Assembly (NCBI GenBank): GCA_963663235.2 | Contig: CAXXNO010000008.1 | Coordinates: 128,001-192,000, forward strand | From: Dehalococcoidia bacterium | GTDB lineage: Bacteria > Chloroflexota > Dehalococcoidia > Bin125 | DNA: 64,000 nucleotides | Direction: 5' to 3' | In this document: positions 1 to 64,000 of the stretch, in pieces | How the letters are laid out: each line of letters opens with the position of its first letter | Position numbering within the stretch: position 1 is the first letter of the stretch | Program-made: the position numbers and the translations under genes | The notes under the pieces: model-generated | What the model was told of the DNA's origin: nothing | The model's input: the letters and a program-made list of their open reading frames with translations, nothing else | Database searches by the model: none

Positions 1-743
1 AGCAGGTAGCCGGTGTGCTGAGGGCCCGCCTCGTAGCCCGCCTCGCGCGCGCACTGCGCGTAGTACTGGAACGACTGACGGGTTGGCTCCATCTCCGTGG
101 CCAGCATCAGGAACGGGTAACGCCGCTCCGCCGCCCAGGCGACCGTGTTCTTGCTGAGGACGCCCGGGATCCAGATCGGCGGGTGCGGCTGCTGATATGG
201 GCGCGGCCATGGGTTCACGTAGCGGTAATCGAAGTGTTCGCCCTCCCAGCGGAACGGGCCCGGCGTGGTCCACGCCTTGATGATGAGGTCGTGCGCCTCC
301 TGGAACCGCTCCCAGTTGTAGGGCGAGGGCGAGTTATGGGTCAGGCTCTCGCGGCCGGTCCCTCGCACCCAGCCGCTGACCAAGCGGCCGCGGGAGATGT
401 TATCGATCGTGGCTAGCGTTTCCGCCAGCCACAGCGGGTCGTCCCAGATCGGCAGGACGTTGCCCGCCAGCACGATCTTGGCGCGCTTTGTGATCCGCGC
501 CAAGATCGACGCCTCCACGTTCATCACGGCGCCCATGCAGCCGGGCATGCTGTGGTGCTCGTTCAGCATGAGCCCATCGAAGCCCATCTCTTCCGCGTAG
601 ACTTTTTCGTCCAGGTAGCGGTTGTACAGCTCCGCCCCCACCTGCGGGTCGTAGTCGCGATTGCTTTTCGCCAGATCCAAGGTGTTGATGTATTCGCCGC
701 CAGCGTCCTGGTACGGGCGTTCCGTGAAATAACCGATGAACAT
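1..743 (-). CDS. LLM class flavin-dependent oxidoreductase (luciferase-like), 3' end outside window
   Basis: Not in ORF track. Manual translation from ATG 743 gives MFIGYFTERPYQ...AEEMGFDGLMLNEHH...LAETLATIDNISRGRLVSGWVRG...PRPYQQPHPPIW, which are LLM motifs. Confidence 0.9.
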   Translation of the reverse strand, partial: MFIGYFTERPYQDAGGEYINTLDLAKSNRDYDPQVGAELYNRYLDEKVYAEEMGFDGLMLNEHHSMPGCMGAVMNVEASILARITKRAKIVLAGNVLPIWDDPLWLAETLATIDNISRGRLVSGWVRGTGRESLTHNSPSPYNWERFQEAHDLIIKAWTTPGPFRWEGEHFDYRYVNPWPRPYQQPHPPIWIPGVLSKNTVAWAAERRYPFLMLATEMEPTRQSFQYYAQCAREAGYEAGPQHTGYL

Positions 744-765
744 GGTGCGTCCCTCCCGTGCGCCG

Positions 766-1590
766 CTATCTCGCCGCGACGTGCGCGCGGATCAGCCGCG
801 CGATCGTCTCCGGCTCCTCCAGCTCCACAACGTGGCCAGCACCCTTCACCACCTCAAGACGGGCGTTGGGTAAGGCCTGAGCGTACAGTTCGCCACAGTT
901 GCTGGGCACGATCCGGTCGTGTTCACCCCAGATGATCAGCGACGGCGTTTCCACCTCGCGCAACAGGGGCGGCAGCCGCCGGTTGTACATGTAAGGCCGC
1001 CAGGTCACGCGTGCCGTCATTTCTCGGCTGAGCTCCCACAGTTGTTCCAGTTCGGGTGACTCATCCTCACCAAAGAACTCGGCGTAGGCGGCGTCGTCGC
1101 GAAAAGATGACTTCAAATAATGTTCGTCCTTGAAGAGCATCTGGTCCATGATCTCGCCTTCGTCCGGGCGGATCCCGGCGGCGCCAACGAGGACCAGCGC
1201 CCGCAATCGGCCCGGGTTGATCGTCGCCATCTCGGCGGCGATGAACCCGCCGAAGCCGAGGCCGACCAGCGTGACGCCGTCCAGCGCGAGGCGGTCCAGG
1301 ACGCGGTTCATCAGGATAGCGAGGTCCCGGGGGTCACGCGCCCAGACCGGGCGCTCGGATTGGCCGTAGCCCGGAAGGTCCGGGACCCAGACGGCGAACT
1401 GGGTCGCCAAGGCCTCATGGAACGGCAGCCAGCCGAGGTTCCCCGTCGAGTGATGCAGGACCACCGCCGGCTCCCCTTGCCCGCCCTGCAGCAGGTGTAC
1501 CGACAGGTCCGCGACCCGTACCGATGTTTCCGCCCAGGTGTCGCTCGTGATTCTCTCCGCTCCAGGCGCTACGCCTCTGCGCGAGTGCAC
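766..1590 (-). CDS. alpha/beta fold hydrolase-like protein; start uncertain (GTG 1590 or ATC 1551)
   Basis: PDLPGYGQS, LVGLGFGG, IIWGEHD and GAGH motifs; upstream part of the 329-aa ORF does not look protein-like. Confidence 0.85.
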   Translation of the reverse strand: MHSRRGVAPGAERITSDTWAETSVRVADLSVHLLQGGQGEPAVVLHHSTGNLGWLPFHEALATQFAVWVPDLPGYGQSERPVWARDPRDLAILMNRVLDRLALDGVTLVGLGFGGFIAAEMATINPGRLRALVLVGAAGIRPDEGEIMDQMLFKDEHYLKSSFRDDAAYAEFFGEDESPELEQLWELSREMTARVTWRPYMYNRRLPPLLREVETPSLIIWGEHDRIVPSNCGELYAQALPNARLEVVKGAGHVVELEEPETIARLIRAHVAAR

Positions 1591-1826
1591 GGTGTATGCG
1601 GGATAGTAGCATTGCCGCGGGGGCCGATCTGGCCGCGAGCGTCCAAGGCTATGCTCACGATCCGCCGTCTCACCGGCGAGATCGAGCCGAGCGCGTGGCA
1701 GTGCCGTTCGTCGGCAGGTGAACCGGAGTAGTGTCTCGGGAATGGTCGTTCGCACCGGGAACCGGTCCCCGCCGTCGAACGTCTCTGTCAGCAGTTGAGT
1801 CTTCGGAGTAGTAAGGGAGGAAAGTC

Positions 1827-2558
1827 GTGTATCGATTTCTCACAGCGACCGTCGCCATTGGTCTGGCGGCAGTCATCGGGATGGGCTTGGTCGTCCCCGG
1901 CGGGGGAACGGCGTCCGCATAGGTCGGCGGATCATCGTCCGGTGGCCTGACAGTCATCGGCTCAGCGTCGACGTCTGTCGAGCCGGACTTAGCCGTACTC
2001 AGTCTGTCGGTCACGGCACTCGAGCCGACTGCCGTCGCGGCAGTCACCGCCGCCAATTTCGCGACGGCTGAGGTCATCGTGGCTCTGCGTATTCAGCGAG
2101 TGGCGACCGAGGACATCCGCACGACGTCCATCTCCCTGGACCAGGAGTTCGAGTTCACGGGCTCGCGCGGCGCCGTTCCGGTGGGTTTCCGCTTCACCAA
2201 CAACCTCCGAGTGACGGTACGCGACCTAGACGCCGTCGGCGCCACGATTGACGGCGCGGTCGCCGCCGCCGGCGACAACCTGCGCCTCGGCGGGATCTCC
2301 TTCGACGTGAGCAATCGCACGGAGATCGAGGATGAGCTCCGGCTCAGCGCCATCGACCAGGCCATCGCACGGGCACAGGCGATCGCGGCACGGGCGGGCG
2401 TGAGCCTCGGGCGCATCGTGGCAATCTCGGACCTTGGGTTCGCATCCCCGGTAAGCGTCGATTTTGGCGATGGGGTCGATGAGGCGCTCGCCACGCCGGT
2501 CTTCGGCGGCACACAGGAGATTGTGATGAGCGTGCAGATCCAGTTCGAGCTCCGCTGA
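1827..2558 (+). pseudogene. SIMPL (DUF541) domain exported protein interrupted by an in-frame TAG at 1920-1922
   Basis: GGGAGG RBS, then GTG 1827, signal peptide ending TASA, TAG, then in-frame LTVIGSASTSVEPDLAVLSLSV continuing into ORF 2079..2558 (AIARAQAIAARAGVSLGRI). Confidence 0.75.
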
Positions 2559-2589
2559 TCCGCGGCGTCCACGCTACGCCGCTCGGCGG

Positions 2590-3309
2590 TTACGCGTCGG
2601 CGTACACGCGGAAGCCGTAGTCGTTGTAGCGAAACGACGGATCCAGACTCGACCGCGCTGTGAGACGGGTGAACTTGACGGCGTGCCGCCAACTCCCGCC
2701 CCGACTCGCCCGCCGCGTGCCATTGGCCGGGCCGGCGGGAGCGTCGACGGGCGCGACGTCGTAGTAACGCGCGTCATACCAGTCGCTGCACCACTCGTGG
2801 ACGTTCTCCGCCATGCAGAAGAGGCCGTAGCCGTTGGTGCACCCCGGTCTCGGCCGGTGCGGCGCATTGCGACGCGCGATCGTCGCAAGCTGTGGGAGGT
2901 CAGCAGGCGGGGTGGTACCCCACGGCCAGGCCCCTCGCTGCAGACCACCGAGCGATGCGTACTCGCGTTCGGCCTCAGTGGGTAGCCGGCAGGCGACGCC
3001 TGAGCCGGCGGCCAGCCACTCACAGTAGGCCGTGGCTTCGTACCAGCTGACGCCGACGACTGGCTGCTGCGGGTCAGCGAAGCGCGCGTCGTCGAGGAAC
3101 TTTGGTGGATCCGCGCCCGTCTCCTCGACGAATGCGGCATACTCGCCGTTGCTCACGGGCCGCACGGCGGCTCGGTACGGCCGGAGGCGGACACGATGCA
3201 CCGCCCGTTCGTCGGGTCGATTCGATACGCTTCCCATGAGAAACTCGCCCCCGGCGATGTGCACGAGATCCGGTAAAACGCGGGAGCCGGTGGACTGGTC
3301 CTCAACCAT
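2590..3309 (-). CDS. FGE/SUMF1-domain protein
   Basis: GGEFLMGS, PVVGVSWYEATAYC, RLPTEAEREYA, NGYGL..MAENVHEWCSDWY, RGGSW, YGFR. Confidence 0.9.
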   Translation of the reverse strand: MVEDQSTGSRVLPDLVHIAGGEFLMGSVSNRPDERAVHRVRLRPYRAAVRPVSNGEYAAFVEETGADPPKFLDDARFADPQQPVVGVSWYEATAYCEWLAAGSGVACRLPTEAEREYASLGGLQRGAWPWGTTPPADLPQLATIARRNAPHRPRPGCTNGYGLFCMAENVHEWCSDWYDARYYDVAPVDAPAGPANGTRRASRGGSWRHAVKFTRLTARSSLDPSFRYNDYGFRVYADA

Positions 3310-3403
3310 GACGCGCAGAGTCTATCCCGCCGCATCCACCTCAGCGGGTGGGAACATCGTGGGCGGTGCGCGCCGCCCGTCGGGCTGGGGGCGATAGGTC
3401 GTA

Positions 3404-4936
3404 GTGCCGGACGCGACGTGCATCATCGTTGGAGCAGGACATAACGGTCTCGTCGCTGCCTCGTATCTCGCCCGGGCTGGCCTGAGAGTCACGCTGCTGG
3501 AACGCCGCGACGTGGTGGGCGGAGCGTCTGTGACGGAGGAGTTCGTACCCGGCTACCGCGTCGGCACCTGCGCGTACATCTGCCACATGCTCCAGCGCAA
3601 GGTCATCGACGACCTCGAACTCCGGACGCATGGCCTGCATATCTATCCACTGGATCCCGTGGCCGTCTTCATGTTCCCGGACGGGGGCCATTTCCGCATG
3701 TGGAACGACGCCGAGCGGACGGGCGACGAGATCGCCCGCATTTCACCCACCGATGGGCAGGCGTATCCACGCTGGATCCGCTTCTGGGAGCAGGCCGCTG
3801 ACATTGTCTTGCGCTACTTCTTGCAGCCGCCTCCCACGCTGGCGCAGATCATGACCGACGTCCGCGGCACGGCCGATGAGGCGGTGTTGGAGACCATCCT
3901 CACCGTTCCGTTGCGCGATATCGCGCTGCGCTACTTCGAAAACGCTGGGATTGCGGCGGCAGCGGTGGGGACCGCCGACTACGGCCAGATCGACGCGCCC
4001 GGCAGCGCCTTGGTGCAGGCCTACTTCAAGACGAACCTGCACACCGTTCCGGAGGATTTTGGCATTGTGCGCGGTGGCATGGGCGGCGTGACGCAAGCGA
4101 TGGCGCGGGCGGCCGAGGCGCAGGGAGCGACGATCCGCACGAACGCCGAGGTGAGCCGCATCGTCGTCGAGGACGGGGTAGCCCGCGGGGTGCAACTGAC
4201 GAGCGGTGAGACGATGACGGCCGACATCGTGCTATCGAATGCTGATCCGAAATCAACCTTCCTGCGGTTGATCGACGACGCGGTGCTGCCCGGAGATTTC
4301 GTCGCTGCGATCCGCGGTCTCAAGAGCCGCTCGGCCTCGCTGAAGATCCACGGCGCCCTGCGCCGGCTTCCCGATTTCTCCCGTTTCTTGCAGCCTGACG
4401 ACAATGAGACGCGGCTGGCGATGCTCCGCGTCATGCCGCACCTCGATGACGTCGAGGCCAGCTGGCGTGATGCGATGGCTGGGATCCCGACGCGCTATCC
4501 GCTGATGCAGATCCAGATTCCGTCGGTGTTGGACCCCACCCTGGCGCCGCCCGGCGAGCACGTGATGTCGATCTGGGTGACCTACGAGCCTGCCCATCTG
4601 CGCGATGGTTCCTGGACGGACGCCAAGCGCGAGGTGGGCGAACGGCTCATCGACACGCTGTCCCAATACGCGCCCGACATCCGCGAATGTATCATCGAAT
4701 GGGATCTCTTCACACCTGAAGATATCTTCGATCGAGTGGGCATGACAGACGGCAACATCCGCCACCTGGATATCCTGCCTCACCAGATGTTCGCGAATCG
4801 CCCCCTGCCGGACTGGTCCGACTACCGCACCCCGATCCGCGGCCTCTATCTGTGCGGCGCCGGCACGCATCCGGGCGGCGAAGTGACGGGGGCACCGGGT
4901 CACAACGCGGCGCACGCAGTGCTGGAGGACTGCTAA
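3404..4936 (+). CDS. FAD-dependent oxidoreductase, phytoene dehydrogenase-like
   Basis: IVGAGHNGLVAA Rossmann motif; YRTPIRGLYLCGAGTHPGGEVTGAPGHNAA C-terminus. Confidence 0.9.
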   Translation: MPDATCIIVGAGHNGLVAASYLARAGLRVTLLERRDVVGGASVTEEFVPGYRVGTCAYICHMLQRKVIDDLELRTHGLHIYPLDPVAVFMFPDGGHFRMWNDAERTGDEIARISPTDGQAYPRWIRFWEQAADIVLRYFLQPPPTLAQIMTDVRGTADEAVLETILTVPLRDIALRYFENAGIAAAAVGTADYGQIDAPGSALVQAYFKTNLHTVPEDFGIVRGGMGGVTQAMARAAEAQGATIRTNAEVSRIVVEDGVARGVQLTSGETMTADIVLSNADPKSTFLRLIDDAVLPGDFVAAIRGLKSRSASLKIHGALRRLPDFSRFLQPDDNETRLAMLRVMPHLDDVEASWRDAMAGIPTRYPLMQIQIPSVLDPTLAPPGEHVMSIWVTYEPAHLRDGSWTDAKREVGERLIDTLSQYAPDIRECIIEWDLFTPEDIFDRVGMTDGNIRHLDILPHQMFANRPLPDWSDYRTPIRGLYLCGAGTHPGGEVTGAPGHNAAHAVLEDC

Positions 4937-5042
4937 AGGAGCGCCGGCCGGCGCGCCTGCGCTGGCGTGCCGGGGTCGCGTCTTGGGGCACGGGACCGTG
5001 GGCGCGTTCAGAGCGGGAGCCGAGATCGGCGAGAGCGCCGGC

Positions 5043-6206
5043 TCAGAGGCAGGCCCGGATCCGGCCAATCGCCGTGCGAATAGTCTCCATACTGTTGGCG
5101 TAAGAGAAGCGCAGGTACCCTTCGCCCAGATCCCCGAAGCTGGTTCCGGCGATCGTCGCCACGCCCGCGTCGTGCAGGAGCTTTTCCTGGAGGCCGTGCG
5201 AGTCGAACCCCGTGCCCTCCACGTTGGGGAAGGCATAGAACGCCCCTCCCGGCTCGACGCAACGGAAGCCGGGGATGTGGTTCAGCTCATCGACCATCAC
5301 GCGACGCCGCTTGTCGAAAGCGGCGACCATGGTCTCCACGACCTCCTGCGGCCCTTCTAGGGCGGCGATGCCGGCATATTGGGTCGCGGCGTTCGGACAC
5401 GAATAGCAGTTGATCGCCAGTCGCTCCGCATAGTCCACGAGGCGCTCCGGCCAGATTCCGTAGCCCAGTCGCCAGCCGGTCATGGCGTACGTCTTGCTCC
5501 AGCCATCGAGGACGATCAGCCTCTCACGCAACTCCTCGTACTCCAGAAGGCTGACGTGCTCTCGGCCGTCGTAGAGGAACCGGCTGTAGATCTCGTCGCT
5601 GAGCACGGCGACGTGGGGGCGGCTGGCGAGCCCGGCGACCAGCCGGTCCAGTTGCTCTCGTGGTACGACGCCGCCGGTGGGGTTCGCGGGGCTATTCAGG
5701 ATAATGAGCCGGGTCGCCGCAGTGATGCGGTCCAGCACCTCATCGGCGTCGAACGAGAATCCCGTCTCCTCGTACAGAGGGATGGGAACGGGTGTCGCGC
5801 CACTGAACGCGATGGCGGACTCATAGATGGGAAAGCCCGGGTTCGGATAGAGGATCTCCGCACCGGTCTCGCCGAACATGAGGATCGCGAAGAACATGGT
5901 GACCTTGCCGCCGGGGACGATCAGCACGGTTCCCGGATCGACTGCCGCGCCGGTGCGCCGCCGTACGTCGGACGCCACCGCGTCGCGCAACTCGGGGATG
6001 CCGCTGGCGGGCGTGTAGCCGTGGCGCCCATCGCTGAGCGCCTGCCGCGCGGCCTCCACGATGTGCTCCGGCGTCGCAAAGTCCGGCTGGCCGATCGCGA
6101 GGTTGATGATCTCGCGCCCTTCGGCCTCCAGCGCCTCGGCGCGGGCCAGCACACCGAACGCGCTTTCCGTTCCGATCCGGTGCAGGTTCGCGGCGAGCTG
6201 TAGCAT
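5043..6206 (-). CDS. PLP-dependent aminotransferase class I/II (aspartate aminotransferase-like)
   Basis: NLAIGQPDF, NSPANPTG, SDEIY, SKTYAMTGWRLG; GGAGG RBS before ATG 6206. Confidence 0.92.
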   Translation of the reverse strand: MLQLAANLHRIGTESAFGVLARAEALEAEGREIINLAIGQPDFATPEHIVEAARQALSDGRHGYTPASGIPELRDAVASDVRRRTGAAVDPGTVLIVPGGKVTMFFAILMFGETGAEILYPNPGFPIYESAIAFSGATPVPIPLYEETGFSFDADEVLDRITAATRLIILNSPANPTGGVVPREQLDRLVAGLASRPHVAVLSDEIYSRFLYDGREHVSLLEYEELRERLIVLDGWSKTYAMTGWRLGYGIWPERLVDYAERLAINCYSCPNAATQYAGIAALEGPQEVVETMVAAFDKRRRVMVDELNHIPGFRCVEPGGAFYAFPNVEGTGFDSHGLQEKLLHDAGVATIAGTSFGDLGEGYLRFSYANSMETIRTAIGRIRACL

Positions 6207-6518
6207 CGCGCACCTCCTCGCTCGGGCTGCCCCTGCCCTGGAGGTATATAGTCCCGACTTCATCGCGGCTGCAAGCGGTCGGCCGGGGCGGATCGTCTGG
6301 CGCCCGAGGCGCGCCACCGGGGCTACGCCGGCCGTCGGCCGTCCTGATTCCCCGATGCCGGCCCCGCTGGCCGCCGTGTCGCTATGGCGGTCGCTTCGAA
6401 CCCGTCGCGGGCGGCGGCCCGTGCAGCGCCCAGTGGTAGCGGGGAGGGCGTTGGCGATTCCCAGAAGGACCGAACGCCTCGACCCGGGCGCCCCCGGCGG
6501 GCTCGGCCGCAGGGCGCC

Positions 6519-7001
6519 CTAGCGCCCCCCGGCTGTCGCCTGCATGCTTTGCAGGTGTCCCTGCGCGTGGCCAATGAGGATGTTCTCGATCACCTGCTGG
6601 GCGCTTACCGGATCCGGCCCCAACGGTCCCAGGGGGGCCGCCTTGTCGAGTTGCGCATCGCTCATTCCCTGGACTGCTCCCGCGGCCGAGGCGCCGTTGC
6701 TGCGCAAGAGCTCCAGCACCTCCGCCTTGGTGCAGTTCGCGAACTCGTTGGCATGCTGGGCGTTCCCCTGGTCGATCATCTCCATAGTGATCGACGGCAA
6801 CTCTTGGCCCGTCGCGATCCCCTGAGCGATCCCGGCAATGGTCGGGTAGGCCCCCGCGACGTGGTGGGCCACTACGCCGACGCCCCAGCCCTCGCCCGCG
6901 CATTGCTTCCGCCACTGTTCATCCGTGCAGGCCTCCACGGCGGCGATTAAGTCCGCGTTCGCCTGCTCAAAGCGCTTCGCCAGATCTTCGGCTCGACTCA
7001 C
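6519..7001 (-). CDS. DinB family protein
   Basis: Helical 160-aa protein with WGVGVVAHH and C-terminal GHAQGH; GAGGAGG RBS. Confidence 0.65.
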   Translation of the reverse strand: MSRAEDLAKRFEQANADLIAAVEACTDEQWRKQCAGEGWGVGVVAHHVAGAYPTIAGIAQGIATGQELPSITMEMIDQGNAQHANEFANCTKAEVLELLRSNGASAAGAVQGMSDAQLDKAAPLGPLGPDPVSAQQVIENILIGHAQGHLQSMQATAGGR

Positions 7002-7089
7002 TACTACCTCCTCAAGTCATCTCGGGACGCCTGAATCAATCCCCGCTCTCTGCGCGGCTGTCCGATTGTACTTGCGCCGTCAAGGCGTC

Positions 7090-8040
7090 TCAGGCGAGAC
7101 ATCGCAGGGGTCGGCCGCCGTTGTACGCGACCATCTCTTGGAATGGAGCGTCCCACTCGATCGGAGCTCCCAGCGGCTCCTGCCGGAGCTCCGAGTAAGC
7201 CCGATGCAGGTTCCCGACCAGCCGCTCCGGGTCCGTCCACTCGCCGAAACGACCCAGGTCCGCCTCGCGCGCGACGTCGAGCGGCGCGGCGCCGGTCTCG
7301 AAGCCGGACCGCGCCACCTCTTGCACGAAGCGTAGGTACGCCGCGACATCGTCAAGCGCCTCTGGCCCGCAGACGGGCCCGTGCCCGGGGATCACCGTCT
7401 CGGCTCCCAGCGCCCGAACTCGTTCGAGCGCGCTCAGCCAGCCGACGATCGATCCGCCCAGCGCAAAGGGTGTGCCCCCCTTGAAGACGATGTCGCCCGT
7501 AATCAGCACCTTCCGATCCGGTACCCACACCACGACGTCATTCGTGGTATGCGCGGGCGCGACGGCGATGAGCTCCACGCGCAGGTCGTCCACGTAGAGG
7601 CTGATCTGCGCGTCGAAGGTGAGCGTCGGCGCGGTGATCGTAATATCTCCCCAATCGACCGCGAGGAACAGGCTCGCTGCCCGTTCCTTGATGGTGTCGG
7701 CGCTGGCCACGATCTCCTCGCGGCAGCGTTCGTGCCCCACGATCGTCACTCCGGGCCCGAAGACGTAGTTCCCGAACACGTGATCGAGGTGGCTGTGCGT
7801 ATTGATCAGCGTGCTAACCGGTCCGGGCGTCGTTCGCTCGATGGCGCTCTTCAGATCGTGAGACCGCCGCGCGGTGGCGCAGCTATCGATGACCGTGACG
7901 CCGCTCCGTCCGACCAAGAAGCTAGGATTGTTTAGACACCAGGTCCCGTCGGGCTGCACGTAGGCGAAGATCCCCGGACTTACCTCTTCTACCGTCGGCG
8001 GCGGAAGCGTCGTGTCGGGGGGAACGTCGGCCGTGGTCAT
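7090..8040 (-). CDS. MBL-fold metallo-hydrolase (cyclase-like)
   Basis: NTHSHLDH, AHT, TGD, PGHG motifs. Confidence 0.9.
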   Translation of the reverse strand: MTTADVPPDTTLPPPTVEEVSPGIFAYVQPDGTWCLNNPSFLVGRSGVTVIDSCATARRSHDLKSAIERTTPGPVSTLINTHSHLDHVFGNYVFGPGVTIVGHERCREEIVASADTIKERAASLFLAVDWGDITITAPTLTFDAQISLYVDDLRVELIAVAPAHTTNDVVVWVPDRKVLITGDIVFKGGTPFALGGSIVGWLSALERVRALGAETVIPGHGPVCGPEALDDVAAYLRFVQEVARSGFETGAAPLDVAREADLGRFGEWTDPERLVGNLHRAYSELRQEPLGAPIEWDAPFQEMVAYNGGRPLRCLA

Positions 8041-8128
8041 GGGATACCCCTTACGCTGCGAGTTCCTCGCTCCGGTGCCGCCACAGGATAGGGCCCTGCC
8101 GGCCGCTTCGGCGAAGGGCCGCCGAGGT

Positions 8129-9061
8129 TCAGCGGAAGTGCGGCAGGACGCGCTCGGCGAAGCCGGCCGCCTGTTCCTGCGGCGCTGTTCCGAAGAAGTC
8201 CAGGATGAACATGCTGCAGCGCAGGTCGAGGTGTCTTTGGATCTGATCCCGCAGCCGCGCGGGCGTTCCCGTGAGGGCGAGATCGTGTCTCGCGATGTCT
8301 ACCGACGACCCAACCTGCCGCCGTGTCTCGTCGACCAGCCGTTCCAGGCCGGCCGCGTCTTCCGCGAGCGCCACCAAGCACTGCTGCGAGACTAGGATCT
8401 CCGAGAACTCCCGCCCTACGGCCTCGCAGTGCTGCCGGAGTACGCGCAACTTGCGCTCCAGGTGTTCATGGTCCCCCGACGAGTTATTCCAGATCGCCGC
8501 TTCCTCCGCCACGATGCGCAAGCTCACCTTCTCGCCGCCGCCGGCGATAAGCACCGGAAGCGGGCGCAGCGGCTTCGGCTCGCAAACCGCGCCGGCCACC
8601 CGCACGTAGTCGCCCTCGTAGGTCGCGCTCGGATCGCGCCAAAACCGTTGGAGGAACTGGACCGTCTCGCGCATCTGCTCCAAGCGCTGAATGCCGGAGT
8701 GGAAGGGCATGCCAAAGGCGCTGAACTCCCGCTCAGACCAACCGGAGCCGAAGCCCGGGATGATCCGGCCGCCGCTAATCTGATCGACGCTGGCGATCAC
8801 CTTGCCAAGGAGCGACGGGTTCCGCAGCCCCGCCGGCGTCACCAAGGTTCCGAGCTGGATCCGCTCGGTGACGGCTGCCAGCCCGCTCAGCAACGACCAT
8901 GCTTCCAACGTCGGCTGCCGCGGGTCCGAGGGTGCGTACACATGATCTGGAATCCAGAACGAATCGAAACCCATGGCCTCGAAGCCGCAAGCGGCGTCGC
9001 GGATCTCCGGCCACGCGCGCCCGAAGGGGAGATACATGACGCCGAAATGTGCCGTCGGCAT
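8129..9061 (-). CDS. LLM class oxidoreductase (possibly F420-dependent)
   Basis: GFDSFWIPDH, LEAWSLLSGLAAVTERIQLGTLV, DQISGGR. Confidence 0.9.
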   Translation of the reverse strand: MPTAHFGVMYLPFGRAWPEIRDAACGFEAMGFDSFWIPDHVYAPSDPRQPTLEAWSLLSGLAAVTERIQLGTLVTPAGLRNPSLLGKVIASVDQISGGRIIPGFGSGWSEREFSAFGMPFHSGIQRLEQMRETVQFLQRFWRDPSATYEGDYVRVAGAVCEPKPLRPLPVLIAGGGEKVSLRIVAEEAAIWNNSSGDHEHLERKLRVLRQHCEAVGREFSEILVSQQCLVALAEDAAGLERLVDETRRQVGSSVDIARHDLALTGTPARLRDQIQRHLDLRCSMFILDFFGTAPQEQAAGFAERVLPHFR

Positions 9062-9070
9062 CGTCGGCGC

Positions 9071-10741
9071 CTAGCCGGTGGCGTGGCGCTCGAACATTCG
9101 CACGGGCGCGACGGAATCCGAGACGGCCACGTCCACAACCGCCGTTCGCCCCGCTGCGAGCGCTTCCCGGATCGTCGGGCCGATCTCGTCGGGCTGCTCC
9201 ACGCGCCAGCCCAAGGCGCCCATCGACGTGGCGATCTTGGCGAAGTCCACGTCGCTGAACTCGGACAGCGCATACGCTTGCTTGCCCTTCTTCCCGAAGA
9301 GGAAGTCCAGCACATGCGTATCGAACTTCAGGCCGTTGTTGTTCAGCACCACCGCCACGACGGGGATGTCGCAGCGGATTGCGGTCTCCAACTCCCCGAT
9401 GTGGTACCAGAATCCCCCGTCGCCGGTCCATGCGACCACGGGACGCTCCGGCGCGCCGCATTTCGCGCCGACGGCCGCGGGGAGCGCCCAGCCCAGCGAT
9501 CCCTCGCACCGTAGAAAGTTGCGCCCCGCGGGCAGGGTGAGGTAGGCGCCGGCCCACCCGGCGGCGTAGCCCGTGTCCGATGCCATCAGGGCGTCCTCGG
9601 GCAGGCTGGCGCTAAGGTCGCGCGCGAGCCGCGCCGGCTCGATGGGCGACGCATCGGAGTCGTAGTCCTCGGCCTGCTGCTCCCACCATTCGCGCATCCG
9701 CCGCGCTACCGCCGCCGTCCACTCGGAGTGCTCGCCGCCCTCTCCAGCAGCGTCGTTCATCTGTGCCACGACCGTGCGCGCGTCGCCGATGAGCCCCAGG
9801 CTGACGGGCACGTTCTTGCCGATCTGCGCCGGGTTGATGTCGATGTGGACCACGGCGGCGCCGGGCCGCGGCAGTTTCCTGCTGTCCGTGAGCTGCCCTC
9901 CGCCGTGCGCGCCCACGAAGAGGACCAGGTCGGCGTCCTTCACGATCTCATTGCCGGCACGTCGCGAGTATGCGCCGACCGGCCCGATCGCCAACGGATG
10001 GTCGCCGGCGATGATCCCCTTCCCGGACAACGATGTCGCCACCGGCGTTTGCAGTCGTTCGGCCAGCTCCGTGATCTCCCCCCACGCACCGGATGTGATC
10101 GCTCCACCTCCTGCGATTATCACCGGTCGCTGCGCGGCCTTGATCATCCGCACCGCCTCCGCCACGTCTGCTTTGTCTGCGCTAGGGCGGTGCGGCGGAT
10201 AGCGAGTGCAGGGCACATCCGCTGGCTCCGGCACGTCGATCTCGCCTCCCTCGACGCGCGGACCAAAGCCCAGGTGTACTGGCCCCGGCGCCCCCGTGGT
10301 CGCTTCCCGGAAGGCGGTGTTCAGCAGGTCCGGCAGCCGGGTAGCACTCAGGATTTCCGCGTCAAACTTCACCGTCTGACGGAAGTCGGTGGCGATCTCC
10401 TGGTAGTCGTTCCCGCGCATGCTGTCGGTGTTGGTCTGACCGGTCATCGAGATCACGGGCGTGTGGCTTTGGAACGGCTCGGCCAGTCCGGCCATCACGT
10501 TCGGCCCGCCTGGGCCGGCCTGGGTAATCACGATGCCGGGCTTGCCGGACGCCTGCGCGTAGCCGTCGGCCATGTAGGCGGCAGCTTTCTCGCTGTGCGC
10601 GAGGACTAGCTTGATCCCTGGGTCGAGGCTGTGGAGCTCGATGAGACTAGCAAAGAGGTTCGTCGGCACCAGAAAGATCGTGTCGACCTCCGCCGCCCGA
10701 AACCACTTGGCGATGTATTCGTACCCCTTCATGACCGGCAT
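9071..10741 (-). CDS. Thiamine pyrophosphate-dependent enzyme (acetolactate synthase-like)
   Basis: HSEKAAAYMADGYA, GPG, PGPVHL, GDGGF...VLNN TPP motif. Confidence 0.9.
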   Translation of the reverse strand: MPVMKGYEYIAKWFRAAEVDTIFLVPTNLFASLIELHSLDPGIKLVLAHSEKAAAYMADGYAQASGKPGIVITQAGPGGPNVMAGLAEPFQSHTPVISMTGQTNTDSMRGNDYQEIATDFRQTVKFDAEILSATRLPDLLNTAFREATTGAPGPVHLGFGPRVEGGEIDVPEPADVPCTRYPPHRPSADKADVAEAVRMIKAAQRPVIIAGGGAITSGAWGEITELAERLQTPVATSLSGKGIIAGDHPLAIGPVGAYSRRAGNEIVKDADLVLFVGAHGGGQLTDSRKLPRPGAAVVHIDINPAQIGKNVPVSLGLIGDARTVVAQMNDAAGEGGEHSEWTAAVARRMREWWEQQAEDYDSDASPIEPARLARDLSASLPEDALMASDTGYAAGWAGAYLTLPAGRNFLRCEGSLGWALPAAVGAKCGAPERPVVAWTGDGGFWYHIGELETAIRCDIPVVAVVLNNNGLKFDTHVLDFLFGKKGKQAYALSEFSDVDFAKIATSMGALGWRVEQPDEIGPTIREALAAGRTAVVDVAVSDSVAPVRMFERHATG

Positions 10742-10869
10742 GGAGCAGGACTCCTCTCACGCGGCGCAGCCAGGCAACCTTACAGTCTCCCTGGTCACAC
10801 CGACGCCACGTGGGACCATCCCTGGCGGCAGCGGCGTCCGCCTGGCACACTCACGGCGGACGCTGATCG

Positions 10870-11682
10870 ATGGCCGACGGAATCCCACTGTTCGACGTCA
10901 GCCCCGCGGAGTTGCGCGAAGCCATCCGCAGTGGCCGCTATGCGGGGCCCACGCCGGGTCTAGCCCGCGGCTTCGCGCAGGCCAACGTCGTGATCCTACC
11001 CGACGCCGACGCCGACGATTTCGCCGCTTTTTGCCGACTCAATCCGGCGCCCTGCCCGCTCATCGCCCGGACCGATCCGGGAGGTGTGGAGCCGGGCCCG
11101 GCGGCGCCAGGCGCCGATCTGCGCACGGATGTGCCGCGCTACCGGGTCTTTCGACGCGGCACACCCGATTCCGAGGAGCCGACGGACATCCGCACCCTGT
11201 GGCGCGATGACTTCGTCGGCTTTCTGCTCGGCTGCTCCTTCACGTTCGAGAATGCACTGCGGGCCGCGGGCCTGCCCGTGCGCCACATTGACGAAGGTCG
11301 CAACGTGGCCATGTACCGCACGAACGTCTCCTGCGAGCCAGTCGGACGCTTCAGTGCAGCGATGGTAGTGAGCATGCGACCGTACGCCCCCGAGCACATC
11401 GACCGCGTGGCGGATGTGACGGCTCGCTACCCGCGAATGCACGGCGCGCCGGTCCATGTCGGCGACCCGGAGGCTCTCGGCGTGAATGACCTTGCACATC
11501 CCGACTTCGGCGACCCTCCTGTGATCTACGATCACGAGATCCCCGTGTTCTGGGCCTGCGGCGTCACAACGCAGCTCGCGCTGGCCGCCGCCCGGGCCGA
11601 GATCGCGATTACGCATAGTCCCGGCCATATGTTCGTCACTGACTTGCCCGAAGAGCGGTTCCGCGAGGATCCACGGCCCTAG
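10870..11682 (+). CDS. DUF1445/UPF0317 putative hydro-lyase (D-glutamate cyclase family)
   Basis: NPAPCP, DLRTDVPRY, GCSFTFE, HGAPVHVGDP, VFWACGVT, THSPGHMFVTD. Confidence 0.88.
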   Translation: MADGIPLFDVSPAELREAIRSGRYAGPTPGLARGFAQANVVILPDADADDFAAFCRLNPAPCPLIARTDPGGVEPGPAAPGADLRTDVPRYRVFRRGTPDSEEPTDIRTLWRDDFVGFLLGCSFTFENALRAAGLPVRHIDEGRNVAMYRTNVSCEPVGRFSAAMVVSMRPYAPEHIDRVADVTARYPRMHGAPVHVGDPEALGVNDLAHPDFGDPPVIYDHEIPVFWACGVTTQLALAAARAEIAITHSPGHMFVTDLPEERFREDPRP

Positions 11683-14660
11683 GGCGTGCGCAGTGCGTCG
11701 GCCAGCAGCTCGACCACGTGACGGGGTCGGCGGCCTGTGAAGTGGCTGATCTGCTGTCGGCAAGAGACGCCCGTGATCGCGATGGCCGCCTCCCGCGGCG
11801 CCGCCTCGATGGCCGGAAAGAGGCGGAGCGCCCCCATCGCCCGCGAGATCTCGTAGTGCTCCCGTTCGAAGCCGAACGAGCCGGCCATGCCGCAGCAGCC
11901 CGATTCCACCAGTTCCACCTCGTAGCCCGGAACAAGCGCGAGGGCCGCGAGCGTGGGCTCCATCCCGACCAGGGCCTTCTGGTGGCAGTGCCCATGCAGG
12001 ATGATGCGCCGCCGCAAGTGGTCGCCAAAGATCCGGGACACGTTGGGCTCGCGCGTGGCGAGCTGCACCAACAATTCGTCCAGCAGCAGTGACTGCCTGG
12101 CCACGACGCGGGCGGCCGTGCCGGGGAGCAGGTCCGGGTACTCATCGCGCAAGGTGAGGAGACACGAAGGCTCCGTGCCCACGATGGGCGATCCGTTCTC
12201 AGCGTACGGGCGCAAGGCCTCAACGTTGCGTTGCGCCCAGTTTCGGGCGGTGTCGAGCATACCCTGGGAGATCGCGGACCGTCCGCAGCAACCCACCTGT
12301 TTGACCAGCGTCACGCGGTAATCGAGCGCTTCGAGGATCTGCGTTGCAGATCTCCCCACCTCCGGCTGGTAGTAGGCGGTGAACGTATCGACGAATAGGA
12401 CTACCTCACCTCGCCGCGCCTCCATCGACGGTCCGGCGTGCGCTGCGAACCATTGGGGGAAGCTTTGTCGCGCCAGCGCCGGAAGCGGCCGCTCGCGGTG
12501 AACCCCTAAGGTGTGGTGGAGCAGTCGGCGCGCCACCGAGAGGCGGCCGATGGCGTTCGCCAGCGGAGCCGTCCGGCTCCCCCATCGGCTGAGCGCGTTG
12601 ATGTGGGCGAAGGCGCGCGCCCGCCACGGCACGCCGTGCGCCTCATGATATTTCGTGAGCACCTCGTACTTCAGCTTGGCCATGTCGACGCCGGACGGAC
12701 ACTCCGACTTGCACGCCTTGCACTCGACGCACAGGTCGAGCGCGGCGTGGATCCGTTCGCCCGTGAGCTCCTGAGCAGGCAGCGCCCCGTTCAGCGCCTG
12801 CCGCAAGAGATTGGCTCGGCCGCGAGTGGAGTGCTCCTCGTCCTTCGTCACCATGTACGAGGGACACATCCCACCGTCGAACTTGCGGCACGCGCCCTGG
12901 CCATTGCATTGCTCGACCGCCCGGGCGATGCCGCCATCGGCGCGGAAGTCCAGGCGTGTGGGCGGATCGAGATTCATGGTCGTCGGGCTCAGGCGCAGAT
13001 TGTCGCGGAACGGCGGCGTGCGCACGATCTTGCCGGGATTGAGCAGTCCTCGCGGGTCGAACGCCTGCTTGACCTCCCGGAACGCGGCGGTCAGACGCGA
13101 CCCGAACATCCGCTCAGTGAAGGCGCCCCGGAGGATGCCGTCGCCGTGCTCCCCGCTGAGGCTGCCCCCGAACTCCAGGACCAGATCCGCAATCTCGCCG
13201 GCTACCTGTTCCATCGTCGCCAGGCCGGCGGCATCCTTGATATTCACCAGCGGGCGGATGTGCAGGCAGCCGACGCTGGCGTGCCCGTAGTAGCTGGCGC
13301 TCAGGCCGTGCGCGCGTACCGTCGCATCGAAACGGGCAACGAACTCAGGCAGACGCTCCGGCGCAACGGCGGCATCCTCCACGAAGGCCAGCGGCTTCGC
13401 GTCCCCTCGGATGCTCATCAGCAACCCGAGGCCCGCTTCCCGCATGCGCCACATGCCACGTTGCTCCTCCGGATCGGTCGTCGTCACGACGGCATGGCCC
13501 AGTCCGCGCTGCTGGAGGTCTTCCCAGAGGGCAGCGAGTTTGTCCCGCACCTCGCCGTCCGATGCGCCGTAGAACTCGGTGAAGAGCAGGGCACCCGGCG
13601 TCCCCTGCACAAAGTCTGCCAACGACGCGTAGCCCGTGCTCTCTCTGCACCGCTTGATGATCGTGTCGTCGACGAGCTCGACCGCGGAGGGCGCATGCGC
13701 GTTCGCGGCGACGCTCGCCTCGGCCGCCTCGACGACTGAGCCGAGGTGGATCGCGGCCATCCCTCGCGCCGTGGGCTGCGGCACGAGCTTCACCCGCGCC
13801 TCCGTCACTACTGCGAGCGTCCCCTCGGAGCCAGCGATCATCTCCGACAAGTTCATCGATTCGGTCGCCGCGAACGCATCCAGGTTGTAGCCGGAGACTC
13901 GCCGCAGGATCCGCGGGAAGCGCGCCGCGATCTCCTCGCGCTGCTCGGCGGCGATCCGCCGGACGCCGCGGTAGATGTCGCCTTCCAGACCGGGCTGGGT
14001 CAGCTTCGCGGCCAGCGCGTCGCCGTCGAGGCGCTCGAAGGTGGCAGGCGTACCGTCCGAGAGCACTACGTCCATGCTCGACACGACATCGACTGTCTTG
14101 CCGTAGAGGGCCGAGTGGCTGCCGCAACTGTTGTTGCCGATGCCCCCGCCGATCGTTGCCCGGTTCGCCGTCGAAGGGTCGATCGGGTACTGCAGCCCCT
14201 GGCCGCTCACCGCGCGGTTCAGCTCCGCCAGCACGACACCCGGCTGCACGCGTGCCCAATGCTCCTCCGCGTTGATCTCCAGGATCCGGTCCATGTGCGG
14301 TGTGAAGTCCAGGACGATGGCATGGTTCACCACCTGCCCCGCCAGGCTGGTGCCGCCGCCGCGTGAGAGCACGGGCACGTTCCGCCGCGCCGCCACCCTT
14401 AGCACGTGCTGCACGTCCGCCGCCGAGCGTGGAGTCACGACCGCAATGGGCTCCATTTCGTAAATCGAGGCGTCGGTTGCGTACAGCAGACGCGAGTGCC
14501 GGTCGACCTTGACGTCGGCGGTGGCGCCCTGCAGTCCGTCGGCGAGTTCCCGGGCCAGCTCTGCTAGAGCATCGCGCCCGTGGTGCAGGAGACGCAGCGC
14601 GTTCCGAACCGACTCGTGGTCAGAGCGCGCCTTGCCTTCAATGACCTCGCGGTGCGACAT
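11679..14660 (-). CDS. FAD-linked oxidase fused to Fe-S/CCG domains (GlcD/GlcF, YdiJ-like)
   Basis: YATDAS, RGGGTSLAGQ, SGEHGDG, CNGQGAC, CVECKACKSECP, CCG, HGHCHQ. Confidence 0.9.
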   Translation of the reverse strand: MSHREVIEGKARSDHESVRNALRLLHHGRDALAELARELADGLQGATADVKVDRHSRLLYATDASIYEMEPIAVVTPRSAADVQHVLRVAARRNVPVLSRGGGTSLAGQVVNHAIVLDFTPHMDRILEINAEEHWARVQPGVVLAELNRAVSGQGLQYPIDPSTANRATIGGGIGNNSCGSHSALYGKTVDVVSSMDVVLSDGTPATFERLDGDALAAKLTQPGLEGDIYRGVRRIAAEQREEIAARFPRILRRVSGYNLDAFAATESMNLSEMIAGSEGTLAVVTEARVKLVPQPTARGMAAIHLGSVVEAAEASVAANAHAPSAVELVDDTIIKRCRESTGYASLADFVQGTPGALLFTEFYGASDGEVRDKLAALWEDLQQRGLGHAVVTTTDPEEQRGMWRMREAGLGLLMSIRGDAKPLAFVEDAAVAPERLPEFVARFDATVRAHGLSASYYGHASVGCLHIRPLVNIKDAAGLATMEQVAGEIADLVLEFGGSLSGEHGDGILRGAFTERMFGSRLTAAFREVKQAFDPRGLLNPGKIVRTPPFRDNLRLSPTTMNLDPPTRLDFRADGGIARAVEQCNGQGACRKFDGGMCPSYMVTKDEEHSTRGRANLLRQALNGALPAQELTGERIHAALDLCVECKACKSECPSGVDMAKLKYEVLTKYHEAHGVPWRARAFAHINALSRWGSRTAPLANAIGRLSVARRLLHHTLGVHRERPLPALARQSFPQWFAAHAGPSMEARRGEVVLFVDTFTAYYQPEVGRSATQILEALDYRVTLVKQVGCCGRSAISQGMLDTARNWAQRNVEALRPYAENGSPIVGTEPSCLLTLRDEYPDLLPGTAARVVARQSLLLDELLVQLATREPNVSRIFGDHLRRRIILHGHCHQKALVGMEPTLAALALVPGYEVELVESGCCGMAGSFGFEREHYEISRAMGALRLFPAIEAAPREAAIAITGVSCRQQISHFTGRRPRHVVELLADALRTP

Positions 14661-14787
14661 GCCGCCAGGCTAACAGGGGACGCCGGCAGGCTCGCTCAGT
14701 CGCGCCACATGGGTACGAATCGCACCGCACGCCGCGCAGGATCATCGCGCGGGAGCACGCGCACGTTCAGAGGGTGACGGACGGCGG

Positions 14788-15150
14788 CTACGGCGCGGAG
14801 AAGACGACGCGTCGCAGGGTCGGGCGGCGGTTCGACGTATACGGCCTCACCTCGCCCGGCCAGCGTCCTTGATCAACGGCATCCGCCCAGGCGTCACTCA
14901 CGAGGACGTCGGGACTCTCGATCTCATACATAGCGGAGTATTTCGGCTCGTCTGCCACGGTCACCGACATCCGCTCGCCATTCATGATGAAGGTCAGATC
15001 TTCGCGCTTGAAACGCGTCACCGCAACGATGCCGGGCACTTTGATCAACGTCGGGATATGTTCCGTATCGTAGATCTCCTCGAACAGCGCCTCCTTGTCG
15101 GGCTCGACGTCCATGGCAGCGGTGTAGACGTACCTGGTCTGGAACGGCAT
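14788..15150 (-). CDS. Hypothetical protein, dimeric alpha/beta barrel (EthD/DUF4286-like)
   Basis: FEEIYDTEHIPTLIKVPG, YSAMYEI; GAGAGG RBS. Confidence 0.65.
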   Translation of the reverse strand: MPFQTRYVYTAAMDVEPDKEALFEEIYDTEHIPTLIKVPGIVAVTRFKREDLTFIMNGERMSVTVADEPKYSAMYEIESPDVLVSDAWADAVDQGRWPGEVRPYTSNRRPTLRRVVFSAP

Positions 15151-15300
15151 GGCGGTTCCTCTCCTTTGCCCCGATGGTGGCCGGCGCGACGCCGCGCTGC
15201 GGCGCGTTGGGGAGGATAGCGTACCGCCATGGCGCTCCGGGGCGTCGGTCGCCCGCGGCCTTCGCCGCCGCCGAGCCCGCGCGCCGGATAGTTCAGGCGG

Positions 15301-16200
15301 TCACACCGTCACCCGGCAGACGGGACAGCGCTCCCGGTCTGGGTCGCTCTCGTCCGCCCGCAAACGGTCGTCTTCGGTCTGGTATTGGGGCGTGCTGTGG
15401 CGCGGGATGCGGTCATCACTGCCGGTCATGAAGTCGCGCTTCCATCCATCATCGTCGGACCATCGGAAGGGCAACATTTTGACGGTACCCGGGGTCGTGA
15501 GTGAGGTGAACGCTTCCAGTGCCTGCTCCAGGATCGCTCGCTGCAGCTCCGGTTCATGCGGCTTCCCTGTCGTGTGCCCCAATGGGAAGTCCAAGAACGC
15601 CGCGCGCGGCGGCTTCACGGCCTGGGTGATGTCCAGGGCGCTGCTCATCGAGAGAGTCGGCACTCCGGCCGCTTCGAGCTCCCTGGCGATCAGTCCCACG
15701 GACTGATGACAGACCGGTCAGACCGGGACGAGGAGTGCGGCGTCAACCTGCTCTTCCAGGAGCCGCTCTCGCAGCTTGGGAGCCAGCTCCTCCCTGACCC
15801 GGCGCGATGAGTAGATTCCGCCCATGCACGTGAACGCGTGCTCCGCCAGTTCCCCGATGACCCCCTCACGCACCAGACGCCGCAGCGTGTCGATCGGGAA
15901 CACTACGTTTGGGTCGTCGCGCGCGTCGGTCTGGTCGTAGGCGAAATGCGCCGTTCGCAGGTCCGCAGTCTTCACGTCGGTGGGGACGGCGCGGATCGAT
16001 GTGTCATCCCGATAGTGGAAGGCGACCTGCCCGGTCACGTAGATGCCACCAGTGGCGACGAGCCCCAAGCGGCACTCGGAAAGCGGCTTCCGCAGCGGCT
16101 GCCAGGACGGCGGCTCCTCGTTGACCACCCACTGGTAGGCGGCGTAACCGAGGTCCGCGTAGCTGTCGCGAATCCGGCGCATGTACTCGATAGGTGGCAT
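15301..16200 (-). CDS. Selenoprotein of the glycine/sarcosine/betaine reductase B / D-proline reductase PrdB family (Sec = UGA at 15720-15718)
   Basis: ORFs 15718..16224 and 15301..15699 share a frame and are joined by TGA: VDAALLVPV-U-PVCHQSVGLIARELEAAGVPT (UxxC). A SECIS-like hairpin follows; GAGGAG RBS before ATG 16200. Confidence 0.9.
15689..15707 (-). promoter_or_regulatory. Bacterial SECIS-like hairpin
   Basis: AUCAGUCC-GUG-GGACUGAU: a perfect 8-bp stem with a G-containing loop, separated from the UGA by 10 nt. Confidence 0.8.
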
Positions 16201-16316
16201 CCGCAGCTCCTCAGGCCGCCGCATTCTCTCCGCCTGCCCTCATACTACCGCGTCAACGCCACCGCCCGGCAGAGCAGCAGCGACCACGAGCGGACGAACG
16301 CCGGACCCGTCCGCGT

Positions 16317-17687
16317 TTACTGCTCCCAACCGGGAATCCAGTGCGTCCCGGCGAGCGGAACACGTGCCATGGCGGCAGCCTCGACTGTCAAGGCCACAAG
16401 GTCGTCCGGCTCCAGGTTGTGCACGTCCGACTTTCCGCATGCTCGAGCGAGCGCTGTCAGCTCCATAGTCAGCGCCCGCAGGTAGTTCGCGACGCGCCGG
16501 GCGCCCCACGCTGGGTCGAGGCGCTTCTCAAGCTCCGGATCCTGCGTGGTGATGCCCATGGGGCACAGCCCCGTCTGCATGTGGTGACAGTACCCCGGCT
16601 CCGTTCCCAGCGCGTGATAGTCGGCGGTGGCGTCGATCTCGCGTCCGTCCTGGACGTAGGTGCGGCTGTTGCACCCCAGCGCGATCAGCGCCGCCGTGCC
16701 GATTGACACCGCGTCGGCGCCGAGGGCCAGCGCCTTGGCGACGTCGGCGCCGGACCGGATCCCGCCCGAGACGATGAGTTGTACCTCACCTTCTTTGCCG
16801 ATCTCGCGCAGGGCCTCCGCTGCCTGCCGCACGGCGGGCAGCGTCGGGATGCCGGCGTGCTCGATGAACACGTCCTGTGTCGCCGCGGTGCCGCCTTGGA
16901 GCCCGTCCACCACCACGACGTCTGCGCCGGCCGCCACGGCGAGCTTCACGTCATTCACCACCCGCGTGGCCCCCAGCTTCACGTAGACCGGCTTCTCCCA
17001 ATTGGTCGCCTCGCGTAGCTCTTCGATCTTGATCCGCAGGTCGTCTGGTCCAGTCCAGTCGGGATGGCGGGAGGCCGATCGTTGGTCGATTCCGGGGGGC
17101 AGCGTGCGCATGGCGGCGACCCGCTCACTCACCTTCTGGCCCAGGAGGATGCCGCCACCGCCCGGCTTCGCGCCCTGCCCGATCACGACTTCGATGGCAT
17201 CCGCGCTCTTCAGGTCCGCCGGATTGAAGCCGTATCGGGACGGGAGGCACTGGTAGACCAGCAGCTTGGATGCACGACGCTCTTCCGGCGTCATCCCCCC
17301 GTCGCCGGTGGTGGTTGATGTGCCGACCTCCGTGGCGGCCCGGCCGAGAGCCTCCTTGGCGGTCGCCGAGAGCGAACCGAAGCTCATCCCTGTAATGGTG
17401 ATCGGGATCGCCAGTTCCAACGGCTTGGAGGCGAAGCGGGCCCCCAGCACCGTCTTGGTGTCGCAGCGCTCCCGATACCCCTCCAGGGGGTATCGGGACG
17501 CCGATGCCGTCAGGAACACGAGATCGTCGAAGGTGGGCATGACGCGCTTGCTCCCACCCCCCCGGATCTCGTAGTGGCCCATCTCGGCCATCCGGTCGAT
17601 CTGGGCGATGACCTCAGGCGAGAAGGTGTGGCTCCGCAGTCGGGCGTCGTAGGGCAGAGAAGCGCTGTCGTCGTTGCGGCCGGCCAT
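16317..17687 (-). CDS. mgsC: N-methylglutamate synthase FMN subunit (GlxD/MgsC)
   Basis: SRYPLEGYRERC, GMSFGSLS, TTTGDGG, GQGAKPGGGG, SGGIRSGAD; start codon overlaps the glxC stop. Confidence 0.88.
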   Translation of the reverse strand: MAGRNDDSASLPYDARLRSHTFSPEVIAQIDRMAEMGHYEIRGGGSKRVMPTFDDLVFLTASASRYPLEGYRERCDTKTVLGARFASKPLELAIPITITGMSFGSLSATAKEALGRAATEVGTSTTTGDGGMTPEERRASKLLVYQCLPSRYGFNPADLKSADAIEVVIGQGAKPGGGGILLGQKVSERVAAMRTLPPGIDQRSASRHPDWTGPDDLRIKIEELREATNWEKPVYVKLGATRVVNDVKLAVAAGADVVVVDGLQGGTAATQDVFIEHAGIPTLPAVRQAAEALREIGKEGEVQLIVSGGIRSGADVAKALALGADAVSIGTAALIALGCNSRTYVQDGREIDATADYHALGTEPGYCHHMQTGLCPMGITTQDPELEKRLDPAWGARRVANYLRALTMELTALARACGKSDVHNLEPDDLVALTVEAAAMARVPLAGTHWIPGWEQ

Positions 17688-18364
17688 CAGTAGCCGTGCC
17701 CTTTCAGCGTGTCGAAGTGATAGAACTCCCGTGCAGAGCCGATGCGGGTCACGTTCTCCGGATCGATGTGATCGAAGCCCGCTTGCTGGATCAGCTGCCG
17801 CACCAAACAGACATCCTCCGCGCGGAGCTCCTCCACCCGCGCGTCCGCCCCCAGCGACCGGACCGTGCCGCCCACGTAGATCACGGCTTCGTAGAGTGAG
17901 TCTCCCAACGCTTCCCCGGCGTCCCCGCCGATTAAGAGGACTCCTGCCTGCGCCATGAACCCGCTCATGTGCCCCGCATCGCCGGCGACGGCGATGGTAC
18001 CTCCTTTGAGGGAAATTCCAGCCCGCGATGAGGCGTCGCCCTCGATGACGATGATCCCGCCGTGGCTCGACGCGCCCGCGCACTCCGAGGCATTCCCGCG
18101 GACTCGCACACTGCCTCTCATCAGGTTTTCGCCCACCGACCAGCCGACGAACCCATTCACCGTGATCTCCGGTCCATCGCACAGACCGCCGATGAAGTAG
18201 CCGGCGTTCCCGTCGATGCTGATCGTGATGCGGTTCGCTAGCCCGGCGGCCAGGTTGTGGCGTCCGTTCGGCTCGGTGACGGTGACGTCGGTGCCGTCGG
18301 AAAGGGCTGCCAGCCGCTGGTTGACTTCGCGGGTGCTGAGCTCCGCGCAGCTCAGCGAGACCAT
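17687..18364 (-). CDS. mgsB: N-methylglutamate synthase GXGXG subunit (GlxC/MgsB)
   Basis: Beta-helix GxAGxxxG repeats, RAGISLKG, LGDSLYE. Confidence 0.88.
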   Translation of the reverse strand: MVSLSCAELSTREVNQRLAALSDGTDVTVTEPNGRHNLAAGLANRITISIDGNAGYFIGGLCDGPEITVNGFVGWSVGENLMRGSVRVRGNASECAGASSHGGIIVIEGDASSRAGISLKGGTIAVAGDAGHMSGFMAQAGVLLIGGDAGEALGDSLYEAVIYVGGTVRSLGADARVEELRAEDVCLVRQLIQQAGFDHIDPENVTRIGSAREFYHFDTLKGHGY

Positions 18365-19248
18365 ACGTGGATCTCCTCGGGCATCGGTTCAAAGACCGTA
18401 GCCTCCCGGATGCCGGGCAGCCCGGCGAGCGCGCGGTACTCGGAGGCCATGGCCACGTAGTCGTCGCACTCCGCGATCACCGCTGGCTTGCAGGCGAACG
18501 CGTCGCGCACCACGGCGAATTCATTGCGCGTGGCCACCAACAAGGTAAAAAACCCGTCGAGGGTGGTGAGCACCTTATCGAGCGCTTGCGCCAGGGTGTC
18601 TCCGTCTGCCATCTGCTGGGCCATATAGCGGGCGGCGACCTCCGAGTCGTTGTCCGTATCGAATCGGATCCCCTCGTCCATCAAGCGCCGCCGGACCGTG
18701 GCGTAGTTCGAGAAGCTGCCGTTGTGGACCAGGCAGAAGTCCGCCGCTGCCGCGAAGGGGTGCGAGTGGTCCGTAGTGACAGCCGACTCCGTGGCCATCC
18801 GCGTGTGCCCCAGGCCCTGGTACCCCGAGCGATCCGCCGTCCCGTAACGCTGACAGACGTCGCTTGGCGATCCAACGTCCTTGTAGACTTCTAGGGCGTG
18901 TCCGAACGCAAAGACACGGACCTCTGGAGCTTCCGCCTTGAGCGCATCGAGCAGTTGCTCGGTCCCGTGCTCCGCGATCAGGACGGCATCATCGGCGATG
19001 CGGCGAATCTGAGTCCCGCTGTCCGGCCGTCCGTTCAAGCGGTGGGCCAGGCCCTCCCAGTCGTAGCCGGGGCCGGGAGCGCGCAGGGAGTAGCGATAGC
19101 TGCCTTCCGGCAGGCCGTCCTCGTACAGCGCGATGCCCGCGGAGTCGGGGCCCCTCTCGCTCATGGCGAGCAGCATGGGCGTTAGCCAGGCGCCCAGCCG
19201 CGGATACAGAGCCGGTTTCTTGAGGTGCAGCCCGACAATCCCGCACAT
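18352..19248 (-). CDS. mgsA: N-methylglutamate synthase amidotransferase subunit (GlxB/MgsA)
   Basis: N-terminal MCGIVG (Ntn Cys), RGPDSAG, GHTRMATES, HNGSFSN, TDNDSEV. Confidence 0.88.
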   Translation of the reverse strand: MCGIVGLHLKKPALYPRLGAWLTPMLLAMSERGPDSAGIALYEDGLPEGSYRYSLRAPGPGYDWEGLAHRLNGRPDSGTQIRRIADDAVLIAEHGTEQLLDALKAEAPEVRVFAFGHALEVYKDVGSPSDVCQRYGTADRSGYQGLGHTRMATESAVTTDHSHPFAAAADFCLVHNGSFSNYATVRRRLMDEGIRFDTDNDSEVAARYMAQQMADGDTLAQALDKVLTTLDGFFTLLVATRNEFAVVRDAFACKPAVIAECDDYVAMASEYRALAGLPGIREATVFEPMPEEIHVWSR

Positions 19249-19426
19249 GGCGTCGCTGTCTCCTCTGCTTGCTGAACGCCTTCCCGGCGCCGCGCAAGGG
19301 TTCCCACATGGTACCGGGCGTCGCAGCTGCGGCAACTTCGTAGCCAGCATATCCGCGGCCACCGCGGTTTGTCGTATCCTGGGCAACCGCCGGGCGGTGG
19401 ACGCGCCGAGCGACAGGAGGAAGCCC

Positions 19427-20785
19427 GTGGGCGAAGGTCACGCGGACTTGAAGAGACGGGCGCAGCAGGACGGCATCGAGTTCTTCTTCGCGATGTTCGT
19501 TGACATGCACGGCAAGCCTTGCGCCAAATTGGTGCCGGCGGCCTCGTTCGACGCCCTGATGTCGGATGGCGTCGGCTTCGCCGGCTTCGCGGCGGGCCCC
19601 CTGGGCCAGAGCCCGGCCGATCCCGATTTGATCGCCATCCCGGATCCCGCCTCCTACACGCCGGTCCCCTGGCAGCACGGGCTTGCCGTGCTCCACTGCG
19701 ACCTCCACGTCAACGGCGAGAAATGGCCGTACTCCCCCAGGGTCATCCTCAAGCGCCAGCTCGCGCGTCTCGCCGAACGGCGGATGGTCTTTAACTGTGG
19801 CGCGGAGATCGAATACTTCCTGGTGCGCCGCACCGACGATGGAGGGATCGCCCCTGCCGATCCGCTCGATACCGCGGCGCAGCCCTGCTACGACGCCAAG
19901 GGGCTCACCCGAATGTACGACCATCTCACCGTGGTCTCGCGTTATCTCAATCGCCTCGGCTGGGGCAACTACGCCAATGACCACGAGGACGCCAACGGCC
20001 AGTTCGAGCAGAACTTCGCCTACGCCGACGCCCTGACCACCGCCGATCGGGTCATCTTCTTCCGCTACATGGTGCACACCCTCGCGAATCAGGCCGGGCT
20101 TGTGGCCACCTTCATGCCGAAGCCGTTTGCCCACCTGACCGGGAGCGGCATGCATATCCACTCCAGCCTCTGGAACACGGAAACGGGCGAGCCGCTCTTC
20201 CTCGATCCGGCGGACGCACGGGGCTTGGGATTGTCAAAGCTGGCCTACCAGTTCATCGCCGGTCTGCTAGAGCACGCCCCGTCGATGATGGCCGTCATCG
20301 GCCCGACCGTGAACTCCTACAAGCGGATTGGCGTGGCCCCCCCGGTTTCTGGATCAACCTGGGCACCCGCCTATATCACCTACGGCGGCAACAATCGCAC
20401 CCAGATGCTGCGGGTCCCCGAATCGGGACGTGTCGAGAATCGCGCTGTAGACGGCTCGGCCAATCCGTACCTGGCCTTCACCGTCATGGCGGCTGCCGGC
20501 CTCGATGGCATCGACCGCGGCCTCGACCCCGGGGATCCAAACCGCGACAATCTCTACGCCCTGCACCCCGACGAAGTGAAGACGCGCGGCATCAAGGTCG
20601 TGCCGGAAACCCTCACCCACGCAGTAGATGAGCTGGTGCAGGACTCCGTGCTCCGGGAGGCGCTGGGCAAAGTCCGCACGGGCGACTACATCGATTACTT
20701 CGCCCGTACCAAGCGGGACGAGTTCGCGGAGTTCCACCGGGCCGTGGGCGCGTGGGAACTTAATCGCTACCTGACGCTCTTCTAG
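19427..20785 (+). CDS. gmaS: Type III glutamate-ammonia ligase / gamma-glutamylmethylamide synthetase (GlnT/GmaS)
   Basis: AKLVP, GFAGFA, PCYD, YANDHEDANGQFE, FMPKPF, GGNNRT; AGGAGG RBS before GTG 19427; adjacent to mgsABC. Confidence 0.9.
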   Translation: MGEGHADLKRRAQQDGIEFFFAMFVDMHGKPCAKLVPAASFDALMSDGVGFAGFAAGPLGQSPADPDLIAIPDPASYTPVPWQHGLAVLHCDLHVNGEKWPYSPRVILKRQLARLAERRMVFNCGAEIEYFLVRRTDDGGIAPADPLDTAAQPCYDAKGLTRMYDHLTVVSRYLNRLGWGNYANDHEDANGQFEQNFAYADALTTADRVIFFRYMVHTLANQAGLVATFMPKPFAHLTGSGMHIHSSLWNTETGEPLFLDPADARGLGLSKLAYQFIAGLLEHAPSMMAVIGPTVNSYKRIGVAPPVSGSTWAPAYITYGGNNRTQMLRVPESGRVENRAVDGSANPYLAFTVMAAAGLDGIDRGLDPGDPNRDNLYALHPDEVKTRGIKVVPETLTHAVDELVQDSVLREALGKVRTGDYIDYFARTKRDEFAEFHRAVGAWELNRYLTLF

Positions 20786-20882
20786 GTGGACCCGCGTCTG
20801 CCACCGCTCTATGCTGGGCCGCTGCAGCCACGGCGATCCTTTGTCTGCGACGTACGCCCGTGGTCTGGCCACCTGGTGCACG

Positions 20883-22181
20883 ATGTGGCGACCGCTGAAC
20901 GGACTGCTTGGCAACGGCAGAGGATCGGGGCCGCGGGCGCGCTACTCAGCGTTCGGGTTGCTCCGCCGCGGCCTCTCCGGGGCTGATTGGCCCCCCGCCT
21001 GGTCGACGCACGATCTAGCGCCCTCCTACGACGTGGTGGTGATCGGCGGTGGTGTGCACGGCCTCGCCACGGCCTACTACCTGGCCACCAACCACGGCCT
21101 CCGCAACGTCGCCGTCATTGAGAAGCGCTACATCGGCAGCGGCGCCTCGGGCCGCAATACGGCGATTATCCGCTCCAACTACCTAACTCCGGAGGGCGTC
21201 CGCTTCTACCACCGGTCGCTCAAGCTGTATGAGAGGCTCGCGGCCGACCTCAACTTCAACGTCATGTTTGAGCAGCGCGGTCATCTCACCCTCGCCCACA
21301 ACGATTCCTCGGTCCGCACCATGCGTTGGCGGGCGGAGGTCAACAAGCTTGAAGGGGTAGACTCCGAGGTCATCGGCCCCACCGAGGTCAAGGAGCTGGC
21401 GCCGTTCCTCGATGTCTCGGAGCAGACCCGCTATCCGATCCTCGGAGCGCTGTATCACCCGCCCGGCGGCATCGTCCGCCACGACGCAGTCGTCTGGGGC
21501 TATGCCCGCGGCGCCAGCGCCCGCGGCGTGCATATCCATCAGGACACCGAGGTCCTCGATATCAACGTGATCGGCGGCAAGGTCAGGGGTGTGGTCACCA
21601 ACCGCGGCGAGATCGCGACGCCTGTGGTCGTCAACTGCACGGCCGGCTGGTCCTCAGTGATCGCCGGCATGGCGGGGGTCGAGCTCCCGATCGAGACCTT
21701 CCCCCTCCAGGCGGCTGTCACGGAGCCTGTGAAGTTCTTCCTCAATCCGGTGATCGTGTCGGGGACGCTCCATGTATACGTGAGCCAGACCGCCCGCGGC
21801 GAGCTGGTCTTCGGCGCCAGCGTGGATCCGTTCACGTCCTATTCCACCCAAGGCTCGCTCGAATTCACCGAGGAGTTGGCCGGCCACGTCTTGCAGCTGA
21901 TGCCATCGCTTGCCCGGCTGCGCCTGCTGCGGCAGTGGGCCGGCCTCTGCGACATGACGCCGGACTTCTCACCGATCATCGGCGCCACGCCCGTCGCGGG
22001 ATTCTACATCGACGTGGGCTGGGGTACCTATGGCTTCAAGGCAGGGCCAGTGGCCGGAGAGGCCATGGCTGAGTTCATCGCTACCGGCACGCCGCCGGAG
22101 ATCATCGCCACGTTCGATCTCGCTCGGTTCGACGAAGGCCGGCTCGTGGGCGAGAAGGGCGCGGCCGCGGTTGGACACTAG
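20883..22181 (+). CDS. soxB: Sarcosine oxidase beta / N-methylglutamate dehydrogenase subunit (MgdA); start uncertain
   Basis: IGGGVHGLATAYYLA, GRNTAIIRSNY, RHDAVVWGYA, GWGTYGFKAGP. Confidence 0.9.
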   Translation: MWRPLNGLLGNGRGSGPRARYSAFGLLRRGLSGADWPPAWSTHDLAPSYDVVVIGGGVHGLATAYYLATNHGLRNVAVIEKRYIGSGASGRNTAIIRSNYLTPEGVRFYHRSLKLYERLAADLNFNVMFEQRGHLTLAHNDSSVRTMRWRAEVNKLEGVDSEVIGPTEVKELAPFLDVSEQTRYPILGALYHPPGGIVRHDAVVWGYARGASARGVHIHQDTEVLDINVIGGKVRGVVTNRGEIATPVVVNCTAGWSSVIAGMAGVELPIETFPLQAAVTEPVKFFLNPVIVSGTLHVYVSQTARGELVFGASVDPFTSYSTQGSLEFTEELAGHVLQLMPSLARLRLLRQWAGLCDMTPDFSPIIGATPVAGFYIDVGWGTYGFKAGPVAGEAMAEFIATGTPPEIIATFDLARFDEGRLVGEKGAAAVGH

Positions 22182-22199
22182 GCGCAAGGAGCGGTCGCC

Positions 22200-22505
22200 G
22201 TGATCCTGATCCCCTGCATCCATTGCGGCCCGCGTAACGCCTCCGAGTTCGCGTACCTGGGCGAACTGGGCCGCCAGCCGGACCCCAACACCACAACGCC
22301 ACCGGAATGGCGACGTTACCTCTACACCAAAGCCAACACCGCTGGCTGGACGGTTGAACGGTGGGTCCACCGTGCCGGCTGCGGGCGCTTCTTTACGGTG
22401 GAGCGGAACACGCTCGACAACAAGATCCGCACGGCTCGACCCCCCGACGCGCAGATCCGTCTTATCCAGCAGGCCGGACGAGCAGACCCAAAGGCCGACG
22501 CATGA
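22200..22505 (+). CDS. soxD: Sarcosine oxidase delta subunit (MgdB)
   Basis: IPCIHCGPR...EF, ERWVHRAGC zinc ligands. Confidence 0.9.
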   Translation: MILIPCIHCGPRNASEFAYLGELGRQPDPNTTTPPEWRRYLYTKANTAGWTVERWVHRAGCGRFFTVERNTLDNKIRTARPPDAQIRLIQQAGRADPKADA

Positions 22506-25375
22506 CAACCATGCTCCGGGCAGCCGGCAGCGCTGCGCGTCTCGGGCCGCAGCCTGGCGAGGTCATCGACCGAGCGCATCGCTTCACGTTCAGATGGAAT
22601 GGCGCGGAAACCGCCGCCTACGCCGGTGACACCATCATCTCGGCGCTGGCGGCGGCCGGAGAACGCGTCTTCTCCCGGAGCTTCAAGTATCACCGGCCGC
22701 GCGGACTCCTCACCGCCAGCTTCATCGACCCCGGCTGTCTGGTGCAAGTAGGGAAGGAGCCCAACGTCCGCGGCGCGCACCGCCGCGTGGAAGCCGGCAT
22801 GGCGGTCCGGGCACAAAACGTCTGGCCGTCGCTCCGCTATGACGTGATGGCGCTCAACCAGGCAATGACTCGGATGCTGCCGCCCGGATTCTACTACAAG
22901 ACGTTCATGGCGCCGCGCGCTTTGTGGCCCGCCTATCAGATGGTGCTGCGACGCTTCGCGCCTGGCGGAGTCGTCACCAACACCAGAACAGACGCCTACT
23001 TCGATAAGCGCTACGCCCACCCAGACGTCCTGATCGCTGGCGGCGGACCGGCTGGCATGGCGGCGGCGGTGGCCGCCGCCGACGAGGGCGCGAAAGTGTT
23101 GTTGGTCGAGGAGGAGTACGAGCTGGGTGGCCACCTCCGTTGGGGCACTGAGGCAGACCTGGCGACCCTGCGCGAGTTGCGCGACGCGGTGGCGGCAAAC
23201 GAGCGCGTGGAGATCATGACCAACTCGACCGTCGCCGCCCGCTACGACGGTAACTGGGTGGCGGTGGCCCAGCGCAACCTTCGCCACGTTGATGAGCGCC
23301 TCATTAAGGCGCGCGCGAAGGTGCTGGTGGTGGCGCCCGGGTTAATTGAGCGGCCCTATGTCTTCGCCGGGAATGACAAGCCTGGTGTCATGCTCTCGAC
23401 CGCGGTGCGGCGCTTAATCAACCTCTACGCTGTGAAGCCGGGCGACCGCGCCGTCGTCTTCACCGCGAACGAGGCCGGCGATGCCGCCATCGCCGATCTG
23501 GAGCGCGCCGGGGTCCAGATCGCGCGGGTTGTCGACGCCCGTCGGGGCGGCAACCTCGTTCGGGCGCGCGGACGCGGCGGCGTACAAGAGGTGCACTTGG
23601 CGGACGGTGCCCGGGTGGAGGCGGACCTCCTCGTTACGGCGGTTGGCTGGACCGCCCCGACAACGCTGCTCACCATGGCGGGCGGCCACCCCGTGTACAA
23701 CCATCGGGCGGCTCGCTTCTTCCCTTCGGAACCGCCCGAAGACGTGCTGGCGACCGGCGGCATCGTCGGCGATGGCACGCTCGACCAGCTGCTCGCCCAT
23801 GCCCGTGCGGTGGGCGCGGAGGCCGCCCGCCGCGCGAGTATCCGCGCTCGCAACCTGCGCGCGGGCAACCCGACCGCGCCGAGCGTTGACCAGCGCTCTC
23901 CTGACTCATCATCCTCGTCCATTCCCGATCTCCCGATTGATGACAGCCCCGCCCTCTTCCGCAGCGCCACGCACGGCATCGTTGACTACTCGGAAGACGT
24001 CTCCTCCAAGGACATCTTCTCCGCGGTCCGTGAAGGCTATGACTCCATCGAGTTGGCGAAGCGTTACACGACCGCCACCATGGGACCGGCGCAGGGCAAG
24101 CTGGAGATGGTCAACGCCATCGCCGTTCACGCGGAGGCGGCCGGCCGGTCCATCGCGGAGACCGGCAGCACCACCTGGCGTCCGCCTTACGCGCCCGTCA
24201 CCCTCGGGGCCCTGGCTGGACGCGCGTTCGAGCCGGTGAGCGTCTCGCCCATGCAGCCGTGGCATGAGCGCCACGATGCCAGAGCGCTGATCGCCGGGCA
24301 CTGGATCCGCCCCGACCACTACGGCGACGCCGCGGCCGAAGTGCGCAACGTGCGCCGGAACGTCGGCATCATCGATGTGACGCCGCTCGGGAAGTTCGAC
24401 CTGCGCGGCCCAGACGTCCCGCGCCTGCTGAACCACCTGTACGTGAACAAGTGGTCCAAGCTCGCGATCGGATCGGTCCGATACGGCGTCATGTGCGCGC
24501 CAGACGGCGTCGTCCTGGATGACGGCGTGACCGGCCGGCTCGGCGAGGATCGCTACGTGATGACCACGACCTCGTCCGGTCCGGAGACCGTCTGGCGCTG
24601 GATCGAGGAGGCATTGCAGACCGAGCACCCCGAGTGGCGGGTGCATGTCATCCCAGTGACCGCCGCCTACGCCAGCATGAATGTGGCGGGCCCCAACTCC
24701 CGGGAGCTGATGTGCCGCGTCGTTGCGGACGTCGACCTCGACCCAGAGGCTTTCCCCTACATGCGCGTACGGAACGGTCGCATCGCTGGGGTGGATGGCT
24801 GCTTCATGTGGCGCATTGGCTTCACCGGAGAGCTGAGCTACGAGCTGCACGTCCCCGCCGCCTACGGTCTGCACGTCTGGGAGACGCTCCTGGATGTCGG
24901 CCGCGACCTCCATATCGGTCCTTTCGGCATCGAAGCGCAGCGAATCATGCGGCTGGAGAAGGGGCACTTCATCGTGGGGCAAGATACGGACGCCCTGACG
25001 GGCGCCTTCGCCGCTGGCCTTGCCCCGCTCGTGAAACTCGACAAGGAGGATTTCATCGGCAAGCCGGAGCTGATCTGGCAAGAGGGGCACGAAGACATCC
25101 TCCATCTCGTTGCTCTCCAGCCGGTGGACAGCTCCGTCGTGCCGCCGGAGGGGAGCCAGATCATCGAGGGCCGGAGACGCATCGTGGGGCGCATTACCTC
25201 CAGCCGCATGTCCCCGACGCTCGGTCGCTCGATCTGTCTGGGCTTCGTCGCGCCGCACCTCAAGGAGCCCGGCGCCATCGTCACCGTCCGCCTGCCGGAC
25301 GGCGGGCATGTCCCCGCGACCGTCATGGAGCATCACGCCCATTTCGATCCGGAAGGGGTGCGCCTCCGTGGTTGA
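22502..25375 (+). CDS. soxA: Sarcosine oxidase alpha subunit (MgdC) with GcvT-like folate domain
   Basis: RSFKYHRPRG, GFYYKTFM, GGGPAG, KRYTTATMG, DVTPLGK, GFTGELSYE, RLEKG. Confidence 0.9.
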   Translation: MTTMLRAAGSAARLGPQPGEVIDRAHRFTFRWNGAETAAYAGDTIISALAAAGERVFSRSFKYHRPRGLLTASFIDPGCLVQVGKEPNVRGAHRRVEAGMAVRAQNVWPSLRYDVMALNQAMTRMLPPGFYYKTFMAPRALWPAYQMVLRRFAPGGVVTNTRTDAYFDKRYAHPDVLIAGGGPAGMAAAVAAADEGAKVLLVEEEYELGGHLRWGTEADLATLRELRDAVAANERVEIMTNSTVAARYDGNWVAVAQRNLRHVDERLIKARAKVLVVAPGLIERPYVFAGNDKPGVMLSTAVRRLINLYAVKPGDRAVVFTANEAGDAAIADLERAGVQIARVVDARRGGNLVRARGRGGVQEVHLADGARVEADLLVTAVGWTAPTTLLTMAGGHPVYNHRAARFFPSEPPEDVLATGGIVGDGTLDQLLAHARAVGAEAARRASIRARNLRAGNPTAPSVDQRSPDSSSSSIPDLPIDDSPALFRSATHGIVDYSEDVSSKDIFSAVREGYDSIELAKRYTTATMGPAQGKLEMVNAIAVHAEAAGRSIAETGSTTWRPPYAPVTLGALAGRAFEPVSVSPMQPWHERHDARALIAGHWIRPDHYGDAAAEVRNVRRNVGIIDVTPLGKFDLRGPDVPRLLNHLYVNKWSKLAIGSVRYGVMCAPDGVVLDDGVTGRLGEDRYVMTTTSSGPETVWRWIEEALQTEHPEWRVHVIPVTAAYASMNVAGPNSRELMCRVVADVDLDPEAFPYMRVRNGRIAGVDGCFMWRIGFTGELSYELHVPAAYGLHVWETLLDVGRDLHIGPFGIEAQRIMRLEKGHFIVGQDTDALTGAFAAGLAPLVKLDKEDFIGKPELIWQEGHEDILHLVALQPVDSSVVPPEGSQIIEGRRRIVGRITSSRMSPTLGRSICLGFVAPHLKEPGAIVTVRLPDGGHVPATVMEHHAHFDPEGVRLRG

Positions 25376-25994
25376 CCGTGCCCCGCTTGCTCGCAGCCCC
25401 ATCGATCCCGCTCCCCCGGTCGCGGTCGTCGATGGTTGGGAGGTCAGCGATCGGCAAAGCTCCGCTGCCCTACGAATCGTCGACTGCACGCCCCTGGCGA
25501 AGGTCCTCGTGCGTGCCGACGGCGACGGAGAAGCGGCGCGGACGCTCGATGTCGGTTTCGGCAACGCGCGGCGGGACGCCGCCGGCACTCTCGTAGTTGG
25601 CGATGGGCCGGATGAGTGGATTTTACTGGCGCCTCCGGGGAGCGCGCCGACACTGGCACAGCGGCTGGACAATCTGGCCTCAGGCGAGTTCGTCAGCGTC
25701 CTCGATGTCACCCACGTCCGCGCTCTGATCCGGCTGACCGGCGAGGATGCGGCCCACCTCTTGGCCAAGGTCTGCGCCATCGACCTCGACGAGCAGGTAA
25801 CGCCCAACGGCGCCGCCTTTCGTAGCTCGGTGGCCGAGGTGGTGACCGACGTCGTTCGCGATGATCAGGCCAGTGCGCGTTCCTACCTGCTTCACTGCGA
25901 GCGCTCGTTCGGCCAGTACCTGTTCGATGCCTTGCTGGATGCGGGCAACGAGTTCGGCATGGACATCGACGGCTTCCGGCCGCCCGGGATCTGA
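25368..25994 (+). CDS. soxG: Sarcosine oxidase gamma subunit (MgdD)
   Basis: GPDEW, LAKVCAIDL, RSFGQYL; overlaps soxA stop. Confidence 0.85.
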   Translation: MVDRAPLARSPIDPAPPVAVVDGWEVSDRQSSAALRIVDCTPLAKVLVRADGDGEAARTLDVGFGNARRDAAGTLVVGDGPDEWILLAPPGSAPTLAQRLDNLASGEFVSVLDVTHVRALIRLTGEDAAHLLAKVCAIDLDEQVTPNGAAFRSSVAEVVTDVVRDDQASARSYLLHCERSFGQYLFDALLDAGNEFGMDIDGFRPPGI

Positions 25995-26057
25995 GCAGCC
26001 CGTGCCGCACCCTCGCTCCACCCCGAGTCACCAACGCCCACGCCCTGCGTACCGGCA

Positions 26058-26738
26058 ATGACTGACCTCTCCGCGCTCCTGGCCACGCTTCAACACGGCG
26101 ATAGCTTCTTCCCCAGCGGCGCCATCGCCTTCTCGCACGGCCTGGAAACCCTCCGCGCCGATGGCGAAGTCACTACCGCCGACGAGGTCGAGCGATTCAT
26201 CCTCGGGCAACTGTGGGGCCGCTGGGCCTCGTGCGACCGTGCCATCCTCACCGCCGCCTACCACGCGGGCGCCGATCTCGACCGGGTGGAGCACGCCGAT
26301 CGACTCCTGGACGCCATCGCGCTTCCCCGCGAGCTGCGCGAGGGCTCGCGCCGGACGGGGGCCGCGCTGCTCGGAGTCCACGTGGATCTGGGCACCCACA
26401 ACGCCCGGGCATACCGGGAACGGACGGACACGGACGAGGCGCTCGGTCACCTCTCCGCGGTCCAGGGTCTTGTCTGGCGCGGCATCGGCCTGTCCTTGGA
26501 TGAAGCCGGCGCGGCGGCCGTTCACGCGCTTTGCATCGCGCTGCTGGGCGCCGCCTTGCGCCTGAGCGTGATCGGCCACGTCTCGGCTCAGCGCCTCCTC
26601 GGTGGCCTGCGGCCGGCTCTCGTGCAACTGCTGGCGCAGGAGCCGCCCTCACTGGACGAGATCCACACCTTTGCTCCGCTGCCGGAGATTGCTGTGATGC
26701 GACACGAGACCCAGACGAGCCGGCTGTTTTCCAACTGA
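26058..26738 (+). CDS. ureF: Urease accessory protein UreF
   Basis: [17 protein letters not shown]-terminus; [12 protein letters not shown]-terminus. Confidence 0.9.
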
Positions 26739-26763
26739 CGAGTTGGGTGAAAGGGATAAGCCG

Positions 26764-27465
26764 ATGCTACTGATACCGACGGAGATCGAGCGCCTGATGA
26801 TCTTCAGTGCGGCCGAGCTCGCGCGGAAGCGTCGGGCCCGGGGACTGAAACTCAATCATCCCGAGGCTGTTGCTCTGATCACTGATGAGATCCTCGAAGG
26901 CGCTCGCGATGGGCGATCGGTCGCCAATCTCATCGGCTTCGGCGCGACTCTACTGACCACCGACGACGTCCTCCCCGGCGTCGCCGAGATGGTGTCAGTC
27001 GTCCAGGTGGAAGGCACCTTCCTCGATGGCACCAAGCTGGTCACGGTCCATGACCCGATCCGGCCGGGGAAGGAGGAGATCCCTCCGGCGCGAGCGGTCG
27101 TTCCGGGCGAGATCATCACTGCCGACGGCGACATCGAGTTGAATGCGGGCCGTAGTAGGGCCACGGTGACGGTCACGAACACCGGCGACCGCCCGGTCCA
27201 AGTTGGTAGCCATTACCATTTCTTCGAAGTCAACCGCCATCTCGACTTCGATCGCGCGGCCGCGTTCGGCCTCCGGCTTGATATCCCGGCGGGAACCGCG
27301 TTGCGCTTCGAGCCCGGCGAGAGCAAAGCAGTGACCCTCGTCGAGTTCGGGGGCAACGGCGAACTCTCCGGCCTCAACAGCCTCACCGTCGGCTCGCGCC
27401 ACTCCACCGACACCAAGGAGCGGGCCATCCATCGCGCCCGCGAGCGCGGCTTCAAGGGAGCTTGA
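26764..27465 (+). CDS. ureAB: Fused urease gamma/beta subunit
   Basis: [10 protein letters not shown] and [18 protein letters not shown] (gamma), then [19 protein letters not shown] and [15 protein letters not shown] (beta). Confidence 0.93.
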
Positions 27466-27468
27466 GCC

Positions 27469-29181
27469 ATGGCAACGATCACACGCCGCCGTTACGCCAC
27501 CCTGTACGGCCCCACCACGGGCGATGCGATCCGCCTGGCCGACACCTCACTTCTCGCCGAGATCGAGCACGACTTCGCCGTATACGGCGACGAGTGCTTG
27601 CATGGCGGTGGCAAGACCCTTCGTGATGGCATGGGGTTGGTGTCCGGCCTCACCAGCGAGGCCGGATCGCTCGACATGCTGCTCAGCAACGCCGTCGTGA
27701 TTGATCCCGTGATCGGCGTCGTCAAGGCCGATATCGGGATCAAGGAGGGCCGGATCTCGGGTATCGGAAAGGCGGGAAACCCGGCTGTCATGGACGGAGT
27801 CGACCCATCCTTGCTTTGCGGGGCGGCGACCACCGTCCGCGACGCCGAGGGATTGATCGCAACGCCCGGCGGCATCGACTGTCACGTCCACTTCGACAGC
27901 GCCCAGCTCTGCGAACACGCCATCAGCAGCGGCGTGACGACGATGCTGGGCGGATCGCTAGGCCCGATTACCGTGGGGATCGACTCGGGCGGCGCCTGGA
28001 ATGTGGCCCGGATGCTCCAGGCCGCTGAGCACTGGCCGATCAACTTCGGCTTCCTGGGCCGGGGTAACTCCTCCGACCCGCGCTCCCTGATCGATCAGAT
28101 CGAAGGCGGCTGCATGGGGCTCAAGATTCACGAGGACTGGGGCGCGATGCCGGCCGTCATCGACACCTGCCTCAGCGTCGCTGACGAGATGGATTTCCAG
28201 GTCCAGCTCCACACCGACACGCTGAACGAGAGCGGCTTTCTGGAGGATACGCTCGCAGCCATCAACGGCCGCACCATCCACATGTACCACGCGGAGGGCG
28301 CCGGTGGTGGCCACGCACCGGACATCATTCGCGTCTCCGGCGAGCCGAACTGCCTCCCCTCCTCCACCAACCCGACGAATCCTTACACGGTCAACACGTT
28401 CGATGAGCACCTCGACATGATCATGGTCTGCCACCACCTCAATCCGGCGGTGCCGGAGGATGTGGCCTTCGCCGAGAGTCGCATCCGCGCGGAGACCATC
28501 GCCGCGGAAGATGTGCTGCATGACCTGGGGGCCATCTCCATGCTCGGCTCGGATAGCCAAGGCATGGGCCGCATCAGCGAGGTGATCTGTCGCACCTGGC
28601 AACTGGCTAGCAAGATGCGAGATCAGCGCGGCCGCTTGCCCGGAGAGCGCCTCGCCCGTGGCGACAACGAGCGCATCAAGCGCTACATCGCCAAGTACAC
28701 CATTAATCCCGCACGAGCCTTCGGCATCGATGCCCACGTGGGTTCGCTGGAGTCGGGCAAGCTCGCCGACGTGGTGCTCTGGCGGCCGGCCTTCTTCGGC
28801 ATAAAACCAGAGCTCGTCATCAAAGGCGGCTTTATCGTTTGGTCCGCCATGGGCGATAGCGCCGCCTCGCTGATGACCTGTGAGCCGCTGATGTTGCGCC
28901 CGCAATGGGGCGCCTTCGGGAGCGCGCCGCAGGCGCTGAGCCTGGCTTTCGTCTCCCAGGCTGCGATGGACCGTGACATCAAAGGCCGGCTCGACTTGCG
29001 CACGGAGGTTGTGCCGGCGAAGAACACGCGCCGGCTCACCAAGGGGAATATGCTGCATAACGATGTGTGTCCGGAGGTGCGCGTGAACCCTGAGACATTC
29101 GAGGTCCATGTCGACGGCGAACTGGCCACCTGCGAGCCGGCGCAGGAACTTCCCCTCGCCCGCCGCTACATGCTGCGATGA
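27469..29181 (+). CDS. ureC: Urease alpha subunit homolog (divergent substrate pocket)
   Basis: [56 protein letters not shown]. Confidence 0.93.
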
Positions 29182-29834
29182 CGGCCTCAGCGGACGGTGA
29201 GCGCTCCGGTCCCAAGCGCATCGGCATCGGCGGGCCCGTGGGGTCGGGCAAGACGGCGCTGATCGAGGCACTGATTCCGCGCCTGCATTACCGCGGCTAC
29301 GAGGTCGCCATCGTGACCAACGACCTGGTGACGCAAGAGGACGCCGAACGCCTCCAGCGCGCCGGATCCATTGCCCCCGAGCGCGTGGTCGGTGTGGAGA
29401 CAGGCGCCTGCCCCCACACCGCCATCCGTGAGGACCCGACGCTGAACATCGCCGCGGCTGATCGCCTCGCGAGGCGCTTTCGCTTGCTGGACCTGATCTT
29501 GATCGAGAGCGGCGGCGACAACTTGGCTTCCACCTTCTCCCGCGAACTCGTGGATTACTGGCTCTTCGTGATCGATGTAGCCGCCGGCGACGATGTCCCG
29601 CGGAAGCGCGGCCCCGGCCTGATCCAGTGCGATCTCCTCGTGGTCAACAAGATCGATCTCGCGCCCTACGTTCACGCCAATCTCGATGTCATCCGCAGGG
29701 ACAGCGTCATGCTTCGCGGCGACCGGCCGATCGCCTTCACCAACTGTCAGACCGGTGACGGGATCGAGTCGGTCATGCAGCTCCTCACGGGCGACGTCCT
29801 TCAGCGAGCATCCGCGAGAGCCGGTCCCTTGTGA
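29178..29834 (+). CDS. ureG: Urease accessory GTPase UreG
   Basis: [31 protein letters not shown]. Confidence 0.95.
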
Positions 29835-30709
29835 CGGCATCCGTGCTCGGCGGCGCGCCGCCGCTGCCCGCTTCCGGCGCCAGCGGCGGCCGGGCCGAGT
29901 TCCGCTTCGAGCGCGCGCCCGGTGGTCGCACCTATTTGGCGGGGCAGTACGTCGAGTACCCGTACCACGTTACCCGTCCCCTCTATCTCGAGCCCTCGTG
30001 GCCGGAGCTGCCCATGCTGTGTGTGCAGTCGGCATCGGGCGGTCTCTTCCAGGGCGACCGGCTGCAACTGACGGCTGCGCTGGGGCAGGAAGCCGCGGTT
30101 CAGGTGACCACGCAGTCCGCGACCAAGGCCCACAGGATGCAGCGCGATCACGCAGTCCAGTCGGTTGATCTCGCTCTCGCCCCTGGAAGCTATCTCGAAT
30201 ACCTCGCCGATCCCCTCATCCTGTTTCCCGGCGCCCGCGTCCTCGCGTCCGTGGCGGTACGCCTCAGCGAAGATTCCTCCGCGATCGTGCGGGAGTCGTT
30301 CCTCCACCATGACCCGGCCGGTTCGCGCGAGGCGGCTTTTAGTCTCCTTGTCAGCGAGGTTGCCATCTCCCGTCCAGACGGGACACTGCTCGCCCTGGAC
30401 CGGCAGCGGATCTGTCCGGCCGGCGATACGCGGGAAGTCCGCGATCTCTTGCGCCGCTTTCCTGCGCAGGGGGCCGTCTATGCGCTCGGCGCTTCGTCTC
30501 TGCCTCAACTCACGGAACAGCTGCGCCACGCGCTCGATGCATCCCCCGCCTGCTACGGCGGGGCCTCCGCCCTCCCCAATGGCTGCGGGGCGTACCTGCG
30601 CGTACTCGCCCCGGATGGTGAATCACTGCGGGCCGCTCTCGACCTCGCCTGCGCCGCTGCCCGTTGGTCGATCACGCGCCGTCCCGTCTCCCATCACTGG
30701 CGGAAGTAA
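29831..30709 (+). CDS. ureD: Urease accessory protein UreD/UreH
   Basis: [26 protein letters not shown]. Confidence 0.9.
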
Positions 30710-30858
30710 GGGGCGCCCTGTTGCCCCGCAGCGGGCTGTCCTCGCCGACCGTCTTCTATTAACTGCCCGGCAGGCGACCGCTTGTCTCATTCGCCGCCTG
30801 TAGGAAGGGCACAACGATCTGGTCTCCAATCGCCGTTGGCAAGAGCGCCGGGCTCATC

Positions 30859-32127
30859 TTGGCCGGCCGGCGCAAGGTCTACTACGGCTGGTGGCTGCTC
30901 GCCGCCGTCGTGCCGGCGCAGGCTGTGCTCACCGGTGTCTCCTTCTGGTCGTTCGGCCTCTACATCAAGCCGCTGGAAGATCAGTTCGGCTGGTCGCGTG
31001 CGGAGGTATCGCTCGGCTTCTCCGTCGCGCTGCTGATCAGCGGCCTCACCGCGCCGCTCGTCGGCAAGGCGATCGACGTCTATGGCCCCCGGCGGGTAAT
31101 CGTCATCGGCGCGGTCCTGTCGGTCGCCAGCTACCTCCTGCTCGCCACCACCAGTTCGCTGTGGCAGTGGTACGCGTACCAGTCGATCAACGCCGTCTTC
31201 CGGCAAATGATCTTCTTCATCCCCTTCACGGCCCTGATCGCGATCTGGTTCGATCGGCGGCGCGGTACCGCGATCGGCATTCTCGCCACCGGCTTCGCGC
31301 TCGGCGGCATGGTCATGGTGCCCGTGATGCGGGTCGTTATCGACTCTGTCGAATGGGATGGCTCTTTCCTCGTCTCTGCGGCGCTGATTGGCGTGCTCTT
31401 TCTGCCGCTGGGGCTCCTGCTGGTCCGGAACCGCCCCGCCGACGTGGGCGCGGAGGTGGATGGGGAGCCGCGGTTGGGCGCCGCGCCGAAAGCGCCGGTC
31501 GCTCCGGTCGGGATGACCCTCAGTCAGGCGCTGCGGACGCCGCTGTTCTGGGCGCTCGCCCTGGCATTCGCGTTCTTCTTCTACGGCCTCTTCGGATGGA
31601 CCGTGCATGCCATCCCCTACTACGAGTCCGTCGGCCTCTCGCCGGGCTGGGCCGTGGCTTTCTTCTCCATCGCCTCCGGCGCCGCCGTGCTCACTCGCCT
31701 GACGTTCGGAATCCTTGCGGACCGGATCCGCAACATCGAGAGGGCCGCTGCCATACTCGCCGTTTTTTTGGTGGTCGCCATGCTGGTCCTGTACGTGACG
31801 GCCGGGTCGACGCTTGGGTTGGCGCTCTTCGTGCCCCTCTTCGTGATCGGCACCGGCGGCGGACCCATGTTCGAGCCGCTCTTGCTCACCCGGTCCTTCG
31901 GTATCGCTCACTTCGGCACGATCCTGGGCGCCGTGGCGGCGGTGGACACGGTGGGCCTCGTGATCAGCCCCACCGTGGCCGGCGCAATCTTCGACGCCAC
32001 CGGCGCCTATGATTGGGCGCTGGTGATGTTCATCGGGGCCTTCGGCGCGTCGTCGGCTCTGTTCTGGGTGGCAGGACGGCTGCGACATCCGGCTCCCACG
32101 CCGCCGCGGCCCGCTCTGGAGCCGTAA
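30859..32127 (+). CDS. MFS transporter
   Basis: About 12 hydrophobic segments; YYGW, FGWSRA, GKAIDVYGPRR, WFDRRRG. Confidence 0.9.
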   Translation: MAGRRKVYYGWWLLAAVVPAQAVLTGVSFWSFGLYIKPLEDQFGWSRAEVSLGFSVALLISGLTAPLVGKAIDVYGPRRVIVIGAVLSVASYLLLATTSSLWQWYAYQSINAVFRQMIFFIPFTALIAIWFDRRRGTAIGILATGFALGGMVMVPVMRVVIDSVEWDGSFLVSAALIGVLFLPLGLLLVRNRPADVGAEVDGEPRLGAAPKAPVAPVGMTLSQALRTPLFWALALAFAFFFYGLFGWTVHAIPYYESVGLSPGWAVAFFSIASGAAVLTRLTFGILADRIRNIERAAAILAVFLVVAMLVLYVTAGSTLGLALFVPLFVIGTGGGPMFEPLLLTRSFGIAHFGTILGAVAAVDTVGLVISPTVAGAIFDATGAYDWALVMFIGAFGASSALFWVAGRLRHPAPTPPRPALEP

Positions 32128-32230
32128 GCGGGGCCTCCGGCCAAGTCGCCTGCAGGGAGAGCGCGACAGTAGCCACGGGGATGGCCTAGCGTAGCCCAGC
32201 AGATGGCCAGCGTCGGCGACAAGGAGACAC

Positions 32231-33469
32231 ATGACCCGGCAGGCCCTCGAGCACCTACGTATTTGTGACTTCACGGGTCAGCTGGCTGGTGCGGGCGCGA
32301 CAAAGTTCCTCGCCGCCTTCGGAGCGCAGGTGATCCGCATTGAGGATCCGGCGGTGCAGGGCCGCTGGGACGTCCTCCGGGGCGCGCCACCCTTTGTTGA
32401 CCGTCGCCGCGGCATCAACTTGGGTGGCGCCTTCAACAACCACAACGTGGAGAAGCTAGGCATCACGATCGATCTCCGCAGCGAAAAAGGCCGCGATCTC
32501 CTTCGACGCCTCATCGCCGTCTCCGACGCAGTCACCGAGAACTTCTCCGCCGGCGTGCTGGAGCGGCTGGGCTTCGGCTACGAGCAACTCAAGGCGATCA
32601 AGCCTGACATCGTCTATGTCTCCAATTGTGGATTCGGCCACTCCGGCCCCTATCGCGACTACAAGACCTGGGGGCCCGTTGTGCAGGCGGTCTCCGGCCT
32701 GACGTTTACTTCTGGCCTGCCCGATCTGCCGCCGGCTGGCTGGGGCTACTCCTATATGGATCACACCGGCGCCTACTTCATGGCCATGGCGGTGCTCTTG
32801 GCGCTCAAGCACCGCAACCGCACCGGCGAAGGCCAGCATGTCGACATGGCCGCAACCGAAGCCGCCGCCGCGCTGAGCGGCCCCGCGATCCTCGACTACA
32901 CGGTCAACGGGCGGCCGTCGCGCCGCGCGGGCATGCCGCACAGCAATCGCAGCCAGTATCCGCCGATGGCGCCGCACGGCGTGTATCCCGCCGCCGGCGA
33001 CGACGACTGGGTGGCGATCGCTTGCCGCAACGACGCCGACTGGCATGCCATCCAGCGTGTCGTCGACGAGCCCTGGGTTCATAAGGACTGCTTTGCCCGG
33101 CTCCAGGGCCGCCGCGAACACGAGGACGACCTGGACGCGCGCGTGGGAGAGTGGACCCGTCGGCGCGATCCGCGCGAGACGGCGCGGCTCCTCCAAGCTG
33201 CCGGTGTTCCGGCTTCGGCAGTCCAGCGGCCGCAGCAACGGATCGACCAGGACCCCAACACGAGCGCATGGGGTCTCTGGCCCACCGTCAATCACGCGGA
33301 GATGGGCGAGGTCCGCGTCGACGGCATCCCGGTGCATCTCTCCGAGACGGATTGGTCCATCACCCGTGCCGCACCGCGTTTGGGCGAGCACAACGACTAC
33401 GTCTTCGGCGAGATCCTGGGCCTGAGCACCGGAGAAATCGAGGGACTGCGGGCGGAGGGCGTGATTTGA
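32231..33469 (+). CDS. Class III CoA-transferase (CaiB/BaiF)
   Basis: LAAFGAQVIRIE, ENFSAGVLERLG, GFGHSGP, YMDH catalytic Asp, APRLGEH. Confidence 0.92.
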   Translation: MTRQALEHLRICDFTGQLAGAGATKFLAAFGAQVIRIEDPAVQGRWDVLRGAPPFVDRRRGINLGGAFNNHNVEKLGITIDLRSEKGRDLLRRLIAVSDAVTENFSAGVLERLGFGYEQLKAIKPDIVYVSNCGFGHSGPYRDYKTWGPVVQAVSGLTFTSGLPDLPPAGWGYSYMDHTGAYFMAMAVLLALKHRNRTGEGQHVDMAATEAAAALSGPAILDYTVNGRPSRRAGMPHSNRSQYPPMAPHGVYPAAGDDDWVAIACRNDADWHAIQRVVDEPWVHKDCFARLQGRREHEDDLDARVGEWTRRRDPRETARLLQAAGVPASAVQRPQQRIDQDPNTSAWGLWPTVNHAEMGEVRVDGIPVHLSETDWSITRAAPRLGEHNDYVFGEILGLSTGEIEGLRAEGVI

Positions 33470-34752
33470 CCGACGACTCGTTGCCGGGTGCGCTCGCCGG
33501 CTTGCGCGTGATCGAGTGGTGCGACGAGAAGGGCGCGTATGCCGGCAAGCTCTTAGCCGACATGGGTGCCGATGTCATCAAGGTCGAGCCGCTTCACGGC
33601 GATCCCACCCGCCAGTACGCGCCCTTCGCCGACGACCAGCCGCATCCGGAGCGCAGCCTCTGGTGGTGGCAGTACAACACCAGCAAACGAGGCATCACGC
33701 TGAACCTGGAGGTGGAGCGAGGTCGTCAGCTGTTCCAGGAGTTGGTCGCCACCGCGGACGTGGTCATCGAGAGTCGGCCGCCGGGGGAGATGGCCGCTTG
33801 GGGTATCGACTACGGTGACCTCAAGCCGCGCAACGCCTCCTTGATCTGGGTCGCGATCACCCCCTTCGGCCGCGACGGCTCCCGCGCCCACGAAGAAGCG
33901 ACCGACCTCACCCTCCTCGCCGGCGGCGGCCCGGTCTGGATGAACGGCTACGACGACCATTCGCTGCCCCCTGTTCGCGGTGGTGGCAACCAGGGCTATC
34001 ACACGGGCTGCCACTACGCGTTCTTGACGCTCTTGGTCGCGCTCCTGCACCGCGACGAGACCGGTGAAGGCCAATTCATCGACGTGAACATGCACGCCGC
34101 CGCCAACGTCACTACTGAGGCCGGTAGCTATGAGTGGCTCGTCCGGCAGCGCACCGTGCAGCGCCAGACCGGCCGGCACGCGGCGGCGAATCCCACCATC
34201 CCCACGCAGGTTCGCTGCGCCGACGGCGTCTACATCAATACCGGCATCGCGCCCCGCCGGCCCCACGAGTTCCGCCGCATCCACGACTGGCTCGAGGACC
34301 TCTGCCTCCTCGACCAATTCGATGCGGCGCCGATCTTGCTCGTGGCAGCCGAGGGCGAGGAGATCCCGCCCGGCCGCATCTACGATGACGAAGAGGCTGC
34401 GGCCAAGGTCACCGCCGGCCGCGAAGGGATCAACGTCATCGCCGCCAATCTCACGGCTGGCGAGTTCTTCAGTCAGGGACAGGCGCGCGGTTTCCAGTTC
34501 GGCATCGTCTACGCACCGGAGGAGATGATGGAGGACCGGCACTTTATCGCGCGCGGGTTCCCGGTAGAAGTCGAGCATCCCGAGTTGGGCCGCGCGTTCC
34601 GCTATCCCGGCGCGCCCTATCGCTTCCAGCGCTCACCTTGGCGGATCGCGGGCCGTGCTCCACTGCTGGGCGAGGACAATGGTGCCGTATACGGCGAGCT
34701 CGGCCTGAGCGACCAGGATCTGGCGCAACTGAAGGCGGACGGGGTGATCTAG
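33466..34752 (+). CDS. Class III CoA-transferase subunit (CaiB/BaiF)
   Basis: LADMGADVIKVEP, NTSKRGITLNL, APLLGED; TTG start overlaps the upstream stop. Confidence 0.9.
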   Translation: MTDDSLPGALAGLRVIEWCDEKGAYAGKLLADMGADVIKVEPLHGDPTRQYAPFADDQPHPERSLWWWQYNTSKRGITLNLEVERGRQLFQELVATADVVIESRPPGEMAAWGIDYGDLKPRNASLIWVAITPFGRDGSRAHEEATDLTLLAGGGPVWMNGYDDHSLPPVRGGGNQGYHTGCHYAFLTLLVALLHRDETGEGQFIDVNMHAAANVTTEAGSYEWLVRQRTVQRQTGRHAAANPTIPTQVRCADGVYINTGIAPRRPHEFRRIHDWLEDLCLLDQFDAAPILLVAAEGEEIPPGRIYDDEEAAAKVTAGREGINVIAANLTAGEFFSQGQARGFQFGIVYAPEEMMEDRHFIARGFPVEVEHPELGRAFRYPGAPYRFQRSPWRIAGRAPLLGEDNGAVYGELGLSDQDLAQLKADGVI

Positions 34753-35447
34753 CGCTGAGTCTCTTCCGCCCGGGCAACCGGCCGTCGTGGCTGGAAAAGC
34801 CAGACCTCCGGCTCGCTGGGAAGATCATTCGGGCCGATGGCGAGCGAATCGACGTCCAGCCGCCGCACCGTGTGCTGTCTCGCCAGCCATGCAATCGGCG
34901 GCTTCAGCGTGGATTCCACCGTGGTCAACCCCTCGATGTAATAGTGCATCGGAATGACCACGCGCGGCGCCAGCAACGCCACGACGTGATCGATCTCCTC
35001 GTAGCTCAGTAGGTGACAGGAGTCGTCCACGGTGATCATCAGGACATCGACATCGCCGAGCTCCTCCTGCGCGGCCGCCGGGATCTCGTGGCGGTTATCG
35101 CCCAGATGGCAATACCGCACGCCGCCACTCTGAATCGTGAAGATGGTGTTCCGCATCCGGCCCTGGCCGGGCGCGCTGACATGGATGTCTGACACGCCGC
35201 ACACCGTCACGTCGCGGCGCCGAAACTCCCCGGGGCCTCGCAGCACCGACGGCTGTCCGGGCAAGCCATCGACGGCGTTGTGATCGAAGTGCTCATGGGT
35301 CACGAGCGCGATCTCCGTTTTGACGGAGGGTGTCGGCGCCAGAAACCAGCGATAGCGGGAAGTGTTGCCGAACGGATCGCTGAGGACGCTGACCCCCTGG
35401 GGCGACGTCCACATGAAGGTGCAATGCCCATAGTACGTCAGCGTCAT
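34749..35447 (-). CDS. MBL-fold metallo-hydrolase
   Basis: YYGHCTF, VTHEHFDHN, HLGD, IPMHY. Confidence 0.88.
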   Translation of the reverse strand: MTLTYYGHCTFMWTSPQGVSVLSDPFGNTSRYRWFLAPTPSVKTEIALVTHEHFDHNAVDGLPGQPSVLRGPGEFRRRDVTVCGVSDIHVSAPGQGRMRNTIFTIQSGGVRYCHLGDNRHEIPAAAQEELGDVDVLMITVDDSCHLLSYEEIDHVVALLAPRVVIPMHYYIEGLTTVESTLKPPIAWLARQHTVRRLDVDSLAIGPNDLPSEPEVWLFQPRRPVARAEETQR

Positions 35448-35528
35448 GCTCGGCACTGTAGCAGTGGCGCCGAGGTCCGTCGTAGAGTTGGATGGCAGAA
35501 AGCAGCGTGCCGCTCTCCCATCGGTCGA

Positions 35529-35921
35529 TCAGTCACGCAGCTCATCAAGACGATGGAGGAGGGCCGACACGCCCGACACTCCCGCTCCCAGCTCCTGCAC
35601 GCGCTGCCGCAACGTGCGGTCTGACGTCACCACCGTCAGCGACTCTGGCATGGAATCGTCCGCCACTATCTCCACGATGCGGTCGTCGGCGGCATCGCGA
35701 CCCCGACGACGCGCGTAGAGGAGCTGCACGCCCTCGTACTTGCCCTCCGGAAAGCCCGGCAGCGGGCGCCCCTCCAGCACAACGCTCACGCTCTCGCCGG
35801 TCTCGGCCGCGAGGTGCTGGAGTCGCTCAATCAGCGACCGCGCCGCTGCGGGGCGATCGCGCCACCATCCCGATGGCCTCGCCCCGATGACGTTCATCGC
35901 GTCCACGACGAGACGGGTCAC
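35529..35921 (-). CDS. NYN/YacP-like PIN-domain protein
   Basis: LVVDAMNV, ADDRI, VVTSDRTL. Confidence 0.8.
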   Translation of the reverse strand: MTRLVVDAMNVIGARPSGWWRDRPAAARSLIERLQHLAAETGESVSVVLEGRPLPGFPEGKYEGVQLLYARRRGRDAADDRIVEIVADDSMPESLTVVTSDRTLRQRVQELGAGVSGVSALLHRLDELRD

Positions 35922-35972
35922 CTCACCGCCGCCTGGGGCAGCCCGCTGTGCGGACGGCTCGCACGCACAGCG

Positions 35973-36737
35973 CTATCGCAGTCGCTGCTCGCCGACCCCC
36001 GGCATGATCCACACCGTCGGTTCGGGCGCTGCAAATTGCAGCCCCTCCTGGTCAGGCGTCAGGCCGGTGATTGTCAGCTGAAACGGTGTCAGGTAGCGGA
36101 TCTCTCCGCCCTCCAAGCGAAACGGTCGGTCGTGGCCCGGGTACACAATGTCGGCGGCTCCCAGCATCTTCCGGATGCTGTCGTTCGCTTCCTGCTCGTT
36201 CCAGAAGACCAGCGGATTCCGGCCTGTCAGCGCGATCCGAGCGAAGTGGACGGCATCGCCGCTCACACCGGCGATGCCGCTGTCGGTCTCCACGAGCAAG
36301 CCCATGCTTCCAGGTGAGTGCCCCGGCAGCTCGATGACTCGCACACCCTTGGCCAGTTCGTCGCCTTCGACGACCTCCTGAATGCGAGTGGTTTCGATTG
36401 CCACGCCCGTCCATTGGGGCGTGGCCCAGTCGTTGGCGTGCGGCCGCTGAGCGTAGCGGCGCTCGCGCGGATGGATCAGCATGGGCGCTCTCGGGAAAAT
36501 GTCGAAGTTCTGCACGTGGTCCCAGTGTGCGTGGGTCATGAGCACCACGTCGATGTCATCGGTGGTCAGCCCGCGTTGCGCTAATGCTTCCGTCAGGGCA
36601 ACCCGTCGACCCACATGCGCCGTATCCACTAGGATTCTGCGCCCCTCGGATTCCACCAGGAGGACAGAGCAGAAGGCGGGCCGGCCGCTATCAGTCCCCC
36701 ACGACATACCGGGTAGCAAGACGTCGACCGTAGCCAT
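35973..36737 (-). CDS. MBL-fold metallo-hydrolase (lactonase-like)
   Basis: ILVDT, THAHWDH, PGHSPG, SGDA, YPGHD; GAGGAGG RBS. Confidence 0.88.
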   Translation of the reverse strand: MATVDVLLPGMSWGTDSGRPAFCSVLLVESEGRRILVDTAHVGRRVALTEALAQRGLTTDDIDVVLMTHAHWDHVQNFDIFPRAPMLIHPRERRYAQRPHANDWATPQWTGVAIETTRIQEVVEGDELAKGVRVIELPGHSPGSMGLLVETDSGIAGVSGDAVHFARIALTGRNPLVFWNEQEANDSIRKMLGAADIVYPGHDRPFRLEGGEIRYLTPFQLTITGLTPDQEGLQFAAPEPTVWIMPGVGEQRLR

Positions 36738-37262
36738 TGATTCCTCCTCTTGCGCGATGGATATGCATTCGATGATCGCTGCGTACGCCGTCTGACCGGC
36801 GTATTCTGCGCGAACCGTTGCCGGAGGTCCATTCCGGCAGTGATCACGCGTCTGTGTCCCGCCGTGGGGGACTCGCGCCGTCCCGATTCCGCACATCCTT
36901 CTCCGTGAATCGCCGGGCGCTGGTGGAGCCGATGTCGGCTGGGCCTTCCGGTGATGGGCGGCACGACGCCGTCCACCCGCCGATGATGCCGGCCTAGAGC
37001 GGGATTCGGCCCACGCCGTCTGACCGCCCTGCCCATTCGGCCGGGTCGTGCCGCGGCGAGTCCTCGATTCCGAGCGTCCCGTCCAAACTCCCACGTCGGC
37101 CATTCGCGTGCTGCGACGCCGCCTTCCGCGACCAGGACATGGAAATCGCCCGATCTCTCGGATGGACGTGGTCCTCCGAGTTAATGAAAGGGGACGCGTT
37201 TGTCGACGATCTGATCGGACAGGTCCCTGCGTTTTCGCGGGCGAGGGTCAAATGCGATTCCG

Positions 37263-37877
37263 ATGAATCCGACAGATTTTCTTGGGGCGACGATCGACCG
37301 GGAAGAGCCTGTGCACGCGCTTCGCGATTCGAACACGTGCCTGCCGAATGCACCACTTTTCCTCGACCGCCTCACTCACGCGTTGGTCCGGGGTACACGA
37401 TCCAACGCCGTCCTTGGCGTGCTGGTCGTCGATGTTGCGCCCGCAGTCGAGCTTGGTAATCCCGTCGACGGTGAACAGATCATGCGCACCCTGGCCGGAT
37501 GCATCACAGACACGCTGCGAAGCTCGGACACGGTTGCGCGGGTCGGCTCGGATGGATTTGCCGTCGTGCTGGAGGACGCCACAAACGCACTCAGCGCGGA
37601 GATGGTGACCGTGCGGATCCTTGACGCGCTGCGACCGCCGTTTGCCACCCAAGGACGTGAATTCCGCGTCGTTGCGAAGATCGGGCTAGCGTCCAGCATC
37701 CCGCCACATCCAAGACCGGAGGTGTTGCTGCGCGAAGCGGCGACCGCATTACACCGCGCTCAGGCCAAGGAGGGTTCGGGCTACGCGGTCTTCGACGCGT
37801 ACCACGACGCCCACGTCCTCGAGCAGCTGTCGGCGCCGCCGCGGTTCACCGCTGGCCGTGCGGCGCCTGCGGCATAG
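37263..37877 (+). CDS. Degenerate GGDEF-domain protein
   Basis: DSNTCLPN...LRSSDTVARVGSDGFAVVL...AKIGLA...LLREAATALHRA. Confidence 0.75.
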   Translation: MNPTDFLGATIDREEPVHALRDSNTCLPNAPLFLDRLTHALVRGTRSNAVLGVLVVDVAPAVELGNPVDGEQIMRTLAGCITDTLRSSDTVARVGSDGFAVVLEDATNALSAEMVTVRILDALRPPFATQGREFRVVAKIGLASSIPPHPRPEVLLREAATALHRAQAKEGSGYAVFDAYHDAHVLEQLSAPPRFTAGRAAPAA

Positions 37878-38354
37878 AGCCGTCCCATGCCGCTCCTCAG
37901 GTCGGCCCTGATGTCGGCCGGCCGGGCGGGGACCTTCTCCTCCAAGGATGGTGCGGCGGATGCTCGCCAGGGCCGGTGCTGGTACCGCAGCTGAAAGCTC
38001 GCCGGTAGTCGCGGCGGCCGCCCGGCGTCTTCATGGGCTGTACGTTCGTACCCACGCCTTCGCGCCGCCACCAAGCATCCATGCATCGTGAGGCAACCTC
38101 GGTGGTGTTGTCGTGTCGTTGGCCACCGTTACGCTTGCGTCGTGCCGAGGGGGTTCCCTCCGCTATGCTGAGGCGACCGATCCCGGGGATTTGAGCGGGA
38201 GAGGCGGAGACACTGGCGCAACGGCCGCACGCCACGACGCGAATCGGCACGTTCCGCCAGGCTGGACGTGGTGGTCAGGACGACGCGCACTTCCGGTGCC
38301 CCTGGAGCGACAGCCGACACGGCTCTCGAAAGATCCGAGAAGAGCACTCCGCAC

Positions 38355-38430
38355 GGGCCCTTAGCTCAGCTGGCAGAGCAGCGGACTTTTAATCCGAAGG
38401 TCCAGGGTTCGAATCCCTGAGGGCCCACCA
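38355..38430 (+). tRNA. tRNA-Lys (anticodon TTT)
   Basis: GGGCCCT/AGGGCCC acceptor stem, TAGCTCAG D-arm, CT-TTT-AA loop, GGTTCGAATCC T-arm, encoded CCA; 76 nt. Confidence 0.97.
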
Positions 38431-38566
38431 CCCGCTTCTTCATGGGACCGCCGCGAAGCCGGCCCGAATCGGGCCATGAGCAGCGGACTGCAAATGTTCG
38501 GCTCCGGAATGCGCTTGACTTCGTCCTCCGCCAGAGCGTCCATGGACCGGCCGAAGGGAGGCGTGC

Positions 38567-39530
38567 ATGGCGGCGGAATTCACGCCCGACCCGGGTGAGG
38601 GGACCGGCCTGGATGAGGCCATCGCGGCCTACCTGGCGGCCTGCGAGGTGGAGGGCAAGACCCCGCGCACCGTCCAGGCCTACGCCGAGACCCTGCGCCG
38701 CTTCCGCGCCATCTGCGCCGCCGAAGGCCTGCCCGATCGGGTCGCGGCCTTCCGCGCGGCCCACGTCTACGCCTTCCTCAAGGTCATCTCAGACAGCGGC
38801 GTCTCCCTAGGGACCCGGCACCGCCGCTTCCGCGAGACCCGCGCCTTCTTCTCCTGGTGCACTCGCATGGGCTATACGGCGCGGAACCCCTTCACGGGCA
38901 TCCCCAACGTCAAGGTCGAGCAGAAGGTGATCCAGCCGCTCACCGAGGACGAGATCCAGGCGCTGCTGGCGGTCTGTGATCCCGCCGGCGAGTTCGGCTG
39001 CCGCAACCGGGCGATCATTCTCCTCTTCCTCGACACCGGCCTGCGCTACGCCGAGCTCCACGGCCTCACCCTGGAGGATGTCGACTGGGAGGCCGGCCGC
39101 ATCCATGTCCGCCACGGCAAGGGGCGCAAACAGCGCGTGGTGGCGTTCGGCGCCGGGCCCTCCGGCGCCTTGCGGGACTACGTCGACCGCTTCCGCGGTG
39201 CGGTCCCGGGGGCCCTGTTCCTCACCATCCCGCGGCGGACGCAGCCGCGGCGCCCGATGAACCCGTACCTCTTGGGGACGCTCTTCCAGCGCCTGGGCGT
39301 GCGGGCCGGCGTCCACGCCAATCCCGCATCGCTTCCGGCACACCTTCGCCACCTGGGCGATCGAGAACCACGCCCGGGAGCTGGACGTGCAGTACCTCTT
39401 GGGCCACTCCACCTCGGCGATGGTGCGGCGCTACTCGGCGACCTACGACGCGGCCAAGGCGGCCGCCGCGCACGCCGCCTTCAGCCCCGCCGCCCGCTTG
39501 CTCGCAACCGAGGCCAGCGCGGGCGGCTAA
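38567..39530 (+). pseudogene. Tyrosine recombinase/integrase with an extra-base frameshift near 39326
   Basis: DTGLR, HGKGRKQR; after the shift HRFRHTFA, LLGHS, VRRY; TAA at 39528-39530. Confidence 0.85.
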
Positions 39531-39534
39531 GCCG

Positions 39535-39578
39535 GCTTCCCAAGCAGAGGGTCGCGGGTTCGAATCCCTTCTCCCGCT
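39535..39578 (+). other. 3' half of tRNA-Gly(CCC), att-like fragment
   Basis: GCTTCCCAAGCAGAGGGTCGCGGGTTCGAATCCCTTCTCCCGCT: anticodon loop, T-arm and acceptor 3' strand with no 5' half. Confidence 0.8.
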
Positions 39579-40702
39579 GTGGTGTTTCAAAACCCTATCG
39601 GCCTTGTGTGAGTCGCGTCCGCCAGAGAGTCTTCGCGCGGAGGGACGGCGATGTGGCTCTATTGGCGACTGTTTCTGGTCAGGCTGGGAATGCTCGGCCG
39701 GCGGCGACGGGATCTGATCCTCGAGAACCTGATTCTGCGCCAGCAGCTGGCGGTGTGGGAACGGTCCGGACGTCGACCGCGGCTCCAGACGCGCGACCGC
39801 CGGTTCTGGTCCGTCACGGCGCGGAACTGGGCCGGCTGGCGTGCGCATCTGCAGCTCGTTCAACCGGCGACCGTCATCGGGTGGCATCGGTTTGTCTGGC
39901 GCCGATACTGGCGCTGGAAGAGCCGGGGCGGTCAGCTCGGCCGGGTGCGGATCGATCTGGAGACGCGCCGCCTGATTGACCGGCTGGCAGCGGAGAATCC
40001 CACGTGAGGCGTGCGCCGCATCGCAGCCGAGTTCGCTGTGCTGGGGCACCCCGTGAGTCCCACAACGGTCTATCGTTATCGCCGAATCAGGCCGGCGCCG
40101 TCGCCCACCTGGCGGACCTTTCTGCGCCTGCATGCCCCCGAAATCTGGGCGGCCGACTTTTTCACCGTGCAGACGCTTACCTTGCGGACGTTCTACGTCT
40201 TCTTCGTGATCAGTCACGACCGCCGCCGGATCCTGCATGGGAACGTGACCGCGCACCCCACGGCGCCCTGGGTCTGGCGGCAGATCATCGCCGCCACCCC
40301 GTGGAACACGGCGCCTCGCTTCCTGATCCGCGACCGGGATCGCAACGACGGCGGTCACTTCGTGCCGAAGGCGGCGGCCCTGGGGATCGAAACGATCTTG
40401 ACCCCCGTGCGAGCCCCCAAAGCCAACGCGATCGCGGAGCGGGTGATTGGCACGATCCGGCGAGAGTGTCTGGACCATCTCATCGTGCTCACGGAACGGC
40501 ATCTCCGGCGGGTGCTCCGCGAGTACGTCGCCTACGACAACGACACGCGTCCCCACCAGTCTCTGGGCGACCAGCCGCCATCCGGTCCGCGGACGCCGAC
40601 GCTCCGTGGTGGGGCGCAGCGCCTAGCGAGCCGGCCGATTCTGGGCGGCTTACACCATGAGTACTTCTGGGATGCAGCGTGATGAGGTTTTGAAACACCA
40701 CA
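39578..40702 (+). mobile_element. IS481-like IS; transposase 39651..40682 broken by TGA at 40005-40007
   Basis: 17-bp terminal IRs TGTGGTGTTTCAAAACC/GGTTTTGAAACACCACA; ENLILRQQL, WAADFF, LIRDRD, ANAIAER DDE core; ENPT*G versus ENPTWG in sister copies. Confidence 0.88.
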
Positions 40703-40727
40703 GGTCTTGCCTGATTGAGCATCAACC

Positions 40728-40745
40728 TTGTGATTGTGGTCACAA
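40728..40745. promoter_or_regulatory. CRP/FNR-family-type operator palindrome
   Basis: TTGTGA-TTGTGG-TCACAA matches TGTGA-N6-TCACA, upstream of the Rid/transporter cluster. Confidence 0.5.
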
Positions 40746-40989
40746 CCATCCCGGACGAGGGGGGCACAGACACGCGTCCCGGACTCTGCAGTCGGTCTCA
40801 GGATGATCTAGACTCCCTCGAGTCGTACCGCAGGAGTTCGGGACGCTCCAGCGCATCCGATTATCGATGGGGGGCTACCTACTCGCAGATATCAGTACTC
40901 GCTTTTCCACTGTGATCGCTCGTGGCTGGCTTGCACTCGGTTGAGGCGACACAGAAATTAACCGGAGACGCTTCGGAAAGAGGGGAACT

Positions 40990-41394
40990 TTGAAGAAAAC
41001 GTATTCGTCACCGGAGGGCCACTGGATCACTCCGATCAAGATCAATCACTCGCACGGCATCAGGGCGGGGAACATGATCTTCGTGGGAGGGCAAGTCGAT
41101 TTCGACGATAAGGGAAATCTGCAGCATCCGGGTGACATCGTGACCCAGACTCGCGCGGCGATGGATAACCTGAAGCGGATAGTGGAAGATCTGGGCGCCA
41201 CGATGGATGACGTGGTGCAGATCAACACCTTCTATGCCGGAGAAGCCACCGAGGAGGACTGGGTACGCTGCGCCGAGATCCGGTTCGGCTACTTCAAAGC
41301 CCCCGGCCCAACGGCTACCGGCATACACGTGGGGAAACAACTGAACCTCCCTGGTCTCATGGTGGAGGTCAATGCCATCGCGGTCGTTGATTAG
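40990..41394 (+). CDS. Rid (YjgF/RidA) family protein
   Basis: SHGIRAGNMIFVGGQ, QTRAAMDNL, LMVEVNAIA; strong RBS. Confidence 0.88.
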   Translation: MKKTYSSPEGHWITPIKINHSHGIRAGNMIFVGGQVDFDDKGNLQHPGDIVTQTRAAMDNLKRIVEDLGATMDDVVQINTFYAGEATEEDWVRCAEIRFGYFKAPGPTATGIHVGKQLNLPGLMVEVNAIAVVD

Positions 41395-41492
41395 TGGCTA
41401 TGCTTCCACGGGCGTGGATGCAGTCGCATTCGCTTGAGCGATCTTTTTTCCACGGCGTTGCCGAGAACATTGAGGAATCGAGAGGGTGACTC

Positions 41493-42713
41493 ATGACACG
41501 CAGGAAGCCTATATGGTTGGCAACCGGAATCCTCGTGGCGTTTGGACTTCTCGGCGTTGCGGCGGCGTGTGGGGACGACGAGGACGAAGCGGAACAAGCC
41601 GTCGCGCATGCAGTACCCGAGGCTGTGGACTCCAGAGCGCAGCTGGTCGCGCAGTTCCCGGCAGACGTTCAGCCCCTACTCGCGGATATTCCGGAACGCG
41701 TCATCGCGGCTCTCTGGGACGTGCGGCAGCAAGTACCGGGCACCGTGGTGTTCCGGATGTCGGCTGGTGAACTGGAAGATGCCCAAAACCGAGCGTACCG
41801 CGAGGAGTGGGGCAGAATTACGGGCTGGGAGGTTCTTCAGGCGGGCGATTTTCCGACTCTCGCCGACGTGAAGCTCCAGGCAGAGTCGGGCAACCCAGAG
41901 TGGGATATCGTCGAATTAGGTCTCGCGAATGCCGATTTGGCAGCGGACGAGGGTCTGCTTGAGAAGCTAGACCTCAGCCTTCTCCAGCACGCGACCGACC
42001 AGTACCCCGAAGGCTATACGTATACCGACAACTGGATCACCTATACCCAGTCCATGGTGGTCCTTGTGTTCAGGACCGATGTCTACCCGCTTGACGGCCC
42101 GCATCCTGAGATGGTCACGGACCTCTTCAACACCGCGGACTTTCCCGGTAAGCGGTGCATCTTTGGCTTTCCGCAGTACGCAGGCACGCTCGAATATGCG
42201 CTCGTTGCCGACGGGGTAGCAGTCGACGAACTGTACCCTCTGGATGTCGACCGCGCCCTGGCGAAGTTGGACACTGTCAAGGACGATGTCGTGTGGTGGG
42301 GGACCGGTGGCGAAGCGATCCAGTTCATCATCGACGGTCAGTGCGACATGGGGGTCGTCTGGCACGGGCGGCCGGCAATTCGGGTCCGAGACGAGCCAGA
42401 CCTTCCGATCGCCGCAGTGTGGGATGGCGCCATGCTGGCCCCCGGCGCCCTGATGATTCTCAAGGACGCGCCTCACTACGACGCTGCGATGTCACTCCTC
42501 GCTTACTCGCTCACTCCGCAGAACCAGTGCGACCTGCTGAATGACATTGGCTATGGTGTGCCGTTGGACGAGTCGTGCCTGAGCGATTTTGGGGTGGAGT
42601 GGAGCGTTACGGCAGAACACGTCGCGCAGAGCGCCAGTGACGAAGATGCTGCCTACTATGGAGCGAATATCGACCAGCTCATCGAGAAGTTTAATGCTTG
42701 GTTGACCGGCTAG
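41493..42713 (+). CDS. Polyamine-type ABC solute-binding lipoprotein
   Basis: Lipobox AAAC-GDDE; WDIV, FPGKR, LEYALVADGV, YPLDVDRA. Confidence 0.85.
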   Translation: MTRRKPIWLATGILVAFGLLGVAAACGDDEDEAEQAVAHAVPEAVDSRAQLVAQFPADVQPLLADIPERVIAALWDVRQQVPGTVVFRMSAGELEDAQNRAYREEWGRITGWEVLQAGDFPTLADVKLQAESGNPEWDIVELGLANADLAADEGLLEKLDLSLLQHATDQYPEGYTYTDNWITYTQSMVVLVFRTDVYPLDGPHPEMVTDLFNTADFPGKRCIFGFPQYAGTLEYALVADGVAVDELYPLDVDRALAKLDTVKDDVVWWGTGGEAIQFIIDGQCDMGVVWHGRPAIRVRDEPDLPIAAVWDGAMLAPGALMILKDAPHYDAAMSLLAYSLTPQNQCDLLNDIGYGVPLDESCLSDFGVEWSVTAEHVAQSASDEDAAYYGANIDQLIEKFNAWLTG

Positions 42714-42947
42714 TGAGAGTGGAAGGTCCGATTTTGCGTGGTCATCCCACTGCTGAGGGACGGATCTCTAGGTGAGAGTTGTATGACGGGGCAGGGAACA
42801 ACAGGAGCCTCCGTGTCGGTGTTAAGGCGGAAGTAGCGGGCCGAGAGACGTTGCTGGACGGAGTAGATGTGTGCCTCACACCTAATGGCGACCGCTACAT
42901 GATGGGGCAGTCGCGCTTCGCCTCGGCGAAGTGATTTCGAGCTTCAC

Positions 42948-43985
42948 ATGATGGGCGCCCCATTCGCTCTGAGTGTCATCAGCGACGGACGCCCAGCGCC
43001 CGGAGATCGGAACTACCAGCGACGCTTTGAGGAACTCCTGGAGGAAGCGCGCGTCGCCGATAGGCTCGGATTCCGCGGGTTTTGGACCTGCGAGCAGCAT
43101 TACGCGGCCGACGATGGGCATCTGGGTGCACAGTTCGCAGCCTTGGCCGGCTTGGCGACAAGCACGTCACGGCTGCGGCTCATGACGAATACTCTGCTGT
43201 TGCCGTTGTACCAGTGGAGGCAAGTCGTTGAGCAGGCTGTCGTGGTCGATCTCCTGTCCGGCGGCCGGCTGGAGATCGGGGTCGCGGGGGGTGGCAACGA
43301 GCGCGACTTCGATATGTTCGGTGTCGACTTCCACCGGCGCGGAGAGCTCATGGAACGGGGCATTCCGTTCATACGCCAAGGACTGGTGGCGGGCGAACTC
43401 GCCGACGGGCCGGGCGGTACCCTGTTGCCAATGACCCCCCGCCCAGTGCAAGAGCGTGTCCCAATCCTCGTCGGTGGCCTCTCTCCTCCTGCTGTAGACC
43501 GCGCGGTGCGGTTGGGCGATGGGCATCTCGCTTATGACTACGAACGGTTCGAGGAGAATCTGCCGAAGTTCTGGGACAGTCAACTGCGGCCGGCGATGGA
43601 CCGGCACGGTCGGTCCCTCGCAGATTTTCGATTCACGGCCACGGCGCCGTTCTGGGTGTCGGAAGATCCGGAGCGTGATTGGGAGATCCTCTACAAACCC
43701 GCCTACGCATTCCACATGGGCCAGTACCTGAAGCGCTACCGCTTCCGCACAGCGCAAGACGGCCAACAATATGTGCCGCCTGGTGTAGCCACCGACTTCC
43801 GGCGAGAAGATGTGCTCGTCGACACACCAGAGAACATCGCGCACCGCCTCCTGGCTACGTGGCGAAAAGCGCCTTGGCACGAGTTCAGCTTTTTCTGCCG
43901 ACTTCCCGGTATCCCACATGAACGAACGCTGGAGCATCTTGAATTTGTAGCCCATCGACTAGTTCCGCTGCTTACCGCTGGCTGA
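42948..43985 (+). CDS. LLM class flavin-dependent oxidoreductase
   Basis: ADRLGFRGFWTCEQH, DLLSGGRLEIGV, PRPVQ. Confidence 0.9.
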   Translation: MMGAPFALSVISDGRPAPGDRNYQRRFEELLEEARVADRLGFRGFWTCEQHYAADDGHLGAQFAALAGLATSTSRLRLMTNTLLLPLYQWRQVVEQAVVVDLLSGGRLEIGVAGGGNERDFDMFGVDFHRRGELMERGIPFIRQGLVAGELADGPGGTLLPMTPRPVQERVPILVGGLSPPAVDRAVRLGDGHLAYDYERFEENLPKFWDSQLRPAMDRHGRSLADFRFTATAPFWVSEDPERDWEILYKPAYAFHMGQYLKRYRFRTAQDGQQYVPPGVATDFRREDVLVDTPENIAHRLLATWRKAPWHEFSFFCRLPGIPHERTLEHLEFVAHRLVPLLTAG

Positions 43986-44223
43986 CGTCGGCGAGACTGA
44001 GCGGGATTTCGGAGAGGCAAGGGGGTCCCTGTCGGCCGATCTTGCTGAGGGTGATCACCGGCGAACGCCTGATCTACAGGAGTCGGGATGGTGGGTTGGT
44101 GGTCCGGCCCTCATTCGACCGGAGGCGGTGTAGCGTGGACAGGACGCGTGCTGGGCAGGGAGGGCGCCGGCGCGGGCTCCACGAGATGCGCCGCGTCGAT
44201 CCCCCCACCTCGGTGACCGCTGC

Positions 44224-45351
44224 ATGAGTCGATCGGCAAGCGCAGAGGGCGCCGCCGAAGTGCGCCTCGAGGGGATTCAGCACCGCTTCGGCGAAGTCTG
44301 GGCCGTCCGCGGGATCTCCCTGACAGTTAAGCCTGGAGAGTTCCTCACCCTCCTCGGTCCGAGCGGATCGGGGAAGACCACGCTGCTCCGCATCATCGGT
44401 GGGCTCCTCCGGCCTTCTGAAGGCCGCGTGTACGTCGCCGGTCAGGACATCACGGCCCACCCGCCTCAAAAGCGCAACATGGGCTTCGTGTTCCAGAACT
44501 ATGCTCTCTTTCCCCACTTGTCGGTGTACGACAACGTGGCCTTTCCTCTGCAGATACGCAGAATGCGGCGCCAAAAAATACGCGATCGGGTGAACGAGGT
44601 CCTGACCCTGGTCCAGCTCACTGGTTTGGAGAACCGGTACCCGGCTCAGCTGAGTGGGGGTCAGCAGCAGCGCGTCTCGCTCGCTCGCGCGATCGTCTTC
44701 TATCCCAACGTCTTGCTCATGGACGAGCCGTTGGGATCCCTTGATAAGCGCTTGCGTCAGCAGTTGCAGTTGGAGCTTCGGCACCTCCAACACGATCTTG
44801 GCATCACGGCCATTTACGTCACACACGATCAAGAAGAAGCATTTGCCATGTCTGATCGGATTGCGGTCGTGCACGAGGGAGAACTTCGCCAGCTCGATCA
44901 GCCGTCGCAGGTCTACCGGAAGCCAGGTGACTCCTTCATCGCTGACTTTGTCGGCGACCTGAACCGCTTTGAGGGAGAGCTCGTCCAGAGCAACGGTCCG
45001 ACGGGTGTGTTGAGGACGTCGGACGGGATGGAGATCCTGATCAGCCTGCATGGCGTCGCGCAGGGAAGTCGACAGTTCGTCTGCGGCATCCGACCCGAGC
45101 GCGTGGAGGTCGGCGAAAACGCCGTGGGAGATAATCGCTACCGCGGAGTAGTCCGCGCTCTGACCTTTCAAGGTACCCACTACCGTTGTGAACTCGAGCT
45201 CCCGAACGGGAGGAGGGTATCCGCTTCAATCTACCGAGAAGATCCTGGAGTGCGGGAGGGGGAGGAAGTCTGGTTGGGATGGAACGCCGAGGAGGCACTG
45301 GTATTTGGCGGAGACTTCAACTCGAATGAGTCCGGCTTCAATGAGCGCTGA
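44224..45351 (+). CDS. PotA-like ABC ATP-binding protein
   Basis: GPSGSGKTT, FQNYALFPH, LSGGQQQR, DEPL, VTHDQEEA, TOBE tail. Confidence 0.93.
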   Translation: MSRSASAEGAAEVRLEGIQHRFGEVWAVRGISLTVKPGEFLTLLGPSGSGKTTLLRIIGGLLRPSEGRVYVAGQDITAHPPQKRNMGFVFQNYALFPHLSVYDNVAFPLQIRRMRRQKIRDRVNEVLTLVQLTGLENRYPAQLSGGQQQRVSLARAIVFYPNVLLMDEPLGSLDKRLRQQLQLELRHLQHDLGITAIYVTHDQEEAFAMSDRIAVVHEGELRQLDQPSQVYRKPGDSFIADFVGDLNRFEGELVQSNGPTGVLRTSDGMEILISLHGVAQGSRQFVCGIRPERVEVGENAVGDNRYRGVVRALTFQGTHYRCELELPNGRRVSASIYREDPGVREGEEVWLGWNAEEALVFGGDFNSNESGFNER

Positions 45352-45384
45352 AGGCTGTGAGCCGACGAGGAGCGCGGAACAGTA

Positions 45385-46269
45385 ATGCAGAGAGCGCTCA
45401 CGCTCCAGAAGACGATCGTGCAGCCTCGTACGCGCAACGCACTTCTGGCAGCGTGTCTCTTGGGTCCCACGCTTGTCTTGCTCGGCGTTCTGTTCGTCTA
45501 CCCTCTTGTCGACGGTGTGTTGATACGAAGTTTTTCTGATCCTGAGGTGGGGTTTCAGAACTATACGCGTCTCTACAGTTCTGTAGCATTCCGGAACATC
45601 CTGCGACTCACGTTCGAGATAGCGTTGTACACGACGCTGGTGTGCCTACTTCTTGCGTATCCATTCGCTTATTTTCTAACGACACTGCCGAAGCGGCGTG
45701 CACAATTCTTTTTGGCGCTCAGCCTCGTTCCATTCTGGACCGCGATCCTCGCCCGCCTTTATGCCTGGACAGCGATATTAGGGCGCCGCGGTATCATCAA
45801 CGATTGGTTGATAGAGGCCAACCTTATCGATGAGCCGATCGATCTTCTGTTCAACCGTACCGCGGTGATCATCGGCATGGTCCACATTCTGCTTCCATTC
45901 ATGATCATCATTCTCTATTCCACCATGATCGCGATCGACCGCGAGCTGCAAGATGCTGCAAGAAGCCTTGGAGCCAGCGGCTTTCAGACCTTTCGGCGTG
46001 TGTTCCTCCCACTCTCGATGCCTGGCGTCTACGCGGGTGTCCTCCTGGTCTTCATCATCTCGCTTGGATTTTTCATCACACCGGCTGTGCTGGGTGGCGG
46101 GGGCGACATCACTATCGCCATTTTCGTCCAACAGCAGGTGAGCATCTTGAATTGGGGCGTGGCTAGCGCCATGAGCATGGTGCTGCTCGTGGTTACAATC
46201 ATTCTCTTCTTCGTATTCAACCGATTGTTCGGCGCCGAGCGGATGGTAGCGGGAGCCTTGCGCGGATGA
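45385..46269 (+). CDS. PotB-like ABC permease
   Basis: Hydrophobic; DAARSLGA EAA loop. Confidence 0.9.
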   Translation: MQRALTLQKTIVQPRTRNALLAACLLGPTLVLLGVLFVYPLVDGVLIRSFSDPEVGFQNYTRLYSSVAFRNILRLTFEIALYTTLVCLLLAYPFAYFLTTLPKRRAQFFLALSLVPFWTAILARLYAWTAILGRRGIINDWLIEANLIDEPIDLLFNRTAVIIGMVHILLPFMIIILYSTMIAIDRELQDAARSLGASGFQTFRRVFLPLSMPGVYAGVLLVFIISLGFFITPAVLGGGGDITIAIFVQQQVSILNWGVASAMSMVLLVVTIILFFVFNRLFGAERMVAGALRG

Positions 46270-47093
46270 CCGTGGTGCGCAGAGTCAGCCCTATGAGAGT
46301 CGTTCTCTACATCGTCTTCGTGGGCGTGCTCATCTTCTTGTTCCTGCCGCTTATCGTGGTGATTCCCATTTCGTTCAACCCCGGAACAGTATTGCGGTTC
46401 CCTCCCGATGGCATCTCGCTGCGCTGGTACAACGACTTCTTTGGCGATCAGCGCTGGCTCGACGCTGCGTGGCTGAGCCTGCGCCTTGGCATCACCGTAG
46501 CCATTCTTGCAACCGTGTTAGCGCTCGGAGCCGCCGTCGCCCTGACGCGCTTCGTGACCGTGGGGAAGCCGCTGCTGCGGGCATTGATCCTGTCACCCCT
46601 CATCGTCCCCCTCATCGTCACGTCCATCGCCGTCTTCGAAGTCTTCAATGAACTCGGTCTCCTGCGATCTTTCTGGGGGCTCGTTCTTGCTCACACGATT
46701 TTGGCTCTGCCATTTGGCGTGATCATTATCGAGAGCGCATTGAGGAATTTCGACGTCACGCTGGAAGAGGCGGCTATGAGTCTCGGGGCGTCGCGCCTGG
46801 TCGCGTTCCGCAGGATCACCGTGCCGTTGATCGCGCCTGGTCTGTTCGGCGCAGCGGTCATCGCCTTCATTACTTCATGGGACGAAGTGGTTATGGTTCT
46901 GTTCGTCGGCGGTGCCAGGAACCAGACTCTCCCGGTCAGAATGTTTCAGTTCCTCGAGACGCAGATTCGTCCGACGATTGCGGCGATTTCGACGCTCTTG
47001 ATTGTCGCGTTGCTGATAGCCCTTGTTCTCCGTCAACTCTTAATCCTTCGCCAGCGGCGCCGGATGGGTTCTGTCAGATCTCAGGGCTCGTAA
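46266..47093 (+). CDS. PotC-like ABC permease
   Basis: SLRWY, EEAAMSLGA, SWDE. Confidence 0.9.
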   Translation: MTVVRRVSPMRVVLYIVFVGVLIFLFLPLIVVIPISFNPGTVLRFPPDGISLRWYNDFFGDQRWLDAAWLSLRLGITVAILATVLALGAAVALTRFVTVGKPLLRALILSPLIVPLIVTSIAVFEVFNELGLLRSFWGLVLAHTILALPFGVIIIESALRNFDVTLEEAAMSLGASRLVAFRRITVPLIAPGLFGAAVIAFITSWDEVVMVLFVGGARNQTLPVRMFQFLETQIRPTIAAISTLLIVALLIALVLRQLLILRQRRRMGSVRSQGS

Positions 47094-47119
47094 CTGTAGC
47101 GGAGCCTCGCCCCCGACTC

Positions 47120-48361
47120 TGACCTGCCCCCCCAAAACTGATCCACGCGGAGTGAGAGGATTCCGGGGATCGGGAAGGGAGCCGGCATGGCACGCAAGCG
47201 GTACGCGGCCGAGGAGATCATCGGCAATCTGCGGGAAGCGGAAGTGGCCTTGGCCCAGGGCCAGACGATCGGAGCGGTGGCGCGGACGCTTGGGATCAGC
47301 GAGCCGACCTCTTACCGCTGGCGCCGGGAGTACGGCGGGTTGCGGGTCGATCAGGCGAAGCGGCTGAAGGAGCTCGAACGGGAGAACAGCCGCCTGAAGC
47401 GGCTGGTGGCGGACCAGGCGTTGGACAATGCGATGTTGCGAGACGTCGCAGCGGGAAACTTCTGAGCCCGGCCAAGCGGCGCCGGGCGACCACCCATCTC
47501 ACCGACCAGTACGCCGTGTCCGAGCGGCGGGCCTGCCAGGTCACTGGCCAGGCGCGGGCGACGCAGCGCTCTGTGCCCCGGCCGTCCACGGATGAGCCGG
47601 CGCTGATCGCGCGAATCGTCGCCCTGGCCACGCGCTTCGGCCGCTACGGCTACCGCCGCATCACGGCCCTGCTGCGTCAGGAAGGCTGGCGCGTGAACCA
47701 CAAGCGGGTCGAACGGCTCTGGCGCCAGGAAGGCCTGCGGGCCCCCGTGAAACAGCCCAAGCGGGGCCGCCTCTGGCTCGGGGACGGCTCGCTGGTGCGG
47801 CGGCGGGCCGAACGGCCCCACCACGTCTGGTCCTACGACTTCGTCTTCGACCGCACCGCCGAGGGGCGCCCGGTGCGGATCCTCGCCATCGTGGACGAGG
47901 ACCACGCGCGAGTGCCTGAGTCTCGACGTGGCCCGCCGGCTGTGCAGCGACGACGTCCTGGCGCGGCTGGCCCAGCTCTTCGTCGAGCGCGGGCCGCCGA
48001 CGTTTCTGCGGTCCGACAACGGCCCGGAGTTCACCGCCACCGCGGTGCGGGACTGGCTGCACCGGGTCGGGGTCACGACCCTCTTCATCGAACCGGGCAG
48101 TCCCTGGGAGAACGGCTATGTGGAGTCCTTCAACGGCAAGCTGCGCGACGAGTGCCTCAACCGCGAACGCTTCGACACGCTGCTCGAAGCCCAGGTCCTC
48201 ATAGAGGGCTGGCGGCGGGAATATAACCAGATCCGGCCCCACAGTGCGCTGGGATATCGCCCCCCGGCCCCCGAGACCCAGCAACCCCGGGAAGGTCCCC
48301 TGCCAATCCTCCCGGCGATCGGACTAACTTAACGACTGGTACAACGATCGGGGGCAGGTCA
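47120..48361 (+). mobile_element. IS3-family element (orfA 47187..47465; orfB has an extra frameshift near 47900)
   Basis: IRs TGACCTGCCCCC/GGGGGCAGGTCA; GACTC direct repeats at 47115-47119 and 48362-48366; GGGAAAC slippery site; YGYRRI, WSYDF, SDNGPEF, PWENGYVESFNG. Confidence 0.93.
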
Positions 48362-48392
48362 GACTCACGACCCACGGGCAGAGGAGTGCTCT

Positions 48393-48470
48393 ATGACCGA
48401 GGACCAGTCGCTCAACCTGCAACTCTACCGCTCCATGCGCAGCATCCGTAGCTTTGAGGAGAAAGTGTAG
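48393..48470 (+). pseudogene. N-terminal remnant of a TPP-dependent dehydrogenase E1 alpha
   Basis: GAGGAG RBS, then MTEDQSLNLQLYRSMRSIRSFEEKV*, matching the LYRxMxxIRxFEE motif. Confidence 0.6.
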
Positions 48471-48472
48471 CC

Positions 48473-48892
48473 ATGCCGGATTCTACTGTTCAAGCTCAGA
48501 CCGGGATCGAGACCGTAAAGCGCTGGCACAAGGCTATGGCCCGCGCTGATGCAGACGCGATCAAGGCCGCCGTCACCGACGACTTCAGCTGGCACATGGT
48601 TGGGTTGAAGGAGTTTCCGATCGGCCAGCCGCGCGAAGGCGGCCAGGGCATGGTCGACTATCTCACCGACTTGCTCGATGTGTTGGAGGTCCAGAGTGTC
48701 AACCGGCACACCTACCTAGAGGAGGGTGACACTGTCGTCAGCGTCGGCTCATCCCGACTAACCGCGAAGGCGAGCGGTAGGGCCATCGAGACGGATTACG
48801 CTCAGGTATTCACCGTTCGTGAAGGCAAAGTGGCCCGCGCTCGGGAATACGTCGACGTCGATGCCTTCCGCGACGCGCTGCGAGATGCGTAG
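48473..48892 (+). CDS. NTF2/SnoaL-like protein
   Basis: VTDDFSW, EEGDTVV, VFTVREGKVARAREYVD. Confidence 0.85.
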   Translation: MPDSTVQAQTGIETVKRWHKAMARADADAIKAAVTDDFSWHMVGLKEFPIGQPREGGQGMVDYLTDLLDVLEVQSVNRHTYLEEGDTVVSVGSSRLTAKASGRAIETDYAQVFTVREGKVARAREYVDVDAFRDALRDA

Positions 48893-48921
48893 GCCCATCA
48901 GGTGCTATGTCCGCTGCCTGC

Positions 48922-50035
48922 TGTACTGGCCCAAAACTCTGTCCGTCTTGCCCGAGGGCCCTGTGAGGCTGAGCCTCCCGACCGAGGAGATCGGTCATGT
49001 GGCTCTACTTTCGCCTGTTCCTCCTGGGGCTCCGGCTGCTCCGCCGCGATCGCCGGGATCTCGTGCTGGAGAACCTCGCCCTGCGGCAGCAACTGGCGGT
49101 TTTCGAGCGCCGCGGCCGCCGGCCGACGCTCGGACCGGCGCTTCTGGTCGCGCCTCGCCCGGGGCTGGCACCCATGGCGGCGGCATCTCGTCCTGGTCCA
49201 GCCGGACACCGTGGTGCGCTGGCATCGGACCGTGTGGCGGATCCACTGGCGTCGGACGAGTCGGGTGCGCCGACTGGGCCGCCCGCGCGTCGACCCGGCG
49301 GTGATCGCCTTGATCCGGCGGCTGCGACACGAGAACCCGACCTGGGGAACGCGACGGATCCAGGGCGAACTCCATCAGCTGGGGCTCTCCGTGAGCCGCA
49401 CCACGATCCAGCGCTACGGCTCTCGACCCGCGCCCTCGCCGAGCTGGCGCACCTTCCTCCGGCTCCACGCGGCCGAGATCTGGGCCTGCGACTTCTTCAC
49501 CGTGCAGACGCTGACGTTCCGCACGCTCCACGTCTTCTTCGTGATCACGCATGCCCGCCGCGCCCTCGTGTATTGGAACGTCACGCGGCACCCCACGGCC
49601 GCTTGGGTTTGGCAGCAGATCCGCGAAGCCACCCCGTGGGGTCAGCACCCGCACTATCTAATCCGCGATCGCGATGCCAAGTTCGGTGGCGATTTCGTCC
49701 CGCGTGCCCGGGGCATCGGGATCGAAACGATCCGCACCCCGTTCCGCGCGCCCCAGGCGAATGCCATCGCCGAGCGCGTCGTCGGCACGCTGCGCCGCGA
49801 GTGCCTCGACCACGTGATCGTGCTCAACGAGCGGCATCTCCGTCGGCTCTTACGCGAGTACGTGGCCTTCTACAACGCGGCGCGTCCGCACCAAGCTCTC
49901 GACCAAGCGCCCCCTGCCGGCGACCGGGGAAGCGGCGGGCCTGGGACGCGAGTCGTGGGCGAGCCTATCCTCGGCGGCTTGCATCACGTCTACCGATGGG
50001 CCGCCTGACGCCGGACAGGGTTTTGGGCCGCCACA
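48922..50035 (+). mobile_element. IS481-like IS, copy A (transposase 48997..50008, frameshifted near 49130)
   Basis: TGTACTGGCCCAAAAC...GTTTTGGGCCGCCACA ends; WACDFF, LIRDRD, ANAIAER, LGGLHH. Confidence 0.9.
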
Positions 50036-50644
50036 CAGAGTCGGGACCGTCAGGAAGTCGGCGGCCCAGATCGCGTCGCGGTGATTGGCGAGGAAGGTCC
50101 GCCACCGCTGGGAGGGCGGGCGCCGACGGGCCTGGCGCCGGTAGCGGCGAACGGTCTCGGCACTGACCTCATGGCCCAACACCCGCAGCTCGCCTCGGAT
50201 GCGGACCGCGCCCCAACGCGGGTTCTCCCGCGCCAGGCGGAGGATGAGGGCGCGGGCCTCTTCGGGGATCCGCCGTCGACCGGGTCGTCTCGCGCGACTC
50301 TTGCGGGCCCAATACCGGCGCCAGCCCGACCGCTGCCACCGCACCACCGTGTCGGGGTGCAAGACCAGCAGGGACCCACGCCAGCCGGACCAGCGTCCCA
50401 AGACGTGCGCCCAGAGCACGCGATCGGCGTTCGTCACGCGGGGGTGGCGCTCGCACATCACCAATTGGTGGCGCAGCGCGAGATTCTCGAGGAGCAGGTC
50501 ACGGCGTGAGCGCCCGAAGCGCCCGACGAACCCGAGGAACAAGCTGAGCGCAGTCCGCATTCGAGCCTCCCATCCGTCACGGGAGGTTCCCGGCGAGGCT
50601 GCCGTGGTGCAAGTTCGAAGCGATCCGCATTCTGTGGTCCCACA
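50036..50644 (-). mobile_element. Truncated related IS481-like element (left end plus 5' transposase from 50560)
   Basis: TGTGGGACCACAGAA end at 50644; ENLALRHQL, ENPRWG, WAADFLTVPTL, cut by copy A. Confidence 0.82.
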
Positions 50645-50752
50645 GGACCTTCATCAAGCGCGGCGGCTAAGCCGCCCGCAGGCGCGGAATAGGCAGAAGA
50701 GCCAGCACCTCCTGGGCGTCCGGGTAGTGAGGTCAGCGTCTAAGCTCTAGGT

Positions 50753-50944
50753 ATGGGCGACGACGACCACTGGGCACTCCCGCGTGAGGGAGATCTCGAT
50801 CCCGACCTAGCCGAGGAAGCCAGCGACTTCGACTGGGAGGCGCCGCGACGAGGCGTGTGGCCGATAGTCCTGCGGATTGTGACGGTTCTGCTCGTAGCGG
50901 CGCTGGCGGTCGTACCGGTCGTGCTTCTGCTGCAGGCATCCTGA
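50753..50944 (+). CDS. Small single-pass membrane protein (63 aa)
   Basis: Acidic N-terminus, RR, hydrophobic C-terminal helix; TAAGCT -10 box 6 nt before ATG. Confidence 0.6.
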   Translation: MGDDDHWALPREGDLDPDLAEEASDFDWEAPRRGVWPIVLRIVTVLLVAALAVVPVVLLLQAS

Positions 50945-51090
50945 AGACGCGCGGACCAGCAACAGGCTCGCCGAGCCCTTTCTTCCATCTCACCGCTCCG
51001 CGTGGGTGCCCTGCAGCACTCGTCCAGGCCGAATCACCCGTGCTCGAGGTCTGACCGCCTCCCCGAACACGTCCCCACCCCCGCCACAGC

Positions 51091-51812
51091 TGTGGTGTCT
51101 CACAACGTGCGGGTGTGGGGCGCCAAGACTGCATCTGTTCTGATCTTGAGTGCTGCCAAGGCGCACTCCTACACTCAGTCACGCCGAGAACAGAACGGGT
51201 GGATTATTCGTGCCCCAGAGGATGGGGTTTTGGGCCGGCACAGGTCGCGATCCGGCTGCGGAAGGCACCCAGGCTCTCGCCGCTGGTCGGCCGCCAGTCC
51301 CAGCGGCGTCCGTCGTCGACGATGGCCGGAAGTTCCGGCGCGATGTACATGCCCAGCGGGATGGGCCCGGGGCCAAAGGGGCCGAGCCGCGTGCCGCCGA
51401 CCACCGTGCCGGTGCGATCGAGCGCGTAGTGCAGCAGGTGGTACTCCATCTCGCAAACGGCGGGGACCCGGTCCAGGTTCCAACGCGCCGCGAAGTGCCG
51501 CACGCGCTTCTGCGCTGTATCGCGCGCCTGCGGTAGGGCGTCGATCGCGACGAGAATGGCCTGTGAGGCACGAAAACTCGATCGACCATCACGCGACGCG
51601 ACGGTAGACGTAATGGAGGCCGCCAAGCACGGGTTGCGCGAGGACTCGGCCATCCCTCGCAGCTGGGGTGGGACGCGGACCGCCTGGCGGCTCCAGGTTC
51701 AGTCCCTTGAGCGCTGTATCGGCCCAAAACCCTATCTGGGTCAAGCCTGTGGGGCACGAAAACTCCGGACGGCCGGGGCTCCTGGATGAGGATAAGGTTT
51801 TGGCACCCTACA
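51091..51812. repeat. Cluster of orphan/nested IS481-like termini with a transposase C-terminal fragment
   Basis: TGT-type ends at 51091, 51114, 51562, 51715, 51748; ACA/AGA-type ends at 51219, 51242, 51812; minus-strand PVLGGLHYVYRRVA* near 51590-51633. Confidence 0.75.
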
Positions 51813-51858
51813 GCCAGGCTCTTGCGCCTTAGTGCACCGATTGGGAAGCAGCGAGGTG

Positions 51859-52264
51859 TTACCCGGCCGCGCCGGCCTCGGTTGCGAGTAAGCGGGCGGC
51901 GGGGCTAAACGCGGCGTGCGCGGCGGCCGCCTTGGCCGCGTCGTAGGTCGCCGAGTAGCGGCGCACCATGGCCGAGGTCGAGTGCCCGAGGAGGTATTGC
52001 ACGTCCAGCTCCCGGGCGTGGTTCCCGATCGCCCAGGTGGCGAAGGTGTGGCGGAAACGGTGGGGATTGGCGTGGACGCCGGCCCGGACCCCCAGGCGCT
52101 GGAAGAGCGTCCCCAAGAGGGACGGGTTCATCGGACGCCGCGGCTGCGTCCGCCGCGGGATGGTGAGGAACAGGGCTCCGGGGACCGCGCCGCGGAAGCG
52201 GTCGACGTAGTCCCGCAAGGCGCCGGCGGGCCCGGCGCCTTGCGGGACTACGCGCTGTTTGCGC
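51859..52264 (-). pseudogene. 3' fragment of a second copy of the tyrosine integrase
   Basis: RKQRVV...HANPHRFRHTFATWAI...LLGHSTSAMVRRY, near-identical to the 3' part of 38567..39530; cut by IS copy B. Confidence 0.88.
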
Positions 52265-53379
52265 TGTGGCGGCCCAAAACCCTGTCCGGCGTCAGGGCGG
52301 CCCATCGGTAGACGTGATGCAAGCCGCCGAGGATAGGCTCGCCCACGACTCGCGTCCCAGGCCCGCCGCTTCCCCGGTCGCCGGCAGGGGGCGCTTGGTC
52401 GAGAGCTTGGTGCGGACGCGCCGCGTTGTAGAAGGCCACGTACTCGCGTAAGAGCCGACGGAGATGCCGCTCGTTGAGCACGATCACGTGGTCGAGGCAC
52501 TCGCGGCGCAGCGTGCCGACGACGCGCTCGGCGATGGCATTCGCCTGGGGCGCGCGGAACGGGGTGCGGATCGTTTCGATCCCGATGCCCCGGGCACGCG
52601 GGACGAAATCGCCACCGAACTTGGCATCGCGATCGCGGATTAGATAGTGCGGGTGCTGACCCCACGGGGTGGCTTCGCGGATCTGCTGCCAAACCCAAGC
52701 GGCCGTGGGGTGCCGCGTGACGTTCCAATACACGAGGGCGCGGCGGGCATGCGTGATCACGAAGAAGACGTGGAGCGTGCGGAACGTCAGCGTCTGCACG
52801 GTGAAGAAGTCGCAGGCCCAGATCTCGGCCGCGTGGAGCCGGAGGAAGGTGCGCCAGCTCGGCGAGGGCGCGGGTCGAGAGCCGTAGCGCTGGATCGTGG
52901 TGCGGCTCACGGAGAGCCCCAGCTGATGGAGTTCGCCCTGGATCCGTCGCGTTCCCCAGGTCGGGTTCTCGTGTCGCAGCCGCCGGATCAAGGCGATCAC
53001 CGCCGGGTCGACGCGCGGGCGGCCCAGTCGGCGCACCCGACTCGTCCGACGCCAGTGGATCCGCCACACGGTCCGATGCCAGCGCACCACGGTGTCCGGC
53101 TGGACCAGGACGAGATGCCGCCGCCATGGGTGCCAGCCCCGGGCGAGGCGCGACCAGAAGCGCCGGTCCGAGCGTCGGCCGGCGGCCGCGGCGCTCGAAA
53201 ACCGCCAGTTGCTGCCGCAGGGCGAGGTTCTCCAGCACGAGATCCCGGCGATCGCGGCGGAGCAGCCGGAGCCCCAGGAGGAACAGGCGAAAGTAGAGCC
53301 ACATGACCGATCTCCTCGGTCGGGAGGCTCAGCCTCACAGGGCCCTCGGGCAAGACGGACGGAGTTTTGGGCCAGTACA
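52265..53379 (-). mobile_element. IS481-like IS, copy B (inverted, near-identical to 48922..50035)
   Basis: Same termini and ORFs as copy A, same internal frameshift, one extra base near the stop. Confidence 0.9.
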
Positions 53380-53495
53380 GGGGTTTTGGCACCCTCCAGC
53401 CGGGCGGAGTAAGCTTCGGGGGCGGAGATGGCCTTACGGGTCGCGGGCTTCGTCTCCGACCGATCTCCGAAGGACTCGCTACGAGGGAGAATCTT

Positions 53496-54266
53496 ATGGG
53501 TCTGGGCGACGAGGTTCTGTTTGACGTCAGTGACGGCGTGGCAGTCATCACACTGAACCGGCCTGAAAAGTTGAATGCGTTCAACGACACGATGCTCGAC
53601 GGCATGGATGCCGCATTCGACCGGATCGACCGTGATCGCAGCATTGGGGCGGCGGTGATAACCGGTAGTGGGAATCGCGCGTTCACGGCGGGCATCGACA
53701 TGAATATGTTCACGGGCGGTCCCGGAGCGGCGCGGGCCTTCCTCGTGCGCCAGCTGACATCGCTCTATGACCGGGCCGTTCGGCTACGTGTGCCGATCAT
53801 CGCTGCAATTGAGGGGCATGCACCGGCAACGGGGTCCGAGTTCACGATGTGCTGCAATTTGGCGTACGCGGGGCAGGGGGCAACTTTTCGCTTCGCGGAC
53901 TTGGATATCGGACTGGCGTCGGCCGCGGGCATGTGGCGGGTGAGCGAGAAGCTCAGCCGGATGCGGTTCACCGAGCTCACGCTGACAAGCCGCCCGTTCA
54001 GCGCTCAGGAAGCGTACGAAATTGGTTTGCTGACTCGCGTTGTGCCGGACGGTGAAGCGCTCGCCACAAGCGTGGACGTTGCAAAGACGATCGCGGCCAA
54101 GCCCATGCTCGCACTGGAGGTAACAAAAAAGGCGCTCGACCACGGCTACGCTGATGATTGGCTCGCTTTCCTGGAGCTGCAGGAGACGACGCTCCGCTCC
54201 CATGATTTCGAGGAAGGGGTAGCGGCCTTCTTAGAAAAGCGGGTACCTTACTTCCGCGGCCGATAG
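53496..54266 (+). CDS. Enoyl-CoA hydratase/isomerase family protein
   Basis: ITLNRPEKLNA, AFTAGID, PIIAAIEG, DFEEGVAAFLEKR. Confidence 0.9.
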   Translation: MGLGDEVLFDVSDGVAVITLNRPEKLNAFNDTMLDGMDAAFDRIDRDRSIGAAVITGSGNRAFTAGIDMNMFTGGPGAARAFLVRQLTSLYDRAVRLRVPIIAAIEGHAPATGSEFTMCCNLAYAGQGATFRFADLDIGLASAAGMWRVSEKLSRMRFTELTLTSRPFSAQEAYEIGLLTRVVPDGEALATSVDVAKTIAAKPMLALEVTKKALDHGYADDWLAFLELQETTLRSHDFEEGVAAFLEKRVPYFRGR

Positions 54267-54269
54267 TCC

Positions 54270-54702
54270 AATGCGGCGAGGCGCTGGTCGACTCCAAAGC
54301 GTGTGTAGATCGCCAGCTGCTGGCGCAAGGCGAGGTTCTCGTGGACGAGGTCGCGCCGGGCCGGAGCAGTCCCTTGACGATCACCCCCGTCGCCGCCGAA
54401 AAGCCGCTCTCCATGACCTCCCGCCGCACGTCCGCCGTGCCCCGGTAGTTATCGGTCGTGGTGATGTAGTCGGCGGTCTTTACCACGTCGGCGCAGCTGC
54501 CACCCGCCGCTGCCAGGATCTGCTCCATCTCCCTGAGGATCTGCCGCGTCTGCGACACGATGTCCAGCCCGACCACGTTCCTATCCTCGTCGGTGCCGGT
54601 CATCCCAGAGATGAACCGCAGGTTCCCCTTCCGCACCGCGGGAGAGAACGTGTAACGCTCGCGCCACTGCCAGCCAGGGTTCACGACATCAGATGTGGCC
54701 AT
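54270..54702 (-). pseudogene. Rid family protein, 3'-truncated and fused to an IS481-like transposase fragment
   Basis: FSPAVRKGNLRFISGMT...GVIVKGLLRPGA, then RDLVHENLALRQQLAIY in another frame (about 54270-54357). Confidence 0.75.
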
Positions 54703-54880
54703 CCTGCTCTGCTTAGTGTTTAGGCAGATCCTCCGCCAGGCCCGGTGTGCTGGTGGGTCATATAGCTACGGCAGACTGTGGGGAGGATCACCATCGACGG
54801 CCAGCGTTTTACGCTAATGCGCCCCTCAGCCTCGCGATCGCGTCCATCGATAGCCCGCAGCCCGCCGGGGGCGGAGGTCG

Positions 54881-56092
54881 CTAGCCCAGTACCCCGTTCT
54901 CTGCCAGGTCGGCCAGTTCGTCGTCGCTAAGGCCCAGTCCGGACAACACCTCGTGGGTATGCTCACCCGGCGAGGGGGCAGGACCCCGCACCGCCACGTC
55001 CGCACCCCCGATGTGAAACGGCGCTGCTAGCGTCTCGAACCGCCCCGCGACGGGGTGCACAACCGGCGCGAACGCCTTCTGGGACCGCAACTGCGGGTCG
55101 CGGATGACCTCGGGCAGCTCAGCGACCGGGGCCCAGATCATGCCGGCGGCATCCAGCCGTTCGGCCCACGTCGCCACGTCCGCCGCCGCGAAAACGGTAT
55201 TGATCTCCCGCGTCAGTTCCCGGCTCCGCTCGCGCCGCCCTTCCAGCGTGGCGTAGCGAGGGTCGGTGGCCCACCCTGAGCGACCGAGCATCTGGCAGAA
55301 GCGCGGCCAGTAGCGGTCCGGCTGCGGCATCACGAGCATGACCCACCTGCCGTCCGCGCACCGGTAGGAGTTCCAGAGCGGGTTGATGGGCTGCGTGCGG
55401 TCATGGCGGAGCGGCTGCTGCCCGGCGACCAGCGCGGCGGCGAGGTCGGTGCCGAGGGTCCATGCGCCCGTGCCGAGCAGCGACACTTCTACCAGCTGGC
55501 CCTCGCCCGTCTGGTCACGCAAGCGCAGGGCCACCATGACCGCCGCCAGCAGGTTGAGCGTCGCCGTGTGGTCGCCATGGCCCCCGCGGCAGGGCGGTGG
55601 GGGCGAGGACGGCTCTCCCAATAGCGCCATGCTGCCGGCGCGGGCCCAGAACGCCGCGATGTCGAAACCGGGGCGGTCGGCGTCCGGTCCCTCACTGCCG
55701 TAGCCGGTGACGGACGCGTAGACGAGGCGCGGATTCGCCGCGTGAAGGGCAGCGGGCATGAGGCCGTAACGCTTCCGCCGAGACCCGAACAGGTTGGTGA
55801 GGAGGATATCGGCCGATTCGCAGAGCCGCCGCACCACTTCCGGGCCGCCGGGCCGATCGAGCGCGACAGTGACGGACCGCTTGCCCCGGTTATCCAGTTC
55901 AAAGGCGTAGTTGATCTCGAACTCGTGATCGAAGCCGAGGAGGCCCAGCGCGAAGTGGCGGTACGGATCACCTTCCGGTGGTTCGACCTTGATCACATCG
56001 GCGCCGAGGTCAGCCATGAGCGCGCCAGCACCAGGCGCCGCCAGCCAACTTGCCACCTCCACAACCCGAATGCCGTCCAGCGGAGCGACCAC
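54881..56092 (-). CDS. Class III CoA-transferase (CaiB/BaiF)
   Basis: PLDGIRVVEV, MADLGADVIKVEP, NRGKRS, GYGSEGP, GDH, PSPGEHT. Confidence 0.92.
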   Translation of the reverse strand: MVAPLDGIRVVEVASWLAAPGAGALMADLGADVIKVEPPEGDPYRHFALGLLGFDHEFEINYAFELDNRGKRSVTVALDRPGGPEVVRRLCESADILLTNLFGSRRKRYGLMPAALHAANPRLVYASVTGYGSEGPDADRPGFDIAAFWARAGSMALLGEPSSPPPPCRGGHGDHTATLNLLAAVMVALRLRDQTGEGQLVEVSLLGTGAWTLGTDLAAALVAGQQPLRHDRTQPINPLWNSYRCADGRWVMLVMPQPDRYWPRFCQMLGRSGWATDPRYATLEGRRERSRELTREINTVFAAADVATWAERLDAAGMIWAPVAELPEVIRDPQLRSQKAFAPVVHPVAGRFETLAAPFHIGGADVAVRGPAPSPGEHTHEVLSGLGLSDDELADLAENGVLG

Positions 56093-56504
56093 AGCCCCCT
56101 CCTTTTCTCTCCCAGAACGATGGGAACCGCGCGGGCGGCCCGCAATCGGTCGTGGCAATCCGTCGGTTGCAATGCTGAGAGCGACCACGCGTCTTATGCT
56201 TGTGTTTCCGCCGCGTGGGTGTCCGCGGTCGTGTCGCAGCAGCGCCGATACTCGGGAAAGCGGGCGCACACCTCGTTCAGATAGGCGCTGTTGTCCAATA
56301 CTTGGTGCCTGAATGTCCCCTTCCGTCCTCGGCCACTGTCTCCAGAACCGCGAAGTCCGCCGCTTTCGCTGGGCGGATTCTAGAATCGCCGCGGCGAAGC
56401 AGGTGACCAACTCTCCCGCCAAGCATTCTTCTGCCGTCCACAGTTAGCGCTCCAGCCCTTCTGATCGGTTCCCAGCGGCCGTGTAGGCGAGCACGGGGCG
56501 CGAC

Positions 56505-57335
56505 TTACGCCAGGACTTTCTTTGAGGCCCGGTTGAGAAAGTCGATCACCGCCGCGATCGTCTGCTCCGGGCACTCGACCAGATCGGCGTGGCCAATCTC
56601 TTCGTAAACCTTGACCTCGCAGTCCGGGACGTGCTCGACCACCCACATGGCGCCCGCGCCCGACGGCGCCGCCTCCATGGGAGTGAGCATGTCCTTGGCG
56701 GCCGTGATGACGAGCGTTGGGCTCTTGATCTGACCGCAATCTTCGCGCAGGTCCATCTTCTCAATGGCTAGGATGGCCTGGACGACCGTTTCTACGGCGT
56801 TCGTGCCGACGATCTCGCGCACCGTCTCGATCAGGGCCGGCCCGTTTGGACCCTCAAGGTAGTCGGCCCCCACCGCCTGCGTGAGCACATGATCCGCAAG
56901 CTGCGGGCTGCAGCCCCAGGTTTGTACCATGTGTCGCCAGGTGCGGGCCATCATCCTGCGCATCAGGTCGCATTTGGCAAACGCGCAGTCGCTGACCACG
57001 CCGATGCACTTCTGTGGGTACTTGGCGGCGAACTTGAGTGCGATCATGCCACCGGCCGACGTCCCCATGACGTGAGCACGGTCGATATCCAACGCCTCCA
57101 GCAATGCGGCGAGGTCATCGGCCCAGAGGTCGAGCGAATAGGGCTGAAGTGGACGGTCGCTCAGGCCGTAGCCACGCTGGTCGTAGCTGATCAGCTGGAA
57201 GTGCTTGGCGAGCCCCTCCCACACCATGGCGAAGTTCTGCCGACCGAACAGGGACCCGCCGATCAGCGCCAGCGGCTCACCGGCTCCCATGAGCTCATAG
57301 TAGATATTGATTCCGTTCGCCGACACTTTCGGCAT
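56505..57335 (-). CDS. alpha/beta hydrolase (enol-lactonase-like)
   Basis: YDQRGYGLS, GTSAGG, KD and GH catalytic candidates; AAGGAG RBS. Confidence 0.9.
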   Translation of the reverse strand: MPKVSANGINIYYELMGAGEPLALIGGSLFGRQNFAMVWEGLAKHFQLISYDQRGYGLSDRPLQPYSLDLWADDLAALLEALDIDRAHVMGTSAGGMIALKFAAKYPQKCIGVVSDCAFAKCDLMRRMMARTWRHMVQTWGCSPQLADHVLTQAVGADYLEGPNGPALIETVREIVGTNAVETVVQAILAIEKMDLREDCGQIKSPTLVITAAKDMLTPMEAAPSGAGAMWVVEHVPDCEVKVYEEIGHADLVECPEQTIAAVIDFLNRASKKVLA

Positions 57336-57449
57336 AGCTACTTCTCCTTCCTGGCTTCGATCCTTCGAAGGTAGCGGTCAGCGGAGCGTCGCCGCGCGTC
57401 CTTCGCTCCGCGCAGGATATTCCGGCCTCACCAGCCGCCGAGAGGCGTG

Positions 57450-57560
57450 ACCTCTCTCCCGAAGGTCGAGGGCCACTTCCATACCGCCGCCCAGCGCAAA
57501 TCCTCCCACGGCCGCGATTACGCTACGCTCGCTCCGCTCCAGGCGTCGCATCAACCCTGA
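57450..57560 (-). pseudogene. Enoyl-CoA hydratase fragment
   Basis: LERSERSVIAAVGGFALGGGMEVAL motif without flanking domains. Confidence 0.6.
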
Positions 57561-58134
57561 ACGAACGGATGAACACCACGCGGCTGCAACGATCAAGGAC
57601 CACCGCGCCTCAAACAGCGCTACTGCCCCATGCGGGGCTTCGGACGCTTTGCGCCTGCTGCCCGTTTCTGCGCCGCGTTCGAAGAGCTCCCGACAGTACT
57701 TTTGCGGCGGCAGCCGAGGAGGTGCGTACCGCCCGCTCGCGGAGCAGCGGCGGCCTCTTTTCCATCCGCTGGTGCTCCTTGCCACGAAGATGGCCGACTC
57801 ATAAACGCAACCGGCGGCCAGTGCCGTCGGCTGCGCCTCAACGCCTTGAGATCTGACACAGCCGGCTGATTGGGCAGATCGGATCAGGTGCCGGACTCCG
57901 AGGCCAATTCTTTCACGCCGGGCCCATGTCCAATCATTTCATGCTCGGCTACAGGTCGCACGCAGGCACCTTCCCGCGCCAGGGTCCGTAACATCGGCGG
58001 TAGCACCATTACCACCCGTCGACATCTATCAAATTCTCCCACAGCCACGCGCTCCGAGCCGTCGTACCCACCACACCCCCTCGGGCACAGGAGCGCCGTG
58101 CGCAAGTGCGCCGCAGCGCAACAATCCTCCAGCG

Positions 58135-59943
58135 CTACGCAAGGCGCATACGGCCATAATCCAGGACGTTGTCGCTCCGGTGCGTGTAGCCCGTGACGTT
58201 GCTACGCAGGATCCATGCCGGCTGCAAGGTGTTGATATAGAAGTACGGGGAGTCTTCCGCTAACCACTGCTGCGCCTCATCCCAGGCCGTTAGCGCCTCA
58301 GGTGAATCGTCGTCGCCGACAGCGATACCTCTCTGCACCGCATCCCAGTACTTCTCGAAGTTGTCGGCAGCAGGGTCGTGACCGTATCCCGGCCAATTGC
58401 CCGGCGAAAACGGCGTGGTGGAGAAGGTCAGAATGTAGGGCACCGTCTGGTAGATCGCAAAGTCGCGGACAACGTGGGGGATCGTCCCTCCAGCCGTACT
58501 ATGTGCTTCATTGAGAGCGGCCGAGGTCAATCCGACCAGATTCAGTGTTATGCCGGCATCGGCGGCAGAGTCGCGCATGAGTATCGCAACCTGCTCCTGG
58601 TCCGGCGTTGTCAAGCTGAATCCAAAATCAAATGAGAACCCGTCGGAGAACCCAGCCTCAGCAAGGAGATCTCGCGCTTTCTGGATGTCCAGCTGATATC
58701 CGCCGTAATGTTTCTCGCCCGCGTAGCCCGGAACTACAGGGGAGATGACGCCGAAGGCCCGCGATCCCCGACCCCGGTAGACCGTGTTGATGATCTCTTC
58801 GTACGGAATGGTGTGGAGGAATGCCTGTCGGGCCCTCAAGTCGTCGAGTTCCGGTACGTCTGCACTCTTTAGTGGCCCCATGACCATCAGGTTCGTCTGC
58901 AGCGCCGGGACCTGCAACCCTTCTTCGCCCTCAGCCACTTCTTGCTCCCGCGCGAGCATCTGCTTTGCGATGTGCACATCGCCCTGTTGCACGAATGAGA
59001 GCCGTGTGGAGGACTCTGGTGCCAGCCTCCAGATCATTCGGTCGAAGTTTGGTGGGCCATGTACGTAGTTCGGGTTGGTCTTCCAGACCGCTTCATCGCC
59101 CGCGGTGAAACTCTCAAGCGAAAAGGCACCGAACCCGTGACTCTCTTGCGAGGCGAACTTCAGCGCCCACGGATCCTCCTCTGTCGCGTTCGCCTGCAGA
59201 AGCTTGCTGTCAACTATTGTCCCCCCATGCGCGTTCGCGATGCTATGGAGGAACGTCTCAAACGGGAACTCCAGGGTGAACTTGACATGGTCGTCGTCGA
59301 CTCTCTGGACCCGATTGGGATCGAGATCCGGCATCGCCAGCGACACAACCATGATGAACGCGCCGATGGCGCCCACGCCGACTCTCCGCCGGAAGGTGTA
59401 CACCACGTCATCAACCGTAAACTCGTTACCCGCTGGGCTGATGACGCCCCGCTTGATTTTGAATGTGTATTCCAAGCCGTCATCGCTCACGGTGGGGAAC
59501 GATTCTGCGAGTTCCGGCTCGAAGCTGTCCGGTGTGCCCGAAAGGTCCTGTCGGTCCCAGCCCGACCCCAACGGATCCGGGATGTACTTTTGGCGGATCA
59601 ACCGTGCGCCCTGGTTGACCTGCGCTTCCTGCGTCTCGTGCTCTGCTGAGAACTCCTGGTCCAGGGTGACCATTAGAGTGGCTTGGGCGACTACGAGGTC
59701 CCTTTCCTCGTCGACCTCCGTAGGCTCAGCGGCCGGCGCGGCTTCTTGCGCGGGGGCCGCCTCGGCAGCAGTCGGTTGCTCCTCGTCGTCGTCACCGCAT
59801 CCAACGATGGTCAGGCCCAGAAGGCCCGTGGCCGACGCTCCGCCCGCCTCCAACAGGTGCCGCCGCGATATCCGCTGCTTCGCTAGGGACCAGCGCGATG
59901 GGAGAGAGACTCGATCCTCGTTGCCTGGTGGTTCGTCTGTCAT
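58135..59943 (-). CDS. Family 5 ABC solute-binding protein (Dpp/Opp-type), Tat-lipoprotein
   Basis: ISRRHLL...IVGCGDDD; EPELAES, DGLEYTFKIK, DDVVYT, KARDLLAEAG; GGAGGAG RBS. Confidence 0.9.
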   Translation of the reverse strand: MTDEPPGNEDRVSLPSRWSLAKQRISRRHLLEAGGASATGLLGLTIVGCGDDDEEQPTAAEAAPAQEAAPAAEPTEVDEERDLVVAQATLMVTLDQEFSAEHETQEAQVNQGARLIRQKYIPDPLGSGWDRQDLSGTPDSFEPELAESFPTVSDDGLEYTFKIKRGVISPAGNEFTVDDVVYTFRRRVGVGAIGAFIMVVSLAMPDLDPNRVQRVDDDHVKFTLEFPFETFLHSIANAHGGTIVDSKLLQANATEEDPWALKFASQESHGFGAFSLESFTAGDEAVWKTNPNYVHGPPNFDRMIWRLAPESSTRLSFVQQGDVHIAKQMLAREQEVAEGEEGLQVPALQTNLMVMGPLKSADVPELDDLRARQAFLHTIPYEEIINTVYRGRGSRAFGVISPVVPGYAGEKHYGGYQLDIQKARDLLAEAGFSDGFSFDFGFSLTTPDQEQVAILMRDSAADAGITLNLVGLTSAALNEAHSTAGGTIPHVVRDFAIYQTVPYILTFSTTPFSPGNWPGYGHDPAADNFEKYWDAVQRGIAVGDDDSPEALTAWDEAQQWLAEDSPYFYINTLQPAWILRSNVTGYTHRSDNVLDYGRMRLA

Positions 59944-60241
59944 GATGGTCCGCACTCCTCCCACGGGGAATCCTAGCAGGATTGTCAAGGGCGCCGGGTG
60001 ATGGGAAGGCTCGCGTCTAGGCGGATCAGCCTGAGCTTGTCCGTCGCCGAGCAGACGCGTCTGAGGTTCGGCAAGCGTGGTTGCGCGAGCGTCGGGCCTT
60101 CGAGCATCGGCGAGCGTCCGACCTGAGAGCAACCGGCTGGCAACGTCCCCCGTACCGGACGAAGCGCCGGGAGCTTGATCAGGCGCGGCAGGGCACCAAA
60201 GTTGCTCAGGGGCATCCGGATAAGGCGGAGGAAGAGGATTG

Positions 60242-60730
60242 TCACAACTGTGGCGTTCTTCGCCCCTGATGGCAGTCTGTCCGAGGCACCTTCTGGCGCT
60301 CAAGGCGGGGCGTGTGCTCCTGGCGGGGAAGCGTGCGATCGCGTCGACTCGGCAGGAACGGTCCGTTGATCCGACGGTAAAGCAGTTGGATCAGCCCCGT
60401 CGAGCCGCCTACCGGAGGGAGGCAGCGATTGGCGGCCTTCGCAGGATCGCACAGTTTCCGCAGGGCCCGACGCTCCGTCTGTCGGATCTGCTCGCGCCTC
60501 ACGCCGAGTCCCGCCGCGACCTCCTCGCGCTTTCGCGGCCACGTCGTGGAAGCCAAAGCCATCTCACGAACCCTGCGCTGGCCGGGCGACAGCAACGCGA
60601 GGCGCTCGTCGACTTCCTGGCGCAGCGCCGCGGCCGCCGCTTTGGGGAACGGCAGCACCGACGTGTGATCGGCGACCCGCTCCGCCAGCGCCGTCCGCTG
60701 CTCCTCGGATGGGGTGTTGGCACCTGACAC
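60242..60730 (-). CDS. Sigma-70 region 4-like HTH protein or remnant
   Basis: LALLSPGQRRV...REEVAAGLGVRREQIRQTERRALRKL resembles RpoD region 4.2. Confidence 0.55.
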   Translation of the reverse strand: MSGANTPSEEQRTALAERVADHTSVLPFPKAAAAALRQEVDERLALLSPGQRRVREMALASTTWPRKREEVAAGLGVRREQIRQTERRALRKLCDPAKAANRCLPPVGGSTGLIQLLYRRINGPFLPSRRDRTLPRQEHTPRLERQKVPRTDCHQGRRTPQL

Positions 60731-60979
60731 CTACCTCTTGGTCGCGATACGCCCGAGCTCTTACCCGCGGACTCACGCCCAGAATTGTGGTCTCCTCTCC
60801 GGGTACCTATACTGTCGGCGCCCCCGGTCGCTCCCGGTACCGTCATGCGGCTATGTCAGACTGCAGCGGACCACACTGGAGCCGAATCCCGGACGTGCCG
60901 GACCGCGGCCTCGGAAGCCGGTTGACCTTGGGCTGTCGGAAGATCGCCTGGTGCTGGCCGAAGTAGCGAAGGCTCCGCA

Positions 60980-62020
60980 ATGGGGTTGATCGGTTCGCGC
61001 TTCGTTCGACGCAGGCTTCTGTTCTTTATACCGCAACTCCTTCTCGTTACGGTTATCACCTTTTCGCTCATCGAGTTCTTGCCGGGCGACCCGACAGACA
61101 TCCTGGTAGGCCCGCTAGCGCTACCGGAAGACAGGCAGCGCCTGCGGGAGAGCCTTGGACTCGATGATCCCGTCGTCGACCGATATTTCCGCTACGTCGG
61201 AAACGTCGTGACAGGGGACCTTGGCTACTCCTGGTATAACTCGCAGGCTGTGACACGCATCGTCGGCGAACGGCTTCCGCGTACACTCGAGCTGATCACA
61301 ATCACTCTCCTCGTCGCTCTCATAATCATGATTCCGCTGGGCGCGCGCGCAGCAACGCTGCGGAGGACGGGCAAGGCTGCAATCGCTGACAAGGCGATCG
61401 GAAAGGTGATCCAGGTGTATGGGCTGCTTGCTGGATCCTTGGCCGATTTCTGGGTGGCGCTGATCCTCATCTTCGTCTTCTACGCGTCTCTGGGCTGGTC
61501 ACCGCTTCCGAACGGCGCGTTTGGACTGGGCGTGGACAAACCGCCGAATGTTACGGGGTTTCTCACTATCGATACGGTCATCAGCGGAAACGGCGCCGCG
61601 TTAAAGTCGTACTTGGGGCATCTGGTGCTGCCCGTCGCGACGCTGGTTTTTGTCTACGGCGGTGGGATCCTGAAAATCACGATCGCCAGTATGGCGGAGA
61701 TCAAAAACAGTCTGTACCTGGAGAATGCGCAGGCCATGGGGCTGAAGAGCAACACTCTGCGTAGCATCCAATTTCGCAACGCACTGCCTCCAGTGCTGAC
61801 CATGATTGGCATGGTGTACGGCTTCCTTCTGGGTGGCGCCGTATTGGTAGAGGCGATCTTCGGCCTCAACGGTTTCGGAAAGTTTGGTGTCGACTCGGTG
61901 CTCCAGTCGGATTTCATCGCTGCGCAGAGCTTCGTCCTCATCGCAGCCGTCTGGGTCATGTTGGTCTACCTGATCGTTGACCTGCTGCTCGCGTGGACCG
62001 ATCCGAGGCTGCGGTTGTGA
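60980..62020 (+). CDS. DppB-like ABC permease
   Basis: LPGDP, LGLDDP, GDLGYS, RLPRTLEL, GGAVLVEAIF, DPRLR. Confidence 0.92.
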   Translation: MGLIGSRFVRRRLLFFIPQLLLVTVITFSLIEFLPGDPTDILVGPLALPEDRQRLRESLGLDDPVVDRYFRYVGNVVTGDLGYSWYNSQAVTRIVGERLPRTLELITITLLVALIIMIPLGARAATLRRTGKAAIADKAIGKVIQVYGLLAGSLADFWVALILIFVFYASLGWSPLPNGAFGLGVDKPPNVTGFLTIDTVISGNGAALKSYLGHLVLPVATLVFVYGGGILKITIASMAEIKNSLYLENAQAMGLKSNTLRSIQFRNALPPVLTMIGMVYGFLLGGAVLVEAIFGLNGFGKFGVDSVLQSDFIAAQSFVLIAAVWVMLVYLIVDLLLAWTDPRLRL

Positions 62021-62973
62021 GAAGATCCAGGTTCCTCGCCGCAGTAACTCCACGGCTCGAGTTGCTGGGTGGCACTCGCCTGCTGACTGTGCGTCGACCG
62101 GGACTGCAGGCGGGGCTGATCTACGGCGGCGTGGTGATCCTCATCATCTTGACAGCGATCGGCCCGGAGCTGGGGAGCTGGCTCGAAGGCTGGGCGCCGA
62201 AAGCGTTCACCTGGGGATCAGAAGAGGTCGACTCCGGCCATGCTCTGGAGGCACCGAGCGGCCGGCATCTCTTCGGGACAGACGCGATCGGAATGGACAT
62301 CTTCATGCGTATCCTCGCAGCTCCTCGGATCAACCTGTTCATCGGCCTCACGGCGGGCGCCATCTCTGTGGCTATCGGCTTGCCGTTGGGCTTGATCGCG
62401 GGCTATGTGGGCGGACGCGGCCGGGCGGCGAGCTTCCTCAGCGAGCTGATCATGCGGGCTCAGGACGTGTTGCAGTCGTTTCCCGTGTTTGTCTTCGCCT
62501 TGGTGCTGGTGGCTGTGCGTGGCCTCTCCGTGGAAAACGTTATTATCGCCTTGACGATCGTGAATCTGCCAGCGTTCGCGCGCCTGGCGCGGGCGGAGAT
62601 GCTCTTGGTGCGCGAGCAACCCTACGCGGATGCGGCCCGGATCTTGGGTCACTCCAACGCGTGGATCATCTTCCGGCACCTGGCACCGAACTCTATCGCC
62701 TCCAGCCTGGCGACTGTCCCGATGGTTATCGGCTTCGTTATCCTTTTCACGGCGAGCCTGAGCTTCGTGGGCGCCGGCGTGCCGCCCCCCACCCCAGAGT
62801 TAGGTGGGATGATAGCCCGGGGTGCCAACAACATGGTGACAGGTGAGTGGTGGCCGTCCGTCTTCCCCGGCGTCGCGCTCGGCCTGATCGTGCTCATCTT
62901 GGCGTTCGCTGCGCAGGATATCGCGGCGCGCATGCGGAGCGTCAAGCGGCCCGCACAGGTGGCGTCACGGTAG
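62017..62973 (+). CDS. DppC-like ABC permease
   Basis: HLFGTDAIGMDIF, DAARILG, RHLAPN, LSFVGAG, WWPSVFPG. Confidence 0.92.
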   Translation: MRRSRFLAAVTPRLELLGGTRLLTVRRPGLQAGLIYGGVVILIILTAIGPELGSWLEGWAPKAFTWGSEEVDSGHALEAPSGRHLFGTDAIGMDIFMRILAAPRINLFIGLTAGAISVAIGLPLGLIAGYVGGRGRAASFLSELIMRAQDVLQSFPVFVFALVLVAVRGLSVENVIIALTIVNLPAFARLARAEMLLVREQPYADAARILGHSNAWIIFRHLAPNSIASSLATVPMVIGFVILFTASLSFVGAGVPPPTPELGGMIARGANNMVTGEWWPSVFPGVALGLIVLILAFAAQDIAARMRSVKRPAQVASR

Positions 62974-63209
62974 CCTGGGCCGAACCCGGAAGATCCAGAG
63001 GCGCTCGAGCTTCGGATCGATGGCCCAACAGGCAGCAACCCACGAACAGTGAGAAACGCGAGGCGCTGCTGGAGGAGATCTGTTGACCGCCGAAGGTCGG
63101 CAATCAGAGGCTCGGTTCACTCAATCCCAGCCGCAAGCTGGACGGCGCACGGTAGCAACGGGTTTCGTCCTTGCGGGCGGGACGTCACCGTGGCACTCCC
63201 GCCGGGAAG

Positions 63210-63720
63210 TATGTGGTGGTGACTACCTGCCAAAGATCGTCGGGATTGCTAGTGCCCTCGAGTTAATGTGGACGGGTCGTGCCTTTGACGCGCAGGAGGC
63301 GCTCCAATTGGGTTACGTATCCCGGGCGATATCCGACGACCCACTCGTGCCGGAGATAAGAGCGTTTGCGCAAACACTCGCCGGCGGCCCCGCAGTCGCG
63401 ATCCAGCTGACCAAGCGCCTCATCGCCGCCCGCCCCGACTTTACGCATGTCCGCACCCGCCACCGCTCACCCGAGACCAACGCAGTCATCGAACGCTTCG
63501 TCGGGGCGCTGAAGTACGAGCACCGCTACTGGGATGACATGGAGGACGGGGCCATGGTCGCCCGTGCGGTCGCGCGCTCCTGCCAGCTCTCCAACGCCGT
63601 CCGCCCCCCCGCGAGGCCCCCGGCTTCCGCACGCCCCTCACTGCCTGGCAGCACCTCGACCGGCCGCCGACAGCAAAGCTCTCCGGGGGCGGATCTGTCT
63701 CATCTCGCTGACACGGGACA
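63210..63720 (+). pseudogene. Chimeric remnant: enoyl-CoA hydratase fragment plus DDE transposase 3' fragment and IS end
   Basis: LPKIVGIASALELMWTG...AIQLTKRLI, then RTRHRSPETNAVIERF..LKYE; IR-like ...GACACGGGACA ending at 63720. Confidence 0.65.
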
Positions 63721-63880
63721 CATCTTGCGCGCCGAGGCTCTTGCGATTCGCGCGCCGTGAATCTGATCGCCCTGCCTCCTCCAACGCACGGTCGCCAACA
63801 AACAGCCACGAACGTGCAGTTGTCCCGCTTGACGTCTGTGCTAGCCTCCCACTGCAGTTCACAGGCTGGACGGTGCGAAG

Positions 63881-64000
63881 ATGCTCAAGCCAGGATTCTT
63901 GATCACGGCGCCGCCGGGCCAGCGTAAAGTCGTCATCGATGTTGCCCAGGAGCTGGAGCATCGAGGCTTTTCGCACATCTTCTGTCCCCATGACACTACG
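63881..64000 (+). CDS. Probable LLM class oxidoreductase, 5' part (runs off window)
   Basis: MLKPGFLITAPPGQRKVVIDVAQELEHRGFSHIFCPH resembles an LLM N-terminus. Confidence 0.55.
   Translation, partial: MLKPGFLITAPPGQRKVVIDVAQELEHRGFSHIFCPHDTT

What the first reader, a model, noticed from the sequence alone, without database searches (positions are those of the whole stretch)
19427..30709. Candidate new system: remodelled urease co-operonic with methylamine oxidation (putative N-methylurea amidohydrolase pathway)
Seen: ureF begins 63 nt after soxG, so gmaS-soxBDAG-ureF-ureAB-ureC-ureG-ureD form one same-strand run. UreC keeps the Ni ligands and catalytic motifs (HxH, carbamylated K in [17 protein letters not shown] flap, SD). 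It departs from canonical urease motifs as I recall them: GGGTGPAxGTNATTCTPG becomes the shorter [15 protein letters not shown] (from 27949); DSQAMGR becomes DSQGMGR (28561); KFGGGK becomes LHGGGK; HFICPQ becomes HFDSAQ; GDPNASIPTPQP becomes [12 protein letters not shown]. Established: the Ala of NATT and the Ala of DSQA line the urea-binding site. Inference: an enlarged pocket accepts N-methyl- or dimethylurea, releasing methylamine that the adjacent GmaS/Mgs/Mgd enzymes consume.
Basis: partly seen in the sequence, partly recalled or inferred. Interest (0 to 1): 0.9.

Follow-up and report, generated by a model that had tools for sequence, protein, structure and literature searches.

The report
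Remodelled urease tied to methylamine pathway
A complete nickel-urease gene set with a rebuilt substrate pocket sits directly behind the genes for methylamine breakdown, and enzymes of this type occur almost only in bacteria that can use methylamine, so it may split a methylated urea-like compound rather than plain urea.

Summary
In detail: mgsCBA <> gmaS-mgdABCD-ureF-ureAB-ureC-ureG-ureD, with 63 nt and no terminator-like site between mgdD and ureF. UreC keeps every nickel ligand and catalytic residue. The two pocket elements that hold the Ni(2)-bound urea nitrogen are changed: the Ala167 loop is 3 residues shorter, and Ala363 is Gly.

These changes define a conserved, widespread paralog lineage, which this scan met before on other DNA (e1-4766400, e1-4432244). 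It usually coexists with a canonical urease (22 of 26 genomes) and usually sits in AmiC/AmiR/AmiE-type amide clusters, not next to methylamine genes.

Three results here are new.
- In the window's own family, all 5 genomes with this urease have it directly downstream of a methylamine (NMG) operon, at two different junctions.
- A distant basal member (L130) is fused to NMG genes in a third order.
- Carriers almost always have GmaS: 11 of 11 against 15 of 69 canonical-only genomes in one class sample, and 23 of 24 against 29 of 267 in a second order.

Best reading (about 0.45): an N-methylurea or N-methyl-amide hydrolase that feeds methylamine to the NMG pathway. An ordinary urease remains plausible (about 0.3). 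No biochemistry exists for this lineage. It is a new variant of a known kind.

The parts
16317..17690 (-). mgsC, N-methylglutamate synthase subunit C (glutamate-synthase FMN domain); start approximate
   Evidence: PF01645 Glu_synthase, E 5e-95. Relatives are 82-83% identical in L094 and L109.
17687..18364 (-). mgsB (GXGXG domain protein)
   Evidence: PF01493, E 3.7e-10. Relatives are 70-76% identical in L094-L097 and L109.
18352..19386 (-). mgsA (class-II glutamine amidotransferase piece); start approximate
   Evidence: PF13522 and PF13537.
19427..20785 (+). gmaS, gamma-glutamylmethylamide synthetase family
   Evidence: TIGR03105, 603.7 bits against cut-off 469.6. The 452-aa form is the one on record (P0121).
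20811..22181 (+). mgdA (SoxB-like FAD subunit of N-methylglutamate dehydrogenase)
   Evidence: PF01266, E 3.8e-79. TIGR01373 scores 514.4, just under its 529.45 cut-off.
22200..22505 (+). mgdB (SoxD-like)
   Evidence: PF04267, E 2.6e-25.
22502..25375 (+). mgdC (SoxA-like, with folate-binding GCV_T domain)
   Evidence: PF01571, PF17806, PF13510, PF08669. TIGR01372 scores 829.7, under its 1164 cut-off.
25380..25994 (+). mgdD (SoxG-like); start approximate
   Evidence: PF04268, E 1.2e-7. Relatives are 52-59% identical in the same position.
25995..26057 (+). 63-nt mgdD-ureF spacer without a terminator-like hairpin
   Evidence: In genus g5 the two genes abut (L096: mgdD match ends at 8594, ureF match begins at 8594).
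26058..26738 (+). ureF accessory protein
   Evidence: PF01730, E 1e-27.
26743..27465 (+). ureAB, fused gamma/beta structural subunit
   Evidence: NF009671, 356.3 bits against cut-off 243; PF00547 plus PF00699.
27469..29181 (+). ureC, catalytic alpha subunit of the variant ('clade A') lineage: Ni ligands intact, Ala167 loop shortened by 3 residues, Ala363 replaced by Gly
29178..29834 (+). ureG GTPase
   Evidence: TIGR00101, 256.3 bits against cut-off 204.2.
29831..30709 (+). ureD accessory protein
   Evidence: PF01774, E 2.2e-39.
30859..32127 (+). MFS transporter downstream of ureD (oxalate/formate- or lactate-transporter-like, below cut-offs). It is not conserved in relatives, so it probably does not belong to the unit.
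   Evidence: PF07690. NF049980 scores 153 against cut-off 320. No match in L094-L097.

Best explanation
The run ureF-ureAB-ureC-ureG-ureD encodes an intact, nickel-loaded amidohydrolase of the urease family. It belongs to a distinct, conserved and horizontally mobile paralog lineage. In the window's lineage the operon was acquired from a proteobacterial-type source, stripped of its usual AmiC/AmiR/Urt-like/UreE context, and placed directly downstream of a resident N-methylglutamate (NMG) operon. It is therefore probably transcribed together with gmaS-mgdABCD.

The catalytic machinery is unchanged: two Ni sites, the carbamylated Lys, the flap Cys-His, His219, Asp221 and Arg336. The two backbone elements that clamp the Ni(2)-bound amide nitrogen of urea are rebuilt.

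I infer that the preferred substrate carries a substituent on that nitrogen. N-methylurea is the leading candidate, and N-methylformamide or N-methylacetamide are possible. Hydrolysis would then release methylamine, plus NH3/CO2 or an acid. GmaS, MgsABC and MgdABCD would convert the methylamine to methylene-tetrahydrofolate or formaldehyde and ammonium. Residual or dual activity on urea is likely.

Shown: gene content, motif changes, clade structure, the linkages and the co-occurrence. Inferred: co-transcription, direction of transfer, pocket enlargement and the substrate.
For: 1. Pocket. Of the 10 residues that the literature lists as enclosing the K. aerogenes active site (A167, H219, E220, D221, G277, C319, H320, R336, A363, M364; passages of PMC7433671), the window keeps 8. 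The 2 that differ are A167 (loop 3 residues shorter and rewritten) and A363 (now Gly). The backbone carbonyls of these two residues bind the Ni(2)-bound urea nitrogen, and the A366 C-beta touches the Ni(2) water.

2. The changes are fixed. There are 27 columns where at least 93% of 107 canonical sequences and at least 90% of 46 clade sequences each agree but differ from one another. They cluster at residues 143-147, 163-174, 227, 365, 379 and 465-480.

3. The lineage is a paralog. 22 of 26 genomes with it also hold a UreC in the canonical 55-62% identity range. One genome holds three types and another holds four UreC copies.

4. Physical linkage in the family. 5 of 5 urease-bearing genomes of family f1 have the operon directly downstream of an NMG operon. 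It follows mgdD in genera g1 and g5 and follows mgsC in g4. A sixth genome has the NMG cluster without urease. The other 13 of 19 family genomes have neither.

5. Independent linkage. L130 has a UreC 65% identical and is the earliest-branching member of the superclade. It carries ureA-B-C-E-F-G-D-mgsA-B-C-x-gmaS-mgdB.. on one strand, and its GmaS scores 571.5 against cut-off 469.6.

6. Genome-wide co-occurrence with GmaS (TIGR03105 over its cut-off):
- 20 of 26 clade genomes against 5 of 50 genomes of canonical loci;
- in a 301-genome class sample, 11 of 11 carriers against 15 of 69 canonical-only and 23 of 220 without urease (Fisher p 7e-7);
- in a 291-genome order sample, 23 of 24 carriers against 29 of 267 others.
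The class-sample carriers are deep, separate lineages, with RpoB 60-83% identical pairwise for the 10 recovered. In most of them the two loci lie on different contigs or megabases apart. A control pathway, urea carboxylase, is found in 0 of 11 carriers against 15 of 290 others.

7. The five family genomes have no UrtA-like urea-binding protein.
Against: - No enzyme of this lineage has been assayed. I found no paper on it in 7 full-text searches.
- The protein passes the urease-alpha equivalog cut-off and keeps everything needed for urea hydrolysis.
- In the 5 family genomes, and in 4 of 26 other carriers, it is the only urease found. An ordinary role in urea use would explain its retention there.
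- Most clade members sit in acetamide-type clusters (AmiR in 11 of 34, aliphatic amidase-like CN_hydrolase in 12 of 34, CbbQ/VWA in 10 of 34). None of these 34 loci has NMG genes beside it.
- The GmaS association could be confounded by methylotrophy or lifestyle.
- Related genomes are not independent, so the Fisher p-values overstate the case.
- The substituted-nitrogen argument rests on sequence alone. No coordinates, pocket volume or docking were available.
- No importer for methylurea is evident in the window.
Confidence: 0.45

Rival explanations
1. It is an ordinary urease. The lineage still hydrolyses urea, and its pocket differences are neutral or tune affinity or regulation. In this family it sits behind the NMG operon only because urea and methylamine are both scavenged nitrogen sources expressed under the same nitrogen-limitation control.
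For: - It passes TIGR01792 (835.1 against cut-off 680), and all Ni ligands, the flap Cys-His, His219, Asp221 and Arg336 are kept.
- A full UreF/G/D set is present.
- It is the only urease found in G000 and in its 4 urease-bearing relatives.
- Urt-like permease and ATPase genes next to clade members pass the UrtB-E equivalog cut-offs.
- Earlier agents of this scan reached this reading (e1-4766400, e1-4432244).
Against: - Segments that are 93-100% conserved across 107 canonical ureases from many phyla are replaced by a different, equally fixed set.
- 22 of 26 carriers keep a canonical-range urease as well, and some hold 3-4 UreC types.
- A plain urease has no reason to occur almost only in GmaS-positive genomes (34 of 35 carriers in two samples, against base rates of 10-22%).
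- The binding proteins next to clade members score below the UrtA cut-off (316-399 bits against 492.75).
- The five family genomes have no UrtA.
Confidence: 0.3
2. It is an amidohydrolase for another small amide or urea analogue that releases no methylamine, such as formamide, acetamide, hydroxyurea, semicarbazide or biuret-like compounds. It would belong to the AmiC/AmiR amide regulon, and the link to methylamine genes would be ecological (C1 and nitrogen-scavenging lifestyles).
For: - AmiR is a clade-specific neighbour (11 of 34 loci against 0 of 77 canonical loci).
- So is CN_hydrolase (12 of 34 against 1 of 77); the one in L026 is an aliphatic-amidase equivalog (714.9 bits against cut-off 427).
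- So is CbbQ/VWA (10 of 34 against 0 of 77).
- Several carriers are methylotrophs: Methylorubrum, Methylobacterium, Methylophaga, Chenggangzhangella.
Against: - It does not explain why the operon was spliced directly behind NMG operons at two junctions in one family and in a third order in L130.
- It does not explain why non-methylotroph carriers (P. syringae, Bradyrhizobium, R. palustris, a Pseudanabaena, the window's own lineage) also all have GmaS.
- The family genomes lack the AmiC/AmiR context altogether.
Confidence: 0.15
3. It is a dedicated urease for a precursor that yields urea and methylamine together. An example is methylguanidine split by a ureohydrolase, by analogy with dimethylguanidine hydrolase, which clusters with urease. 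Urease and the NMG pathway would then be the two downstream branches.
For: The logic is established for dimethylguanidine: DmgH gives dimethylamine plus urea and is clustered with urease genes (passages of PMC11399263). Earlier scan notes describe such operons (e1-1213474, e1-3193720).
Against: - No arginase-family gene was found anywhere in G000 (92% complete; 0 candidates) or in G012.
- Where relatives have one, it lies far from the cluster.
- No ureohydrolase recurs among the neighbours of clade loci.
- This reading does not explain the remodelled pocket.
Confidence: 0.07

Closest known systems
Canonical nickel urease UreABC with UreDEFG (Klebsiella aerogenes, PDB 1ejw/2kau; Sporosarcina pasteurii; jack bean)
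   Same: The UreC alignment to 1ejw_C runs full length at E 5.8e-211. All six Ni-site residues, the flap Cys-His, His219, Asp221, Gly277, Arg336 and Met364 are kept. UreF, UreG and UreD are present. It passes the urease-alpha equivalog cut-off.
   Different: - The gamma and beta subunits are fused.
- No UreE is found in the genome.
- The Ala167 loop is 3 residues shorter and rewritten, Ala363 is Gly, and 27 otherwise near-invariant columns are switched.
- It is co-operonic with methylamine genes, and the lineage is almost confined to GmaS-positive genomes.
The 'ure2'-type fused gamma/beta urease cassette (ureE-ureF-ureAB-ureC-ureG-ureD) of Methylorubrum, Methylobacterium, Bradyrhizobium, Rhodopseudomonas, Pseudomonas syringae and Methylophaga. 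It is annotated by similarity only and was noted earlier in this scan (e1-4766400, e1-4432244).
   Same: Same clade (72-86% identity; the f1 sequences form a branch with 97% support nested inside it). Same gene order and the same motif set.
   Different: The window's copy lacks ureE, AmiC/AmiR, the Urt-like importer, AmiE and CbbQ/VWA. It is fused to the NMG cluster instead. It is also the only urease in its genome.
N-methylglutamate pathway cluster gmaS-mgsABC-mgdABCD of methylamine-using bacteria (for example Methylobacterium; passages of PMC5017803)
   Same: The gene set is complete, with divergent mgsABC and gmaS-mgdABCD arms.
   Different: A urease-family operon is appended to one arm. 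I found no description of that arrangement in 7 full-text searches.
Dimethylguanidine hydrolase DmgH clustered with urease and C1-amine metabolism (PMC11399263)
   Same: The pathway logic joins a methylated-amine branch and a urease branch in one locus.
   Different: There is no ureohydrolase here. In the reading proposed here, the urease-family enzyme itself would be the methylamine-releasing step.
Pseudomonas aeruginosa amiEBCRS aliphatic amidase operon (recalled from memory, not from a call)
   Same: Most clade members, though not the window's, are embedded in AmiE/CbbQ-type ATPase/AmiC/AmiR clusters.
   Different: The hydrolase in question is a dinickel urease homologue, not a CN_hydrolase. 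The window has none of the ami genes.

Membership tests
Nickel urease (EC 3.5.1.5), alpha subunit | Scores above the curated equivalog cut-off of the urease alpha model | tested here: met
   TIGR01792, 835.1 bits against cut-off 680; NF009686, 888.9 against 354.
Nickel urease (EC 3.5.1.5), alpha subunit | Dinickel site ligands: HxH, carbamylated Lys, two further His, Asp | tested here: met
   H139/H141, K219 in [17 protein letters not shown] and D362 align with K. aerogenes H134/H136, K217, H246, H272 and D360.
Nickel urease (EC 3.5.1.5), alpha subunit | Catalytic and substrate-orienting residues: His219, Asp221, flap Cys319-His320, Arg336 | tested here: met
   All are conserved in the alignments.
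Nickel urease (EC 3.5.1.5), alpha subunit | Urea-specific clamp for the Ni(2)-bound amide N: the Ala167 loop (GTxATTCTPG) and Ala363 (DSQAMGR) | tested here: not met
   The loop is 3 residues shorter ([11 protein letters not shown]) and Ala363 is Gly. Canonical sequences have Ala in 100% and the loop in 94-100% of 107. The role of these residues is taken from passages of PMC7433671.
Nickel urease (EC 3.5.1.5), alpha subunit | Accessory proteins UreD, UreF, UreG (and usually UreE) | tested here: met
   UreF, UreG and UreD are present. UreE_N was not found in G000 or in 4 relatives; I treat UreE as non-defining.
Nickel urease (EC 3.5.1.5), alpha subunit | Hydrolyses urea as the physiological substrate | not testable with these tools
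   No assay was possible, and no published assay of this lineage was found.
Variant fused-gamma/beta urease lineage ('clade A' / ure2) | Fused UreAB and the order ureF-ureAB-ureC-ureG-ureD | tested here: met
   NF009671, 356.3 bits against cut-off 243. The same order is seen in the clade loci L003-L028 wherever the flanks allow.
Variant fused-gamma/beta urease lineage ('clade A' / ure2) | Motif set [20 protein letters not shown][CS][21 protein letters not shown] | tested here: met
Variant fused-gamma/beta urease lineage ('clade A' / ure2) | Falls inside the clade on a UreC tree | tested here: met
   FastTree of 68 rows: clade A plus group B has 100% support, and the family f1 rows form a 97%-supported branch inside clade A. 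Support is SH-like only, with no bootstrap; the full 162-row maximum-likelihood run did not finish.
Variant fused-gamma/beta urease lineage ('clade A' / ure2) | Usual context: AmiC/AmiR, Urt-like ABC importer, UreE | tested here: not met
   None of these is in the window. No UrtA-like or UreE_N gene was found in the genome. Context is typical of the lineage, not defining.
N-methylglutamate pathway of methylamine oxidation | GmaS above the TIGR03105 cut-off | tested here: met
   603.7 bits against cut-off 469.6.
N-methylglutamate pathway of methylamine oxidation | Three-piece NMG synthase (amidotransferase, GXGXG, FMN glutamate-synthase domain) | tested here: met
   PF13522/PF13537, PF01493 and PF01645 on three adjacent minus-strand genes.
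N-methylglutamate pathway of methylamine oxidation | Four-subunit SoxBDAG-like NMG dehydrogenase | tested here: met
   PF01266, PF04267, PF01571 with others, and PF04268. All four score below the sarcosine-oxidase subfamily cut-offs. This fits NMG dehydrogenase rather than true sarcosine oxidase (inference).
N-methylglutamate pathway of methylamine oxidation | Methylamine-dependent activity | not testable with these tools
   No assay was possible.

The most novel reading that the evidence does not exclude
A widespread, horizontally mobile lineage of dinickel urease homologues is not a urease in the physiological sense. It is the first natural alkylurea (N-methylurea) or N-methyl-amide amidohydrolase. 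It releases methylamine, which the N-methylglutamate pathway consumes, and this is why the lineage is retained almost only in GmaS-positive genomes. Group B and the L130-type enzymes would then be further specificities of a hidden radiation of 'urease-like' amidohydrolases.
Probability: 0.35. Interest if true: 0.88.

Novelty: new variant of a known kind. Interest (0 to 1): 0.78.

Why it matters
Urease is a textbook enzyme noted for its strict specificity, and every member of the family is annotated as 'urease' by similarity. If one large lineage, present in about 4-8% of the sampled alphaproteobacterial-type and Burkholderiales-type genomes, has a different physiological substrate, three things follow.
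- Genome-based estimates of ureolysis would be inflated.
- A missing step in the fate of methylated ureas and amides would be filled. Such compounds arise from the breakdown of methylxanthines, methylated purines, phenylurea herbicides and carbamates, or from abiotic carbamoylation of methylamine. These sources are my own suggestions and come from no call.
- The NMG pathway would gain a new feeder reaction.

The remodelled Ni(2)-side clamp would also be a natural experiment on how urease achieves its specificity.

Even if the enzyme proves to be a plain urease, the near-obligate co-occurrence with GmaS (34 of 35 carriers) is an unexplained regularity worth following.

Tried and rejected
- Adjacency as a clade-wide feature is rejected. 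None of 26 genome loci and none of 24 metagenome clade-A loci has the NMG cluster beside the urease. The exceptions are partial: L018 has a 47% SoxB-like gene on the other strand, and L026 has a 42%-identical GmaS-family gene about 5 kb downstream.
- Co-product pathway through a ureohydrolase: no arginase-family gene in G000.
- Urea ABC importer or urea carboxylase in the family genomes: none over the cut-offs.
- Expression and co-transcription. The one metatranscriptome (X20) gave only three contigs of 151-183 nt on ureAB and ureC at depth about 3, and nothing across the mgdD-ureF junction. This does not show transcription of the junction, and DNA carry-over cannot be excluded.
- Promoter scan: 0 sigma-70-like sites in 18800-32300. 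This is uninformative for this organism.
- The full 162-row maximum-likelihood tree did not finish in time. I replaced it with a 68-row FastTree holding 24 of 46 clade-A rows, all 9 other DSQG rows and 35 of 107 canonical rows.
- Literature: 7 searches found nothing on this lineage or on any methylurea hydrolase.
- I did not run structure prediction or docking. The tools return no coordinates, so pocket size could not be measured.

Full report
**What is there.**
The window is 64 kb at 59-69% G+C. It comes from contig 8 of a 2.75-Mb, 14-contig genome that is 92% complete. Pfam and NCBIfam identify the following.
- Minus strand: mgsC, mgsB and mgsA, the three pieces of N-methylglutamate synthase.
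- Plus strand, divergent from these: gmaS (TIGR03105, 603.7 bits against cut-off 469.6), four SoxB/D/A/G-like genes (mgdABCD), then ureF, a fused ureAB (NF009671, 356.3 against 243), ureC (TIGR01792, 835.1 against 680), ureG and ureD.
- After ureD come an MFS transporter and two family-III CoA-transferases.

The mgdD stop (25994) and the ureF ATG (26058) are 63 nt apart, and no terminator-like hairpin lies between them. Contigs from three sequencing runs of three studies bridge the junction.

**The UreC differences.**
Aligned with K. aerogenes UreC (1ejw_C, E 5.8e-211), the protein keeps all nickel ligands, the carbamylated lysine motif, His219, Asp221, Gly277, the flap Cys-His, Arg336 and Met364. 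Two things differ in the pocket. The loop GPAAGTHATTCTPG is three residues shorter and rewritten as [11 protein letters not shown]. Ala363 of DSQAMGR is Gly.

A review of urease structures (PMC7433671, passages read) lists ten residues that enclose the K. aerogenes active site. The window keeps eight of them, and the two that differ are Ala167 and Ala363. The same review states that the backbone carbonyls of the equivalent S. pasteurii residues (Ala170, Ala366) hold the Ni(2)-bound nitrogen of urea in the urea complex. It also states that the Ala366 C-beta contacts the Ni(2)-bound water. That the pocket is enlarged remains an inference.

**A conserved lineage, not a one-off.**
The 120 nearest database proteins (81-100% identical) all carry the variant motifs. 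I collected 162 full-length UreC sequences from 80 genome loci and 80 metagenome loci plus relatives. Of these, 107 carry the canonical motifs, 46 carry the window's set ('clade A', 72-100% identical to the window), and 9 carry DSQG with other variations.

Twenty-seven alignment columns are at least 93% fixed in canonical sequences and at least 90% fixed to a different residue in clade A. They cluster at window residues 143-147, 163-174, 227, 365, 379 and 465-480.

A 68-row FastTree gives these groupings:
- a superclade (SH-like support 87) made of L130 as the earliest branch and then L024;
- a group with 100% support made of clade A and 'group B' (GG[ST]MGP[LV]FAIDCGG, GDPSGSYFQTEP);
- canonical ureases on the other side.

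All members keep the nickel ligands and the flap histidine.

**It is normally a second enzyme.**
Five named carriers (Pseudomonas syringae pv. cilantro, Methylorubrum rhodesianum, Chenggangzhangella methanolivorans, a Methylophaga and a Rhodopseudomonas palustris MAG) all hold a 55-61% identical UreC as well. Of 21 further carriers, 17 hold an extra UreC at 55-62% identity; I did not check the motifs of those copies. One genome (G055) has clade A, group B and a 55% copy, with A and B 28 kb apart. Another (G039) has four copies.

The window's genome is an exception. This is its only urease, and none of 31 relatives searched has a canonical one.

**Usual neighbourhood.**
Counts are loci with the neighbour, among 34 clade-A loci outside the window's family and 77 canonical loci, each with at least 5 kb of flank on one side.

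| Neighbour | Clade A (of 34) | Canonical (of 77) |
|---|---|---|
| UreE | 29 | 0 |
| AmiC/UrtA-like binding protein | 21 | 22 |
| Urt-like permease/ATPase genes (UrtB, UrtC, UrtD) | 15-20 | 22-29 |
| CN_hydrolase | 12 | 1 |
| AmiR antiterminator | 11 | 0 |
| CbbQ-type ATPase | 10 | 0 |
| VWA protein | 10 | 0 |
| NMG genes (at least 45% identity) | 1 (a SoxB-like gene in L018) | 0 |

- The UreE probe in this count was a clade-type UreE at BLAST sensitivity, so its absence from canonical loci is not shown.
- The CN_hydrolase in L026 is an aliphatic-amidase equivalog (714.9 bits against cut-off 427).
- The binding proteins next to clade members score 316-399 bits on the UrtA model, below its 492.75 cut-off. 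The permease and ATPase genes pass theirs.

So the lineage typically belongs to an acetamide-type amide regulon, as an earlier report of this scan noted (e1-4766400).

**Physical link to methylamine genes.**
In the window's family (19 genomes searched):
- five genomes from three genera carry this urease, and their UreCs form one branch with 97% support;
- the same five plus one more carry GmaS;
- the other 13 have neither.

In all five, the urease operon lies directly downstream of, and co-directional with, an NMG operon. In the window and in three genomes of genus g5 it follows mgdD; in g5 the mgdD and ureF matches abut. In G003 (genus g4) it follows mgsC, at the opposite end of the cluster. 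G005 has the NMG cluster without urease.

The nearest named relative of the window's GmaS is a Dehalococcoidia MAG (81%), followed by Actinomycetota (74%). The nearest UreC relatives outside the family are labelled Alphaproteobacteria. I infer that a proteobacterial-type cassette was acquired and wired into a resident NMG cluster, and that it lost ureE and the amide-regulon genes on the way.

Independently, metagenome contig L130 carries ureA-ureB-ureC-ureE-ureF-ureG-ureD-mgsA-mgsB-mgsC-(GltS-like)-gmaS-mgdB-mgdC' on one strand with tight spacing. Its UreC branches first in the superclade and has the short loop and DSQG. Its GmaS scores 571.5 against cut-off 469.6. None of about 100 canonical loci has NMG genes beside it.

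**Genome-wide link.**
GmaS over its curated cut-off was counted in four comparisons.

| Sample | Variant carriers with GmaS | Comparison groups with GmaS |
|---|---|---|
| Genomes behind the loci | 20 of 26 | 5 of 50 genomes of canonical loci (0 of the 9 labelled Pseudomonadota) |
| 301 genomes of the class of G036 | 11 of 11 (also G646, a 62% group-B-like copy) | 15 of 69 canonical-range only; 23 of 220 without urease |
| 291 genomes of the order of G054 | 23 of 24 | 29 of 267 non-carriers |

- For the class sample, Fisher p is 7e-7. It is 2e-6 without the centre genome, which was chosen for having the variant.
- Urea carboxylase, used as a control for general nitrogen-scavenging versatility, is found in 0 of 11 carriers and 15 of 290 others.
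- The ten class-sample carriers whose RpoB was recovered are 60-83% identical pairwise, so they are deep, separate lineages.
- In most carriers the urease and gmaS lie on different contigs or megabases apart. Hitch-hiking on one island does not explain the pattern.
- Seen the other way, no GmaS-negative genome in the class sample (0 of 251) and one in the order sample (1 of 239) holds the variant.

**Interpretation.**
The conserved catalytic core, the selective rebuilding of the Ni(2)-side clamp, the paralog status, the recurrent splicing to NMG operons and the near-obligate presence of GmaS together fit one reading best. The enzyme's product is methylamine. N-methylurea is the simplest substrate: it resembles urea closely enough for a UrtA-like binding protein, and it carries a substituent on one nitrogen. 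N-methylformamide or N-methylacetamide would also fit the amide-regulon context. I put this at about 0.45.

An ordinary urease (0.3) stays plausible. The protein has everything a urease needs, and it is the only urease in the window's family. That family also lacks a UrtA-type importer, urea carboxylase and, in G000, any arginase-family urea source. Other amides without methylamine release (0.15) and a co-product pathway of the alkylguanidine type (0.07; PMC11399263 passages) are weaker.

Main caveats:
- There is no biochemistry for this lineage.
- The association may be partly driven by methylotrophic lifestyle, and I could not control for that.
- Related genomes are not independent.
- The structural argument is made from sequence only.

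**Novelty.**
Seven full-text searches found no paper on this lineage or on any methylurea hydrolase. One paper notes only that Methylobacterium strains with the complete NMG pathway carry on average three urease copies (PMC5017803 passages); its supplements could not be opened.

The scan had met the lineage before on other DNA and judged it probably an ordinary urease (e1-4766400, e1-4432244, e1-1524561). The methylamine link is new here.

I class the finding as a new variant of a known kind, with interest 0.78.

Noticed in passing
L027 and L195 (genome G055: C1:1149881-1151584 and C1:1178498-1180207): One complete 6.2-Mb chromosome holds a group-B UreC (64% identity) and a clade-A UreC (84%) only 28 kb apart, plus a 55% canonical-range copy elsewhere. 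In the stretch fetched, the clade-A copy has ureF-ureAB-ureC but no ureG or ureD match after it.
   Followed up: partly
L026:14289-18115: Downstream of the variant urease in an Oxalobacteraceae genome lie an amino-acid permease, a creatininase-family protein (147 bits, below the creatininase cut-off of 235) and a second GmaS-family gene (538.8 bits, over the cut-off). This may be a separate, uncharacterised amine- or amide-handling trio.
   Followed up: partly
clade-A loci such as L007:12708-16095, L019, L020, L023, L026: A CbbQ/NorQ-type AAA+ ATPase with a large VWA-domain partner recurs beside the variant urease (10 of 34 loci) and never beside canonical ureases (0 of 77). It may be an activase or metal-insertion pair for the urease or for the neighbouring amidase.
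   Followed up: partly
L131, L027, L133, L134, L135 (group B): A sister group of UreC homologues has a 4-residue deletion in the Ala167 loop, KIHED[YL]G instead of KIHEDWG, GDPSGSYFQTEP, and a flap reading M[AS]CHLL or MMAHLL instead of MVCHHL. In L027 and L133 I found ureD but no ureF or ureG match nearby. Its function is unknown.
   Followed up: partly
L193 (G043:C14) and L194 (G039:C4): A further UreC type (67-68% identical to the window's) occurs as ureAB-ureC alone, with no accessory genes within about 9 kb, next to Liv/Urt-like ABC genes.
   Followed up: no
window 39612-47465: G+C drops to 0.59-0.62 between about 40 and 46 kb. The stretch begins with an integrase-core (rve_3) gene at 40008-40682 and holds an RidA-like gene, a sugar or polyamine-type binding protein and an ABC ATPase. 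It is probably a horizontally acquired insert.
   Followed up: no
window 11679-16239 (minus strand): A 996-aa fusion of FAD-linked oxidase, 4Fe-4S dicluster and CCG domains lies next to a D-glutamate cyclase-like gene, two ORFs without Pfam hits (14788-15300, 15301-15717) and a 173-aa ORF matching only the C-terminal third of glycine/sarcosine/betaine reductase B (GRDB). These sit immediately beyond mgsC and may relate to the methylamine or glycine-derivative theme.
   Followed up: no
window 32195-34752: Two adjacent family-III CoA-transferase (CaiB/BaiF-type) genes follow the MFS transporter downstream of ureD. They had no match in the relatives' loci L094-L097.
   Followed up: no
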